Positions 1 to 64,000 of a stretch of 64,000 bases of DNA are shown piece after piece (within the stretch, counting starts at the first letter, position 1; each line of letters begins with the position of its first letter). The notes under the pieces are model-generated. The model was given only the letters and a program-made list of their open reading frames with translations, searched no databases and was not told the DNA's origin. The position numbers and the translations under genes are program-made. This stretch comes from Chara braunii (Eukaryota > Plantae > Charophyceae), in assembly GCA_003427395.1 (NCBI GenBank), contig BFEA01000012.1, positions 5,973,336 to 6,037,335 on the forward strand. Reading direction: 5' to 3'.

Positions 1-507
1 AAGAACTCAAAAGAGTCCAAACACCCCCGGCCCATGTGGCTGACTGGTATTACACAAGTAAGTCTCCACAAATAACTTTTTTTTTTTTGTGTGTGGATCA
101 GATATTAAACTGACCAGAACAGATACTAAACTTGATGATCTCCTGACCAGATCCATTCAATATAGTAATTTTATTTATTCTTTTTTTTTTTTTTTTTTTG
201 CAATCAATATAGTAATAGGGTTAGGGGTTTTTTTTTTTTTTTTTTTTTTTTTGAGAGAACCCAATTTTTATTGCTCCCTTCACAAACTTTATAATTATTA
301 AAAAAACAAAATACACCGAAAGCGGGAGAACATGGCACTGCACGAACGGTTGCACGTTGATCAGACATGGTCCATCGGTATTAATGCCGGTCCGCAGGGT
401 TGAGCATGGCAGAATCAACACGATCCATCAGCATTGGGCCCGGTCCACAACGTATCCACTTGATCCAATTATTAAAACAATTGTTGCATCTATAGTCCTA
501 CGATTTT

Positions 508-525
508 TTATTATTATTATTATTA

Positions 526-561
<36 letters not shown>

Positions 562-597
562 TTATTATTTTATTATTTTATTATTATTATCATTATT
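508..597. repeat. (TTA)n microsatellite
   Basis: Imperfect run of ttattattatt... read directly from the sequence. Confidence 0.9.
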
Positions 598-1652
598 GTT
601 TTAACCAACGAGCGTAGCTCACTCGGTACACCCACAAACTGTTGACATACAAACCCAAGTTCGAATCCGGACACAGACAGATGGCCAGAAATAATTTTGA
701 GTTTACCGGGGGCTGTCACTTCAACGATGATATCTGCTGAAGGCCGTCGCCCTTTCGAAGAAAAAAGCAAAAAAAAAAAAGATATTCTTTTTTTGTTTTT
801 TTTTCCAATGCGACAGAAAGTCACAGAAACTCTCTCCTTCCTTTTCTTTCCCCATCTTCGTTTCTTTCTTTCTTTCCTTCTTTTTTTCTTGTTTTTTTCA
901 TCTTTGTTTCTGGTCTCCTGAATGGATTAGTCACGATTTTTTTTTTTTTTAATTGACCTACGATTTGACTCCGGGAGGGGGGAAAAAAAAAAGAAGAAGA
1001 AGAAGAAGCAATCGCACACACTGTGGCCGGATGGATTTTTTTACGCCCCTTGATGTCATCGTCATGCGCCTTTCCCTATTTTTTCTTTTCGGTTAAAGAC
1101 ACGTGATCGCGCCACGGTTTGTGTAGGCAAATCTGATGAAAGCTGATACATGCATGACCCACTCGCACTCCCGTAGTTCGTTCATTTTGTTCACTTACGC
1201 TTTTCCAACAGATTGACCCCTCGGTCGTTGAAAATCGCCTGAAATTTCATTTCTTCTCCTTGTCTTTTCCCGATTTGGATCGATCCTCGTCGCACCTGGT
1301 CGTTCACCTTCTCAGCGACATAGTCCTCCACCCAACAGCGGCGTGTCCGTCGCACGGCTCACACGACTGCACCTCTCTTATGCTCTCGGGGGGTTGATGT
1401 CAACCTCAAACCATGACTCGAGGCCGAGTCCGACCACCTTGGATTCTTCATTTCCGGCCGTTGATCTTCGTAATCTAGGCTCAGAAATGAAGAATTCGGA
1501 AAAGTGAGACTTGGCCCCCGGGACAGTGCCCCACTTGCTGAGGTTCAGTTCTGGTTCGAGTATTTTTCAACGCGGTCGCGGTCACAGTGTGGGTCGGATG
1601 GCAGGGACCCGTGTCTACTCGAAACCAGAATTAAGCGTCCCCAAGTCGGGCA

Positions 1653-2737
1653 TGGTTAGAGCACGGGTTGGAAATGCGCATTGTGGTATGAGGTTGCGGG
1701 TTCAAAACTCAATTGCAGCCTTGCGCATTGACACCGGCAGGGCATTAGAATGACGCACGGCTGGACACACACCCCCTTGGGCTGACGCACAGTAAGCTTA
1801 TACAGACACTGCCTGCGCACAACCCAAGGGTTGTCCATGGTGTTGTATGTTGGGTCTTGATACTGTGTGGGTTGCTTGTGGCTGTTGCTCATGGTTGTTC
1901 TGTTGATGGCCCCAGTCTGGCATATCACACACAGGGCCGTTTACGATTGTTGCTCAAATGGTAGGGTCTTCAAGTCACACGTCATAGACCACAGGTTCGA
2001 GTCTGGCTTGGGACTTTGGGGGGGGTGTCTTGTCCAGCTTGGCCTGTCATCTCTTCAAACAAACACATAATTCCCTGTACATAGTACTGCACATATCTGG
2101 CCTTCGGGCACACATATCTCACTATACAGTTACATAGAGCACACATAGCGTTCGGGCAGACACAAAAAACATGGCCCTATGGGCTCATACAAACATACAT
2201 AGCCTCTGGCAATACACACATACACACAACTACGATACTGGGCTGGGGGGGTATATCAGGTATATGACGGGGTCTACTCACACATGGCTAAGCTCTAGAG
2301 TAGGGTAGGGATGTACATCGCTCCGGCTAGTCTGAGCCCCGCCTAGCCTTGGGTAAGCTAGGGGAAGGACAGTAGGATGTGTCTGCGGCTGCTGGCCTGC
2401 CTTGCTTAGGTAATCCTGCTGGGTAGACTCTCTGAATTGGGCCTGTAGAAGATTGCATGAGCCTGGCGTCCGAAGTTCCCGTACGGCAAGGTTCGTTCGC
2501 TTCCGCTTCCATCAGGGCTGGGAGGTTGGCCCAGCCTTGGTGCTTGTCACTGCTCTCTAGTGCAAGTTACCCTCGATACTGGTAGGGTGATGGTCCTGAG
2601 TGCTGGTCACACTGAGGTAGGATAGTAGGGACAGGGTGGGGATGAGTAGGGTAGGTGGCCTATCCTGTCAGGACATCTGCCGCTACCAGCAATCACTGTG
2701 GGTCTGGTCCTTGGCCTCTACAACACCCTGGGCTTTA
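1653..2737 (+). mobile_element. tRNA-derived SINE, copy A (near full length, A-box clipped)
   Basis: Begins TGGTTAGAGCAC; B-box-like GGTTCAAAAC at ~1699; second tRNA-like module TGCTCAAATGG...GGTTCGAGTC at ~1951-2003; ends CCTCTACAACACCCTGGGC. Colinear with copies at 38352-39560 (-), 48479-49375 and 60133-60357. Confidence 0.8.
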
Positions 2738-2741
2738 TTAA

Positions 2742-2850
2742 ACCACTAGTACCTCCAAGCCTGTTTTTGCCGACCCTGAATTTCACTGTGCTCCGAGTTT
2801 GCCGAGCATGGGTCCCACTCCATATCTTTATGGTACTCTAACGGGGAGAA
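2742..2850 (+). mobile_element. One end of a TTAA-flanked TIR (MITE-like) element
   Basis: TTAA|ACCACTAGTACCT, the same terminus as 22008. The following ~100 bp align with the reverse complement of 25850-25958. Confidence 0.65.
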
Positions 2851-3000
2851 AAAGAAAAGAAAAAAAAAAAAAAAGTTGCAGCTGTGAAACTCACAAAAAA
2901 AGAAAAGGAAACAATGATCTGGCCGTGATTGCAGTTGCATACATTCTTGGAAATGGTAGTGTGACTGTGCCCTCAGTGAGGGCATCTCAGCCCCATGGCC

Positions 3001-3240
3001 AGGTTGTCAGATTCCAAAAACACACACAAAAAAAAAAAAAACAGAAACACGGATTCGGCCGTGAAAATGGTTGGATACGTTCCTCTAAGTGCCAGTGTGA
3101 TGAGGGTTACAATCCTCTGAGGGAACACAGCTCGAACAGATCACGGATTCAGATTGTCAGATTCCAAAAACAGGAAAAAAAAATAAATAAATGGAAACAC
3201 GGATTCGGCCGTGAGAATAGCTGGATACAATCCTCCAGGA
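3001..3240. repeat. Degenerate direct repeat (two copies, ~150-bp period)
   Basis: TTGTCAGATTCCAAAAA...AAACACGGATTCGGCCGTGA occurs at ~3003 and ~3153. Confidence 0.75.
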
Positions 3241-3310
3241 TAGGACGGTCTGGGTCCCATAAATTAGTTGCTGACTGTAGATAGGTACATGTCGTGGGTC
3301 CAGAAACTAA

Positions 3311-3338
3311 CCTCTACAACACCCTGGACTTAAAAAAA
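3311..3338 (+). mobile_element. Extremely 5'-truncated SINE tail (copy E)
   Basis: CCTCTACAACACCCTGGACTTAAAAAAA matches the SINE 3' terminus plus an A-tail. Confidence 0.6.
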
Positions 3339-4963
3339 GGAAACACAGCCAGCGCAGGGCCGAGGTTCCATTAACGGGGCCGAGGTTCCATTAACAGTCG
3401 CCGATCCAGTGTGACACTGAGTGACAGCGGGCTGACAGGTTCATTACGAATTTTTGGGCTGAGAAAACAGAAGAAAGGCAAAAGAGAAAAAAAGAAACAG
3501 AGACCTCCCGTCGGAAATCACGGCAGAGTGCTTCCCAGACATCAGATCACAAATGATCTGATGATGGTGGTTGACAGCAGTGAACAAAGTAACCGCCACA
3601 TTTTCTGGAATAAACTCGACTTCTGTCAGCAGTGATCCTGAAACCCTCCATATACTCCGTGATTGAAGGAGGGGTCCACCCAAGGAGATAATTGCACAAC
3701 AACAAGTAAAATGTTAAAAATCTTCTGTCCAGTGGGCATGTGGCCGACCCCACCCTCTTTCGGGGTTGGCCACACCCCCAACCGATTGAAAAGATTCTGG
3801 CGGGAAGCTTTCGTTGCACGGGCATGGTCAGTGAAATACTGACCGTGGGATCACGAGTACTGCAAGGCAGGATTTTGGTCACTCAACTGCACCATAAACT
3901 CATTTCTATCCTATCCCGTTGCTAGTGGGACCTCGCTCCAGATCACAGATTCCACCCTGACTCGTTGGCAGGGGACTCGTAACAAACAAACGAGAAATAA
4001 AAAAAAGGAGGCCGCTGGGCAGTGAGGGGGGCGGCGGCGGGGCACTACCGGGAGCGCTCTGCCGCCCGACGTTTTGACGCAACGGCAGGCTCCTTGGTGA
4101 GGGTTGGAGACGAAGAGCGGTTGGGGCGGACGAGAGTGTGGGGTGAGAGGTCAGCAGCCGGATGATGAGGGGGGAGAGGGATCATGGGGCATGCAGGAGC
4201 AGGCTAGTGGTGTCCGGGCGTTGCTGCATGCTCTCCTGTTTGTTGTTTCTGTTATGTGGTTGCTTGGCAGGGTTTTATGGGCTAAAGGAAGAGTATTATA
4301 AGAAGGAACGGAAGGAGGAACGTGGGAGTAAGGTCTTGTATAGGCGGGCGACGTCTACGACGATCACACCCCTTCATCTCCTTGGGCTACCTGCGAGGGG
4401 CGGCTGGCAGGCTCAGCGGTTTAGTCTCGTGACGTGATTTGGAGTGTTGTGATGGTAATCCTAGTTGCGGTCCTGTTATCTTCATTGTCCGGTCCTTTGG
4501 GATGGTTGAATAGTCGCCAATCACAGGCGGCCGAGTTGCTTGGGAGCTGACGAAGGAGGAGGTGAGGTTTGGAGAAAGGGGGGGTGCGTTTATGGATGTC
4601 GAGGGTAAGTTGTGTTCTTCCTCTTCACGTTTTGTAGCGTTGATTCTGTGATGACCTTGATGAGATTTTTAACGATGTGATTCTCATATAGTTTTGTCTG
4701 GTTTAATACCTATTAGTCCCTCTAACCTTGAATTTTAGATATGCAATGAAAATATAACTAATAACTCTGGTTCTGAGGTTTAAAAATCAAGATTAAATCA
4801 AGATTAATCTTGACCTAGTTGGTTGTCCTAATTTTGACTTAGTTTGTTTGCCTATTTCTTTCGAATTTCATATCATTAGTCGTGTTGACTGTCGTATTTT
4901 TTGTTGCTGAATTATTTTCTGGGCAATACTCTTAGTCTGAGATTCGTTGAATTAAAGGTCGGA

Positions 4964-5291
4964 CACCTCTGATTTTTCAAAAGTCATTTTCAAATTTTTA
5001 CTCAATCTCTTTTTATCTTCTGATTCGTCTTGACATTTAAATTCATGAGGTACGTAATCTTGATTTCGACATTCTAGTCACTGTGTGTTCCGATTCAATT
5101 TTTGATTGTTTGATCTTGATTTGCGTAGGCACCTTTGATTTCTTAAAAGTAATTTTCAAATTTTAACTCAATCTCTTTTGATCTTCTGATTTGTCCTGAT
5201 GCTTAAATTCATGAGGTGCGTAATCTTGATTTCAAAATTCTAGTCACTGTGTGTTCTGATTCAATTTCTGATTGTCTAATCTTAATTTGCG
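4964..5291. repeat. Tandem duplication, ~165-bp unit x2
   Basis: CACCT.TGATTT...AAATTCATGAGGT.CGTAATCTTGATTTC...TCTAGTCACTGTGTGTTC...TTTGCG occurs twice. Confidence 0.85.
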
Positions 5292-7292
5292 GTTTTTCAA
5301 ATATCGGATTTAGTTATGTTATCTTAATAATCATTCCATCTGTTTTTGGCTATTGAATCTGAATGAAAGCATCTCCTTTAGGGTTGAAGCCCCTCCCTGC
5401 GAGGGTTACACAGGGGGGGGGGGGGAGATCTTTGAGAGGGAGGGGCGGTGTTGAGGGTTTGTCCTTTTTTGGGCCACGCTGACTTTTGGGTCGGATCAGC
5501 TATGGCGGTTGGGGAAAGAGGACAAGGGGTGTTGATGTCAGCATGGTGAGACGTTGTAGGGTTGTTTCACTTGGAGGAGGTAGGGCAGGAGGGAACTGGG
5601 ATCTTCGGCTCTGCGAGGCATACTTTAGGGGGTACTGTATGCAGCTGAGGGAGCAGGAGTGACATTTAGGGGGCTGTTCTGAACTGGGGTTGGGAGGTGA
5701 GGGGGTGCTTCCCCGCGGAGGCAGTATCAGACAGGGGGTCGTTTTTTTAGGGAGAGGAGTAATCCGTTTTGGTTGTTGTGTCCTTGCACATGGAATCGAT
5801 ATTAGAATAGGCGTTGGAGTTTCCATGGGGAGAGAGGGTGGTTTTTTTCCTCCCTTCCCCTCTTCTGATGGAAATAGTAGGCGTTGAAACGTTATAGGGT
5901 TTTCTCAATCTTCCGATTTCCTGATTTTTTAATATGTTCTTGAGAGAGGTGAGTGAGAGAAGTAGATGGTGGGATATCAGGCGTCCTACTAGCGAGGGGG
6001 CAAGCTCGTAGGACGAAAATAGAGCACATCAGCAGTGAAGATGATGATTCTGCTGCAGTAAGTCTTGCCGGAGTGAGGTAAAGAGGATTGTTGGGGGAGT
6101 TCTAAGTTGTTTGTTCTTAGCTGAAGTCAAGTAATGTCCCTGGTATCTCAAAAAATGAGGAAAGGGGGGAGAGCTAGAACTGGAGGATAGAAGGTAGTAA
6201 GGGGGCTCTCAACAGAGGAAGGTTGTTTGTTAAGGTAAGTAGGTTAGACGGACGATGCTAGGACGACACATGCTGGTGCTGGAGCTTTTGGTCTGTGACC
6301 TAGGGGGAGCTTAAGGCCTGTGGAGTTATGCCAAGGGTGGAAGGCATAACGAAACCGTTCGACGTAGCCGGCGTCGGGGTACTAACCCTGTAACCTGTAT
6401 CAGGGGCTTGCCGCTAAGGGAAATGTTGAGGGAGGAAGGCACTTCCTGTCCGTCAGAACTAGGTTGGTCACTACTGGGGAAGGTTGTGGTGCCCTGTTAC
6501 CCTAGCGGTGTGACGAACAACTTCCTGTAACGCGCAATTTTCTGCGCGGTTGCAATAAGGGGTCCTAAGCTGGGAAGATTGGGCTAATTACGGGAGATCA
6601 GGATCGGTGGAAAATTGCATCAGTGTCCTCGCTTTTTCGTCCTCTTTCGTCGTTTCTTTTTCGAATGATCGGGCACGGGGTCAGGTGTGTCTTGGGGCGG
6701 CCGGTTGAGTGATTGGTCGGATGGTTGTCTGGCGCGCCGCCACGCGCCTGCGCAATTAATAAATGTTGACGTCTTTTTTTTCGGTTAGGTTTCGATCTTT
6801 TTGCGCGCGGACATCGCACGGGAAATTGCTTCGTTCTTTTTGAATTTCCTTTTAAATCTTTTTCGAATTCTGTCGAGCCCCCGATGGCTCTCGGAATTTC
6901 GGACTTTCCTTCTGGAACTCGTGCTTCTTTTTGCTTTTTCGTAGTAGATAGGAATTTAGGAATTTAGTAATTAGGATTTTTCTTGCCGCGCGGCGCCTTT
7001 TGTTTACGCGCTTCTTCATGCGGCTGTAACGACACTCTGATTAGTGGGCGCCCTTAATCGTATGTGTAATTGTAATTTTGGGCGAGCACCATTGTAACTG
7101 TATCTCTCTTCTTGCACTTCGTCTCTCCTCCCCTCCATCTCTTTCTTTTGCTGAAATTTTGTAAGACGCGGCTTGCATGCTCGAGGGTTACGTCCCCCAC
7201 GCCGCGGCCGATCATGCAGAACGCAGGTGTTCCCTCTCTAATCCTCACTCTAAGTCCTGGTAATTCCGTGTTTTTTGCGCATGCATGCACGC

Positions 7293-7298
7293 TATAAA
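7293..7298 (+). promoter_or_regulatory. Candidate LTR TATA box
   Basis: GCTATAAATC is conserved in both LTRs (also ~18265), upstream of a GA microsatellite. Function is inferred. Confidence 0.45.
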
Positions 7299-7554
7299 TC
7301 TTGGCTGCGCGATTAGTCAACTCTCTTAACCCGTTGTCGGAAGCTCGGGGTTGCGCGATCAGGAAGGGTCGGCACACGAGCGAAGTAAGAGGTGAGTAGA
7401 GCAGGAGTTGGGTGACCCGACGGGCTGGTGCCGAACGGGCGGGATTGACGTGGGCCACGACGGACTGTGGGCACGACGAATCCGACCGGTGCGGGAGGGC
7501 TAAGAGGGGTGACAACTTCGTGGGTTGGTGCGTAACGAGGGACTGTCCGCATCG

Positions 7555-7593
<39 letters not shown>

Positions 7594-8446
7594 NNNNNNN
7601 NNNNNNNNNNNNNNNNNNNNNNNNNNNNNNNNNNNNNNNNNNNNNNNNNNNNNNNNNNNNNNNNNNNNNNNNNNNNNNNNNNNNNNNNNNNNNNNNNNNN
7701 NNNNNNNNNNNNNNNNNNNNNNNNNNNNNNNNNNNNNNNNNNNNNNNNNNNNNNNNNNNNNNNNNNNNNNNNNNNNNNNNNNNNNNNNNNNNNNNNNNNN
7801 NNNNNNNNNNNNNNNNNNNNNNNNNNNNNNNNNNNNNNNNNNNNNNNNTGTTTTCTTGTCTCTTCCCCCTCTTCATCTGTGTACATACATTTTGATTGCG
7901 TCTCCGGGCGGTTTGCCCGTTCTTATTTTCGTTTCGGCTTTCTGAAATGTGGGCTTGGGTTTTTGCTCACGTTTGTCCTTGCGATGTCCGTCCTGCTTGC
8001 ATTATGTGTATGATTGCCGAATGTATGGATGTTATGACTGCTTGTCTATCTTTTTGCTGAGAATCCCTATCCTTGCGTTATGTCTATGTCGAATTTTTTG
8101 CCTACACCTGATGTCGCTGTAGATGGGATAGGAATCTGACCTCGATAGTGGGTCTGTTCTCGTTTTTGCTTATCCCGGGATGGGGGTTGTGATATGATTG
8201 CAACTTGCATAATCGACGATTCGAAGTCTGGCCCCGCGAACGCCGCGCAAGAACACATGTAAACGCGATCCGAGTCGCGCCCTTACACGCATTCCCGTGC
8301 GTCGATTCGATCACCCAAAAAAGGATTCGCGGCGGAACCATCATCCCATACGAGCACGTTGAGGCGCCACTAAGTCTGCCTGCCCTACACGTGCTCGTGC
8401 GCGGTGACGATAGGCCGACCCGCGCTATCCCACCGACGATGATACC

Positions 8447-8938
8447 ATGACGTGATCTTGGGGCTCAGACTCATCCTATGACCCAGACTATTTCACCCCT
8501 ATAATAAACGAGTTCATAAGGACACGATACCCCTGTCACACGGAGAATCGGCTATGTCCGCGGGAATTCCACTGTGCCACCTCTAGCGACCCTCGGTGCT
8601 CCGATTTCTCTTCTCCCGACCACACCTACTACTTCACCCACCCGGGATTCGTTGAGATCACCACCAGTTTCCCTCCTTTCTGCCTCCTTCTCCCGTATCA
8701 TCAACTCAGTGTCGTTCCGTGGCCGGCCATAGCCCCCTATTGGCCCAATACGTTTTGCGTGAACTGTCGACGCAGCGGCGCACAGAGCACTCCGAAATTC
8801 CGAAGGCCCAACTCAGGTATGCGGCGGCCTGCGCCACGCGGCAGCCTCCGACGGCCTAACTTTTCAGGACCATCTCCACCACGGAGGAATTTTCTCGTAA
8901 CCCGTCGCCCACAGTGTCCCGGTCCCTTCGGACTATGA
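8447..8938 (+). pseudogene. LTR-encoded Cys/His-rich ORF (~163 aa consensus), unknown function
   Basis: ATG at 8447, a single TGA at codon 3, then open to TGA 8936-8938. The 3' LTR copy (ORF 19180-19518) has CGA at that codon but different lesions. Confidence 0.5.
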
Positions 8939-9086
8939 GACCCTTGCGCGTGCACCCCTCGTTCGCCTAATTGCATTCATACCCTTAAGACTCCCCCCAC
9001 TTCCCCCAAAAATCCTTGGCACACCCCTTTTCGGACTGTCAGGCCCACACTCCACTCCGATCAGGAAGTCGCGCTGGGCGTGAGGT

Positions 9087-9099
9087 TGGTATCGGAGCC
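9087..9099 (+). promoter_or_regulatory. Primer-binding site (tRNA-iMet type)
   Basis: TGGTATCGGAGCC versus the canonical plant PBS TGGTATCAGAGC, immediately after the 5' LTR. Confidence 0.9.
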
Positions 9100-9240
9100 C
9101 GACACGTGGCTAGGGTCTTAGGATCGATAGCACGCTAATTAGGTGACCTGGCTAACCGTGGGCGACCTCGCCCCCGGAACGCGCATAGACGCGACCCTAT
9201 TGTTACCCGAAGCAGATCGGCTAACCGACGAGCAGCCAAC

Positions 9241-10893
9241 ATGGCTGCCAATGTGCAGAACCCGGTTCAACAACAAAATGCTAACCCAAATCAACCCGCC
9301 CCACGTGCACGAGCTCCCATGACGCCACCTGATCTCTATTTGTTTGATCCCGCACACCATCTCGCAGGAGCATGGCTGGCCACACTTAGAGCCCAATAGT
9401 ACACTGACAACGAAGCACAGATCAACATTCCGGTTCGAATGGGAGGAGACACTCATCATTGGTTTAGTACCTATGTATGGGTGGATCTCCCGACCTTCGA
9501 GCGGGACTTTATGAACCGATTTGATTATGTCCACCCTGAGCAGGCGCTGTACATGATCAAGGACCGAGTGCAGAAACCGCTCGAATCCGTCGCGGAATAT
9601 CGAAATCGGTTCTACAGAATGTTCGTAAAAACTGAGCGAGGGGAGCAAGTAGGGAGAGATCTGTTCATCGACGGGCTCCGCAACCGAACAATCAGGGTTA
9701 AGTTGCGAAAGCAATTTTCCCCCATCACTCATACGCTGCAACAAATTATGGCTGCTGCGGAAGAAATGGAATGGAAGTTCGCGGTGAACTTCCTGGAGGG
9801 AGAAGACTAGCCTAGAGACGGAGATTCGACCGAGCTCGCCCGAGCAAGAGCAGAGCTGGCCGCTTTACAGAACAAATTTGAAAACATGGGGTTTGTATCA
9901 GGACCTGTCACCTATATGGAACAGATAGGCCCCAAACGAGTAATCCTAAGTGAGACTCCGAGCATCTCTGCTCCTATGATGCCCCCGCCCGTCGGGGCAT
10001 TACCCCCACCGCCGGTTGAGGCTCCTGTACGATCAAACGAATCAGCGGCCATTTTCGAACTAACCAAAACCTTGATTAGCTTGATCCAGGAAAGCAAAAA
10101 GGAGCAGCGAGAGCACAATGCTCGGCAGGAAGCCATGATGAGGAACATGCGGCCCATTGCGGTACGCGCCCCTCCAATGCAGCAAGGATTAGCCTCGACA
10201 CCTGCGCTTGGAGGAGTCGCAAACAATCTGAATGTTTGTTATGCTTGTCATCAGCCCGGACATCTAGCCCGTGATTGCCCCCACCGACCCCCACAACAGC
10301 GGATCGGAGCCGCACCTATGGCTGTTGCTCCCATCGCCAACAGACCAGGACGAGTCGGAGCCCTGATGGAAGAAATAGAGGGTGGGGGAAGTGCCCTGGC
10401 TACCTCGGAAGAGGCCGCCGAGCTAATCCCGCTAGACCAATACGTATCGCTAGGGTATCCTGGGCTTGGAATGATCGGAACAATCCGACCAGCACCAGAA
10501 CTGAAAGAGGTGGCGGAGTGGCGACCGTCCCTAGGAGAAATGGAGTCGGGAGGACCCACCTTCGTCACAGGGGAGATCGATGTATTAAACATCATCCGAG
10601 CTTTGGACCATCGGATTCCCCTTCCGATTAGTCATTTGCTCTCGATCTCCGAACAGGCCAACGAGCGAATGTTACAGCATTGCAAAGCGAACCGAAAGCG
10701 ATTCACCCTTGCCCGGACCCCGAACGCGAAAGCCAAAAGCCCCGCGCCCGAAGAAAACCCCACAAGTACTTCAGATCCGATACGGTTAGGTTTAATCCAG
10801 AAAGATGATCATTTCGTGCGGATTAAACCAATTCCGTGGAAATCCGCCGAGTGTGATATAGAAATTTGGGGAATCCTTACAATGCTATTATAG
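9241..10893 (+). pseudogene. gag: Gag (capsid-like region plus CCHC zinc knuckle), two in-frame stops
   Basis: ATG 9241 is in frame with ORFs 9439-9810 and 9886-10893; knuckle CYACHQPGHLARDC; TAG stops at 9397 and 9808. Confidence 0.9.
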
Positions 10894-13800
10894 ATTCGGG
10901 AGCGGTTGTGTTGGCTATCTCACTGACAGTGGTCGAAAGGGCAGGCAGGAAAAACGACTTGATCACGCTTTCTGAGAACGATCAGCTGACGAAGAAAGAA
11001 TTAAAACCGTGGGAAGAATGACCAATGTCGCTTTCCGATTAGGTAAAGTGCATGCGCTTGGGGATGTCGTAGTACTAGATGTCAATACGTACGACGTTCT
11101 CCTTGGACTTCCCGCTCTTGTAGCGCTACGAGCAAACCTGGACTTCGAACGATGATCGATCGTCCTCCGAAATACCGGAGGAAAACCCTACGCGGTGCCC
11201 ATGCGATTGACCCTTCGCACTACTATTAACACGGTTCTGCGAGTTTCGCCGATGATGGCAGGGACTCTCTGCATGATCTCTTGGGAGAAATCCGCAGGAG
11301 GAGAGTCATCAACAGACGATGTGGAAAGCAGTGACGAGAATGATCCGGATATCTTGAAATTAGCACGACAACGTGTTTGTTACCCACCACCCAAAACGAT
11401 AGCAAGAACGATGCAACTAACCAGCCGAAAAATTCAAAGGACCAAGGCGATGATCTCGGGTGAGCCCCTCGTGCAGATTTTGAGGATGGTCGATTCTTTG
11501 GAACCCCCGCAAACTCTGTATGAAGGAATCACCCCTCTCCTCGCCCGGTACAACGACAAGAAGCATTACTGTGACATTACGGATCTACCCAAGTCCTTAC
11601 TAACTTCGGCTAAAGAAGTGAGATTGTTACACTTGGGGGCGGAAGCAAGCTCTCTGGAACCCCTTGGGCATTTTGAAGCAGAAACAGACGGACTGGGGAT
11701 AAAGATCGCAACTAAGGAAGTGTCATGGCAGGATGTTTGTGACGGGATTACCCCGGAAGGACACGTGGCAATCCGAGAAGAAGATGCTCAGATGATGGCC
11801 ACGGTGTTCTCCTGGCGATCAGATCATTCATTCATCTCGGCGCCTCCATCCGACTTGTCAAAACAGGCGAACACGAAACAAATTGACGTTCGGATCTGGG
11901 ACCAACTTTTTGAATTGCACGTTCCACAATATGTGCCGGATGAAATCCACCGGGTAATTGCGGATATTCTAACGGAATACCGAGGAGCGATTAGTGTGTC
12001 AGACACTGACATTGGGTTGTCATTAGTAATCCAACATGAAATTCAGACAGAAAATCGCACCCCGATTCATTGCAAACCTTATCGCTATTCCTTGATTGAA
12101 CGCAAAAAGGCTCTCGAACGAATTCGGGAGTTCGAAGCCAGCGGCTGGATTGAACCCGCTACCGGACCTTGGTCCTTTCCTGTAGTGTTAGTACCGAAGA
12201 AGAACGGGGCGATACACATTTGCATTGATTATCGCAAGCTGAACGAAATCACGATCAAAGATGTGTATCCCCTCCCCCGGATTGATGATCTGTTGGATGC
12301 GATTGGATGGGCTAATTATTTCAGCAAGTTTGATATTCGGCATGGCTTCCATCATATTCTAGTAAGGGAAGAAGATCGGCCGAAAACGGCCTTTGTGTTG
12401 TTTGAGGGTACGTGGCAGTGGGTTCGGTGTCCGATGGGGATTTGCAATGCCTCTGCTGCGTTTCAACGAGCGATGAACATGACGTTCCAGAACTTCGTCA
12501 ACAAGACACTGCTGACGCAAGGAATGATTAACTTCTGCGTGATCGTGTACATGGACGACATCCTGGTCTATTCGGAAACCTATCACGGACACACGCAACA
12601 CATCAAATAGACATTGAGTGCATTGAGAGATGCTGGGTTCAAGATTGCGCTTAAGAAGAGCGAATTTTTCCTTTCGGAAATTTCGTTATTGGGCTATATC
12701 GTGACACGTGGAGGATTGCGGCCAGATTCCATAAAAGTTGCGGCGGTGAAGGAAGCTCCGATTCCTACGCCACTGACGCAGGTTCGAGCCTTCTTGGGAC
12801 TAGCGTCGTACTATCGGCGCTTCATCAAGGGCTTCGCCGCGATTGCACGACCACTAACGAATCTGCTACGGAAGGACCAGCCTCTCAGTTGGGACGCGGA
12901 GTGCCAGCATGCCTTTGCAACCCTCAAGGACGCTCTGGCGACGGCCCCTATTTTGATTCGATCGGACCCCTCGAAGCAGTTCATTCTCATCACGGACAGG
13001 CAACCGGAAGCTATTTCCGCTATTCTAGCACAGAGGGGGAACGATGGTCGCGAACACATCATCGAGTATGCATCACGAGCCGTACCGGACGAACGAAGAA
13101 ACAACTCCGCACCTCAGGGTGAGTGTTATGTGGTAGTTTGGGGAATCCAACACGTCCATCCGTACCTTTACGGACAGAAGTTTCGCCTTGTAACGGATCA
13201 CGAGCCTCTGCTGGCGCTGAAGGAACTCACCAATTACACGGGCATGATTGGTCGCTGGGCGGTGCGACTACAAGAATACGACTTCAATATCGTCCATTGA
13301 AAGACAGAGCGACACGGCAACGCGGACGGGCTGACACGTCTGCATCGACCTGCCAAGGTACCAAAAGGCGAGGAAATTACCCCGTGGAAGGAGTCGGGCC
13401 TGACTAACGAACCGAAGTACGGACAAGTGGCAGTTCTCCCACGTGGCAAGAAGCAAAACGGTGGCGATGGGTGATGGAGGTAACCCCACTACCCCTCTTT
13501 CTCCCCATTCCTCCTCATCTCTCCCCTCCCTGCCTGACAAATTTTGCTATTTTTGCGAAGCCATCTCCCGCGTCTATTCGGTCTCCATGCGTCCTAACGG
13601 TGCGGGATATGCGAATTGGATAGATTGCCGACAGTGTGTTGCACGGGCCCACGGCTCGTGCATCCAATACCGGAACGATAGTAAACCATGGTTGTGCCCC
13701 TTGTGCCGGACCGACAAAATTCCGACCGAGACTCGCTTTTTGGATGCCACGTAAGAAGGATTGGAAAAAAACCGAAAGTTTAGAAGGGCCGAAGTATGGA

Positions 13801-15193
13801 CGGATATTGCCTTAATTGCCACCCTAGTAGGACGCCCTCTAAGATTTCACCAAGGAAGATCGAAGGAGGGCCAACGAAAGGGCTCGTGACTATCGATGGG
13901 TAGAAGGTAGATTAGAAAAACAGAAAACGAACGGTAGTGGGATTTGGATGTTAGTGCCACATCCGTTCATGCGGTATGGCTGGGTTAAGACAGCCCACGA
14001 AAAAATTGCGGCTCATTTGGCTGTACGAATCACGGAGTCCGCTATCGACAAAAATGAGTGGTATTGGTCCAATATTCGCGACGATGTGAAGTACATCGTT
14101 GCCACCTGTCAAGTCTGCGCCGTTGATAAAGCGCCGATTCAGCCACCAAGGTCGATAGTGCCCACGGTTGTTGAACGGCCATTTCAGAGAGTAAGCATGG
14201 ACACTACCGACATAGCGGTGCCCCTTGGCCCTAATAGTTGCGAGTATTCAGTCCTACTGGTATTTGTCGACCATTTCTCGAAATGGATCGAAGCGTATCT
14301 TTGTCGCACGCGGCAAGCCACAAAAATCGCGCGATACGTCAACCGTTTCCTCAGAATGCATCAGGACACCAAAGAGATCCTGATCGACAACGGGGCTGAA
14401 TTTAGGGGAGAACTGTTAAGGAATCTGGTCCTACATGGCGTCGCCATACGAAACACTGCACCCCACATGTCGCAATCTAATGGGCTGGTCGAAAACGCTA
14501 ACCGGGTGATAAAAACAGCATTGCGACGAAACATCGCGGCACGAGATCCGAGACCCTGGCCCGATATCGTCGATCACATCCTAGCGGTCCATCGCGGAAC
14601 GCCCCACGAATCGACGGGGTTGAGCCCCTTCCAATTAAGGACCAATAGTGTCGCTTGCGTTTCGATACCAAGCCTCCCGGATGAGTCTACATTGAACCGA
14701 CGGCCCACCAGGGCCACGGGTCGGGACAAGGCCAAACGGCACCTAGAGTTAATGGAACGGTCGCTGCCCAGGCTTAGCCCGAAAGCGAAAGAAAATGACC
14801 GAACTAGCCCAGGGCCGACAGGTGCGAAGCTACGAGGCCCGAAATGGGAATGCGGGTCCGCGGCCCCAGTACAAATTGGGGGACATAGTGCAAGTGAGGA
14901 AATGTGCTCGCCAGGGTAAGCTAGGGCCACGATTCTTCGGGCGATACCGCGTGATTGAGCTCGGTCCCAACAGCGTGGACACTGTGCGTCTCGCCCCTGA
15001 AGTCTCGACAGTCGATCGGCGCGCCAGAATCACCCGCCACGTATCCTATCTTTGCCTCCTCCCCTCTGCTCCCTCCCCTTCTCCCTCGATCTCCCATTCC
15101 GAGGAAGCCGAAGACGACGGCTCTGACTCTCCGCCATCTGCCTCTTCCTCTTGCTCCCCATCTGCCTCCCCGTCACCTTCGCCATCACCATGA
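10870..15193 (+). pseudogene. pol: Pol: aspartic protease, RT, RNase H, PHD, integrase with GPY/F-like tail
   Basis: IIDSGA at ~10893; RT motifs CIDYRKLN, YPLPRID, MPMG-like CPMGICN and YMDD; RNase H FLGLASYYRRF...TDHEPL; integrase H...H/CQVC, SMDTTD, IDNGAEF, NGLVE; LGPRFFGRYRV. Several stops and frameshifts. Confidence 0.95.
13545..13706 (+). other. PHD finger (C4HC3) domain within Pol
   Basis: CYFC-x-WIDCRQC-x4-HGSC-x-WLCPLC: all eight zinc ligands and both PHD-typical Trp positions are present. Confidence 0.88.
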
Positions 15194-15669
15194 GTTTTCT
15201 GGAGGAAAGAGCCCTCAGCGCAGCATCACTTGCTCCCCGTGATCGGTTGACGATCCGGCAAGTCCATCATCCCCGCCTCAGTCCAGACCTTCGGAGGCTT
15301 GCTCACTTCTTCTGCACGGAAGGCGTGTATGCAGCGGCGGTATTCAGAATCGAAGGCCGGCCTGACGCGGTGGTACTAACCGAGGCGGTAGCAGTTCATC
15401 ATTGGGCGATGCCAGGTGTCAGTCGCATATCGGTCGTCATCAACTTCAGTGGCGATCTCTCCACACTTCTTCCTTTGCGACATTCGACAGTGAAGGCGTC
15501 GCTGCACGAGTGGGCGAACGATCTGGTCGCCGAGTGGACTCAGCTGCTGGCTCGTCCCGGAGATACAGTCGCAACGACACTAGCGATCGAGTACGACGGC
15601 CTTCGGATGTATCAACGCGAGCCGCCAGCAGACATCCCTATCCTCGTTCCCTTCCCACGTCCCCAATGA
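15190..15669 (+). CDS. Extra ORF A (159 aa), unknown function
   Basis: Intact ORF. Its ATG (15190) overlaps the pol stop TGA (15191-15193). Confidence 0.65.
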   Translation: MSFLEERALSAASLAPRDRLTIRQVHHPRLSPDLRRLAHFFCTEGVYAAAVFRIEGRPDAVVLTEAVAVHHWAMPGVSRISVVINFSGDLSTLLPLRHSTVKASLHEWANDLVAEWTQLLARPGDTVATTLAIEYDGLRMYQREPPADIPILVPFPRPQ

Positions 15670-16571
15670 GTCTCTCTCCGATCTCCGTTTTTGATCTCCC
15701 CTCCATCTTTCCCACCTTCTGGCAGTCCGATATCCATCCTCACCTTTCCTACTGTCTAAAGCCCCTCGCTGTCCCCGATATCCATCCTCCCCATTGGGTC
15801 CTGTGGCGCGAAGACTTCATCGAGCTTTCACTGTGTCTGGTGGAAGTACGACTGGCGTGGATCGAGGACGAAGCGCACCCAACTTGCATAGAGCGCCTGG
15901 AGTTGCTGTTCATCCAGGCCTGGCGAACCAACGTGGAGGGAGAGCTTCTCGCGTTTCTATTGAGTACGGTGCGGCCCGGTCACCAGGATCTCATCACGAA
16001 AGAGCTCACGATCCCAGTAGCACAGCTGGCGGACGATCTCCCTCTTGACATCATCTCGCAAGACGACGAGCATCCAGTTCCCCACGTGCTTTCTCACACA
16101 TTGACGCCTTATCTTCAGTGGTCGGCTTGCGTAGAAGGAGCCGCAGAGCGCATCCCGCCGTCGCAGCAACAATACCTGGATCCCCGGACGGCTCGCGATC
16201 CTGCCTTCTTCAGGCATCCTACGGCGGAGCAGCTTGCAGCCATTCGAGAAGAAGAGGAGGAGGAGGAGAGTACCGGGAGTGACAAAGACGAAGAGCTCGG
16301 GGAAGAAGACGAAACCCCAGAAGAAGGAAGCTATAGCGAGCATAGCGAGGGGGAACAGAGCGAAGAAGAAGAAGAAAGCGAGGAAGGAGAAGAGGAGCAC
16401 GACAAAGAGCCTGCTGGATCGGAGTGGGAAGTCGTGCCAGAAGAAGCGCTGCGTACGGGTACGGAGGCTGAGGATTCGGAGGCGGGCCGCAAAAGAGAAG
16501 AGATCGCGGCCGGGAAGGAGTTAGAGCTCGCAAGCGCGGAGAGTCTGCAGATTCACGATGATCCGAACTGA
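15666..16571 (+). CDS. Extra ORF B (301 aa or more), globular N-terminus plus long acidic (E/D/S) tract
   Basis: ATG (15666) overlaps the ORF A stop. The TGA at 16569 may be a mutated CGA, since the frame stays open into an R/S/P-rich tail. Confidence 0.7.
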   Translation: MSLSPISVFDLPSIFPTFWQSDIHPHLSYCLKPLAVPDIHPPHWVLWREDFIELSLCLVEVRLAWIEDEAHPTCIERLELLFIQAWRTNVEGELLAFLLSTVRPGHQDLITKELTIPVAQLADDLPLDIISQDDEHPVPHVLSHTLTPYLQWSACVEGAAERIPPSQQQYLDPRTARDPAFFRHPTAEQLAAIREEEEEEESTGSDKDEELGEEDETPEEGSYSEHSEGEQSEEEEESEEGEEEHDKEPAGSEWEVVPEEALRTGTEAEDSEAGRKREEIAAGKELELASAESLQIHDDPN

Positions 16572-16596
16572 GATCCTGAGCCACCCTGGCCTGAAG

Positions 16597-17220
16597 ATGG
16601 CGACCTCGCGGCCACGACTCTGACCCCATCAGCGCGGCGACGGAGCCGATCCCCCTCCTCCTCAACCCGTCCCCCAGTTTGCCGACGTACCGATACGGGC
16701 GATCGGTCTTCGTCCCCGATCACTCTCTCCCCGTCCCCTTGGCTACCTCACCCTCCGCCCGCTCACCACCCCCATCACGTTCCCCTCCAATCCATTTCCC
16801 CGCGCCACCTTTCGCCACTTCTACGCTGCTTGCCTCGCTATAGTGGTGCACCGCCACCCCTCCATTCGATGCGCCGTCCCAGCCTTCTGCCTCCATGTCC
16901 TACTCCTTAGTGCCGCGTGGCGAGGCCACAACATGATCGAGGTCTACTGCGTGGTAACGGGGACCATCCCCGCGTGCGATGATCGCGATCGTTTCCGCGC
17001 GGCACTCTTCCGAACTCTCACCACCCTCTATCCTGATTACCTCATATCCCTCTCTCGCACGGGCAATCACTTCCCCCGCTTTCACCGCATTGTTCGCTAC
17101 CAAGAGCTTCCGGAGACTGTAGCCGTAATGGAAAGCTTTCTGCCCCCGCTACCCACAAACCCTCCACCCCGCCATGCTGCCATGCACCGACTCCCCTTCC
17201 CCCTTCCAGTTAATTACTGA
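16597..17220 (+). pseudogene. Possible extra ORF C
   Basis: ATG 16597, one TGA at 16621, then open through the listed ORF 16843-17220. Confidence 0.4.
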
Positions 17221-17465
17221 TGCAGCGGTAATGGACGCGTGTCGCGGCAACGACACGAGAAAGATCCCGTCCTTGGATCGTCGAAGAGCCCAATCTGAGG
17301 AACTAGTAGAAGAGCAGAGTCGCCATGTTGGATGACGTCCACACGCAATCGAACGGTAAGTGGCATACAAAGAATTGCTTCGCGTGTCGATCAATTAGAG
17401 AAATCGACACGTGTCAACAAGCAAGCAGGAACTTGCTAATATTGGAACCCCCTGGGCGTCACGTA

Positions 17466-19813
17466 TGTGACGAACCACTTTCTGTAACGCGCGATTTTCT
17501 GCGCGGTTGCAATGAGGGGTCCTAAGCTGGGAAGATTGGGCTAATTACGGGAGATCGGGATCGGTGGAAAATTGCATTAATGTCCTCGTTTTTTCGTCCT
17601 CTTTCGTCGTTTCTTTTTCGAATGACCGGGCACGGGGTCAGGTGTGTCTTGGGGCGGCCGGTTGAGTGATTGGTCAGATGGTTGTCTGGCGCGCCGCCAC
17701 GCGCGTGCGCAATTAATAAATATTGACGTCGTTTCTTTCGGCTCGGTTTCGATCTTTTGGGGCACGGACATCGCGCGGGAAATTGCTTCGTTCTTTTTGA
17801 ATTTCCTTTTAAATCTTTTTCGAATTTTGTCGAGCCCCTGATGACTCTCGGAATTTCGGACTTTCCTTCTGGAACACGTGCTTCTTTTTGCTTTTTCGCA
17901 GTAGATAGGAATTTAGAAATTTAGTAATTAGGATTTTTCTTGCCGCACGGCGCCTTTTGTTTACGCGCTTCTTCATGCGGCTGTAACGGCACTCTGATTA
18001 GTGGGCGCCCTTAATCGTATGTGTAACTGTAATTTTGGGCGGGCGCCATTGTAACTGTATCTCTCTTCTTGCACTTTGTCTCTCCCGCCCTCCCTCTCTT
18101 TCTTTTGCTGAAATTTTGTAAGCCGCGGCTTGCATGCTTGGATCGATGCGTGGAGAAGGGTTACGTCCCCCACGCCGCGGCCGATCATGCAGAACGCAGG
18201 CGTTCCCTCTCTAATCCTCACTCTAAGTCCTGGTAATTCCGTGTTCTTCGCGCATGCATGCACGCTATAAATCTTGGCTGCGCGATTAATCAGCTCTCTT
18301 AACCCATTGTTGGAAGCTCGGGGTTGCGCAATCAGGAAGGGTCGGCACACGAGCGAAGTAAGAGGTGAGTAGAGCAGGAGTTGCGCGACCCGACGGGCTG
18401 GTGCCGAACGCGCGGGATTGACGTGGGCCATGACGGAATGTGGGCACGGGCGAATCCGACAGGTGTGGGAGGGCTAAGCGGGGTGACAACTTCGTGGGTT
18501 GGTGGGTGACGACGGACTGTCCGCATCGGAGAGAGAGAGAGCGAGAGAAGAAGAGAGTTGAGGTCAATGGACGCGGATTTGCTGTTTTCTTGTCTCTTCC
18601 CCCTCTTCATCTGTGTACATACATTTTGATTGCGTCTCCGGGCGGTTTGCCCGTTCTTATTTTCGTTTCGGCTTTCTAAAATCTGGGCTTGGGTTTTTGC
18701 TCACATTTGTCCTTGTGATGTCCGTCCTGCTTGCATTATGTGTATGATTGCCGAATGGATGGATGTTATGACTGCTTGTCTATCTTTTTGCTGAGAATCC
18801 CTGTCCTTGCGTTATGTTTATGTCGAATCCTTTGCCTACACCTGATGTCATTGTAGATGGGATAGGAATCTGGCCCCGATAGTGGGTTTGTTCTCGTTTT
18901 TGCTTATCCCGCGATGGGGGTTGTGATATGATTGCAACTTGCATAATCGACGATCCGAAGTCTGGCCCCGCGAACGCCGCGCGAGAACAGGTGTAAACGC
19001 GATCCGATTCGCGCCCTTACACGCATTCCCGTGCGTCGATTCGATCACCCAAAAAAGGATTCGGGCGGAACCATCATCCCGTACGAGCACGTTGAGGCGC
19101 CAGTAAGTCTGCCTGCCCTACACGTGCTCGTGCGCGGTGACGATAGGCCGACCCGCGCTATCCCACCGACGATGATACAGTGACGCGATCTTGGGGCTCA
19201 GACTCATCCTATGACCCAGACTATTTCACCCCTATAATAAACGAGCTCATAAGGACACGATACCCCTGTCACACGGAGAATTGGCTATGTCCGCGGAAAT
19301 TCCACTGTGCCACCTCTAGCGACCCTCGGTGCTCCGATTTCCCTTCTCCCGACCACACCTACTACTTCACCCACCCCGGATTCGTTGAGATCACCACCAG
19401 TTTCCCTCCTTTCTGCCTCCTTCTCCCGTATCATCAACTCAGTGTCGTTCCGTGGCCGGCCATAGCCCCCTATTGGCCCAATACGTTTTGCGTGAACTGC
19501 CGACGCAGCGGCGCATAGAGCACTCCGGAATTCCGAAGGCCCAACTCAGGTACTCGGCGGCCTCCGACGGCCTAACTTTTCAGGACCATCTCCACCACGG
19601 AGGAATTTTCCCGTAACCCATCGCCCACAATGTCCCGGTCCCTTCGGACTATGAGACCCTTGCGCGCGCACCCCTCGTTCGCCTAATTGCATTCATACCC
19701 TTAAGACTCCCCCCACTTCCCCCAAAAATCCTTGGCACACCCCTTTTCGGACTTTCAGGCCCACACTCCACTCCGATCAGGAAGTCGCGCTGGGCGTGAG
19801 GTTGGGCGTCACA
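17466..19813 (+). repeat. 3' LTR (2348 bp)
   Basis: Starts TGTGACGAAC, ends GGGCGTCACA, followed by the TSD GCGG. Confidence 0.96.
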
Positions 19814-19817
19814 GCGG

Positions 19818-20630
19818 AAGGGGGTATGAGATCAAGTGAATTCTGGTACGAGGACTGAAAGCCTGGACCGACATTCCGTCTGTTGAGGGGGGAAGTTTTG
19901 GTAGTTGGCACTTTCAGTTTTGACGCCCCGCTCTTATATTTTTCCAAGCCTTTTCAGATTTTTTCTGAATTTTAGCCTATCTCATGAGGAAAGTTTTGAG
20001 AATGCCTTAGGATTTGGGGCACCTCTTGCAACTTATTTTAGGTTTTTGTTAATATTGTTATATTTATGGATCTGTGGTTTGTTTATATGCCAGAACGACG
20101 TTGGCCGGGGTCGTGGGGTTTTCCTGCAACCTGTTGATAGCAGGAGCATGAGACCTGGTAGAGACATCTGGGGATGCCTTGGCCCGGGCATTCCAAGGGA
20201 AAACCAAGGGTTGCTGTCCGTACGACGATGGTCGGAGCTGGGGTGAGTTGTGTTGCCCTGTAACCTAGCACGATGGGGGCATGAGGCCTAGGAAAGCTCG
20301 ACAGGGAATAAGACAGTGTTCGAGAATTTTAGAATGTTTTATTGGGGATTCCAGGGATTCTAAGCATTCAAAGGGCTTCTGCGGCTTTCCATTTTCACTT
20401 AGTACGTATTGCTTGAGTAGCCTAGCAATAGGTTAGCAGTTATCCATGTTCTTCCTAAATTTCCTAGAATCGCTCTCATAATTCTCAGATTGTTCTTAGC
20501 CGAAGGCAGGTAATGACCCTGGTATTTCAAATCATTTGTATAATTCTATATGGGACGCTGGGCCTGGTTCCCAGCACGAGTTGCTCCCCACGAATAGACT
20601 GGAGCATTCGTCCACAAAAAAAAAAAAAAA
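19818..20630 (+). mobile_element. 3' end of a poly(A)-tailed non-LTR retroposon that hosts the Gypsy insertion (continues left of 6509)
   Basis: The ~100 bp before the A-tail (20616-20630) resemble the 3' end of the LINE at 46300-46412. The motif GCCCTGT.ACC..TAGC recurs on both sides of the Gypsy element (~6491 and ~20255). Confidence 0.5.
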
Positions 20631-20879
20631 GTTTCAGAATGTGACCGTTTTTGTTGTAGGATGCATTTTTTAGAGGAAGACTGTGAGCACGGCCTCCTAT
20701 ACTACCTTGCAGTATAGAAAGTTTTTTTTTTTTCCTTTTCCTTTCATGCGTGGCCAAAATAAAACTAAGATTTATGGGACTCGCCGACCCTGGGTCCCAC
20801 CACCGATTTCTTCGGGGATAGACCATTACATTGTAATTTCCTAACACTGAAAAAAAAAAAAAAAAAAAAAGTCGGCCAT

Positions 20880-21185
20880 GGTCCTCAGGGCTAAGTCCCC
20901 CTACGTGTAGCGGGGGTTTAGACTTGGTTTCAAGTCGTGTATACACGGAACCAGAACTAAATATCCCCAAGTCGAGCATGGTCCCCGGAGGCCATGGCCC
21001 ACCAGCGGGGGTTTAGTTTATGCTTCATGTATTTTCCAATATGGTCACACTAGGGCCGATAGATTTTCAGATCGGATGGCAAGGAGCCATGTACACTCGA
21101 AACCAGAATAAAACCTCAACTAGTGGGACGTGGCCTTGGGGCTAAGTCCCACTAACGGGGGGGAAGGCTTGGTTTCTAGCACACC
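20880..21185. repeat. Array of short inverted/direct motifs (GAA(A)CCAGAA / TTGGTTTC family)
   Basis: Related motifs recur at 1505-1655 and 23318-23345. Confidence 0.6.
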
Positions 21186-21218
21186 CCTACTCTTGTCATC
21201 CGATATGAACAATCCGAC

Positions 21219-21585
21219 GCACCTTTGTGACATCTATTAAAATTGGAGGGATACAGAGAAGATTAGCATGCCCCCTAGCAAGCATGACACACATAAGGGT
21301 GAGATTCCACTGGCCAAGAAAGATTGGACTAAGCGCCTGAATCTGAATGCGTTTTATGTAGAGATCCAGAAAAGCAGAGCAATCACAATGATCTGCACAT
21401 CTCCACAAACACGTCCAGATTCAAGTTTTCAATCCAATCTCTTTGCTACCATCTTCACCCGAATAGAACGCCTGGTAATTATAGATGTATTTGGCACAAC
21501 TTTCAGCCCAAATACGGCGATAATTCCTGGGTGTTCTATTCGGGTGAAGATGGTACGCCCCAAATCGAGAAATGGTCTAATTTTT
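21219..21585 (+). pseudogene. U6: U6 snRNA pseudogene split by a ~265-bp insertion
   Basis: AAAATTGGAGGGATACAGAGAAGATTAGCATG...ATGACACACATAA up to 21296, then the U6 3' end AAATCGAGAAATGGTCTAATTTTT at 21562-21585. Confidence 0.92.
21447..21555. repeat. Foldback hairpin with 23-bp perfect stem
   Basis: TACCATCTTCACCCGAATAGAAC pairs with GTTCTATTCGGGTGAAGATGGTA; inner GTATTTGG pairs with CCAAATAC. Confidence 0.9.
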
Positions 21586-21710
21586 CAAGTGTTCATTGAG
21601 CCTAGAGAAGGTTAACATCTCCCTTGATAAGGACGGGAATGGGCTACGGACTGCATGAACACACACGAAAGGAGCAGCATGCACAGGGTCAATCCAGATA
21701 AAATAGAAAA

Positions 21711-21833
21711 GGGACAATTGCATCTGTAGATGGGAATACCCGCTACACCCCGTCCCAGTGCAAACTTGCACCGGGACAATTGCATCTGTAGATGGGAATA
21801 CCCGCTATACCCCGTCCCAGTGCAAACTTGCAC
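21711..21833. repeat. 62-bp tandem repeat x2
   Basis: GGGACAATTGCATCTGTAGATGGGAATACCCGCTA...AAACTTGCACC twice; an inverted partial copy lies at ~21984-22003. Confidence 0.9.
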
Positions 21834-22007
21834 CTATACCCGGATTTGACCGGTGCAACTTATTTGCGTACCCAAGAATGAGGTGGACCCACGAAATTGT
21901 GGTTGTAACAAAATACCTAAATGCTCAAATTATGGTCATACCCAGGCCAAATTATGGTCATCCCAGGGACTGAGGAGGATGAGTATAGCGGGTATTCCCA
22001 TCTTTAA

Positions 22008-22641
22008 ACCACTAGTACCTAGAGCTATTTTTTTCCCTACCCTCTGGCGACCAGTCTGCCGAGTCTGTCGAGTCTGGGGGTACTGGTAGAAGGAGAGGCC
22101 GAGGCTGGAGGAACCAGTGAAAAAAAAAAAGAAAAAAGGAAAAAAAGCCAACAGCCCTAGGGACATGAACGCAGCTGGATACATTATCTGAACTGCTAGT
22201 GTGAGCATGCCTCCAGTGTGCATGTCGTACCCATCGCGTCCATGTCACAATCTATATACAAAAAAAAAAAAAAAAAGGTTGGATACATCTGCTATTGTGT
22301 CAGTGTTGGGTATGATCTCAACGAGGGCGTTGGAGTGGAGTGGAGTGGAGTGGAGTGGATCACGGGATACGCCCTGACGAAAAAAAAACAAAACAAAGAA
22401 AACCAACAAGCAAAATTTCACCGTTATACTCGTAAGATACATTGTGGACCGTAGTACCGTGACCACAGCCTCCTGACCAACCAACCTCAACTCGAGGAAA
22501 GAAGAAAAAGTATATATATATATTTTTCTCTTTTGTTTCCGTTTTGTTGCAGCGATGGACCCTTGGAGAAACGACCTCCATTTGACGCTGCCGTTAACAC
22601 GCCGCGTTGGAAAAAATATAGTTGGGCGAGGTACTAGTGGT
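22008..22641. mobile_element. Non-autonomous TIR element, 634 bp, TTAA target site
   Basis: Perfect 13-bp TIR ACCACTAGTACCT / AGGTACTAGTGGT with TTAA on both sides; no coding capacity. Confidence 0.85.
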
Positions 22642-22665
22642 TTAAGATTTGGGTTGTCATCCCCC

Positions 22666-22668
<3 letters not shown>

Positions 22669-22739
<71 letters not shown>

Positions 22740-23195
22740 NNNNNNNNNNNNNNNNNNNNNNNNNNNNNNNNNNNNNNNNNNNNNNNNNNNNNNNNNNNNN
22801 NNNNNNNNNNNNNNNNNNNNNNNNNNNNNNNNNNNNNNNNNNNNNNNNNNNNNNNNNNNNNNNNNNNNNNNNNNNNNNNNNNNNNNNNNNNNNNNNNNNN
22901 NNNNNNNNNNNNNNNNNNNNNNNNNNNNNNNNNNNNNNNNNNNNNNNNNNNNNNNNNNNNNNNNNNNNNNNNNNNNNNNNNNNNNNNNNNNNNNNNNNNN
23001 NNNNNNNNNNNNNNNNNNNNNNNNNNNNNNNNNNNNNNNNNNNNNNNNNNNNNNNNNNNNNNNNNNNNNNNNNNNNNNNNNNNNNNNNNNNNNNNNNNNN
23101 NNNNNNNNNNNNNNNNNNNNNNNNNNNNNNNNNNNNNNNNNNNNNNNNNNNNNNNNNNNNNNNNNNNNNNNNNNNNNNNNNNNNNNNNNNNNNNN

Positions 23196-23280
<85 letters not shown>
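22669..23280. repeat. (CT)n / N-gap / (AG)n microsatellites; similar gap-flanking runs at 7556-7848, 43091-43250 and 60755-61313; ungapped runs at 41103-41177 and 61935-62023
   Basis: Read directly from the sequence. Confidence 0.95.
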
Positions 23281-23282
<2 letters not shown>

Positions 23283-23380
23283 GTCAACGGGCAAGAGAGA
23301 GAGAGAGAGGAGAGAAGGGGGGGGGTAGACTTGGTTTCGAGTACGCAACTATCCCTCTCATTCGATATGAACAGTCCAAC

Positions 23381-23416
23381 CCACCTCCCGGACATCCATT
23401 AAAATTGGAGGGATAC
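23381..23416 (+). pseudogene. U6: Second U6 5' fragment
   Basis: GGACATCCATTAAAATTGGAGGGATAC, with upstream flank homologous to 21158-21218. Confidence 0.7.
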
Positions 23417-25140
23417 ATTCGATCTGAACAGTCCGACCCCCGTCGGGCATTGCAATGAATTACCACAGACAAACTCTTGCAATTACCGACAATTTCGACC
23501 ATGACTAAGGGTATTGAACTCAACGGCGAGTGGATCCTAATTGAAAAACCTAGAGACGAACAACATGCCAATCGTGGCTGAAAATTATGACCGAAAATCC
23601 CCGAACACGGACAACGACTGAATCACGGTTGAAGACCTCAAACTCGAACAAGAAATCGATCGATCATGGCTATAGAGTTCAAACATGACCGATAATTCAA
23701 TCATGATTATCGTGACGAGCAGAATGACGAAGGCGGATGAGGTCGGTCGCAAACCCGTCGATGCATTGGACGACATCGCACCTTTGATTCACATTGAACA
23801 ACATGTCTTGGGTGTTTGTCCTATATGTCGACCTCATTGTAACTGTGCGCGTCGTTTTTCTCCCCCTATTTCACTACCCTCTCGCCCATGCGACATCGCA
23901 TTCGCCCTTCCCCCTATGTCACCTTCCCATCCGCTTTTCACGTTCTCCATACCCCATTGTTCTGCTACCATCTTGTCGTCTGTTTTGTCACGACTTCGCT
24001 CCTCCCTTCATCTGCAGTCGCCCAAACGTTGCTCAACGAGCATTTCGGCAGTTTGGAATAACCCATGTTCATTTTTTTTTTGACTGTCGACTCACACGCT
24101 TCTTTATTCTGGTGTCTGTACAACCCAACCCACACTCTATGCAAAGGATAACTTATCCTTGTCACATGCAAAACGAACAACAAGGGTCGGGGAGATCGTG
24201 AGCATAATGGTGACATCACACCCACCTGGACCCACCCCCACTCGGTGGCCGGGTTCATTCAATTCTCCCCGCATGAGGTCAACACCCTTTCATCCATCTT
24301 TTTCCTTATCTCTCATGACTTAACCTGCCTTATTCGATAGGAACTTTTCATCCATATCTTACCAACTTGTTGGACTACCCGCAACACTCAGTTTGCTGGT
24401 ACCAGATTTCATATTTGTGACCCTCATGTTTGATAAACATTAAAAAGCTAAAGGTATGTAATGACATCTCTGGCCTCAAACCACCACCACCTTTCTCAAT
24501 GTTGGGAAAAATGAGAAAATAGCATAATCCGAACATTCAGAAGGTCTCTCGGAGTCTCGACAAAAAAAAAAAAACTTTAGGCCCTATCGACACACTTAAG
24601 AAAAAAAAAAAAAAAAAAACTTTATGGACTTCAATGATGCTGGAGAAGGTTGTCCGAGGACATGCTTACACTCCTTTTCTCCATAATGGATCTCACAATT
24701 ATAACAGTGAGATTCTCAACGAGTCTTTTTTTTTTTTTAACGAGTTTCCTTCAAGGCTCAAGCAAGACAGGGCACATTTCGTGATGTGCTATAACGCCCT
24801 CATTGAGGGCATACTCACACTAACACTTCAAAAAATGTATCCAACCAATTTCAAGGTCAAAGTTGTTTTCCTTTTTTTTTTTGTTCTCTTTCTCTTTCTT
24901 AAATTTGACAACAGGGTTGAGACGCCCTCAATGGCGGCATACTCACCCTAGCACTTCGGAAAATGTATTCAACTGCATTCATGCCATAGCGTATTTGCTT
25001 TTCGTTTTTGTCCTCGTTCATTTTCAAATGTCGTGATAACGCTGACAATCTGAGTGGTCTAGAATCTTTTTTCTGGAAACATAACAAAGCTATCAACACT
25101 ACGCGTCAAATCTTCAGTGCTTTGCAGGCGCTCGCAAGAG

Positions 25141-25215
25141 ATCAAGTTCTTAGAATGATCTTAGAACCTATTTATGAACCCCGCTTTTCCACTTATTCAC
25201 ATGGCTTACCGTCAG
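25141..25215 (+). pseudogene. Group II intron maturase/RT fragment (organellar type)
   Basis: QVLRMILEPIYEPRFSTYSHG matches the conserved ILEPIYE...SHGFRPGR block. Confidence 0.85.
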
Positions 25216-25651
25216 GTCAGGCGGCCAATAAGACACTAACCCCATCCCCGCGTCCGGGGGGACGCGTGGATGAGCGCATACATAAATAAAATAAGCTGCT
25301 TGTTTTGTTGTGGTGGCTGCGTTGACTCTTTTGGGTGAGTTGCATTCTTAGATCCCATTTCGGGATGAGAGCATTTGGTGGAATCGGCACATAACAGGGG
25401 GTAGCGACTGTTTATTAAAAACACAGGACAGTTTTACGTGTAGAAGCAAATTCTCCAAATTTATGACCAACCATATCTTCAGTAATCTGTAAACCAACAA
25501 AATATTTTCCGTTATAAACTTGTGCATAATAACCGACAAATTTAGGCAAAATACAAGATCTACGTGACCAAATTTTCCAACTCTAGCGAGCCACACGCGA
25601 ATGTTTTTTCAACAGACAAGCATCTGTAAGTCGCTAACTAAGGACCTCCGT

Positions 25652-25714
25652 GAGAGCTGTATGCGAGGAAACTTGCACATACGGTTCGGGAAAGGCTCTC
25701 TGATGCCTATCTAT
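25652..25714 (+). ncRNA. Group II intron domains V-VI (NUMT remnant)
   Basis: GAGAGCTGTATGCGAGGAAACTTGCACATACGGTTCGG (DV with AGC triad and GAAA loop), followed by a short DVI ending CTAT. Confidence 0.9.
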
Positions 25715-25745
25715 GTATGAAGGCGTCAGTTATGCTATTTCACTC

Positions 25746-25832
25746 AAAGATTTAGTAGGTTGGGTAGCCTTTGCAATATTTTTGTCCATTTTTGTTTTTT
25801 ATGCACCTAACGTATTGGGACATCCTGACAAT
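25746..25832 (+). pseudogene. cob: Mitochondrial cytochrome b exon fragment (NUMT)
   Basis: KDLVGWVAFAIFLSIFVFYAPNVLGHPDN is the plant-type COB helix E region. Confidence 0.93.
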
Positions 25833-28800
25833 GAAATAAATTGTTTTTTTTTCTATAAGAGTACCAGCAAAGAAAATATAGCGGGACCTAGACTCGACAA
25901 AACTCAATGCGCACTGAAATTCAAGGTTGACAAAATTAGGATCGAAGGTAGTGGTGGTTTAAGTACTTGACTTTTGAGCCTATTTTTTTTACGCATATGA
26001 ATTGAGGGAGAATTACACATGAGAAATCGTTTTTGTCCAACAGAACCCCTCTGTAGGATCAGCGTGTGGCCTATGCTCGACTCCTCAACATTCATGGTTG
26101 GTACCTGAATAGCATTGGAAATATCACTCTTCTATGGACGATTGAGTTTCTTGCAAATAAAAACTATTCATTATTTCCTTGTTATGATTAATTGTAGAAC
26201 GGTTATGTCCCCATAGTCAGATTCCATTAAGCTAACATCTGATCGTTGCTTGCTTCCTCACAAGAATCAAGAGAATATGTAAGTATGACACACTTCGATA
26301 CAGCTCCGCCTGAGTGCGCCAACTATGTCTTTGCCTCCCCCCCGAAGGACAGAATAGGCCTTGAGGCATAACTTACCTCCACCCAAGGAGTTGTCACCAT
26401 CCTTAAACGGGCGTAGCCCTGTTGGATTACTGCCCCATGCATTGCAGTTTTACTTGTCGTGCCAGAGATGAGGCAACCAAGGACATTTCTCGTCAATTGT
26501 AATATCGGTGCATGACGCGAACACCCAAGACTGACCCGCGTTGATCTTTTGACCAACTCATGATTCACGTTAACTCAATCCAATATACTTTCCACACGCG
26601 ATGTTTTAATTTCTACATTGAATATTGTCTGTTTTTAGCTCATAATATTTTTACATTTCTGATTCATATCTATACTAGCATGTGTCTTATATAAGTAACT
26701 TGAAGGAGTGACTTTGGTAAAACAAAAAAATTACCCTAATGATACGCGATGCGATGCTCGTCTATCTGCAACCAGACATGGAACTAAGGACTTTGTGCAC
26801 CATAAGGGTATATTGAAGTGAGTCGAGCTTCAAGAATTGGGATGATCGAAAAATCAGTTGTCCCGTGCTATACCCAATGTTTTTTTATATGTGAGGATTT
26901 GTGGTATGTCATGCACTTGCGACCGATGCACTCGACAACAAGGTCGACGAGTCCGACAAAGAAAAAAGAGGTAAGTGCAAGAGATATTTGAACCACTTTA
27001 CGGGGTATTAAACCCAAACACATCGAATTAGTTGTGTTTGACATTTTCAATTTTTCTTTATTTGTTGATTTTGAACTTTCTTTTATTTTTTTAGTTTTTT
27101 CAGTTTATCACGCTAGTTCTCTGATCTTATGTAGCTTGGGGTACGTCAGTCATTGTGTAGTATAGCAAGTGCTGTATTTTTCAAAAGTCACTTTGAGGTA
27201 AGTAGAGCTAATGGTTTTGGAAAATCAACACATAAATTAAACGTTACAAGGAGTAGTTATCCTCTCGACTTGAGATGCAGGGCTCAAAGGTTGAGCGCAG
27301 GTAAGATTTTACCTACCAGAATAGATGTCCGATTGCTACAAGTTGTAAAGTCCTTGAACACCTTTATGACACGTTCAATGCATGAAAGTTATGTGTTCAA
27401 CCTCGCAGTTGAGCTTGGGTTGTGATCACACAGTGACACAGTGCCACAAGTAATGCACTAATATGCAATTTCATTTTTCTACAATGGAGATTAAGAGTTG
27501 TATTATCATTTTTTTTTATATCGCAATATCGACATTTTGTAAAATGGTTTATCATATGAACATCACACGTCCCCATTGAGTACTCTTTTCTTATACTTAG
27601 ATTTTTAATCGATAGATAACATGGAGGCATGAAGGAGTTTCTCAGTTTCATAAAAACTCTCACCAGTATTTGTCTGACAATGTCATACTGTTGCCAACAA
27701 TTCTTGAAGTGTATTGTCGGAAAAAAAAACATGTATGTTGCTTGACAAGAAATCATCGATGTGCTATGTTAGCAGAATCAGCTAAAAAATGGTGAGAAGG
27801 CTTAATCGGCAGGGCATCAGTCGCTGCTTTCGATGTTTAATCTTCACTTGTGTGTATGTGGGGAGGGGAAAACTGATATCATATAATTCCTTGAAGTGTT
27901 GTAAGTTGTTTTTCGTCGTTGAGGAGAAGGGGTTGAGGTGGAGGCTTCAATACTATTTCGTCGAAGATGGATTCCAAAAGTCGCCGAAAACCATGAGACT
28001 ATATATCTGTCGTTTCCGAAGGCTCCTTGGCCTAGGTCATTTTCAAAGGCTCCTCGACAAATCAGGTCGAGGAGGGATGGCCGGGTACCATCTCTTCATA
28101 GACGAATTGCGCAACTCGATAATGTGGGTGAAGCTCTAAAATAGGGTACTTCCAATCATCGTACCTCGAATCAAATCATAGATACTGCTGAAGAGATTGG
28201 AAAGAAAAATGTAGAGAGCTTATTAGAAAGCAAGAGCGAACGTCCAAATAATGACCTCGATGAGGTCGCCCTCTCCAATAAAAACTTAATGCATCTGCAA
28301 ACCATTATGAAAATCACCACTTTGGTTTGGGATGGTTGTCCATAAGGTTGCAGTAGCAGTTCCCTTGTCTGACCTCTTCGTTGTCTTACCACCGTCTTCT
28401 ACTGTCTCTGTTGCCTGCCCCATAGTTGTCTACTTCGCTACCCATTGCCCCCATCAAGGGAACCACAAGTGAGGTGTAGATGCAGGCATATGCCAATCAA
28501 ACCCTCGTGCTCATGATGCAAGAGAACCTTAAGCAACAACAAGAATTTTGTGCATGAGCGCGGACGTTGTTGCGTAATTGGAATTCCATGTCGATACAAC
28601 AATGTCCCCAAGCTGTTGTTACACGTTGTCGGAGGGCACGATGTCCTAACCCTCTGCGGTGTACCAGTCACACCTTGCTCATGAGTTTTCACAGTGTAAC
28701 AAACGCGCCTTATACACGATTTGTTCCTGGACCAGTCCTGGTTGGCGCTCCTATAGCAAAAGGAAGGGGTGCATCACTGGACTTTCCTTTGGTCGACGCA

Positions 28801-30193
28801 GGTTTGGCGCCCTCCTAAATAGTAGAGCATGATCGGTTTGTGCTCATGGTAGCCATCGGGCTCGCCTAGGGACGCGATAGTGAAAAACTCGACGCAGTCT
28901 TTTCAACTGTGCGCCAAACCCCTTTTGCCGAGTTATGGGATAAAACGTTGTAGTCACTGTCACGGTCAAAAAGAAAGATGCAAATGGAAGGAGAAAAATG
29001 AAAAGAGGAAAAAAAAAAAAAATGGAGTGTCGCGCTTTAGATCTGTTCCTCGATCTAGACCATCATATTAGTCCGGGAGCCCCTTTTGGTTAATCGAGTT
29101 GCGTTATGAGTTTATGACAAATCATTTAATTTCCTTTTCTTTTAATGTATTTTTTCAATATTTTTCCCCCTTATGTTACCTCGCAGGGAAACGAACGGTT
29201 CACTTTTGAATCCGAAAGCAACGAGTGGACGACCTAGACTGGTAAGATCCTTTGTAATTTCTCTTACCATGGGTATAATTTACCATGCGTCGCGGACCGG
29301 GCCTTAAATATAGGGTTCCCACGGCTGCTTTGGTAGGAAGCTTCTCACCTCCATGGATGGTTATAAGCCCCCTCCTTGCCATTAGACACGAGCCCCTAAT
29401 GATGGTATTTGATGATCCTCTTTAAAAGAGAGAAGCCGATGGTTGGTATCCCATTATGCCAGTGGGACAGCTGTGCGCCACACTAACGGTCCTGATAGTT
29501 AGTCTCAAAGTCATGCTTGGGTAATAACCGTTGAGAACAAAGATTAATTTTGTTTCATTTTTTTTATCTTAATTATTATTAAATAAAGAATGTATGATTG
29601 TAATATTTTTCTGATTTGACTAATATTTCAAGACGTATACTTTAGGTCCCTCGTTAAGTACACAAGGGTTGTGAAGCTTTGAGAACTTATAAAATGGTAA
29701 TGGTTGAGCCATTCTGCTATTGACTTAGACTAGCTTATGGGGACGCGCACTGCTGCTACACTGTGCTACTAGTTGGGATAGCAATGCAGGGGGGCGAGGT
29801 GCTCAGGCCTCAGCTATTGGAGTTTAGTTGTCAAGTGCCTTGCACGTGCTGTGTGAGTGAAAACGCAGGTAGTCGCTGATGGCTTTAAACGTTGGCTATT
29901 GCGAAAAGGTGGCTATAGCATGCTGAAAGGGGTTAGAGGGATATAGGCGAGAGGTTTTGAGGCTCCTTGTACGTTCGACCTTAGTGTCAGGGGATGACCC
30001 TTGGATCACGGCAATCCTCAATTTCGATGGCGACAAAGCAAAATTAAAGAGTCAATGTCGAAAGGAAAAAAAGGAAGGGATGACGAAGGATTAGAAGTTG
30101 CAGACCATAATTACTCAGGCCAAGAACAGAGCACAGAGGAGGTTTCAACGAGACCATGTTACCGCGCAACTCGAAGTAACGATCGCTTACCAT

Positions 30194-30286
30194 GAGACAG
30201 GGACCTCGATGGGAACTACAGGGAGAGACAGGGACCTCGATGGGAACTACAGAGAGAGACAGGGACCTCGATGGGAACTACAGAGA
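30194..30286. repeat. 31-33-bp minisatellite x3
   Basis: GAGACAGGGACCTCGATGGGAACTACAG repeated three times. Confidence 0.9.
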
Positions 30287-31055
30287 GGGAGCAACATGAC
30301 CTGAACCGAGACTCCAAAGCAGAGTCTGAGGCAAGTGACGTGGAGACAGTCCTGGCACGGGCTGGATTAGTGGCAACGGGACCATCCACCCACCAGACCT
30401 GTGGAGGACGGCCCTGAGGATAGCTCGCATCGACGGAGATATCGAGTCTACGGGAAGGTTACGGATTGCGAGAGAGGTCATCGAGAACGAATAGGGTACT
30501 GACCGTTTAAACTCACACAAAAATCATCTTTCACTGAATTGGTTGTACAGGTGGACGCTCCTTTAAGTTGACGTCATCTATGCCTTCGTTCGATCTATGT
30601 CATTGCTGCGACCATCTCAGTCATATTGAGATGTAAGCGAACGAGTGAACGAGGTATCAGTAATGTGAGTAAGGAACGCGATATACTAACAGTAGGTGCA
30701 AGTTTCCAAAGGGACCCGAGAGTGTAACTTGCGTGAGCGTACTGTTGACGTCATTCGTACTGCTCTTATGTCCTCTTCAACTTCTGCAGCCCAGTTGAGA
30801 GCTGACATGCCGCACTGAGTACTGACGACATGCACGAGCGATGGCAGAGCTTCGTGAAGAGTCTACTTGGTTAGGGTGAGAGACAACAGTGTGGTATGGT
30901 ATACGAACGAGAAAAGGGGTATCATCACAATCAGACCTACGAGAGACTTCGCTCGAGAGTTCTGCGCTGAAGCTGTTAGCCGCGCAGTCTCCATGGTCTT
31001 CAGCTCGGCCTGTGTCATCTGATGTATCTCACTTATAGTTGCCATGATGAGTTAA

Positions 31056-31889
31056 ACCACCAGTTCACGGACTCCTACTATTCACCAAAATGCAGTACAC
31101 TGCGACCGTGGCAAGATGAACAGTGATACGGCACGACCCAGGTTAGAAGGGAATAGGCTGGTAAGCCCAAAAAAATCAATTGAAAGCAAAAAAAAAAAAA
31201 AAAANNNNNNNNNNNNNNNNNNNNNNNNNNNNNNNNNNNNNNNNNNNNNNNNNNNNNNNNNNNNNNNNNNNNNNNNNNNNNNNNNNNNNNNNNNNNNNNN
31301 NNNNNNNNNNNNNNNNNNNNNNNNNNNNNNNNNNGGGGGGGGGGACCATTTGAACATAATATCCATCCGATTCATTATGGAAAGGGGCATTCCTGAAAAT
31401 GTAAATAGGAGGAAAGAAGCAAAAGGAAAAAAAGGAAAAAGAAATGAAATAGTATACCCTTAGTGAGGGTTGTTCCTAATAATGTGGAAAACGTCTGCCT
31501 TGCTGGCAGGGCACTAAAAGAGAGCAGAAGGGGAAAAAAAAGACAATGATTCGTCCCTAATAGTGGTCAGACACATTCTGGACAACACTATTATGAGTAT
31601 GCCCTAGGCCAGATGCCTTCCTCCACGTCCCTTTTTTGCATCTATTTTCTGTCTCTTTCATGAAACGGTAATAGACTGTGTTCATCACTGATCTGGATTT
31701 AGTTTTTTTTTTTTTTTTTTTTTCTTGTCTTTTTGGTGCCATCTGATGGCTTGAGGTACAACACTCAAGTTTCTAGGCAGCCTGGTACCGGTAGCCCGAT
31801 ATTTTTCTTTTCAGCCTCTCATTGCAGCAGTTAGGCTAGGAAAAGTGTGACTTTTGGTTCGTCAATTTAGGTTCGTGTGAACTGGTGAT
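31056..31889. mobile_element. Non-autonomous TIR element, TTAA target site (spans an N-gap)
   Basis: TTAA|ACCACCAGTTCAC ... GTGAACTGGTGAT|TTAA (12/13 TIR match). Confidence 0.75.
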
Positions 31890-34800
31890 TTAAGTGCTGA
31901 CACGAGAGGCGGAGTACGAGCAGCGGGTACGTGAGGATCGAAGTCGGACTTCATGAGATCATGGGTTTAAACCTGAGTATGAATATGAGCTTGGGCGCGA
32001 GCGAGTTGTTGGCATCATTCCTCCTTTTTGCTCTATCAGTTTTAATAGTCATCGCATAAACCTCTGAAGCTGTTGTGATAGTGCAAAGTCCTGAGTGTTG
32101 TCAACATGCGATAGAATGAGGTGATGAGATGAAGAGCAAATGCACTATTGCACTGGATGCTAGCACTAGGCACAGTTGTTTGAAGTCGGATTTTACGAGT
32201 CACTCGAGAGAGACTTGCTTGCTTCTTGCTGTTGACGTCATTTGAAAACTGATTTGCACATTTTTCATTAACGGAGTAGCAATCACTATACGACAATTGT
32301 TGTGCACTCCCCATCTCTATTGGCAACGAGTAGGACAATATTCGGTCTAGGCACTAATAAGAAAAGAGTGTGAATATGAATGTTCCAAAGGGTCACACAA
32401 GTGGTTAATGGGCTGAGATTTACAAAATTTCTCGAGATTTTTGAAATTAGGATGTTAAGGAAATTCCATGAAAATGCACTTTTGCCTTGCTGTTTTACAG
32501 TTGTTTTTGTGACTTTTTTTTTTCCATTTATTCTTTTGCAAATAGTTAATATTGACTCCACTCTATAAATTGGTGGCCAGTTCAGTTAAAATGACCCTTG
32601 CATTTTGTTATAAATGAAATGAGTAATTGTTTGAAAATTGAGGCCTTCGTTAACCGCTTCTCAAGGGTCAGGCATGAGGGCTTAACCAACGACGTCTCTC
32701 GCCTCTTTGTGCTACCTGTACCTCTATTATTACTCAAACTTTCACTCATCGAGACGAGGAGGCCCTGAAACAAGTAATGAAAGTAAAGTAGTAGGTGTAC
32801 ATATATGTTAGGTGCTAGAAGATAAGAGTGATGACACGTGAGGTCGGTTGTCCTACGAGAACAAACACGTAAGCCTACTGTCAAAGTTGTCGGAACCATC
32901 ACATGTGCTGCGAAGTGGTGATTACAACCAAGAATTGATGCATGCAGGGTAACTAAAGCCTTTCTGATATCCGCGTTTTGTCTTCCTTACCATCATTAAC
33001 AATGATATCCTAGCAGCCTATTCATTACTCTTGGCGAGATCTTTCATGTTCCCTCGTCATAATCTTGATGGGCAATGTTCCTGGTAATCTATTGTTGTCT
33101 ACTGTTGAAGTAGTGATTGTAGAAGTTGATAATTCATTGTCGGCGCATTTCTTACAAACCTTGTCAGGGCAATGATCTTACCTAGACTTTATGCCGGTGA
33201 ACATATGTGTGACCGCACAAAGACTTTTGTCGATAATGCTATGACACTGGTTTCGTCTTGTGACGACAAAGTTCTAACACCACTAAGTTCAGATTGATGA
33301 AAGGGCTCAAGTTCAAGCTACTGAAAAATACTCATTGTGCTACATTGATTGGGGAAAATTATTACGTAGAGCTACACATGATCTCCTGTCTGGTGAAGTT
33401 TAAATGGTGGGAGAATGCATTTCTTCTTACCAAGGGACTTCAAATTTTGCTCTGAGTGACATGTGAACGAGAATCATTTAAAAATATACTTTTCTCTCTC
33501 TTGATTCACCAAAGCTTCCATATGCCCATCCTTGACTTACCTTGCCGTGAGAGCTTCCTCATGGTGGTAAATTTTTGGTTTGAGTTCTCGCGTGTGTAAG
33601 GAAGGTTGATAAACGAACACCCTAATTGAGTTTGGCGAGCTCGATGATAAATGATAAACTCTAAGGCTTACCAATTTAGTTATAGCCTACTAATTAAAAA
33701 ATTGTAGTAAATCGTCGTTTCACCTTTAGTGGGAAGTTGACCTTTGTGGAGGGGGAATATTAAAAGTTATCTAGCTTTCCCAATTCACTAGTATTTATTG
33801 ATGAGCAAGAAGCAACGTGTCTTAAAAGAGTTGCCTACCTACTCGTTAAGTTTTTATTTAACGGTGATTGATTAAAAAAAAAACATCATCATAAGCATTT
33901 GACAAAAAAAGGAATGCTAAAGCAAATCAGCAGATGGTCATTTTCAGCAAAAACTTCCCTTTTGTTCAATCAATCATTGAAATGAATTATCAAATCCAAG
34001 ACTTATTTCTGCACCTAATAACTTTTATCAGTTCTGCATCTTGCAACTCTCTACGCTATAAATGAATAGCGTCCTTAGAGTTGATGCTTGTACTGCGCAT
34101 TGATGAGATTTAACCAACACAATGAAAGAACAATCCTTTTCGTTGTCAGCTGGTTTGATTTATTCTATCATAATTATTTTACTTCATTTCAACCACCTCG
34201 CTTCGCCAAGTGATAGGTAAAAATGAGCAGTACTTGAGTGACATTTCAATGAACCTAAGAACTGTGGGGTTCCCCGTCGAATGGTACATTGTGTAATATT
34301 TGAGTAGGGTGTACGAACGGTAGCACCCCGCATACTTTTCAAGTGAGGATTCATTGTCAGTAGTGCGTTGTGCGCTAACTGAGTAGAATCTATTGCCTGT
34401 AAAACACTATGCACGACTAGAATGAAGTCCCCCATCTGCGCGATAAAACATTATGTAATCCTAACCTCCACTGGAAACGACAAACAACAAATAGTCTATT
34501 GACAGTACTTGCAGCAAATAGTTTGTTGAGAGTCCTTGTAGTATGTTGCTTTGCTGGAAAGGCTAGCAATAAGGCAACTCACCATCAACCAGGGAACTGG
34601 CAAGGGATTATGTGATTAAATTATAGAGAATAGAATGGGTTTTCAACAACTCTCCCATCGTGTTACGAGACTGCAAAGCAAACGATGGTCTCATTATCCT
34701 TTCAATTAATTTACTTCCAAGATTATTCTCGATAAAGTTTTGAGGAAATTATGTATAGCAAGTATACTCTCGTGATGCCCCATCTCCTCCGTTGAGACAA

Positions 34801-36237
34801 AGTGAAAGACGTATAAGACTAATCCATTGAGAACTCTCTATCATCAAATGTTGGCGATATGATAATAGACCCGCACAGTAAAACCGTCCACCAATCAAAC
34901 TAAGCAGAGCACTTGAGAACCTCAAGCTTGGAAGCTACTATGGCTTTCGTACACAAAAATTTAACAAGTTTTGTGCTATCCCTTCGTCTTTCTTGCTTCT
35001 TATCAACGCTCGAGTCTCGGAACAAGGAAGAAACCATGAAATATGAGGAGTGAGATGCAGAATTAGCAAAAACAAGTTTGAGGGATGGGACAAGGAAACT
35101 GATGAAGCTATGAAATTCCATAAAGTAGTCTTGAGAGAACATGTGGTCAGTTGACTTCAGGAGTAACAAACGGGCTCATCTCCAAAGACTGTTGCGCAAG
35201 CCAGGGCGAAACTAAGATGAACACAAATGCTCTCAGACTCCTCTCTCAAAAATCTTATCAATGAATCATTCAACAAGTGTCATTAGGTAATTCAGAACCC
35301 TTATCAATCAATAGCCTGTAACTCGACTGCTTTCAATCGTCTAAGACTTCATCAATGATCCTCAACGAGATCTATTGCCATTCTGTTATTATCAATTATC
35401 TCTCAGATCAATATCAATCAAGCAGTGCCTTTATCAAAGGTATACAACCTGTGGAATCTTCATCGACATCTCATTGATCACTTTTCAGTTCTCCGTCAGT
35501 TGGCTCAATCTAGTACTCATCTCAACATGTGAGTACCATTATTTATTTTCCCGTCTATCAACCATTTTTGATTGATCTCAATAGAATTGCTTCAAAAAAT
35601 GCTTTTCATTATCAATATGTTGGATTCAAGCAAGGAGACCTTTCAATCTTTGTGGTCCTCGCAGAGTTTGCAGTGAGAACTATCCAAGACATGAGGATTT
35701 ATATGAAAAAAGGTAAGGAAACTCGTGAGCATTTCGACTCAGACTGGGTCACAGGAGCTCGGTGTGCTAAGAAGAAAGCACTAGTGTTTCATGAGGATGC
35801 ACGCCTGATTCATAACTTTGATCCTTAGCTATACAATGACTACCCTATATCTTGAGTCCCTTTCTACCTCATTGATGGCTCTTACTATTGTGATTTGATT
35901 TGGCAAAGAGGTATGTCTCACCAACAAAGATAGATTACGAGGCAATGACCAAGCCGTCCGGGTTTCTCTATCTCCGAAGAGGGATTTTTTCCAAGTTATA
36001 TCTTCCTACCTTATGAGACGAGTTTTGTGCTATGCTTGATTTTCAAATCTTTGGCCTGATGATCCTATTCAGAACTCATGGGCTCACAATCTCGGGAAGT
36101 ACAATGACGCGACTCGAGGCGCTCGAGGCGAGCAGTCAAAAGAAAGATTGATTATATGAGACCTGAGACCTGAGAAAGATTGATTATAAGAACTCTGAAC
36201 AAGTGTTGGCCATGTCATTTCATCCACTAACGGTTAA

Positions 36238-36623
36238 TGGAAAACCGAAAATTCAGGGTTTTTCACCATATCGCTACAAACAATGTTGTCGAAACTTTTG
36301 CGAATAAACTATGCACGGTTATAATACAAACATAACTAAACCAAATGGGCGAAAAAAACAAAACAAAACTCAAAAGCACTCTAAACCCTATTCCGAGTAG
36401 CTTTCAAAGTTCGCAGAATCTTTCTTCCAGTGTGGTGTTTTTGCCAACTTTTTCGCTACTGAACCAAATACGGCAAAACTGAATATAAATATACCCTAAA
36501 GCACATACATATCAGGCAAAAAGAAGAAAAAAAAAAAAAATACAAGCAAAAAACAAACCTTCAGGGAAATATGGCAGTTTCGATGAAGAATTCACCAAAA
36601 TTCACCGAATTTTGAGCCTTCCG
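36238..36623. mobile_element. Possible degenerate MITE, TTAA-flanked
   Basis: TTAA|TGGAAAACCGAAAATTC versus the reverse complement of the right end, TTAA|CGGAAGGCTCAAAATTC. Confidence 0.4.
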
Positions 36624-36899
36624 TTAATCGCTTCTCAGTTCTTGATCTTGTTTCGTTGGCATTGTTTGATGATATAATCTCTACCGATCATATCACAGTT
36701 TTGCAATACATTTTATTTTAATTTATTATTTGCACAATTGCATTCACTGTTCCGAAACATAATTAAAGATTCCTAAGACCGGTGACCAGCGTAGATCGTA
36801 AATGAAGATTGCTTTGCATTAATTAATTAATTTATTGCAAAAATCATTTAAAAACCTGCATGACAATCTATTGGCTTTCGATCGCTAGAAGTGGCCTAA

Positions 36900-39800
36900 C
36901 CGAAAAAAGTGCAACAATGCGCAAACTACGTCAACATGTACTCTGGATGTCTACTTTGTATGTCGACAAACATGGCAGAAAGCGCGAAATTGCCCTCATC
37001 GGCTAGGGCAACTGATGATGAACGCCATGCCAGCAGCTCCACATTGCCCACAAGCTGCAGCCCCCGTGGCGCCACGGTGGAGGAACAAGTAGCTAACGGA
37101 CCTGGGCGAGTATGAGACATGGTGGACGAACAAGTCATAAAGGTGTGTTAATCAATTCCTGTTATCTCCGAGGAAGCTCCTTCTGGACTCGTACCCATCG
37201 ATCAAATTTTCAGCTTGGGATAACCATGAACTAGAGATGATTAGGGCGGCTCAGCCCACTTCGGAGAATCCCATGGGTTTCGAAACCAAGGCTAGCGACC
37301 TTGGAAATGGAAGTGAGAGGTCCCATACACAAGACAAGGGTATTATAGGTTATGGAGATCACCCAAGCTCTAAATCATTGCTTCCCCTTGCCTATCAAGC
37401 ATCCCATCCATCAATCTCCAAGGATGTTCGTCTCAAGGCACTTGATCCTCCTCGACTGGGCCTCTTGCAGGTTCCCTGAGGATGATAACTCGATCTGAAA
37501 GGAGCTCATCGCCAAAATATGATGCGAAAGTTTGGGGACAACCCTACAATGTTGTTATTGACATGGACTCAACCGTCTTGACCAACTCCCTGAAACTAAA
37601 TGAAACAACCGGGCGAACAAAAGACCACCTCTCCGTACCCACCTGGAGAACGTTATCTGACCTCGACTGAAGGTAAGGTCTCAGCAGTCGTTCGAATGTC
37701 CAACGTGGCCGTTCGTGTCAGTAGGGTTCACGCCTTGGGCGAAGTGCTACTTCTGGCCGTAGCTTCATACGATGTCCTCATTGAACTTTTTGCCATAATT
37801 CTCATCAGGGTCCAACTGAACTTTAATATGATAAAAGATCTATCGTTCTCACTAACATGGGAGCAAGCGGTATATCTTGCCTATGACTTTAGCCATGTTT
37901 GATGCTCTGATTCAGCAACAACCTTGTTTCCACCCTGTTCATCAAAGAACCCCCCCAACTTTTCACTGAGCCACCCGTCCTAAAAATAACCATCGAAAGA
38001 GCACATGCTTTGATCGTAGGGGAACCGATTGTCCAAATCACCTAATTGCCCACTTCTTTGGAACCCCCCTTCGATTGCTTTATGAACCCACCATCCCCGT
38101 GCTTCCCCGATTTCTGAATAAGAAGTACTTTTGTGATTTGTCCCAACTTCTCGCAATTTCGCTACTCACCATGGATATGGAGATCCGGATGATCCAAACT
38201 CGACACCAAAGTTTTCTCTTCGAAACCACCGCCGAGGTCACCTGCGCCCTTGCTGGGATAACGATTGCTGGTAAGTAGGTAGATCCAACAAAAGACGATG
38301 ATGTGCGTTAGAAAGATGGCTATTTGCTGATGTGGCACTGAATTTTCCACCTTTTCTTTTTTTTTTGAAAGTCCATGGTGTTGTAGAGGCCAGTCACTGT
38401 GTACACCGTGATCACCTGGAGCAGTAGGCCGTGGGTGTCCTGGAATATGAGACCACCTCCCATCCCATCCTCACGTCAATACTCCTAACGCACCCCCCAT
38501 CCCACTATCCTACCTCAGTGTGACAGCACTCAGGACCATTACCCTACCAATGGGCAGGTAACTTGGACCGAACAGCAGTGATAGGCACCAGAGCTGATAG
38601 CCCTGGTGGAAGTGGAATCGGACGAGCCTTGTCGAACGGGAACTTCGGCAGGCCCAGACAATCTACTACAGGCCCCAAGAGACTCTGGGCCCTAGGTTTC
38701 AGACAGGGTAGCACCCATTGACGCAGTCTTACCGTCCTTCCCCTAGCTTACCCAAGGCCAGGCGGAACTCGGACTGGCCTGAGCGACTTATACCCCTACC
38801 CTTACCCCAGGGTCTAAGCCTTATATATAGCCANTAGACAGTNCTACCCGAATATNAGTAGGAACNCCGGTGGCCCATACCTGTCCCTACCGCAGATACT
38901 AGACCCCACCCAGTGACTAGACCCCCCCAGTCTGATAGTTGTGTAGCTCACACTGTATGTGTATACCCGAAGGCTGTGTATGCTTCGTGTATCTATGTAT
39001 GAAGATGTACAGACAGCACTATGTGTGGAAACTTGTGTATGTAGCCCGTAGGCCATGTATAATTCGCAAGCTATGTATATGCCCGAAGGCTGTGTGTGCT
39101 CTGTGAATCAATGTATCGAGATGTATAGGCAGCATCATGAGTGTATATCGAAGAGAGAACGGGGTAAGCTGGACAAGGACCCCCCAAGATCCGAGCCAAG
39201 CTTGAACCCGTGACCTTGAAACATGTAATCGTACGACTCTACCATGTGAACGGCTAGTGGAAATGGCACAAACGTGTGATATGCCAGACTGGGGAGATCA
39301 ACAGAACACCCAAAGATCAACACCCCCAAGCAACCCATGTGAAACCCAGAACCAACATACAACACCATGAACAACCCTTGGGTGGTGCACAGGCAGTGTC
39401 TGTAATAGTACCATGCGTCAGCCCAAGGGAGTGTGCCCAGCCGTGCGTCAATCTAACGCCCTGCCGGTGTACATGTGCAAGGTTGCAATGGAGTTTTGAA
39501 CCCGCAACCTCGTACCACAATGCGCATTTCCAACAGGTGCTCTAACCACTGAGCCACATCATGCTCGGCTCATCGCCGCTATCTTTCATGGCGATTGGAT
39601 GATTCTTTTATCCCGCCCTCGCTATTGGCCTCAGCCACCGAGCTGAGGGGAATGTCAATGATGATTGAAGAACAAGAGTTTGAACTGCCTGCGCCTGAGT
39701 ATGTGCCTATGGAAATCCATCGGTTGATCGGGGACATTTTGGTTGAGTATAAGGGTGCCATTGGCATGTCCAATACTGATATCGGGCTCACTATGATAAT

Positions 39801-40128
39801 CCAGCACAAGGTCCAAATGGGGGATCATCCACCCATTCACTGCCAGCCTCATTACTACTCCTTTGGTGAAATAAGTTAAAGTGCATTAGGGGATTTGAAG
39901 TGAATGGATGGATCAGACCCGCCATGGGCCGCTGATCATTTCCTGTTTTGCTGCTCCTGAAAAAGAACAGGTCTGTCTGTATATGAATTGATTATCGAAA
40001 GTTGAATAAGATTATGATCCAAGATGTGTATCCCCTACCCTGGATTGGGTGTGGCACATACTTCAGTATCTTCGATATTCGGCACGGGTCCATCATATCT
40101 TGGTGAGAGAGGAAGACCACCCGAGATT
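36900..40128 (+). pseudogene. Old Gypsy gag-end/protease/RT-start relic, related to the 6509-19813 element, interrupted by SINE copy B
   Basis: KVWGQPYNVVIDMDS, RVHALGEVLLL..YDVL, FELPAPEYVPMEIHRLIGDILVEYKGAI and PIHCQP align with 10850-12380. The 5' boundary is approximate. Confidence 0.85.
38352..39560 (-). mobile_element. tRNA-derived SINE, copy B (full length, ~1.2 kb)
   Basis: Minus strand starts GATGTGGCTCAGTGGTTAGAGCA (A-box) ... GGGTTCAAAAC (B-box). The A-tail reads as poly-T at 38352-38366. Host pol sequence resumes at 39561. Confidence 0.85.
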
Positions 40129-40710
40129 CATACTGATGTGCAGCCTTTTAGGATGTGATCAACAGACTTCTCATTCAAGGTCATGATATTGTAGTAAAAT
40201 ACACCCTTGAAAACTGCCATGAGCACCCCGTTCGACAGGGTCATTAGATCGGTACACACTCACACACAATAACAACAGCATAGGTAGAAAGGCTAGAGAA
40301 CCAGTTCCTGTGAAATGGGCTAGCACAGTAGTCTGGATTGCTAGGTAATATCAGCATGTACTCACTGATCTTCATTCCACAGAAACAGGAAACTCACGGG
40401 GTAATTCAGTTGAACCCGCAAGCTGGCAGTGTCAATGGCAAGGATGAATGGTGGAGACCTATGTGGCATTCTGAGTTCCACACGGGCCCCTGCAGGGCCT
40501 GACCAGGTAGGCTAGGGGTTAGGTAGGGGCCCCTACAGGCCCTGTGTTGTTTCACTATAGGTAGTGGCCCTCCAGGCCCTGTGTCGTTTCGGCCTAGGTA
40601 GACCCCGTAGGCCGGCAGGCCAGTAGGTAGGCCCCGGAACCTGTTTTGGCAACCGACCCTGGTTGAGGCCCAGTAGGTGCCCAGGCCGTTTCAGGCCTTT
40701 CAAAATTTAA

Positions 40711-40780
40711 AGATTGGGCGCCAACTTCGGCGCCAGACTTTGGGGCGCCAGACTTTTGGGCGCCAGATACTGGCGCCGGC
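40711..40780. repeat. GGCGCC-core tandem array (13-16 bp x5), probable DNA-transposon subterminal repeat
   Basis: GGGCGCCAACTTC GGCGCCAGACTTTGG GGCGCCAGACTTTTG GGCGCCAGATACT GGCGCC. Confidence 0.6.
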
Positions 40781-41102
40781 ATTGGTGAGAGCAGCCTCCC
40801 AGCCGGACCAGCACTATATATTCAGGCACTTTGTGGCGGTACACTTCAGTAGTCGTAGTAGTCGATGATAGCGGTACGACTCCGGCGCTAGCATAGCGCA
40901 GCAGTAGGGCTTCAGCTCTAGTATAGCGCAGCTGCACTACATCACAGCAGAGAGAGGACAAGAGCGAGAGACTGGGTTACGGCGGAGGCCAGGGGACTTA
41001 CCTGAGGACTTACCTGTCAGCTCCAGCGCTCCAGCTTCGTCTTCCGTGCATCCATACCTGCATCAAGGTGACACCTTTCGGAGGCTAGTACCTGGTACCC
41101 AG

Positions 41103-41182
<80 letters not shown>

Positions 41183-43088
41183 CGACATTGAGACTTGGTG
41201 ACATTGAGATTCAGACTTGACATACGAGCGGCGGCATTGTGGGGGACTGTTTTGGGATTGGTATCGAAGACATTTTCGGTTGGCGACATCGCTCCTTCTC
41301 CTCCTCCCTCTCTTCGTCTCTCCTCCCTCCTCATCCATGTATGTCGGTGCCTGGCACTTCGTCTGTGTGTGATAGCGCCAGGTCCCCCTTCACACCACGN
41401 GATGATGATGATGATGTTCAGTCTGTGTCACGACATTGATTGGGTCTGATTATTGGTATTTCAGCCTTCCGCTGTGCTATCTTTACTACATCTGTACATC
41501 TGTGAGAGGTCGGTTCTGGGTTCTGGTCTGCACCATATTGGTGTGTGACACCTAGCTCAACGCCAACAGCAGGAGGAGGTGAAGCAACAAATCAGAAGAC
41601 ATCACACAGCAGCTCAACAAATGTAACACCAAGTCATTACCTCAGGAGAAAGCAAAGCCCAATTCACCATTCAGGCATGGGGATATGCTTGAAGAACAAT
41701 CTGGTCGCATGGATTCACAGTGAACAGCAACCACATACACAGCGAACAGCAACCATATTCCTGAGAATNCCTCGCCTTGGCGGCTGAACCCGCAGAACAA
41801 GAGCATCACTGAATACCACGCATTTTCGACAGCACAGGAAGTCGTNAACTTGATCCGTCTGTCATGCAGCATGCCCACAATACACATGGCCGTTAAAAGT
41901 CCAAGACGCTCAACCCGCAATATGCCCCTGGCAAATCTCCTGGAAATTCATGACCCCGCTGGCGGGATGTTGCTAGAATTGAATCAATTGATATTTGTAA
42001 ATGCGCATCAGCAAACCTTCTGCCTCATAGCGAATGCCAATGCCTTCATGTCCGGTATTGCTGTAGGAGCTGTGAGTCGTGGTTCGTACAGCCAACATGC
42101 TGGTCTTTCCAGAGAGAAGATGATGCCCACACATTTGGAGGTTGTGGCTTGGTCGGCGACACGTTTGGCTGTCCACATCGGCTTGTATAATTGATCCTTC
42201 CACTTCTAGAATTGGCTCTTATGCCAGTGCGATACACTTAGGTAGTGATCATCCTTCCCTCCACCAATCTGGTTCTTGTCCAGTTTGATACACTTAGGCA
42301 GTGCTCATCCTCCTCTCCACCAATCTGGTTCTTGTCATTTGATGGATACGCAGGACACTCATAGGGTGACCGTCACCATTGACCTGTGATTGTGATTGTC
42401 CAGACAGCAGAAGAGCTGTGGGGCGACGGGCAAGAAAGGATATCGGTTCACGTACTGCTTCTGTGCTCGGCAGCAGTGAAGACAGCCAACTAAGTTGCAG
42501 TATCCACTGCTGCTTCATCTGCACATAGCAGGAAACATGCAGATCCGAAAAGACACCAGTCGATAAAATCGTCATCATGGAGGACGAGAAGAGTCTTCTT
42601 ACAAGGCCATACAATCACACTTCTCTCCCCTACCTACTCTGGGGAGGGGGAAAGGGGCGAAAAAAGATTATCAGAAACAGTTCGGACTCCTGCTCAAACA
42701 CAGTTCTTCTTTGACAATACTAGCTCGTTCAGGGACGTGTGCTCAATCAATTGGCTTCTCCTCCTCGCTTTCACTAAAAAAGCCTTTGATCAATTTTGAT
42801 GTCGAATTGACGACCCTGAAAATATCCAACTTGTCACAAACTGAAAAGCAAGGGCATGCATTTGTGCAGATCTGGCTAAGAGCAGCCTTCAGCGATGAAC
42901 AGAAGGTTGCTGGGGAAATACGTATTCTTGAAATTGTGTGAACAAAAGCCATAGGCGGAGCTGATCAGCACTCACACCTAACTGGTGTGCAGATGCGAAT
43001 GAAAGAGTGCCCACAAGGCTTTCCTTACCCAGCAAATGAGTGAGAAGGAGATGCGGCACAGACAAAGAGTGCACATAGGAAAGGAGAG

Positions 43089-43125
<37 letters not shown>

Positions 43126-43190
43126 NNNNNNNNNNNNNNNNNNNNNNNNNNNNNNNNNNNNNNNNNNNNNNNNNNNNNNNNNNNNNNNNN

Positions 43191-43251
<61 letters not shown>

Positions 43252-43697
43252 CACACTTGCTGGTAGGTTCGACTCCTGACACTACCACCTTTTTGAGAGC
43301 CCGGTAAAGTTGTGTCCACTTGGCAGACCATTGCCAAGCGGACAACGTTCGGCATCATTCTCTTGCTCGCAGTCAAGTAGAGCCAAAGGGTCCAACCGAA
43401 ACCAAAACCAAAAGAATGGTCTGGTTTCTCTGATTGAATGGATGGTGGAAGCTGGGGAATGAATTGGAAGAGGAATGACAGGACTCCAAGGAGGAACTCC
43501 ATCACGCTTTCCTGATCAACCCACCCTGCCCCTGATCACATGTAATCCTGGCAGTGGATAATCTTGAGCCTTCTCCCTCTTCCAGCATGACCACCCACCT
43601 AGTGACATATTGCAGGCCGTCGCACATGACTTTCAGATTCAACTTCATGGGCACACAAATCGCAGCTCAGTCCTTGCAGTTGCTGCCGGCTTACGGC

Positions 43698-43901
43698 TTA
43701 GCCCTCCTCAACCTCTAGCTGAGGAAGAGCAGTCCCAGATCCTGCAGCAATAGGCTCAGGCAGTACTGCTGTTACCATGTCTTCCACCTTGTGGAGCTGC
43801 AGAGCATTAGTTGGTGGTCCAAGGATACCCTCTATCTCCGTTGCATTCAACGTTTCATGCTCGAGCAGTGCCTGCGCGAGTGCATGCAACTTCTTTTCAT
43901 G
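43698..43901 (-). CDS. FTSH11: Last coding exon of an FtsH11/YME1-like ATP-dependent metalloprotease (peptidase M41 C-terminus)
   Basis: Acceptor ttggcag| then HEKKLHALAQALLEHETLNATEIEGILGP...EEG*, which closely resembles the plant FtsH11 C-terminus. Paralogue assignment is tentative. Confidence 0.88.
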   Translation of the reverse strand, partial: HEKKLHALAQALLEHETLNATEIEGILGPPTNALQLHKVEDMVTAVLPEPIAAGSGTALPQLEVEEG

Positions 43902-44529
43902 CTGCCAACACGAGTCAAATCGCCGCAGATAGAAAGAAACCGAGCCTCAGCATGGCACACCATTTACAGTCTTTTGCAGAAAATGGTTGTTTTTTTTTTT
44001 TTTTTTTTTTTTTTAAACAGGGCCTTGTGGTCCTGACTAGTTCTATTCTGGGGAGCGTCAGTCTGGTTCCTATTCCACCGGCAAGTCAACATATAATACA
44101 TCACAAAGGAAAGACTCACGCTTCCTCTCTTTTGCAGAAAATGTGAGAAAGAAATGGAGGAATTTTTGTGCAGTAGCTAATGCCCTGTGTACCATTCATA
44201 CCACCTGGTTCAGACTCATACACCATGAAACATGCTCTCGAAGTTTGTGATGACAAGTCCATGAGCAGTCCGAACTACTCCCATGCATCGATAACTCTTC
44301 TGGTGCTTTGAGACCCAGCGAATTTGAATGCTTTACTGGGATTTCAGAAAACTCGGAACACGCATGAACACATGCATGCAATGTGAGCTCCAACAATAGC
44401 TTCGCGAAATCAACTTATATTATACAAAGGGGCTCGCACCGATGACCTCTTGGATAGGGTGCAGTGATGTCGATATTTCAGCTAGAAAGACTTGGAGTCT
44501 GGGTACCACCAGATTCAGATAAGACCCAA

Positions 44530-47190
44530 GGATCAGCACAAGACAGCATTTCAGACAAGGTATGGACTGTACGAGTTTGTGGTGATGCCGTTTGGGCTTT
44601 GCAATGCACCCGGGACATTCCAGCCAGCAATGAATTAGTGTTTACTTAACCATATTCTTATCTTTAGCAAGGCTCTGGAGGAGCCTGCACAACACTTAGA
44701 CATTGTTCTGTCAATATAGTGTTTTTTAGTACGTCTCTGGAGGAGCATGCACAACACTTGGACATTATTCTAGGTCTCCTTCAGAAACACATGTATAATA
44801 TCAAGTTATTAACATAGAGAAGAGTAAGTTTAGGCACATTGCAGTGGCAAATCGAGCACCGCTGCCTCCAGACGAACAACTGGTTAAAAGACCGCACATA
44901 TTTGGAGCAGAAGGGTTTAGCCCTACCATGGTGCAAGTCTTGCCTGGCCGCCTTCCCTCACCGAAAGATCCCCGAGACTATAAAACACATTTTTTTGCAA
45001 TGCCCAGGGGTGGCGTTGGTGGGACAGGATTTGGCGGCAGCTGGACACTGGGTCAACATGGCCATGGGATTGGAGAGCGCTCCTGTGTGAGGCATGGTCC
45101 CCCCCACCGACAGCCTGTTTGCAGGTAATATGTTTAAGTTGGGGAGGAGAGCAGTTATTTGGGCCCTCTGGCGGAAACGATGTATACATGTTATTGAAAA
45201 CGTCAAAATAGAGGGGGGGGGAACTATAGAAATGATTAAGCAATAGATTCAGGAAGACCTTACGGCACAGTGGCAGAAAGTGAAATCTCAGTTAGAACTT
45301 GGAAGTTTTCTCTGCAAAACAGGACATAAGTTCCATAACCAATGCCATTAAACAATTCTCAGGGGATTGGCTGGGGAATGAGCAAGGGGGTTGGATAGCT
45401 TATATTCGCTGGGAGGGAGGACACCTCCCGGAATACAGCTACAGCAAGCTTAAGAGGGATTATACCATCTGCTTCTAAGGTCGACTCGACGTGTCCTATG
45501 CGGCCTCCCTCAGAGTTCCCTGATCCCTTTCCGCCCCATTGCCTCCCCATGGTGGACTTAGAGTGGTATGGGGCGGTATAAACATCAGAAGCAGGTCTAC
45601 CCGCTGAGGCAAGCAGAAGGTCTGGCAATCAGACAGCTGCGCAAGGGTGAGAACAGGGATAAAGACTATTGAGGCTTTGAGTGCCACCAGCTGGCAGACG
45701 AGGGGTTCTGTTTGGACAAGGTGGGGTTCGGGTGGGAAGTGCAGACCAGGAGCATGGGAGGCGGGAGCGGGGGGGGGGAGGGGGGACCACTCTATTAAAG
45801 ATCACGGGCAGAACTGGTGCCGGCGGTTCGATGATGTAATACAGGATTGGTTTTGGGTTCATGGTACGACCACCGGGTTGGGTCATCGCATTGCCTGTAC
45901 AGTCAATCCCCGGTAACACGGGCAATCAATGCTGGCAGGTCTACACAGTGAAGTTTAACCTTCGAAGGTCACTTTGGGTGGACTACTTCAATTCTTCTTC
46001 CTCAACTATGTGGTGGAGGAGGTCGACTCGTCGAAGGAAGATGAAGAGTTGAGATCTGCTTTTAAGCATTATGGGATTCGGTGAGGTTGCTTGCCCACTG
46101 TTTTATCTTCCGAACTTGCGGTGGAGGAGGTCGGCTCATTGGAAGATGATGAAGAGTAAACGGGCTGCAGGGAAGTAGAAGGATGGTTTTGTTAATTTTC
46201 GCAGCTTGTTCGGAAAAAAGATGTTTTCTCACGAGTAGCTGGTTTTAACAGGCCGGCAGTTTACTCAGTTCTTCTAAAAATTATTGGTTTGTTCTCAGAT
46301 TCTCTCAGGTGAAGCCGGGTATCGGTCCCGGTATTTCAGTGCTTGTAATATGGGACACTGGGCCCGTTTCCCAGCACGTGCTGCTCCCAAAAAATAAAAA
46401 TAAAAATAAAAATTCTTGTACTTAGATCATGAGATGTCTCAAGATGGGTTGAGACCTGAGGATGGAACGGTAGCGGCCATCCTGGCCGCGGTCTCAGTCA
46501 AATCATTCTTACGGATGACAAGCTACTATAGGCCGTTTGTGAAAAAATACAGCAGTACAGCAGTGCCTTTGACCGATCGGACTTGCCTTGACACCCCGTG
46601 GGACTGGACTAAGCAATGTCAGTGGGCTTTCAAGAAATTCCAGTCCGCCCTGATGCGGCATTCTGATCCCGATAAGCCTTTATCGTTATCACTGACGCCA
46701 GTCAATATGGGATAGGTGCAGTGTTACATCAATTGGAGGGCCATCTCAGAAGCTGGCAATTCGACTTATGACGGAGAGTTGTATGTACTGTACACGACCC
46801 TGAAACATTGGAAGCAATACCTCGATGCCAGACATTTTGAAGTCTCGTCCAACCACGAGACTCTCCAATTGATCAAGACGCAGCCTGTGCTGTCTGAGGC
46901 ACGGAAAAGACAGATGCACGTCATAGATATGTATAACTTCACCGTCAAGCATGTCAAAGGACAGTTCTATGTGGTTGCTGATGGATTGTCCAGAAGCGCT
47001 GACTTTCTCGGTTTGCTTGTCACTAAGTTTGGTTTAGAAGGGCATGCACATCAGCAGATGATCAATTTGTCAAGGGAGAGAGTTTGAAATGAAATCATAA
47101 CACAACTCTCTGTACAGGATAGAAAGATGTTCAAGGAGTTTAGGATGGTGGATGGATTATTGTGGGTCTGGCATGGCTCAAACGCAAAAG
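44530..47190 (+). pseudogene. Degenerate Gypsy RT-RNase H fragment split by a LINE
   Basis: [28 protein letters not shown] at ~44540; resumes after 46413 with YLDHEMSQDGLRP...SFLRMTSYYRPFV, LKHWKQYL and VADGLSR. Confidence 0.85.
44835..46412 (+). mobile_element. 5'-truncated L1-like LINE (zf-RVT remnant, long 3' region, A-rich tail)
   Basis: LQWQIEHRCLQTNNWL...WCKSC...ETIKHIFLQCP; ends in (AAAAAT)n at 46389-46412. Confidence 0.75.
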
Positions 47191-48478
47191 ACTGCAGATC
47201 AATGGCTGGCCCTGCTGAACGTTGCTGTGAAACCATACTTACAAGCACTTTATGACATGGCTTTGGGAAGGGAGAAGGAGGTGGAAGATAGAAAGCAGGC
47301 TACGCTTGCTACACAAGAGTCTATAATGGAAACTGTTCCTGCTCTGAACAAAGAGTAGTATCAGGAACAGATAGCCTCTATATTTGGCGACTTAGTCCGA
47401 GTTCGGTCTCTTGTAGGCCAAACCGCCCAGCTTTTTGGCGAAGCCAAGAAGCTGCGGCATGAGTTGGCTGAGATGGCCGGCAAGTACCGTGACTTGACGA
47501 AGGAAGTTTCAGATCTGCGACAGGGTCAAGTGCCTAGTCCTCTTTTGCTCCCTGCCCCGAATGCTGCGATTCAAACTGTTCTTGCCCATCTCACTACCTC
47601 ATCTACATCCTTGAGTATGGTGATCAGCCAAGAGGAACCTGCAGTACGTGTGGATTCCTGTGTCGCTGCAGCAATGGACAGCGCTGGAAATTCTACAACT
47701 GCTGCAGCCACAAGCGTGGACACAACAAATGCTGGTCTCAGCTACAGTGGTCCCTATATAGACAAGAAGGTGGCGCAGATTCTGCCTAGGTATGATGGGA
47801 AGGAAGACATCACGACCTGGATCAGCTCCATACTATTGTACTTGCTATTGACTCCGCCAGCAACCCAAACAATGGTCATGGGTACCAACGTGGAACCCAA
47901 CATATGGAGCTTTATACAGCTCCAAGCTATAGAGGCAGGCTATCAAAGAATAGACTTGACCAAACCGCTAAACCACAGTTCAGGCCCTCCTACTGAAACA
48001 ATATGACGATCCAAACGCTGCTGCCAAAGCAAGAAGAAAGCTCGACTTTGTAAAAGAAAGAATGTGGAAGGGCACTATGCAATCTTTGGCGCAATACCTT
48101 AACAGACTTTTTGCTACTCCAGGTCTGGACTTAACTAGAGAATATTGCATAAATGTTGTTAAAAGTGCGGTTCCCCAAGCTCAAACTCGTCGCTTAGGGC
48201 TCGAGCTCGATGATTACAAAGACTGTCGAACACTTATAAAGGATGTGGTCAGGCTGGAGGTACAAGACCACCTTAACACAACAGGCGCCAAGGAGTCCAT
48301 GAGCTGCAAGCGGTTTGGAGGCAGCAATCGGCCTTGCAGTGCACAATCTGTTGGAAGTCGATGATCCTACACAGATGATTCTGCTATGGGCGACGACCTA
48401 GAGCAAAACGCTGATACAACCTGTGCTCGTCATCAGCCCTTGAGTTTGAATCCGTGGATGATGAACAGCTATACGCCC

Positions 48479-49375
48479 TTGATCTCCCCAGTCTCGCACA
48501 TCACACACACGTGCCGTTTGTGATTGTTGCTCAAATGGTAGTGTTTCCAGGTCACATAGCATAGATCATGGGTTCGAGTCTGGCTTGGGACTTTGGGGGG
48601 GTTCTTGTCCAGCTTGGCCTGTCATATCTTCAATGAACATATAGTTCCCTCTACATAGCAGTGTACTTATCTGGCCTTCGGGCACATACATCTCACTATA
48701 CAGTTACACAAAACACACATAGCCTTACGACAGACACAAACATGGCTCGTGCATACATATACACATAGCCTACGGGCTCATACAACAACATACATAGCCT
48801 CTTGGCACACATATACACAACTATGATACCCGGCTGGGGGGATCTATCAGGTATATGACGGGGTTTACTCATGCATGACTTAGCTCTGGGGTAGGGTAGG
48901 GATATAAGTCGCTCCGGCTAGTCTGAGTTCCGCCTAGCCTTGGGTAAGTTAGGGGAAGGACGGTAGGATGTGTCCGTGGGCGCGGGCTTGCCTTGCTTAG
49001 GTACTCCTGCTGGGTAGACTCTCTGAATTAGACCTGTAGAAGATTGCATGAGCCTGGCGTCCAAAGTTCCGTACGGCAAGGTTCATCCACTTCCGCTTCC
49101 ACTAGCGCTGGGGCGTTGGCCCAGCCTTTGTGCTTGTCGCTGTTGTCTGGTCCAAGTTGCCCTCGATACTGGTGGGGTGATGGTCCTGAGTGCTGGTCAC
49201 ACTGTGGTAGGATAGCAGGGACGGGGTTGCACTGGGAGTATTAACGTGGGGATGGGTAGAGTAGGTGGCCTATCCTGTCAGGACACCCATTGGCTGCTGC
49301 TGCCAGCATTCACCGCGGGTCTGGTCCGTGGCCTCTGCAACACCCTGGGCTTCAAAAAAAAAAAAAAAAAAAAAA
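48479..49375 (+). mobile_element. SINE copy C (5'-truncated, retains second tRNA module, 22-nt poly-A) inserted in gag
   Basis: Colinear with 1903-2733; ends CACCCTGGGCTTC(A)n. Confidence 0.88.
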
Positions 49376-51330
49376 GACTGCCTTAACTAACAAAGGGCAG
49401 AACCGAAATTCAATGAAGAACACCACTCGTCTCCCTAAACGAGCAAAGATCCCATCTTCTCCGAAGGATGCTTCAACCAAGTTGTGGGAAGACCTTCGGA
49501 TCAGTCCAAAAGAATGGGAGAAAGATTGAAATTGAAAGTATGCTTGCATTGCCAAAAGAAGGGCCATGTGGTCCAAGACTGTTTCCGTTTGCAGGGAAAC
49601 CAGTCAAAGGCGTAGAGAAGTTGTCAGCACTCTCTAAGGCAAGAGAGGCTGAGCTGGTAAGTGCAAGTTCATCCATAGAGCGTTCCTTATACTGATTCCA
49701 AGGCTGATGCAGTCCAAGTCCTCTATGTTGAGCATTAGACGTCTAGAGAGAGAGAATTTCACTCCCACTTGAAGCACTGGGCTAAGCTTCAACAAAATGG
49801 TGCTCAAGGTGCACTGAAGTTAATCTTCTTTAAGATTCTCATTGGCCATACTTACATATGTGCTTTGATTGATTTTGGGTCAGCTGGAAATTTCTTTCCT
49901 CCTCGTGGTGTTGGTAAGGCGGGCCTGGGAATGAAGCATGTGGAACTGCAGAACCCTTGTAAGACCCAAGTTGGCAACCAGGCGGTTGTCACCTTAACAC
50001 ATGCAGTCAAAGGTGTGCACACTACCTTTGATGCTGATTGTATTGTCACACGCATTGAACACATATGTGCTCGAAGAATGTCCCTTTGAAGCGGTTATTG
50101 GCTTGCGTTGGCTTCAGGTCCAGTGCCTACGAACCGTTTGGAAGGAGCCACTCTACGTGGTACATGATGGTTCGGGGATCGAGCGTTCAATCCTTAATTC
50201 CCAGTGCGTCTTCTAAATGCATTAAGATTCTGCAGGAAATGGTGCAAGCGTGAGAAGGATGACCAGATGTACATAGCCTTTGGTCAAGCCTCCTCATGCA
50301 CCCTCTACTTTTATGACATTTAGTACTTTTAATCATATGACTAATTCTTCTACAACTCCTCCTAAATCTTTTGCATCTATTTGTGCTCTCAGTGCATCTA
50401 ATTCGGAGTCTGTTGTTTTGGCTGCCAATTCACAGCCTGATTTTTCTGCACCTGATTAGGATTCTCCACCTCCAGAAATCTCAACGACTATTTGCAGCCT
50501 TTTAGACAGTTTTCTGGCGTCTTGGCCAATCCAAGTGGAGCTCCCATGCGTCCGATCAAGCACAAAACTGAACCGTTGGAAGGCAGTGTTCTTCCAAAGA
50601 GTTGTGTCCATCGAATGGACCAGCTGAATTGGAGGCACTCCAAAAATAGATTGATGAGATGATTGACAAGGGGTGGTGCACCTATTTTTTTGTTCCCAAG
50701 AAGGGAGGCAAACTCCGGATGTGTATCAACGATCGTGGGTTAAACCGAATCACAAGAAAGAGTGCTTACCCACTGCCACGCATAGATGATCTGTTGGATG
50801 CTCGGATGGGTGCAAGGGCTTCTCCAAGATCGATCTCAAGTCTGGCTACCACGAGAGATTGAAGTCGATTTGGCAGACCAGCACAAAATTGCGTTCACGA
50901 CATGCGATTGGCTATATACGAGTTCATCATTATGCCCTTCGGTCTCATGAACACACCAGTCATTTTTCAAAGCCTCATGGATCGTGTTTTCAAAATGAGA
51001 TCAAACAATTGGTTGTTGTATACCTTGACGATATTCTGATTTTCAATCAATCCATGGATGAGCACATGAAACACCTTGAGGAAGTCCTTGAGATCCTCAA
51101 GGAAGCACACTCGCATGTCAACTTGGAGAAGTATGAGATAGTCCGCCATAGTAGTTTGGGAGAGACAACATCATCTATCTTGGGCATCGGTTGTTTGTCG
51201 TAGGCCTTAAGCCCGAGGCAACCAAGGTTGAGGTCATTTGCAATTGGGCTCAATTGACGAACGTTCCTGCGTTATTTTCTTGGCCTTGCGTCTTATTACC
51301 AAAAGTTTGTCCCAAAATTTTATGTCATTG

Positions 51331-51558
51331 CACACCCATTGTCCAGACTAACAAGTAATAATGTTCCTTACCAATGGAGTGATGCATGTGAGACCGCTTT
51401 TCAAGCCTTAAGGACGCTTTGGTGAGTCACATTGTGCTCCGCATGTACACCCATTGTCCAGACTAACAAGTAATAATGTTCCTTACCAATGGAGTGATGC
51501 ATGCGAGACCGCTTTTCAAGCCTTAAAGATGCTTTGGTGAGTCACATTGTGCTCCACA
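51331..51558. repeat. ~115-bp tandem duplication within the RNase H region
   Basis: ACACCCATTGTCCAGACTAACAAGTAATAATG...GTCACATTGTGCTCC occurs twice. Confidence 0.9.
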
Positions 51559-53508
51559 TTACAGATCCCAAACTTACATTAGTAGTCATTACAGATGCAA
51601 ACCAATACGGAATTGGCGCAGTGCTGCAACAAGATGATCGTGATGGCTTACGTCCGCAACAAGATGATGGTGATGGCTTATGCCAGCTCAAGTACTACAA
51701 CAAACGCATGCCCAAGAACAAGGTAGTTACTTCCACATATACGGGCGAGCTCTATACCATGTGCAAGGCTGTGAACCATTAGAAGCACTACCTTTTGGGA
51801 TGCCACTTCAAAGTCTTCTCAGATCATGAGACTTTGCAATAGATTTCAACAACGCTGTCCCGCTGGTTGCATGAAATAGTCTATGATATTGAGCTGAAAT
51901 ACACGAAAGACTCTTACAATCGAGTTGTTGATGCTTTGTCTCACCATCCTGAGTATATGACTTGCCTTGTGAGCTCTTATGACCCCCGAAAGAAACTGAA
52001 GGAGGATTTTGTAGAGCACACTACCAAGGATCCAGACTACGGTCCCATTCTTGCGCAACTCAAGGTTGACCCCAACAGTCGACCTGATTTTCACAAGTGC
52101 GAGGTTCTGTTGTTTCGACACTATGGAGCGTGTGACAAATTGTGTACCCAACCATGAGCCTCTCCGAACTCACCTTTTGGATTTGGCACATGGTCGAAGT
52201 GGACACTTGGGTTTCAAGGAAGTTTACAGAAGCCTGCTGCAGCCATTTGATTGGGCTGGTCTACCATTTCAAGCAAAGTTTTACCTTGGACTCTTAAAAC
52301 TCGTACGTCTTCTATCAATGGAATTACTTTAGTACTGGCATAGGGCATAAGATCTCGTTTTGAAGTTCTATTCCTACCAAATGAGCTAATCTATTTGCTC
52401 AAGTCTGCTAAAAAAATTGCGGCTGAATGAGAGGTTGTCAACAAATCAAGGTCCATAGGAAAAACCCCATGGCCTGCAGGAACCTCTCCCTATTCCTTCT
52501 GGTCCCGGTGAGTCTGTCTCCATTGACTTCATGGACATGGGAAAGATAAGTAAGAGAGGGTATTCATAAGTCATGGTGACTGTCGACCATTTCTCCAAAT
52601 CTATGAATCAGATTCCTTTACCGCCTCATGCGCCGACTGATTTAATCATTCACTAGTTTCTTCACAAACACATTTTGCAATATGCCTCCCGGGAAGCTCT
52701 TGTGAGTTTACCCGGTTCATTAGTGCAGACTCGGTTCATTAGCGGAAATGTGAAGGACTTCACCTCTGAACTCTATGACATCAAGTTGAGTACGACGTAT
52801 GGGCGACATCCCGAAGCTAATGGATTGGCTGAGGAAATCAACCAGACTATCACCTAACTTCTCTGAGCCCTCATCATTCCGGATCGAAAAACACGTGAGA
52901 TGAAGAGTTGGATGCGGTGAAGGGGTTATACAACTCCATTCACTCCGCCACCAGACTGACACCAAGAAGGTTGCAGTACGGTTGGCAGATCCATAACCCT
53001 CTCCTTCTTATTTCCTGATTGGTCGTCTGGTCTGACTCCCGGCATGACTGGCTATTCAGCTAAGTATCAACGCTTGCTCAAGGTGGTTGTCGCAACAATG
53101 AACAAGCGCCATGATGCCATGACCAAGTTTGCTAGAAAGAAACACAGACATGCAACATTCGAGGAAGGAGACTACCTCTAGGTTAAAATGTATGGGTTTG
53201 TAGAAGAAGAGGGAGTGTCTCGTCAACTTCTTCAATCGTACTACAGTCTGTGGCAAATTTTGAAGGTGGTAGGGAATGACGCGTTTGGTTCTTAACGCGG
53301 TGATCAGTTAAATTTATAGTAAAACTATTGTCTAAATGAAAATCTAAATTCAGTATGAAGTTGATATGAACGTATGTTATTGACGTGACACCTCATCTAC
53401 GCACGTGTGATGTACCTGGTATTTCACGCATCTAAAATGTATCTTTACGTTGCTGCTAATTCCTTTCCCTATCGTGAGCCTATGACCCCTCATGCTATAG
53501 GCGGAGGT

Positions 53509-53730
53509 CATGAAATGGACAGAATTGTTGCACATACAGGAAAGGGGAAGAACAGTCAGTATGAAGTCCATTTTTTGTATCATCCGTTGAAAGAGCTTTA
53601 CTGGATATCTAGGAAAGACTTACTTCAGAATGCATATCTAGGAAAGACTTACTTCAGAATGCATCCCGTGTTGGATATCTAGGAAAGACTTACTTCAGAA
53701 TGCATCCCGTGTTGTGAATGCATATGAACA
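53509..53730 (+). other. Chromodomain-like integrase C-terminus, disrupted by a triple tandem duplication
   Basis: HEMDRIVAHTGKGKNSQYEVHFLYHPLKELYWISRKDLLQNA..VVNAYE; ATATCTAGGAAAGACTTACTTCAGAATGCAT x3. Confidence 0.7.
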
Positions 53731-53886
53731 CCACATTGTTCCCGGACAAGCACCCACAATCTCTGCAAAGCTCACTACATTTAAATACACAGCAACTCTC
53801 TTCGCAGTACTTGCTTACGATGCATTTTGCAGGGACTCAGATTGAGTTACTCGCTAGGAGGGACCTAGCTCTTGAGAGGAGGGTAG

Positions 53887-55153
53887 TATAATGTCCTGCA
53901 AAATCACAGACTCATAAATTTGCTGATTGTCGAGTTTTGCAGCTGGATTGTGTGCCTTGCAGAGATTCTCAGTTTCTGCTGAGATTTCTAAGGCTGTGTG
54001 TGTGCGTGCTTGCTGATTCCCGTGTGCCTGTCTGAGTGCATGATTGCTTGGGGGTGTGTGTGACCCGCCAGGGTACTTGTATGTTTGGAAGGCCCTCGGG
54101 TCTGGTACTTACCTATGACTGTGCTTTTGTGGGTTTGCAGGGGAGACTTAGCAGCACGCTAGGCCCACGTAGCTGGAAACACTCAAATAGCAGGTAGCGA
54201 AGGCCTGTCTACGCTAGAAAACACTTGAGTAGCTGTAGGTAGGCAGAAACGGACAAAAAACTAGTACCTTTAGAGGCCGAGCAAATTTTAGAAGTCTCGT
54301 AGACCTACGTCCAGGGGTACCAGTCCAGTAGTCTGACTCTAGGGTCTGTACCGGACGATATCAAACCTACAGTCATGTTAATGTTTTCCTCCGAAAGGAG
54401 GAAGGTACGCTCAAGAGGTAAGCTGCCCGGTATATCTTGGAGAGCACTCGTTGCACTCCATCATTTGCGATGTGCAAGTTTGGCGTCAAGGAGGACCAGC
54501 ATTGGGGAGAACGAAGGTGGACTTGGCCGCCCACCTCGACTACGGTGGAGCAAGCCAAGGAGGAAGACTTTGGGGTGTAGGAGGAGGAGGGAGAAGGTGT
54601 GCAAGGAGGAGAGTGACGGGTTGGACAGTGTGCAAGGAGGAGAGTGACGAAGTGGACGCCATCTTCATCTTTTTGGTTGGTGCTGTACTTGGAAGGCCCC
54701 ATTGGGGGTGGCCTGCTACATGAAGACTTCAGGGCAGAGTTAGTAATGGCGGTCATAGTAGAGGGGACATATCTGCTTTCCTTTGTCCTTCGAACATCAG
54801 GGGAAGGCCCCACTTGTCCGCCATAGCCATCTACCAGTAGGAGGTAGAGGAAGGTGTCGGTCATGGCTATGGTGGACCTCATGTGCTGCTGGCAGTAAGG
54901 AAGGAGACTTGGTCATTGGTTCTGGTCCAGTCTTTCATTGTTGTTATTATTCTTTATTGAATGAAGAAATTTGGAGAAATAAGGAAGACGAAGTGAGTTG
55001 GTGGGTTGGAGAGGGAGTTGTCATTGGTCTTTGCTGGTTCTTCTTCTTCCATCATCTATTTCTCTTTCCAAGTTCTTTCATTTCGTTTGTTGTCACTGAA
55101 CGGCATTGTCTTTCAGTGTGTTATTGCACTTCGGAATAGCCAGGATCATAACA
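53887..55153 (+). repeat. Probable 3' LTR of the chromodomain-bearing element
   Basis: Follows the PPT; starts TATAATG (TG mutated?) and ends ATCATAACA. There is no partner LTR to confirm the boundaries. Confidence 0.6.
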
Positions 55154-55536
55154 CCTGTTTCAGATACCGGTCAGGACCCAGAACTCAGAGAAATCACAGT
55201 GTACCATTTAGTGTTACAGCCCTCTGAGAAACTGCAAGAACATTGCACACAAGATCAGGATCCGACAGTTAATCCTTCTGGAGGCAATCAATGCTGTTAT
55301 GATCATCCAGTAGTACTAGCCTCGGGCAGCTTAAAAAAGAGGTGCAGGAGTGGCAAATCCTCCCATTTGGGTAGCAATCAATCCCAGTTTCCAGCTATTT
55401 TAATGCAATCCTGGTTAAAAAAAAACAACCAGAACAATATTGTCGGAGGAGGCCAGGGTGAATGAAAGCAGGAAGAAAAGCAGGATGGAAGAAGGATGTG
55501 CTAAAGATGGACAGGTCATGATCCAGAAGCTCACAA

Positions 55537-55634
55537 TCAAACCTCACATGAACTGATGAGGCTCAACTAAATAGCCTGTCGTGAAAGGAGATCACTGGAT
55601 CAAGCCTCACATGAACTGATGAGGCTCAACTAAA
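55537..55634. repeat. Direct repeat of a small hairpin unit (x2)
   Basis: ATCAA.CCTCACATGAACTGATGAGGCTCAACTAAAT occurs twice. Confidence 0.85.
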
Positions 55635-55899
55635 TGATCACAAGCAAATTGAGATAGCATAGAAGAACAAGACTATGTGAAGACGAAGATCAAAAGCATG
55701 GAAGTATCTTAAGAATGTAAGCAACAAATACAATGTCCAGTTTGCTTCTCCCTCACTCCTCCACGGGAACTTCACCATCAGTCTAAAGTTCTCTAAACAC
55801 AATGTCACTTGCCAAGTCAGCCTCTCTATAGTGCTGGCATATACCAGGCTAGTGCAATGGAGATGGAACTCGAAATGAAAATGTCCATCTTCTGCGGCA

Positions 55900-56800
55900 G
55901 CATGGAGGGCAATGACCCTCACAGAATCAGTCTGAGATTTGTGCTGCTTTCCGAGTATTGCTGCTCGTTGGTCTGAATTGCTGAGATTTCCGTGTTCTGC
56001 ATGAGTTTGCTGTTTGCTTGCAAGTGTGGAAGTCCCTGTGTGACGATTGCTATACAGAGAACTAACTGAGTGCTTGCCCTGTGTTTTCTGTGTCTCGGGA
56101 GGGGGTAGACTAGAAAAATAGGGGCACCACAGGGACAAGACTGAAATTGTGTACGGGACAGACTTCTAGAAAGGCCAGGACGAACAGGAAGTTATAGAAT
56201 TTCGCTAATACCCGGTAGGGATTTTCCAGCAACTCAGGTAGGCCCAGCAGAGGTCCAGTAGGCCTAGAAGTACCTAGAAAGGTCACGAGTAGTCAGGGCC
56301 CGAACTTAGACATCAGGTAGGTTAGATTCAGGCCCTGAACGGGCCTGAAGTAGAGTTGCAGGCTGCGATGATGTTGCTGCCAAATTGTACCCCGGAGAGG
56401 AAGTAGGTCCCATGGCCATCGGAGGCCCATGTGTGGGTAGAGGTTCATCTTGGACTTCATCCTGCATTGTAGCTATGACAGAATGAGATGAGAGGCATAG
56501 TAGTGTCCTTTGAACATCCGTTATGAGCATGGATGTTCCGCCATAGCGGTAGTTGTAGTCTAGAGAGGAGAAGTGAGGTTATGGCCGGAAGGACGGTTCT
56601 TTGAGTGCTGGCAGTAAGGGGGAATATTCAGGACATGATTCCTGTTCATTCATTCATTTGTTGCAGTATTCAGTTGGTTATGAGAAGAGGAGTAAGGGAG
56701 AAGAAGATGAGAGGAAGGAGGAAGTAAGGGGGCAGACATTGGTTCAACTCCTGTCAACGTCTTCTTTTGAGTTTCAGCAAGCCTTGCATTTTTTTTGCAA
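55900..56800 (+). repeat. Diverged LTR-like fragment related to 53887-55153
   Basis: Shared blocks TGCTGAGATTTC, TGTCCTT.GAACATC, TCCGCCATAGC and TGCTGGCAGTAAGG in the same order. Boundaries are approximate. Confidence 0.55.
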
Positions 56801-57348
56801 GTGCGTTTTGCACTGAGAATGTAAGAGGATCAAATAGGAGTCTGAACCTATTGGACCTTCCCTCTCATCCCCTGAACTCACTAGCACAAGTGCCACACTC
56901 TCTATGGCACAAGCACCAACAGAGTGGAGTCCTGGATGAACGCTGGTCTCCCTCCTCTTGGAGTCTTCTTCCTGAGGTAGAGTGATGGCCACCAGTTAAC
57001 ATCTAGGATTCCCACATCTTATTAGCAACCCTTGTGCAATGGTTATCTCCTCCTTCCAGTCTCACCCCCAAGCCTCCTCTTTATGGTGCCAGACAAGCTC
57101 TAGTCCCACGCACTACCTCTGAGTCTTGGAAGAAGAAGAAATCCACTTCGGTCCCAGGTTGGGTTGAAGGAGGACTGTCTAGAAGTATCTAGTTGAGCGG
57201 GTATTACAATGGAAAATATTTGGATTGTGATGAGACTGATCACATTAAAGACCGGTGCCCCACGGATATTACACATGGAAACCAAGCAAGCCAATAGGGG
57301 TGATAGCCGCCCTTATAGAGTAGTGTAAGTATTGATTTTGCAATTCAC

Positions 57349-57402
57349 CTTAGCCAGAAGTTTTCTCACTCTGTCATACGCCTCCTTCAGCAATCTTCTA
57401 AC
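57349..57402 (-). CDS. FTSH11: Penultimate coding exon (54 nt) of the FtsH11-like gene
   Basis: ccattag|GTT...AAG|gtgaat encodes VRRLLKEAYDRVRKLLAK and joins in phase 0 to HEKKLH. Confidence 0.9.
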
Positions 57403-59374
57403 CTAATGGAATGACAATAATGCATTCACCAAAACATATTACACACACCACATGATGCATCAGTATCAAGCACAAATAGTGTGTTCAGTCCCATAGTTCT
57501 GTCCCCAACGATCAAGAATCAACCTATACTCAGACTGTTGCAATGAGCCACAACTTTTCACCCACAGAAAGTCAGTCACATAAGCCCCCTGCGATCTCAT
57601 AACACAATTAATCTAGGGCAGCGGAGGGTTGCAGGCAAGGCAGTCCACACATCCAACACGGACCAAAAGCAAAATCCACCACCTACTCATAACGCATATT
57701 ACCCCGCAAACTATTGGTTCCCACCACCCGATGGCCCAGGAACCCATTCTGACAAATGTCTTTCGTCACCCATGGAACTGCATCAATAGACATCCCAAAC
57801 AGACCGACCCCCCTAATAGTGTTCCAGCCTCCAGGCAATCCAATCAACCAACGACTGACTGTGTAGCACTTCCTAGAGGTGCTCACTTAGGCACACAGAA
57901 GAGAACACATATAATCACCACAACAACCACCCTTTTCCACCCAGATGAATAGAACCAAGCGCACTAAAACCGTTATATTCAATAATATATTGCCTTTTCC
58001 AGTTTTCCTTGTGCAGTTCTTTTTTTTTTTTTTTTTTTTTTTGGAAGATCCGGACAGGGCCTGCTAAAGGGACGGGTATGAGCAGCTCCGTCTAAAAGAC
58101 CCATCCCAGGATGCGCCGATCTATTGGTGGGGAGCAGCGGTGGAAACAGGGTCCAGTGTCCCATTGGACAACCCTTATAACCTCTATCGCGGGGCCATTA
58201 CCCGCTTTTGGCTTTAAAGATCCCAGATTCAAAAAAACACTTGTGAGAGCTGCACTGCCTCTTCAGCCGCCCATGGCCGCCAGATAAACAGAAGTATCAC
58301 TGCTGGTGCCCTGTCACCCTCGTCGTCTTTTCAGCCACCATACCACTGCAGATCCACCAGTGAAAGCTGGTGGGGTGGGAAGCCGTCCGGAAACTCAGAA
58401 GGGGGCCGCAACGGTACTGCTGGGCTGATCTTGGTCCAGTGGTTAAACTCCAGGCTGTAGTCTCTCCTGATCACTTGTTCTACCGGTTGATCCCCTCCTC
58501 CCCAGTGGATGCTGGCAATCCACCCTCATTGGTAGCCCCCCAACCACTGTGCTGAGAACCGCTTGATTGCCTGTTGGATACCTTTTTAGTGAGGAATAAG
58601 TCCAATTGTGCTTTCACCTTTGACCATTGTTCAGTGAAGTCCATCTGTGATTGCCATCTGATCATTTCTGTAATTCCTCGCCCTCCACCCGCACACCCGC
58701 TATTTTTCTCCCAGGGTTGTTTGGAGAGCCGCGCCGTGTTGGCAAAAGTGCGGCCGCTATTTTTCTCCAAGGGTCGTTTCGAGAGCTGCGTCGTGTTCCA
58801 GCGACCTTGGAGAAAAGTAGTGGGCAAGCTTTTGCCAACGTGGCGCAGCCCTCCAAAAACCCCTCAGAGAAAACTAGCGGGTGCAAGCGGGTGCACTTTT
58901 CCCTGCCCGGTGCGGCCCTCTGGTACGACCACTTCCCTGCTTTGACGAACTTCCGCGATGACTCAAAAAAAAGATCCGGGAAATGAAAAGCGGCCCTGCG
59001 GTAGACCTCGAGCGAACCGACCAGTTCCTCCCCCCAGGCTGTTTCTTTTGGGCCTGCGAAAAGCAGCAACCAGTAAATGGATAAAACACCAAAAATATGG
59101 CGGTGCATCTCTCCATGTTCCAACCAATATTCATTCCCGTTTGAAAACCGGTGAGTCGTTTGGGATGAATAGCAGTGCCAATGCCGTTGTGCTTGTGGGC
59201 CGACTCAGAGGTTCTCCAAGTTTTTTCAGACTATTGCGTCACCAGACTCACCACCATCTCTATCACCCCATGGCTAGACATCCCCCATTTGCTATCTAGC
59301 GGCTGGAGTGTGTAGAGTACCATAATCCCGAAGTCCACAAGATTTTCACGTGACACCAGGAGCACTATGCTTAA

Positions 59375-59430
59375 ACCACCACTTTACCGGACACCGAAAA
59401 ATGGCATTCCGATGAGTTCGGAGCGGGTCT
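59375..59430 (+). mobile_element. One end of a TTAA-family TIR element
   Basis: TTAA|ACCACCACT...GAAAAATGGCATTCCGA resembles the end at 24480. Confidence 0.45.
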
Positions 59431-60132
59431 TTAGGGGGCCACCAACCGGTGGGTGCAGGCGGGTCCAGTCCTGCAATTTTCACGCGCCAACTTCGGCGAT
59501 TTTTCGCGCTCGGAGAAATCAAGAAAAAAACTGAAAAATTGAGACCCGGTAGACGAGGTCGTGATCTTTCCAGGAAAAATATCAGAAAATAATGAAAATT
59601 GAAAAAAAAAAAAACAGCCCATGAAATAAACACAGCGCCAATTCGTCACATTTTTTATTTTTGCCACTCTACAACTTGTGGGCCAACAGGAAGAATTGTT
59701 TCAACCATGGCTGTGCCGGCATCTGGCCGGTTGGGGCCCCGGTGGTCCAACCGAAATTCCGGTTGGGCCCAAAAGTGGGTCCATTTTTTTTATTTTATTT
59801 TTGAAAACACGGTTCAACTGCACTCGCCGAGATCTCCCCGAAACCGCAAAGAAAACTTTGAACAGAGAAGTTTCTTTTGGGGGGTTGGGGGAGGGGGTAT
59901 TTCACGGGTTGAGGGTTGGGGGTTGGGGGGTTTGTGGTGAGGGTGTTAGTGGAGGGGTTTCAGCAAGCACGGCCTTCAGCAGACATTGAAAACAACGACC
60001 TGGCTTTCTGCAAACGTTAACCTTCCGCCCAAAAACTTTGAAAAGGGGGCCAGGGGTGTTAGTGGCAGGGTAGGGATGGTACTTCCCCCACCCAAAACTA
60101 TGAAAATGGGGGTGGGGGTGATAGTGTTAGGG

Positions 60133-60357
60133 GGTGCTTGTCACTGCTGTCTGGTCCAAGTTGCCCTCGATACTGGTAGGGTGATGGTCCTGAGTGCTGG
60201 TAACACCGGGGTAGGATAGTAGGGATAGGGGGTGCGCTGGGAGCATTATTGGGGAAGGGTAGGGAAGGTGGCCTATCCTGTCAGCAGAACCACCGGCTGC
60301 TGCTGCCAGCGATCAGCGGGGGTCTAGTCCTTGGCCTCTACAACACCCTGGGCTTAA
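60133..60357 (+). mobile_element. SINE copy D (heavily 5'-truncated)
   Basis: Matches 2539-2733, ending CCTCTACAACACCCTGGGCTTAA. Confidence 0.85.
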
Positions 60358-60373
60358 TCTATACTCTTATTAA

Positions 60374-60690
60374 AGGGAAGAGCGGGTCTCGCGTGACGGT
60401 GCCGTGAACCCGGCGCTCCTGTGTTGGGAAAGAGGTGTGGGACAATGCGCGGGCCCAAAGGGAATTTGCAGTTTTCTCTTTTGCGGTTCGCGCAAGTTCG
60501 AAGGGTGGCGCGGCATGGCATAAGTGCCAGTTTTTCCTTTCGCGTTTGGAGCGGGTCCAACGAAATTGAGTACGTGCAGTTTTTTTCTTTTGAGGTTCGC
60601 GCGAGTTCGAAGGCCGGCGCGGCGTGGCAGAAGCGCCAGTTTTCCCTTTTGCGTTCCGAGCGGGTCCAACAATTAGGGCGCGACGTGGCA
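60374..60690. repeat. GC-rich ~118-bp tandem repeat x2 after TTAA|AGGG; possible DNA-transposon end
   Basis: GCAGTTTT...GGTTCGCGC.AGTTCGAAGG...GAGCGGGTCCAAC occurs twice. Confidence 0.6.
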
Positions 60691-61263
60691 GAAGCGTTTT
60701 TCTCCTGTGTAGACGAGTTCGATTGCTGTCGCTAGCTTGAAGTTTTTGGGCGCGNNNNNNNNNNNNNNNNNNNNNNNNNNNNNNNNNNNNNNNNNNNNNN
60801 NNNNNNNNNNNNNNNNNNNNNNNNNNNNNNNNNNNNNNNNNNNNNNNNNNNNNNNNNNNNNNNNNNNNNNNNNNNNNNNNNNNNNNNNNNNNNNNNNNNN
60901 NNNNNNNNNNNNNNNNNNNNNNNNNNNNNNNNNNNNNNNNNNNNNNNNNNNNNNNNNNNNNNNNNNNNNNNNNNNNNNNNNNNNNNNNNNNNNNNNNNNN
61001 NNNNNNNNNNNNNNNNNNNNNNNNNNNNNNNNNNNNNNNNNNNNNNNNNNNNNNNNNNNNNNNNNNNNNNNNNNNNNNNNNNNNNNNNNNNNNNNNNNNN
61101 NNNNNNNNNNNNNNNNNNNNNNNNNNNNNNNNNNNNNNNNNNNNNNNNNNNNNNNNNNNNNNNNNNNNNNNNNNNNNNNNNNNNNNNNNNNNNNNNNNNN
61201 NNNNNNNNNNNNNNNNNNNNNNNNNNNNNNNNNNNNNNNNNNNNNNNNNNNNNNNNNNNNNNN

Positions 61264-61317
<54 letters not shown>

Positions 61318-61944
61318 ATATGAGATAACGTCAACTACTAATAGCGAGAAAGGGAAAGGACGATAGAGTACACAGGCGTGCGATGGGAAGAGATGGAGGA
61401 AGGGAGGAGGAGAAAAGGGATGGACGAGGAACGTGAAGGATCGAGGAACAAACAGGAGAGGTGGATGGGAGAGGGGAAGCGAGCACAGGGGGGGGAGGCG
61501 TTCGACGTGCATTTCTTTTTTTTTCTTTTTTTTTATACTCGTTTTTCTTCTTTTATGAAATGAAAAAAGAAGTTCAGTATCTGGATCGCTGATCGGCCAA
61601 GTATGCATGCCGCTCACTATTACATCAGCGAAAAGACCCGGAATGAGTCGTGGCTCTGGCAAAAAGAAAAGAAAAGAAGTGGCAGTGTATATTTTCATGT
61701 TCTATCGGAAGATTCATTCCGATTTTGCTATCCTATCGATTGAAGTTGCCTCTCTCTATCTCTCTACGCGCATGGCTAGAAAGCAGTGTATATTTTGATA
61801 TTCATTTGGAAGATTTATTCCGATTCTGTTTATCCTATCGATGCAAGTAGCCTTTCTCTATCTCTCTGCTTATCCTATCGATAAAAGAGTTGTGTTTTCC
61901 CGCCCTCCGAACCGCACGTGATGGATCTTTTTTTTGTGTGTGTA

Positions 61945-62024
<80 letters not shown>

Positions 62025-62029
62025 CCTAC

Positions 62030-63595
62030 CGAGTTTGCAGCACTGGTTTCAACCATGAAATAGGTCGTGGCGGCAATCTACAATACACCAGAAATCATGG
62101 AGGGTACGTTGGATCCTAAGCAAATCATGGACCATAAAGAACAAATTTCAAAACGAACCAAGACTGGATTTCTGGAAGAGGCTAGGCATGGAGAGAGATC
62201 ACCAATAAACAAAGAAGAAATGCTCAGACAACCTCTCTTCTGTAACCCTTGGATAGCCAACAGCGAAAACACAACCTTCACTCTCACCTCAAAAGACACA
62301 AGATGGGGCACTCGGTTAGAGAGAGGCGTCTGCAAATCAAACACATCTGGGACGACTCTAAAAAGGAATGGCAGTCGGCTAGACAACTCAGAGAAAAACT
62401 CAAAGGCTGCCACAACCTAACACAAAACCTCCAACAAATGATAAATGCCATCCTGTTGGAGTGGATATCAACTCTCAAAAAGGACAAACAGTGGTCATCA
62501 GGAGATTGGGCGTTAATGACACAAGAAACCCCCATGATCACACAATAGCCTTTATAAGAAAAGAAGATGGTAGAAACAACTGGCTCACTTTCTCCATGCA
62601 CAGTCTAGAAGAACCACGAACAGATTGCTCCAAAGTCAACAAAGACTCGGTAGCGCAGGTCACAGTCAGCGAGGACAACCTTAGAAAAGTTAGTACGAGA
62701 AAATGAAGAATTCGCCATATTCCATCCCCAAACTACCATAGAAGATTTAGAATTCGACCCAGTTGAACGGGCATGGAATCTAAAGCAAAAGTTCACAAGA
62801 ATCGACCGCATAATTAACCAGATTAACTACGCCACCAGTCTAGGTTGTAAACTTAGACATAGATCAGCAGCCCCAGAAACAGTCATAGCAGACCACTGGA
62901 ATACACACCTCGAAGTAGAACCCGAGGCTTTAAAAGAAATACCATGGAACCAAATAGCAACACTACATCCCCGCAAGTTCAAAAGCTTACAATGGTTAAT
63001 CCTATACCTAGCAATGGGATTGCTAGGTGTAGGATTAACCATTGTAAGCTTTTGAACTTTAGAAGAAGAAAAGAAGACAGAAACCCCTTAAATGAACTAT
63101 GTGCCAATTGCTTAGAAGGACAGATAGATAATCTGTTCCACTGCTTCCTCAAATGCCCCATTATCAAACCCATATGCCCTTATTCTACTAGGCTTCACAA
63201 CACCTGACGACTGTCCCCCCTTGCAAATCAACTTATTCCAAATCCTGCGCGAGTCAGCACTATGGTCCATCTGGAGAAAAAGATGCCAGGAAACAATAGA
63301 CAAACAACGAATGCACGTGCAGGAAGCATGGAGTATCCTCAGGCAACAGGTAGAAACTGAATACTGGGTCCTATGGCGCAAAGTCAAGAGGAAGATGAAA
63401 ACGAACGAACCCAAAGCCAAAGAACTCCAAACCAAATTTGAGGAAGCTTACATTGCCAAAGGTAAGATAGCAATCGTCAAGGGTCAGGGTCTAATCTTCA
63501 AAATGTGGAACGACCCAGCGCAAACCTCCAGTCCAGATTCAAGACCAATGATCAGCACACCAGACTCATTGAGCATCCAGATCAATTCTTTCTAA
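62030..63595 (+). mobile_element. Degenerate L1-like LINE ORF2 C-terminus (zf-RVT)
   Basis: QPLFCNPWI, PWNQIATLHPRKFKSLQW, CANC...DNLFHCFLKCP and ALWSIWRKRC; A-rich sense strand. Confidence 0.8.
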
Positions 63596-64000
63596 AACGC
63601 CGCAGATAACCATACCAAAGACAGAAAAGGAACACAATCGAAATACTCACTCCCCCAACTCGACCAAGCACACCCCCACCCGAACAACACAGCCCCCGAC
63701 GGCAGCACAATAAAGGCCTTTAACAGACTGAATGCCAAGTCACAAACCCCCACAAACCTCTTCTCCAGCATAAGGTTACACACAGCCCTAATCCCGCCTC
63801 AAGCCCCTCTTATCCTTCATACCCCTCCAACACACACCTAGCCCTATTATCATCACACAAACCACCCCGAGCCCAACCCATACCCCCCCAGCCATGCCAT
63901 TTCACACCCAAACACAATAGCCACACAACCCCACATCGCAGACCTGCAAACATCCCACACAATCTCTGCTCAAGCCAGCAAAAGTAATGCCACTTCCTCC

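Follow-up and report, generated by a model that had tools for sequence, protein, structure and literature searches.

The occurrence of a putative PHD-type zinc finger between the RNase H and the integrase of a retrotransposon from the streptophyte alga Chara braunii raises the question of whether this finger is an accident of one copy or a regular part of the element and, in the latter case, which protein carries it and what it may recognize. An earlier note on this DNA had described the finger as embedded in a single Pol and separated from its neighbours by lesions only. The window, i.e., the whole stretch of 64,000 nucleotides (64 kb) that was analysed, contains a dead copy whose features are collected in Table 1. 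Its LTRs enclose gag with the CCHC knuckle, PR, RT, RNase H and integrase in that order, the arrangement that defines the Ty3/Gypsy elements (Metaviridae). The 5' LTR harbours an assembly gap (7594-7848), lacks the final 8 bp of the 3' LTR and directly abuts a PBS-like sequence, TGGTATCGGAGCC. Relatives of the element, designated below by L numbers, were located on the Chara braunii assembly GCA_003427395.1, and the element is a member of a very abundant Ty3/Gypsy family of this alga, which represents a large share of the 2-Gb genome. All sampled copies of the family are dead, with about one frameshift per kb.

Table 1. Features of the element and of its PHD-integrase region (positions in the window).
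Feature	Position	Strand	Basis
Ty3/Gypsy LTR retrotransposon copy of Chara braunii, dead, ~13.3 kb	LTRs 6509-9089 and 17466-19813
5' LTR	6509-9089	+	direct repeats and blastn against 3' LTR, 93-95% identity
gag (Retrotrans_gag and CCHC zinc knuckle)	9439-10893	+	Pfam PF03732 E 1.9e-4, PF00098 E 3.7e-6
Reverse transcriptase ORF piece, frame 2	11195-12610	+	Pfam RVT_1 E 2.9e-23
RNase H and C-terminal tail of PR-RT-RH ORF, frame 2	12614-13474	+	Pfam RT_RNaseH E 2.8e-27
In-frame stop in RNase H region, private	13298-13300	+	another letter in >92% of other-copy depth
ATG at the start of the PHD-integrase ORF, conserved, frame 0	13467-13469	+	homologous ATG in 14/14 copies
Ser/Pro-rich linker, start codon to finger	13470-13544	+	translation; kind conserved in clades A and B
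PHD-type C4HC3 zinc finger (putative class), 8/8 ligands intact, frame 0	13545-13706	+	motif, profile matches, pN/pS
In-frame stop in PHD-integrase ORF, private	13752-13754	+	at 13753, ~98% of other-copy depth differs
Private frameshift, frame 0 to 1	13832-13841	+	window copy 2 letters shorter than others
Integrase: pre-HHCC, H2C2 (~13984-14133), DDE core (~14173-14466), frame 1	13843-14919	+
Integrase C-terminal GPY/F-like (SH3-like) part, frame 2	14795-15193	+	weak MLVIN_C and SH3_Tf2-1 matches
3' LTR	17466-19813	+	terminates in GCGTCACA, absent from 5' LTR

The finger, which had been read from the letters as a complete C4HC3 motif, lies 3' of the RNase H end (HGNADGLTRL, frame 2) and 5' of the integrase H2C2 and core (13984-14466, frame 1; Pfam Integrase_H2C2 E 4.1e-7 and rve E 2.3e-10), and the reading stands. 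When the 64-kb window was shuffled 300 times (order-2 Markov) and translated in six frames, no such motif arose, which rules out a chance motif. A private insertion is equally ruled out, by the read depth and by the finding of the finger in 13 further copies belonging to at least three sublineages. In the Chara reads, the depth over the finger matches that over RT, RNase H and integrase: it amounts to some 12-24 thousand at 13470-13730 and to 9-30 thousand over RT and RNase H (four runs). Variants without the finger are represented by single contigs, with a depth of 7-18 only.

The questions of frame and selection were addressed by pairwise comparison of natural copies. Finger and integrase share one frame in nine of them (L001-L005, L007, L009, L010 and L011), which bears out the placing of the finger at the integrase N-terminus; in L001-L005 the ORFs run uninterrupted from the ATG over at least 300 codons, up to 619 aa in L002. 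The pN/pS ratio of the PHD module (0.09-0.34) is close to those of integrase (0.14-0.23) and RNase H (0.11-0.26), the RT giving 0.06-0.07, with Fisher p values for selection from 1e-4 to 2e-10. Purifying selection on the finger is shown by these ratios, with a strength like that acting on integrase and RNase H. The expectation of an unbroken and selected RH-PHD-IN frame held in its PHD-IN half only, RNase H and finger being in one frame in 0/14 copies, and neither absence of the finger from the family nor a lack of selection on it, the outcomes that would have told against it, was found.

As regards its class, the finger is built as C-x2-C-x23-C-x2-C-x4-H-x2-C-x11-C-x2-C, with a tryptophan two residues ahead of the seventh ligand. 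The spacing C-x2-C-x23-C-x2-C-x4(5)-H-x2-C-x10-11-C-x2-C found in the window, L002, L007, L009, L010 and L011 is that of a canonical PHD, and the tryptophan is kept as PWLCPLC in clade A and TWVCPNC in clade B. All eight ligands are the majority state in both clades, despite an identity of about 40%, one or two of them being lost in several dead copies, in line with decay. The search with PF00628 that had been proposed as a check came out under threshold: the scores reach 15.7 to, at best, 16.7 bits against a gathering score of 24, the Pfam matches of the finger are to PHD, PHD_2, PHD_4 and FYVE_2, PHD_4 and PHD_2 likewise falling under their cut-offs, and the L001 and L002 ORFs give no Pfam PHD match at all. 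All five PDB profile matches are PHD fingers with their ligands in register, but with E values of 0.12-1.2, and the named Atlas neighbours of the finger are all PHD. The motif and these neighbours argue for a real PHD-type finger, whose membership of the family appears in Pfam at sub-threshold level only.

Whether such a finger would read histones is a separate matter. It could instead be a structural or nucleic-acid-binding N-terminal extension of the integrase, or a RING-like interaction module, a reading which agrees with the sub-threshold family scores, with the Ala or Ser found in place of the usual aromatic residue before the His ligand, and with the outcome of AlphaFold2, which gave no confident model for the finger alone (8-row alignment, mean pLDDT 39) and a mean pLDDT of 43, about 30 in the finger region, for the first 250 residues of the L002 ORF (10 rows). 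The N-terminal extension domains of spuma- and gammaretroviral integrases, in addition, sit directly before the HHCC, as the Chara finger does. However, both the C3-x2-C4-x4/5-H spacing and the W-x-C7 resemble a PHD, not a RING-CH, and the neighbours and PDB matches, all PHD fingers, include ING1-like and ING2, which read H3K4me3. In the alignment, the invariant Trp before C3 falls on a pocket residue of ING2, and the Trp before C7 on its cage Trp. On balance, a finger devoid of any reader function seems rather unlikely.

The junction with the RNase H departs from what the earlier note had supposed. Downstream of the finger, the breaks are indeed lesions: the stop at 13752 and the shift at about 13832-13841 are private to the window copy, like the stop at 13298, because other copies possess sense codons or an unbroken frame there. 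A sense codon faces the stop at 13752 in L001, L007, L010 and L011, and L007, L010 and L011 stay in one frame through 13832-13841, the shift itself being deduced from the loose-end consensus that each of the four runs gives for contigs at 13831; near 14774, another frameshift corresponds to a 1-letter difference in 19-47% of the depth. Upstream, in contrast, the break is an ORF boundary in 14/14 copies. The TGA closing the RNase H ORF (13472-13474) is conserved, with homologous stops in L007, L008, L010 and L011, and an RNase H-frame stop occurs at most 10 nt from the ATG in 11/14 copies. Depending on the sublineage, stop and start codon overlap as ATGGGTGA (that of the window) or ATGA (the second), or are arranged as TGA, 7 nt and ATG (the third). 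From RNase H to PHD the frame changes by +1 in 11 copies and by -1 in three (L001, L006 and L009), and is retained in none (n=14). The lowest pN/pS is found in the RNase H frame up to the ATG and in the PHD frame beyond it, so that the coding frame flips at the ATG, and across thousands of contigs the stretch 13383-13556 shows no indel with a share of at least 10%. A short intron linking RNase H to the finger was discarded, since coding reaches the stop and resumes at the ATG with at most 7 nt between them. The frame change is a conserved ORF boundary and no lesion, and the PHD-integrase is an ORF of its own, because the frame change and the ATG occur in all 14 copies and the nearby stop in 11. 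The finger is accordingly not part of a single Pol polyprotein, as had been claimed, since the RT-RH and PHD-IN frames differ in every copy, with a stop and an ATG between them.

How this second ORF is reached can be approached from the same geometry. A stop and an AUG that overlap or lie a few nt apart, and that are conserved, are the mark of stop-start junctions, and they are what is found here. The integrase stop overlaps the ATG of the following ORF as ATGA (15190-15193), and the window, L002, L003 and L005 show ATGA or TAAATG junctions both there and at subsequent ORFs. From these sequence features, stop-restart is probably the way by which the PHD-integrase ORF is reached. Two considerations count against it: once an ORF longer than 2 kb has been translated, ribosomes reinitiate inefficiently unless special signals assist them, and an integrase made separately from Gag-Pol would have to reach the particle by some other way.

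In an alternative reading, a programmed +1 frameshift at the RNase H-frame stop would fuse the PHD-integrase to RT-RH, and the finger would lie inside Gag-Pol. Exactly +1 is required in 11 of the 14 copies, in two divergent clades, at a site made of a sense codon and a stop (GGG-TGA-T, GCC-TGA-G or GCC-TAA-G); stop-stimulated +1 frameshifting has precedents in antizyme and prfB, Ty3 offers a case of out-of-frame decoding, and its GAG3-POL3 is made via +1 frameshifting. However, the direction is not the same throughout, L001 and L006 (and L009) requiring -1, and the sublineage of L001 and L006 evolved as a working element, because pN/pS between these two copies is low for the PHD module (0.34), integrase (0.21) and RNase H (0.21). 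A frameshift would also make a start codon unnecessary, yet the ATG stands beside the stop in 14/14 copies, and the later ORFs of the same family are coupled by ATGA overlaps. A frameshifted fusion is therefore judged unlikely. That the break between RNase H and finger is mere decay, the master copies having had an intact RH-PHD-IN frame, agrees with the dead state and frameshift load of all copies and with the low complexity of the linker, but is highly improbable in view of the complete lack of in-frame copies, of a stop/ATG geometry common to the members of each of three sublineages, between which pS ranges from 0.3 to saturation, of a coding-frame switch exactly at the ATG, and of a stretch free of common indels in the very contigs in which the private frameshifts at 13832 and 14774 are visible.

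The reading that we favour, and hold to be reasonably probable, is that of a family-wide PHD-integrase encoded as an ORF of its own, reached by termination-reinitiation, in which the finger is perhaps a tether to histone H3. Translation of PR-RT-RH would end at the stop that overlaps or abuts the conserved PHD-integrase ATG, and the PHD-integrase would be made as a separate protein by the same device as the post-integrase ORFs of the family. Its predicted layout comprises the initial Met, a Ser/Pro-rich linker of 25-35 residues, the finger, a second linker (about 60 residues), the HHCC, the DDE core and the GPY/F-like end. More tentatively, judging from its sequence, the finger may bind the H3 tail and tether the integrase complex to a particular chromatin state; by analogy, it could fill the role of the C-terminal chromodomain of chromoviruses. 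As the earlier note had it, no chromodomain follows the GPY/F-like end: at E values up to 1, none was detected in the integrase C-terminus or the later ORFs of the window, nor in the 619-aa ORF of L002, and the family lacks in this respect the domain that defines chromoviruses. The most specific version, a free PHD-integrase made by stop-restart within a chain of coupled ORFs and whose finger would read the H3K4 state to choose insertion sites, is possible but stays short of likely; if true, it would represent a design of Ty3/Gypsy expression and targeting not described before.

Relatives of the finger were found in Chara only. With phmmer against 1.84 billion representatives, the finger gave two true matches, both gene models of Chara transposable elements, the two remaining matches being repeat proteins that look spurious; no host donor gene could be named from this search, and no Chlamydomonas protein matched by phmmer at E up to 1e-3. 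Word-indexed searches returned 15 proteins for the whole L002 ORF (E up to 1e-20), and four (L002) and three (L001) for the N-terminal regions (E up to 1e-3), exclusively from Chara, with no finger-bearing relative outside Chara for the L001 and L002 ORFs. None of the annotated proteins contains the whole finger, which the gene models splice out; owing to this and to its sub-threshold Pfam scores, domain surveys overlook it.

With respect to known systems, coupling by stop-restart (AUGA or UAAUG) links CP and RdRp in victoriviruses, VP1 and VP2 in caliciviruses, and ORF1 and ORF2 in SART1. There too, the stop of the first ORF overlaps the AUG of the second or is a few nt away from it, and the frame relation may vary. 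To our knowledge, no Ty3/Gypsy element has been described in which RNase H and integrase are linked in this way. A pol that is consistently divided into PR-RT-RH and PHD-IN ORFs is uncommon among Ty3/Gypsy elements and raises the question of how the integrase enters the particle.

PHD fingers have been captured repeatedly by mobile elements, including transposases that resemble Gypsy integrases. CR1 LINEs, for example, reportedly carry one, according to Kapitonov and Jurka in 2003. In Chlamydomonas, transposable elements are said to carry PHD accessory domains commonly, and such domains occur in the Penelope-like Chlamys elements (PMC8557442), a PHD is present in the Ginger1 transposase (PMC2836005), PYGO-like PHDs are known from cnidarian retrotransposons, and fusions of PHD or Chromo with RT and integrase have been surveyed across eukaryotes (bioRxiv 10.1101/2021.11.30.470311). 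These are other classes of elements with other finger positions, and their fingers are recognised by Pfam or SMART, whereas that of Chara falls under threshold. Chromoviruses such as MAGGY and Tf1 similarly possess a Ty3/Gypsy integrase fused to a small reader of histone marks, which tethers the integrase to marked nucleosomes, a C-terminal chromodomain in contrast to the N-terminal PHD-type finger of Chara; targeting by the chromodomain was demonstrated experimentally (Gao et al. 2008, via PMC6673714 and 10.1101/2021.11.30.470311), whereas targeting by the Chara finger is a proposal. REM1, a Gypsy-like element of Chlamydomonas (Perez-Alegre et al. 2005, via PMC2774666 and PMC6673714), is cited as a PHD-finger carrier, and its int region is described as truncated, in reverse orientation and reduced to a GPY/F module and a chromodomain, unlike the full, forward integrase of Chara devoid of a chromodomain.

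A close likeness exists to Gypsy-7a_cRei from Chlamydomonas reinhardtii (Craig et al. 2022), organized as GAG-PROT-RT-RH-PHD-INT and accompanied by the same speculation on targeting (PMC9940879). The earlier note had presented the PHD as no standard domain of LTR Pol and the architecture as new, unless already catalogued for a known lineage; since it was published for this element, the novelty fails on its own terms. Both are large Ty3/Gypsy elements (15.4 kb there, ~13.3 kb in Chara) with the same RH-PHD-INT order, an additional ORF downstream of pol, and a left LTR without the terminal 8 bp of the right one, a feature shared by the window copy, L007, L002 and L005. The likeness is one of architecture, and the hosts differ, a chlorophyte there and a streptophyte alga here. 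In Gypsy-7a_cRei, PHD and INT are drawn within a single Gag-Pol polyprotein, whereas in Chara the PHD-integrase has a reading frame and an ATG of its own, and this is the newer point beside the published order. The targeting hypothesis was published earlier for Gypsy-7a_cRei, an active element that is more tractable in this respect, and the Chara family extends the PHD-bearing Gypsy integrases from the chlorophytes to a streptophyte alga near the land plants.

The C4HC3 zinc-finger motif (the finger) that the earlier note had read between RNase H and integrase stands as described: the ligand pattern C-x2-C-x23-C-x2-C-x4-H-x2-C-x11-C-x2-C is encoded in frame 0, a Trp standing two positions ahead of the seventh ligand, and no such motif arose in any frame of 300 shuffled versions of the window (order-2 Markov). 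Upstream, RT and RNase H are encoded in frame 2 (Pfam E 2.9e-23 and 2.8e-27), the RNase H ending in HGNADGLTRL followed by a tail of ~45 residues, and downstream Pfam recognizes the H2C2 and core domains of integrase in frame 1. The window also contains gag, RT and RNase H remnants of other, more distantly related Gypsy-type elements, with 28-60% identity to the proteins of the studied element; the finger was not detected in them.

Features of the Chara element and its relatives, with pN/pS among natural copies
Feature	Position	Size or identity	pN/pS
LTRs of the Ty3/Gypsy copy	window 6509-9089 and 17466-19813	~2.5 kb each, 93-95% identical	
8-bp LTR-end difference	window 9061-9100 and 19790-19813; L007 7339/18097; L002 9088/18864; L005 3396/13606		
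RT			0.06-0.07
RNase H			0.11-0.26
Stop/ATG overlap ATGGGTGA	window 13467-13474		
PHD module (ATG to RFLDA)			0.09-0.34
Finger	window 13545-13706		
Integrase			0.14-0.23
ATGA/TAAATG stop-start overlaps chaining integrase and later ORFs, both clades	window 15190-15193, 15666-15669; L002 15193-15196, 15717-15722; L005 9473-9476, 9997-10002; L003 10647-10650		
Remnants of more distant Gypsy-type elements	window 36940-40183, 44420-44635, 46422-46952, 50689-51836	28-60% identity	

With respect to its nature, the finger very probably adopts a PHD-type fold. Its ligand spacing and W-x-C-x2-C signature are canonical for PHD fingers, and a profile of eight fingers searched against the PDB, with E values up to 10, retrieved five matches only, all of them PHD fingers (ING1-like, SHPRH, ING2, ASH1L and a PHD family protein) with the ligands in register, at sub-threshold scores. 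Every named neighbour in the ESM Atlas belongs to a PHD cluster (scores 0.86-0.89, sub-threshold leads only). The proposed Pfam check against PF00628 did not reach the curated threshold, the matches to PHD, PHD_2, PHD_4 and FYVE_2 all lying below it, and two AlphaFold2 runs on finger-containing sequence gave no confident model. The residue preceding the His ligand is not aromatic, which counts against a PHD assignment.

The finger is part of a very abundant family rather than an insertion private to the window copy. When read contigs from four runs of one sample were aligned to window 12600-15200 at 85% likeness or more, ~9,000-14,000 short contigs per run matched; the finger is covered at a summed contig depth of 12-24 thousand, much as RT/RNase H (9-30 thousand) and integrase are, whereas finger-skipping variants consist of single contigs with a depth of 7-18, which argues against a private insert. 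Twelve loci of the Chara assembly reached via gene models (L001-L012) yielded 13 further fingers, hence 14 copies including the window. Clade A comprises the window, L007, L008, L010 and L011, the sublineage L001/L006 and the single copy L009; clade B comprises L002-L005 and two copies in L012, and its identity to clade A is ~40% for the finger and ~51% for the integrase. The window, L002, L007, L009, L010 and L011 retain the full set of eight ligands, whereas other copies lack one or two of them, in keeping with the decay of dead copies; in both clades the majority state at every ligand position is Cys or His.

Of the unbroken RNase H-finger-integrase frame that had been anticipated, only the second half was recovered. 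The finger shares its frame with the integrase N-terminus in L001-L005, L007 and L009-L011, with uninterrupted ORFs of 619 aa in L002 and 503 aa in L001, but not one of the 14 copies has it in the RNase H frame: the offset is +1 in 11 (window, L007, L008, L010, L011, L002-L005 and both L012 copies) and -1 in L001, L006 and L009. All 14 copies carry an ATG 78-105 nt ahead of the codon for the first Cys, and in 11 of them an RNase H-frame stop occurs within 10 nt of it, overlapping it in the window, as ATGA in L006, and as TGA or TAA followed by 7 nt and ATG in clade B. In four of five pairs, pN/pS is at its minimum in the RNase H frame before the ATG and in the PHD frame after it. The frame change upstream of the finger is thus a conserved ORF boundary. 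A programmed +1 frameshift is disfavoured, since purifying selection also acts on the -1 sublineage (L001/L006), which argues for a frame-independent mechanism. The integrase ORF stop in turn overlaps the start of the next ORF as ATGA in the window, L002, L003 and L005, and further ATGA and TAAATG junctions follow; the ORFs downstream of integrase have no Pfam match, one of them containing a long acidic tract. Owing to the conserved stop/ATG boundary, the occurrence of both frame relations and the chained downstream junctions, we infer that PHD-integrase would be a separate ORF reached by stop-restart.

The breaks between the finger and its neighbouring domains had been taken for lesions, which does not apply to this boundary; four other breaks in the element are lesions. 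Two are stops, one in RNase H at 13298 and one following the finger at 13753, where >92% and ~98%, respectively, of the depth from other copies has a different letter. Over the ten positions after 13831, the window copy is two letters shorter than the loose-end consensus of the others, which explains the shift from frame 0 to frame 1, and a one-letter difference at 14774 explains that from frame 1 to frame 2. These four are private lesions of the window copy. Between the window copy and the rest of the family over 12600-15200, transitions prevail (A>G 74, T>C 74, G>A 56 and C>T 55 places), each type of transversion occurring at 5-15 places.

Selection was measured by Nei-Gojobori pairwise comparison among natural copies. 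The pN/pS of the PHD module was 0.09 for the window versus L007, 0.12-0.26 for L002 versus L003, L004 and L005, and 0.34 for L001 versus L006 (Fisher p 1e-4 to 2e-10), so that an absence of purifying selection on the PHD is refuted. The finger is real, family-wide and under selection.

As to its function, chromoviruses provide an analogy that makes a histone reader tethering the integrase plausible. The ING alignment places the invariant Trp ahead of C3 on a residue of the ING2 methyl-lysine pocket, and the Trp ahead of C7 on the cage Trp of ING2. The main alternative is that the finger represents a nucleic-acid-binding or structural N-terminal extension of the integrase.

The finger is poorly visible in annotated proteins. 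The Chara gene predictor bridges the RNase H/finger frame break with a predicted intron that removes the finger (the chimeric TE-derived models P0010, P0015 and P0017, compared with L012 and other loci), and no annotated Chara protein contains the whole finger; among 1.84 billion representative proteins, the genuine matches are only two gene models of assembly GCA_003427395.1. A survey of 172 eukaryotes for PHD and Chromo domains occurring together with those of RT and integrase reported Chromo but not PHD fusions for Chara (10.1101/2021.11.30.470311), because the annotation splices the finger out.

The claim of a new architecture is not borne out. PHD fingers have been described as common among the accessory domains that Chlamydomonas TEs carry (PMC8557442), and the order GAG-PROT-RT-RH-PHD-INT is already drawn for Chlamydomonas Gypsy-7a_cRei by Craig et al. 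2022, who suggested a role for its PHD in insertion choice (PMC9940879). REM1 differs from the Chara family in its reversed arrangement (PMC2774666). What is new is the occurrence in a streptophyte, the cryptic and divergent nature of the finger, and the conserved separation of PHD-integrase as an ORF of its own. The left LTR of Gypsy-7a_cRei stops 8 bp short of the end of the right LTR (PMC9940879), a peculiarity shared by the window copy, L007, L002 and L005: the Chara 3' LTR finishes with 8 bp that are missing from the 5' LTR (GCGTCACA in clade A, with a comparable ...CGTATCACA ending in clade B), and the 5' LTR is followed immediately by a tRNA-iMet-like PBS (TGGTATCGGAGC / TGGTATCAGAGC). 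Because of this common feature, the Chara family may belong to the same deep lineage as Gypsy-7a_cRei.
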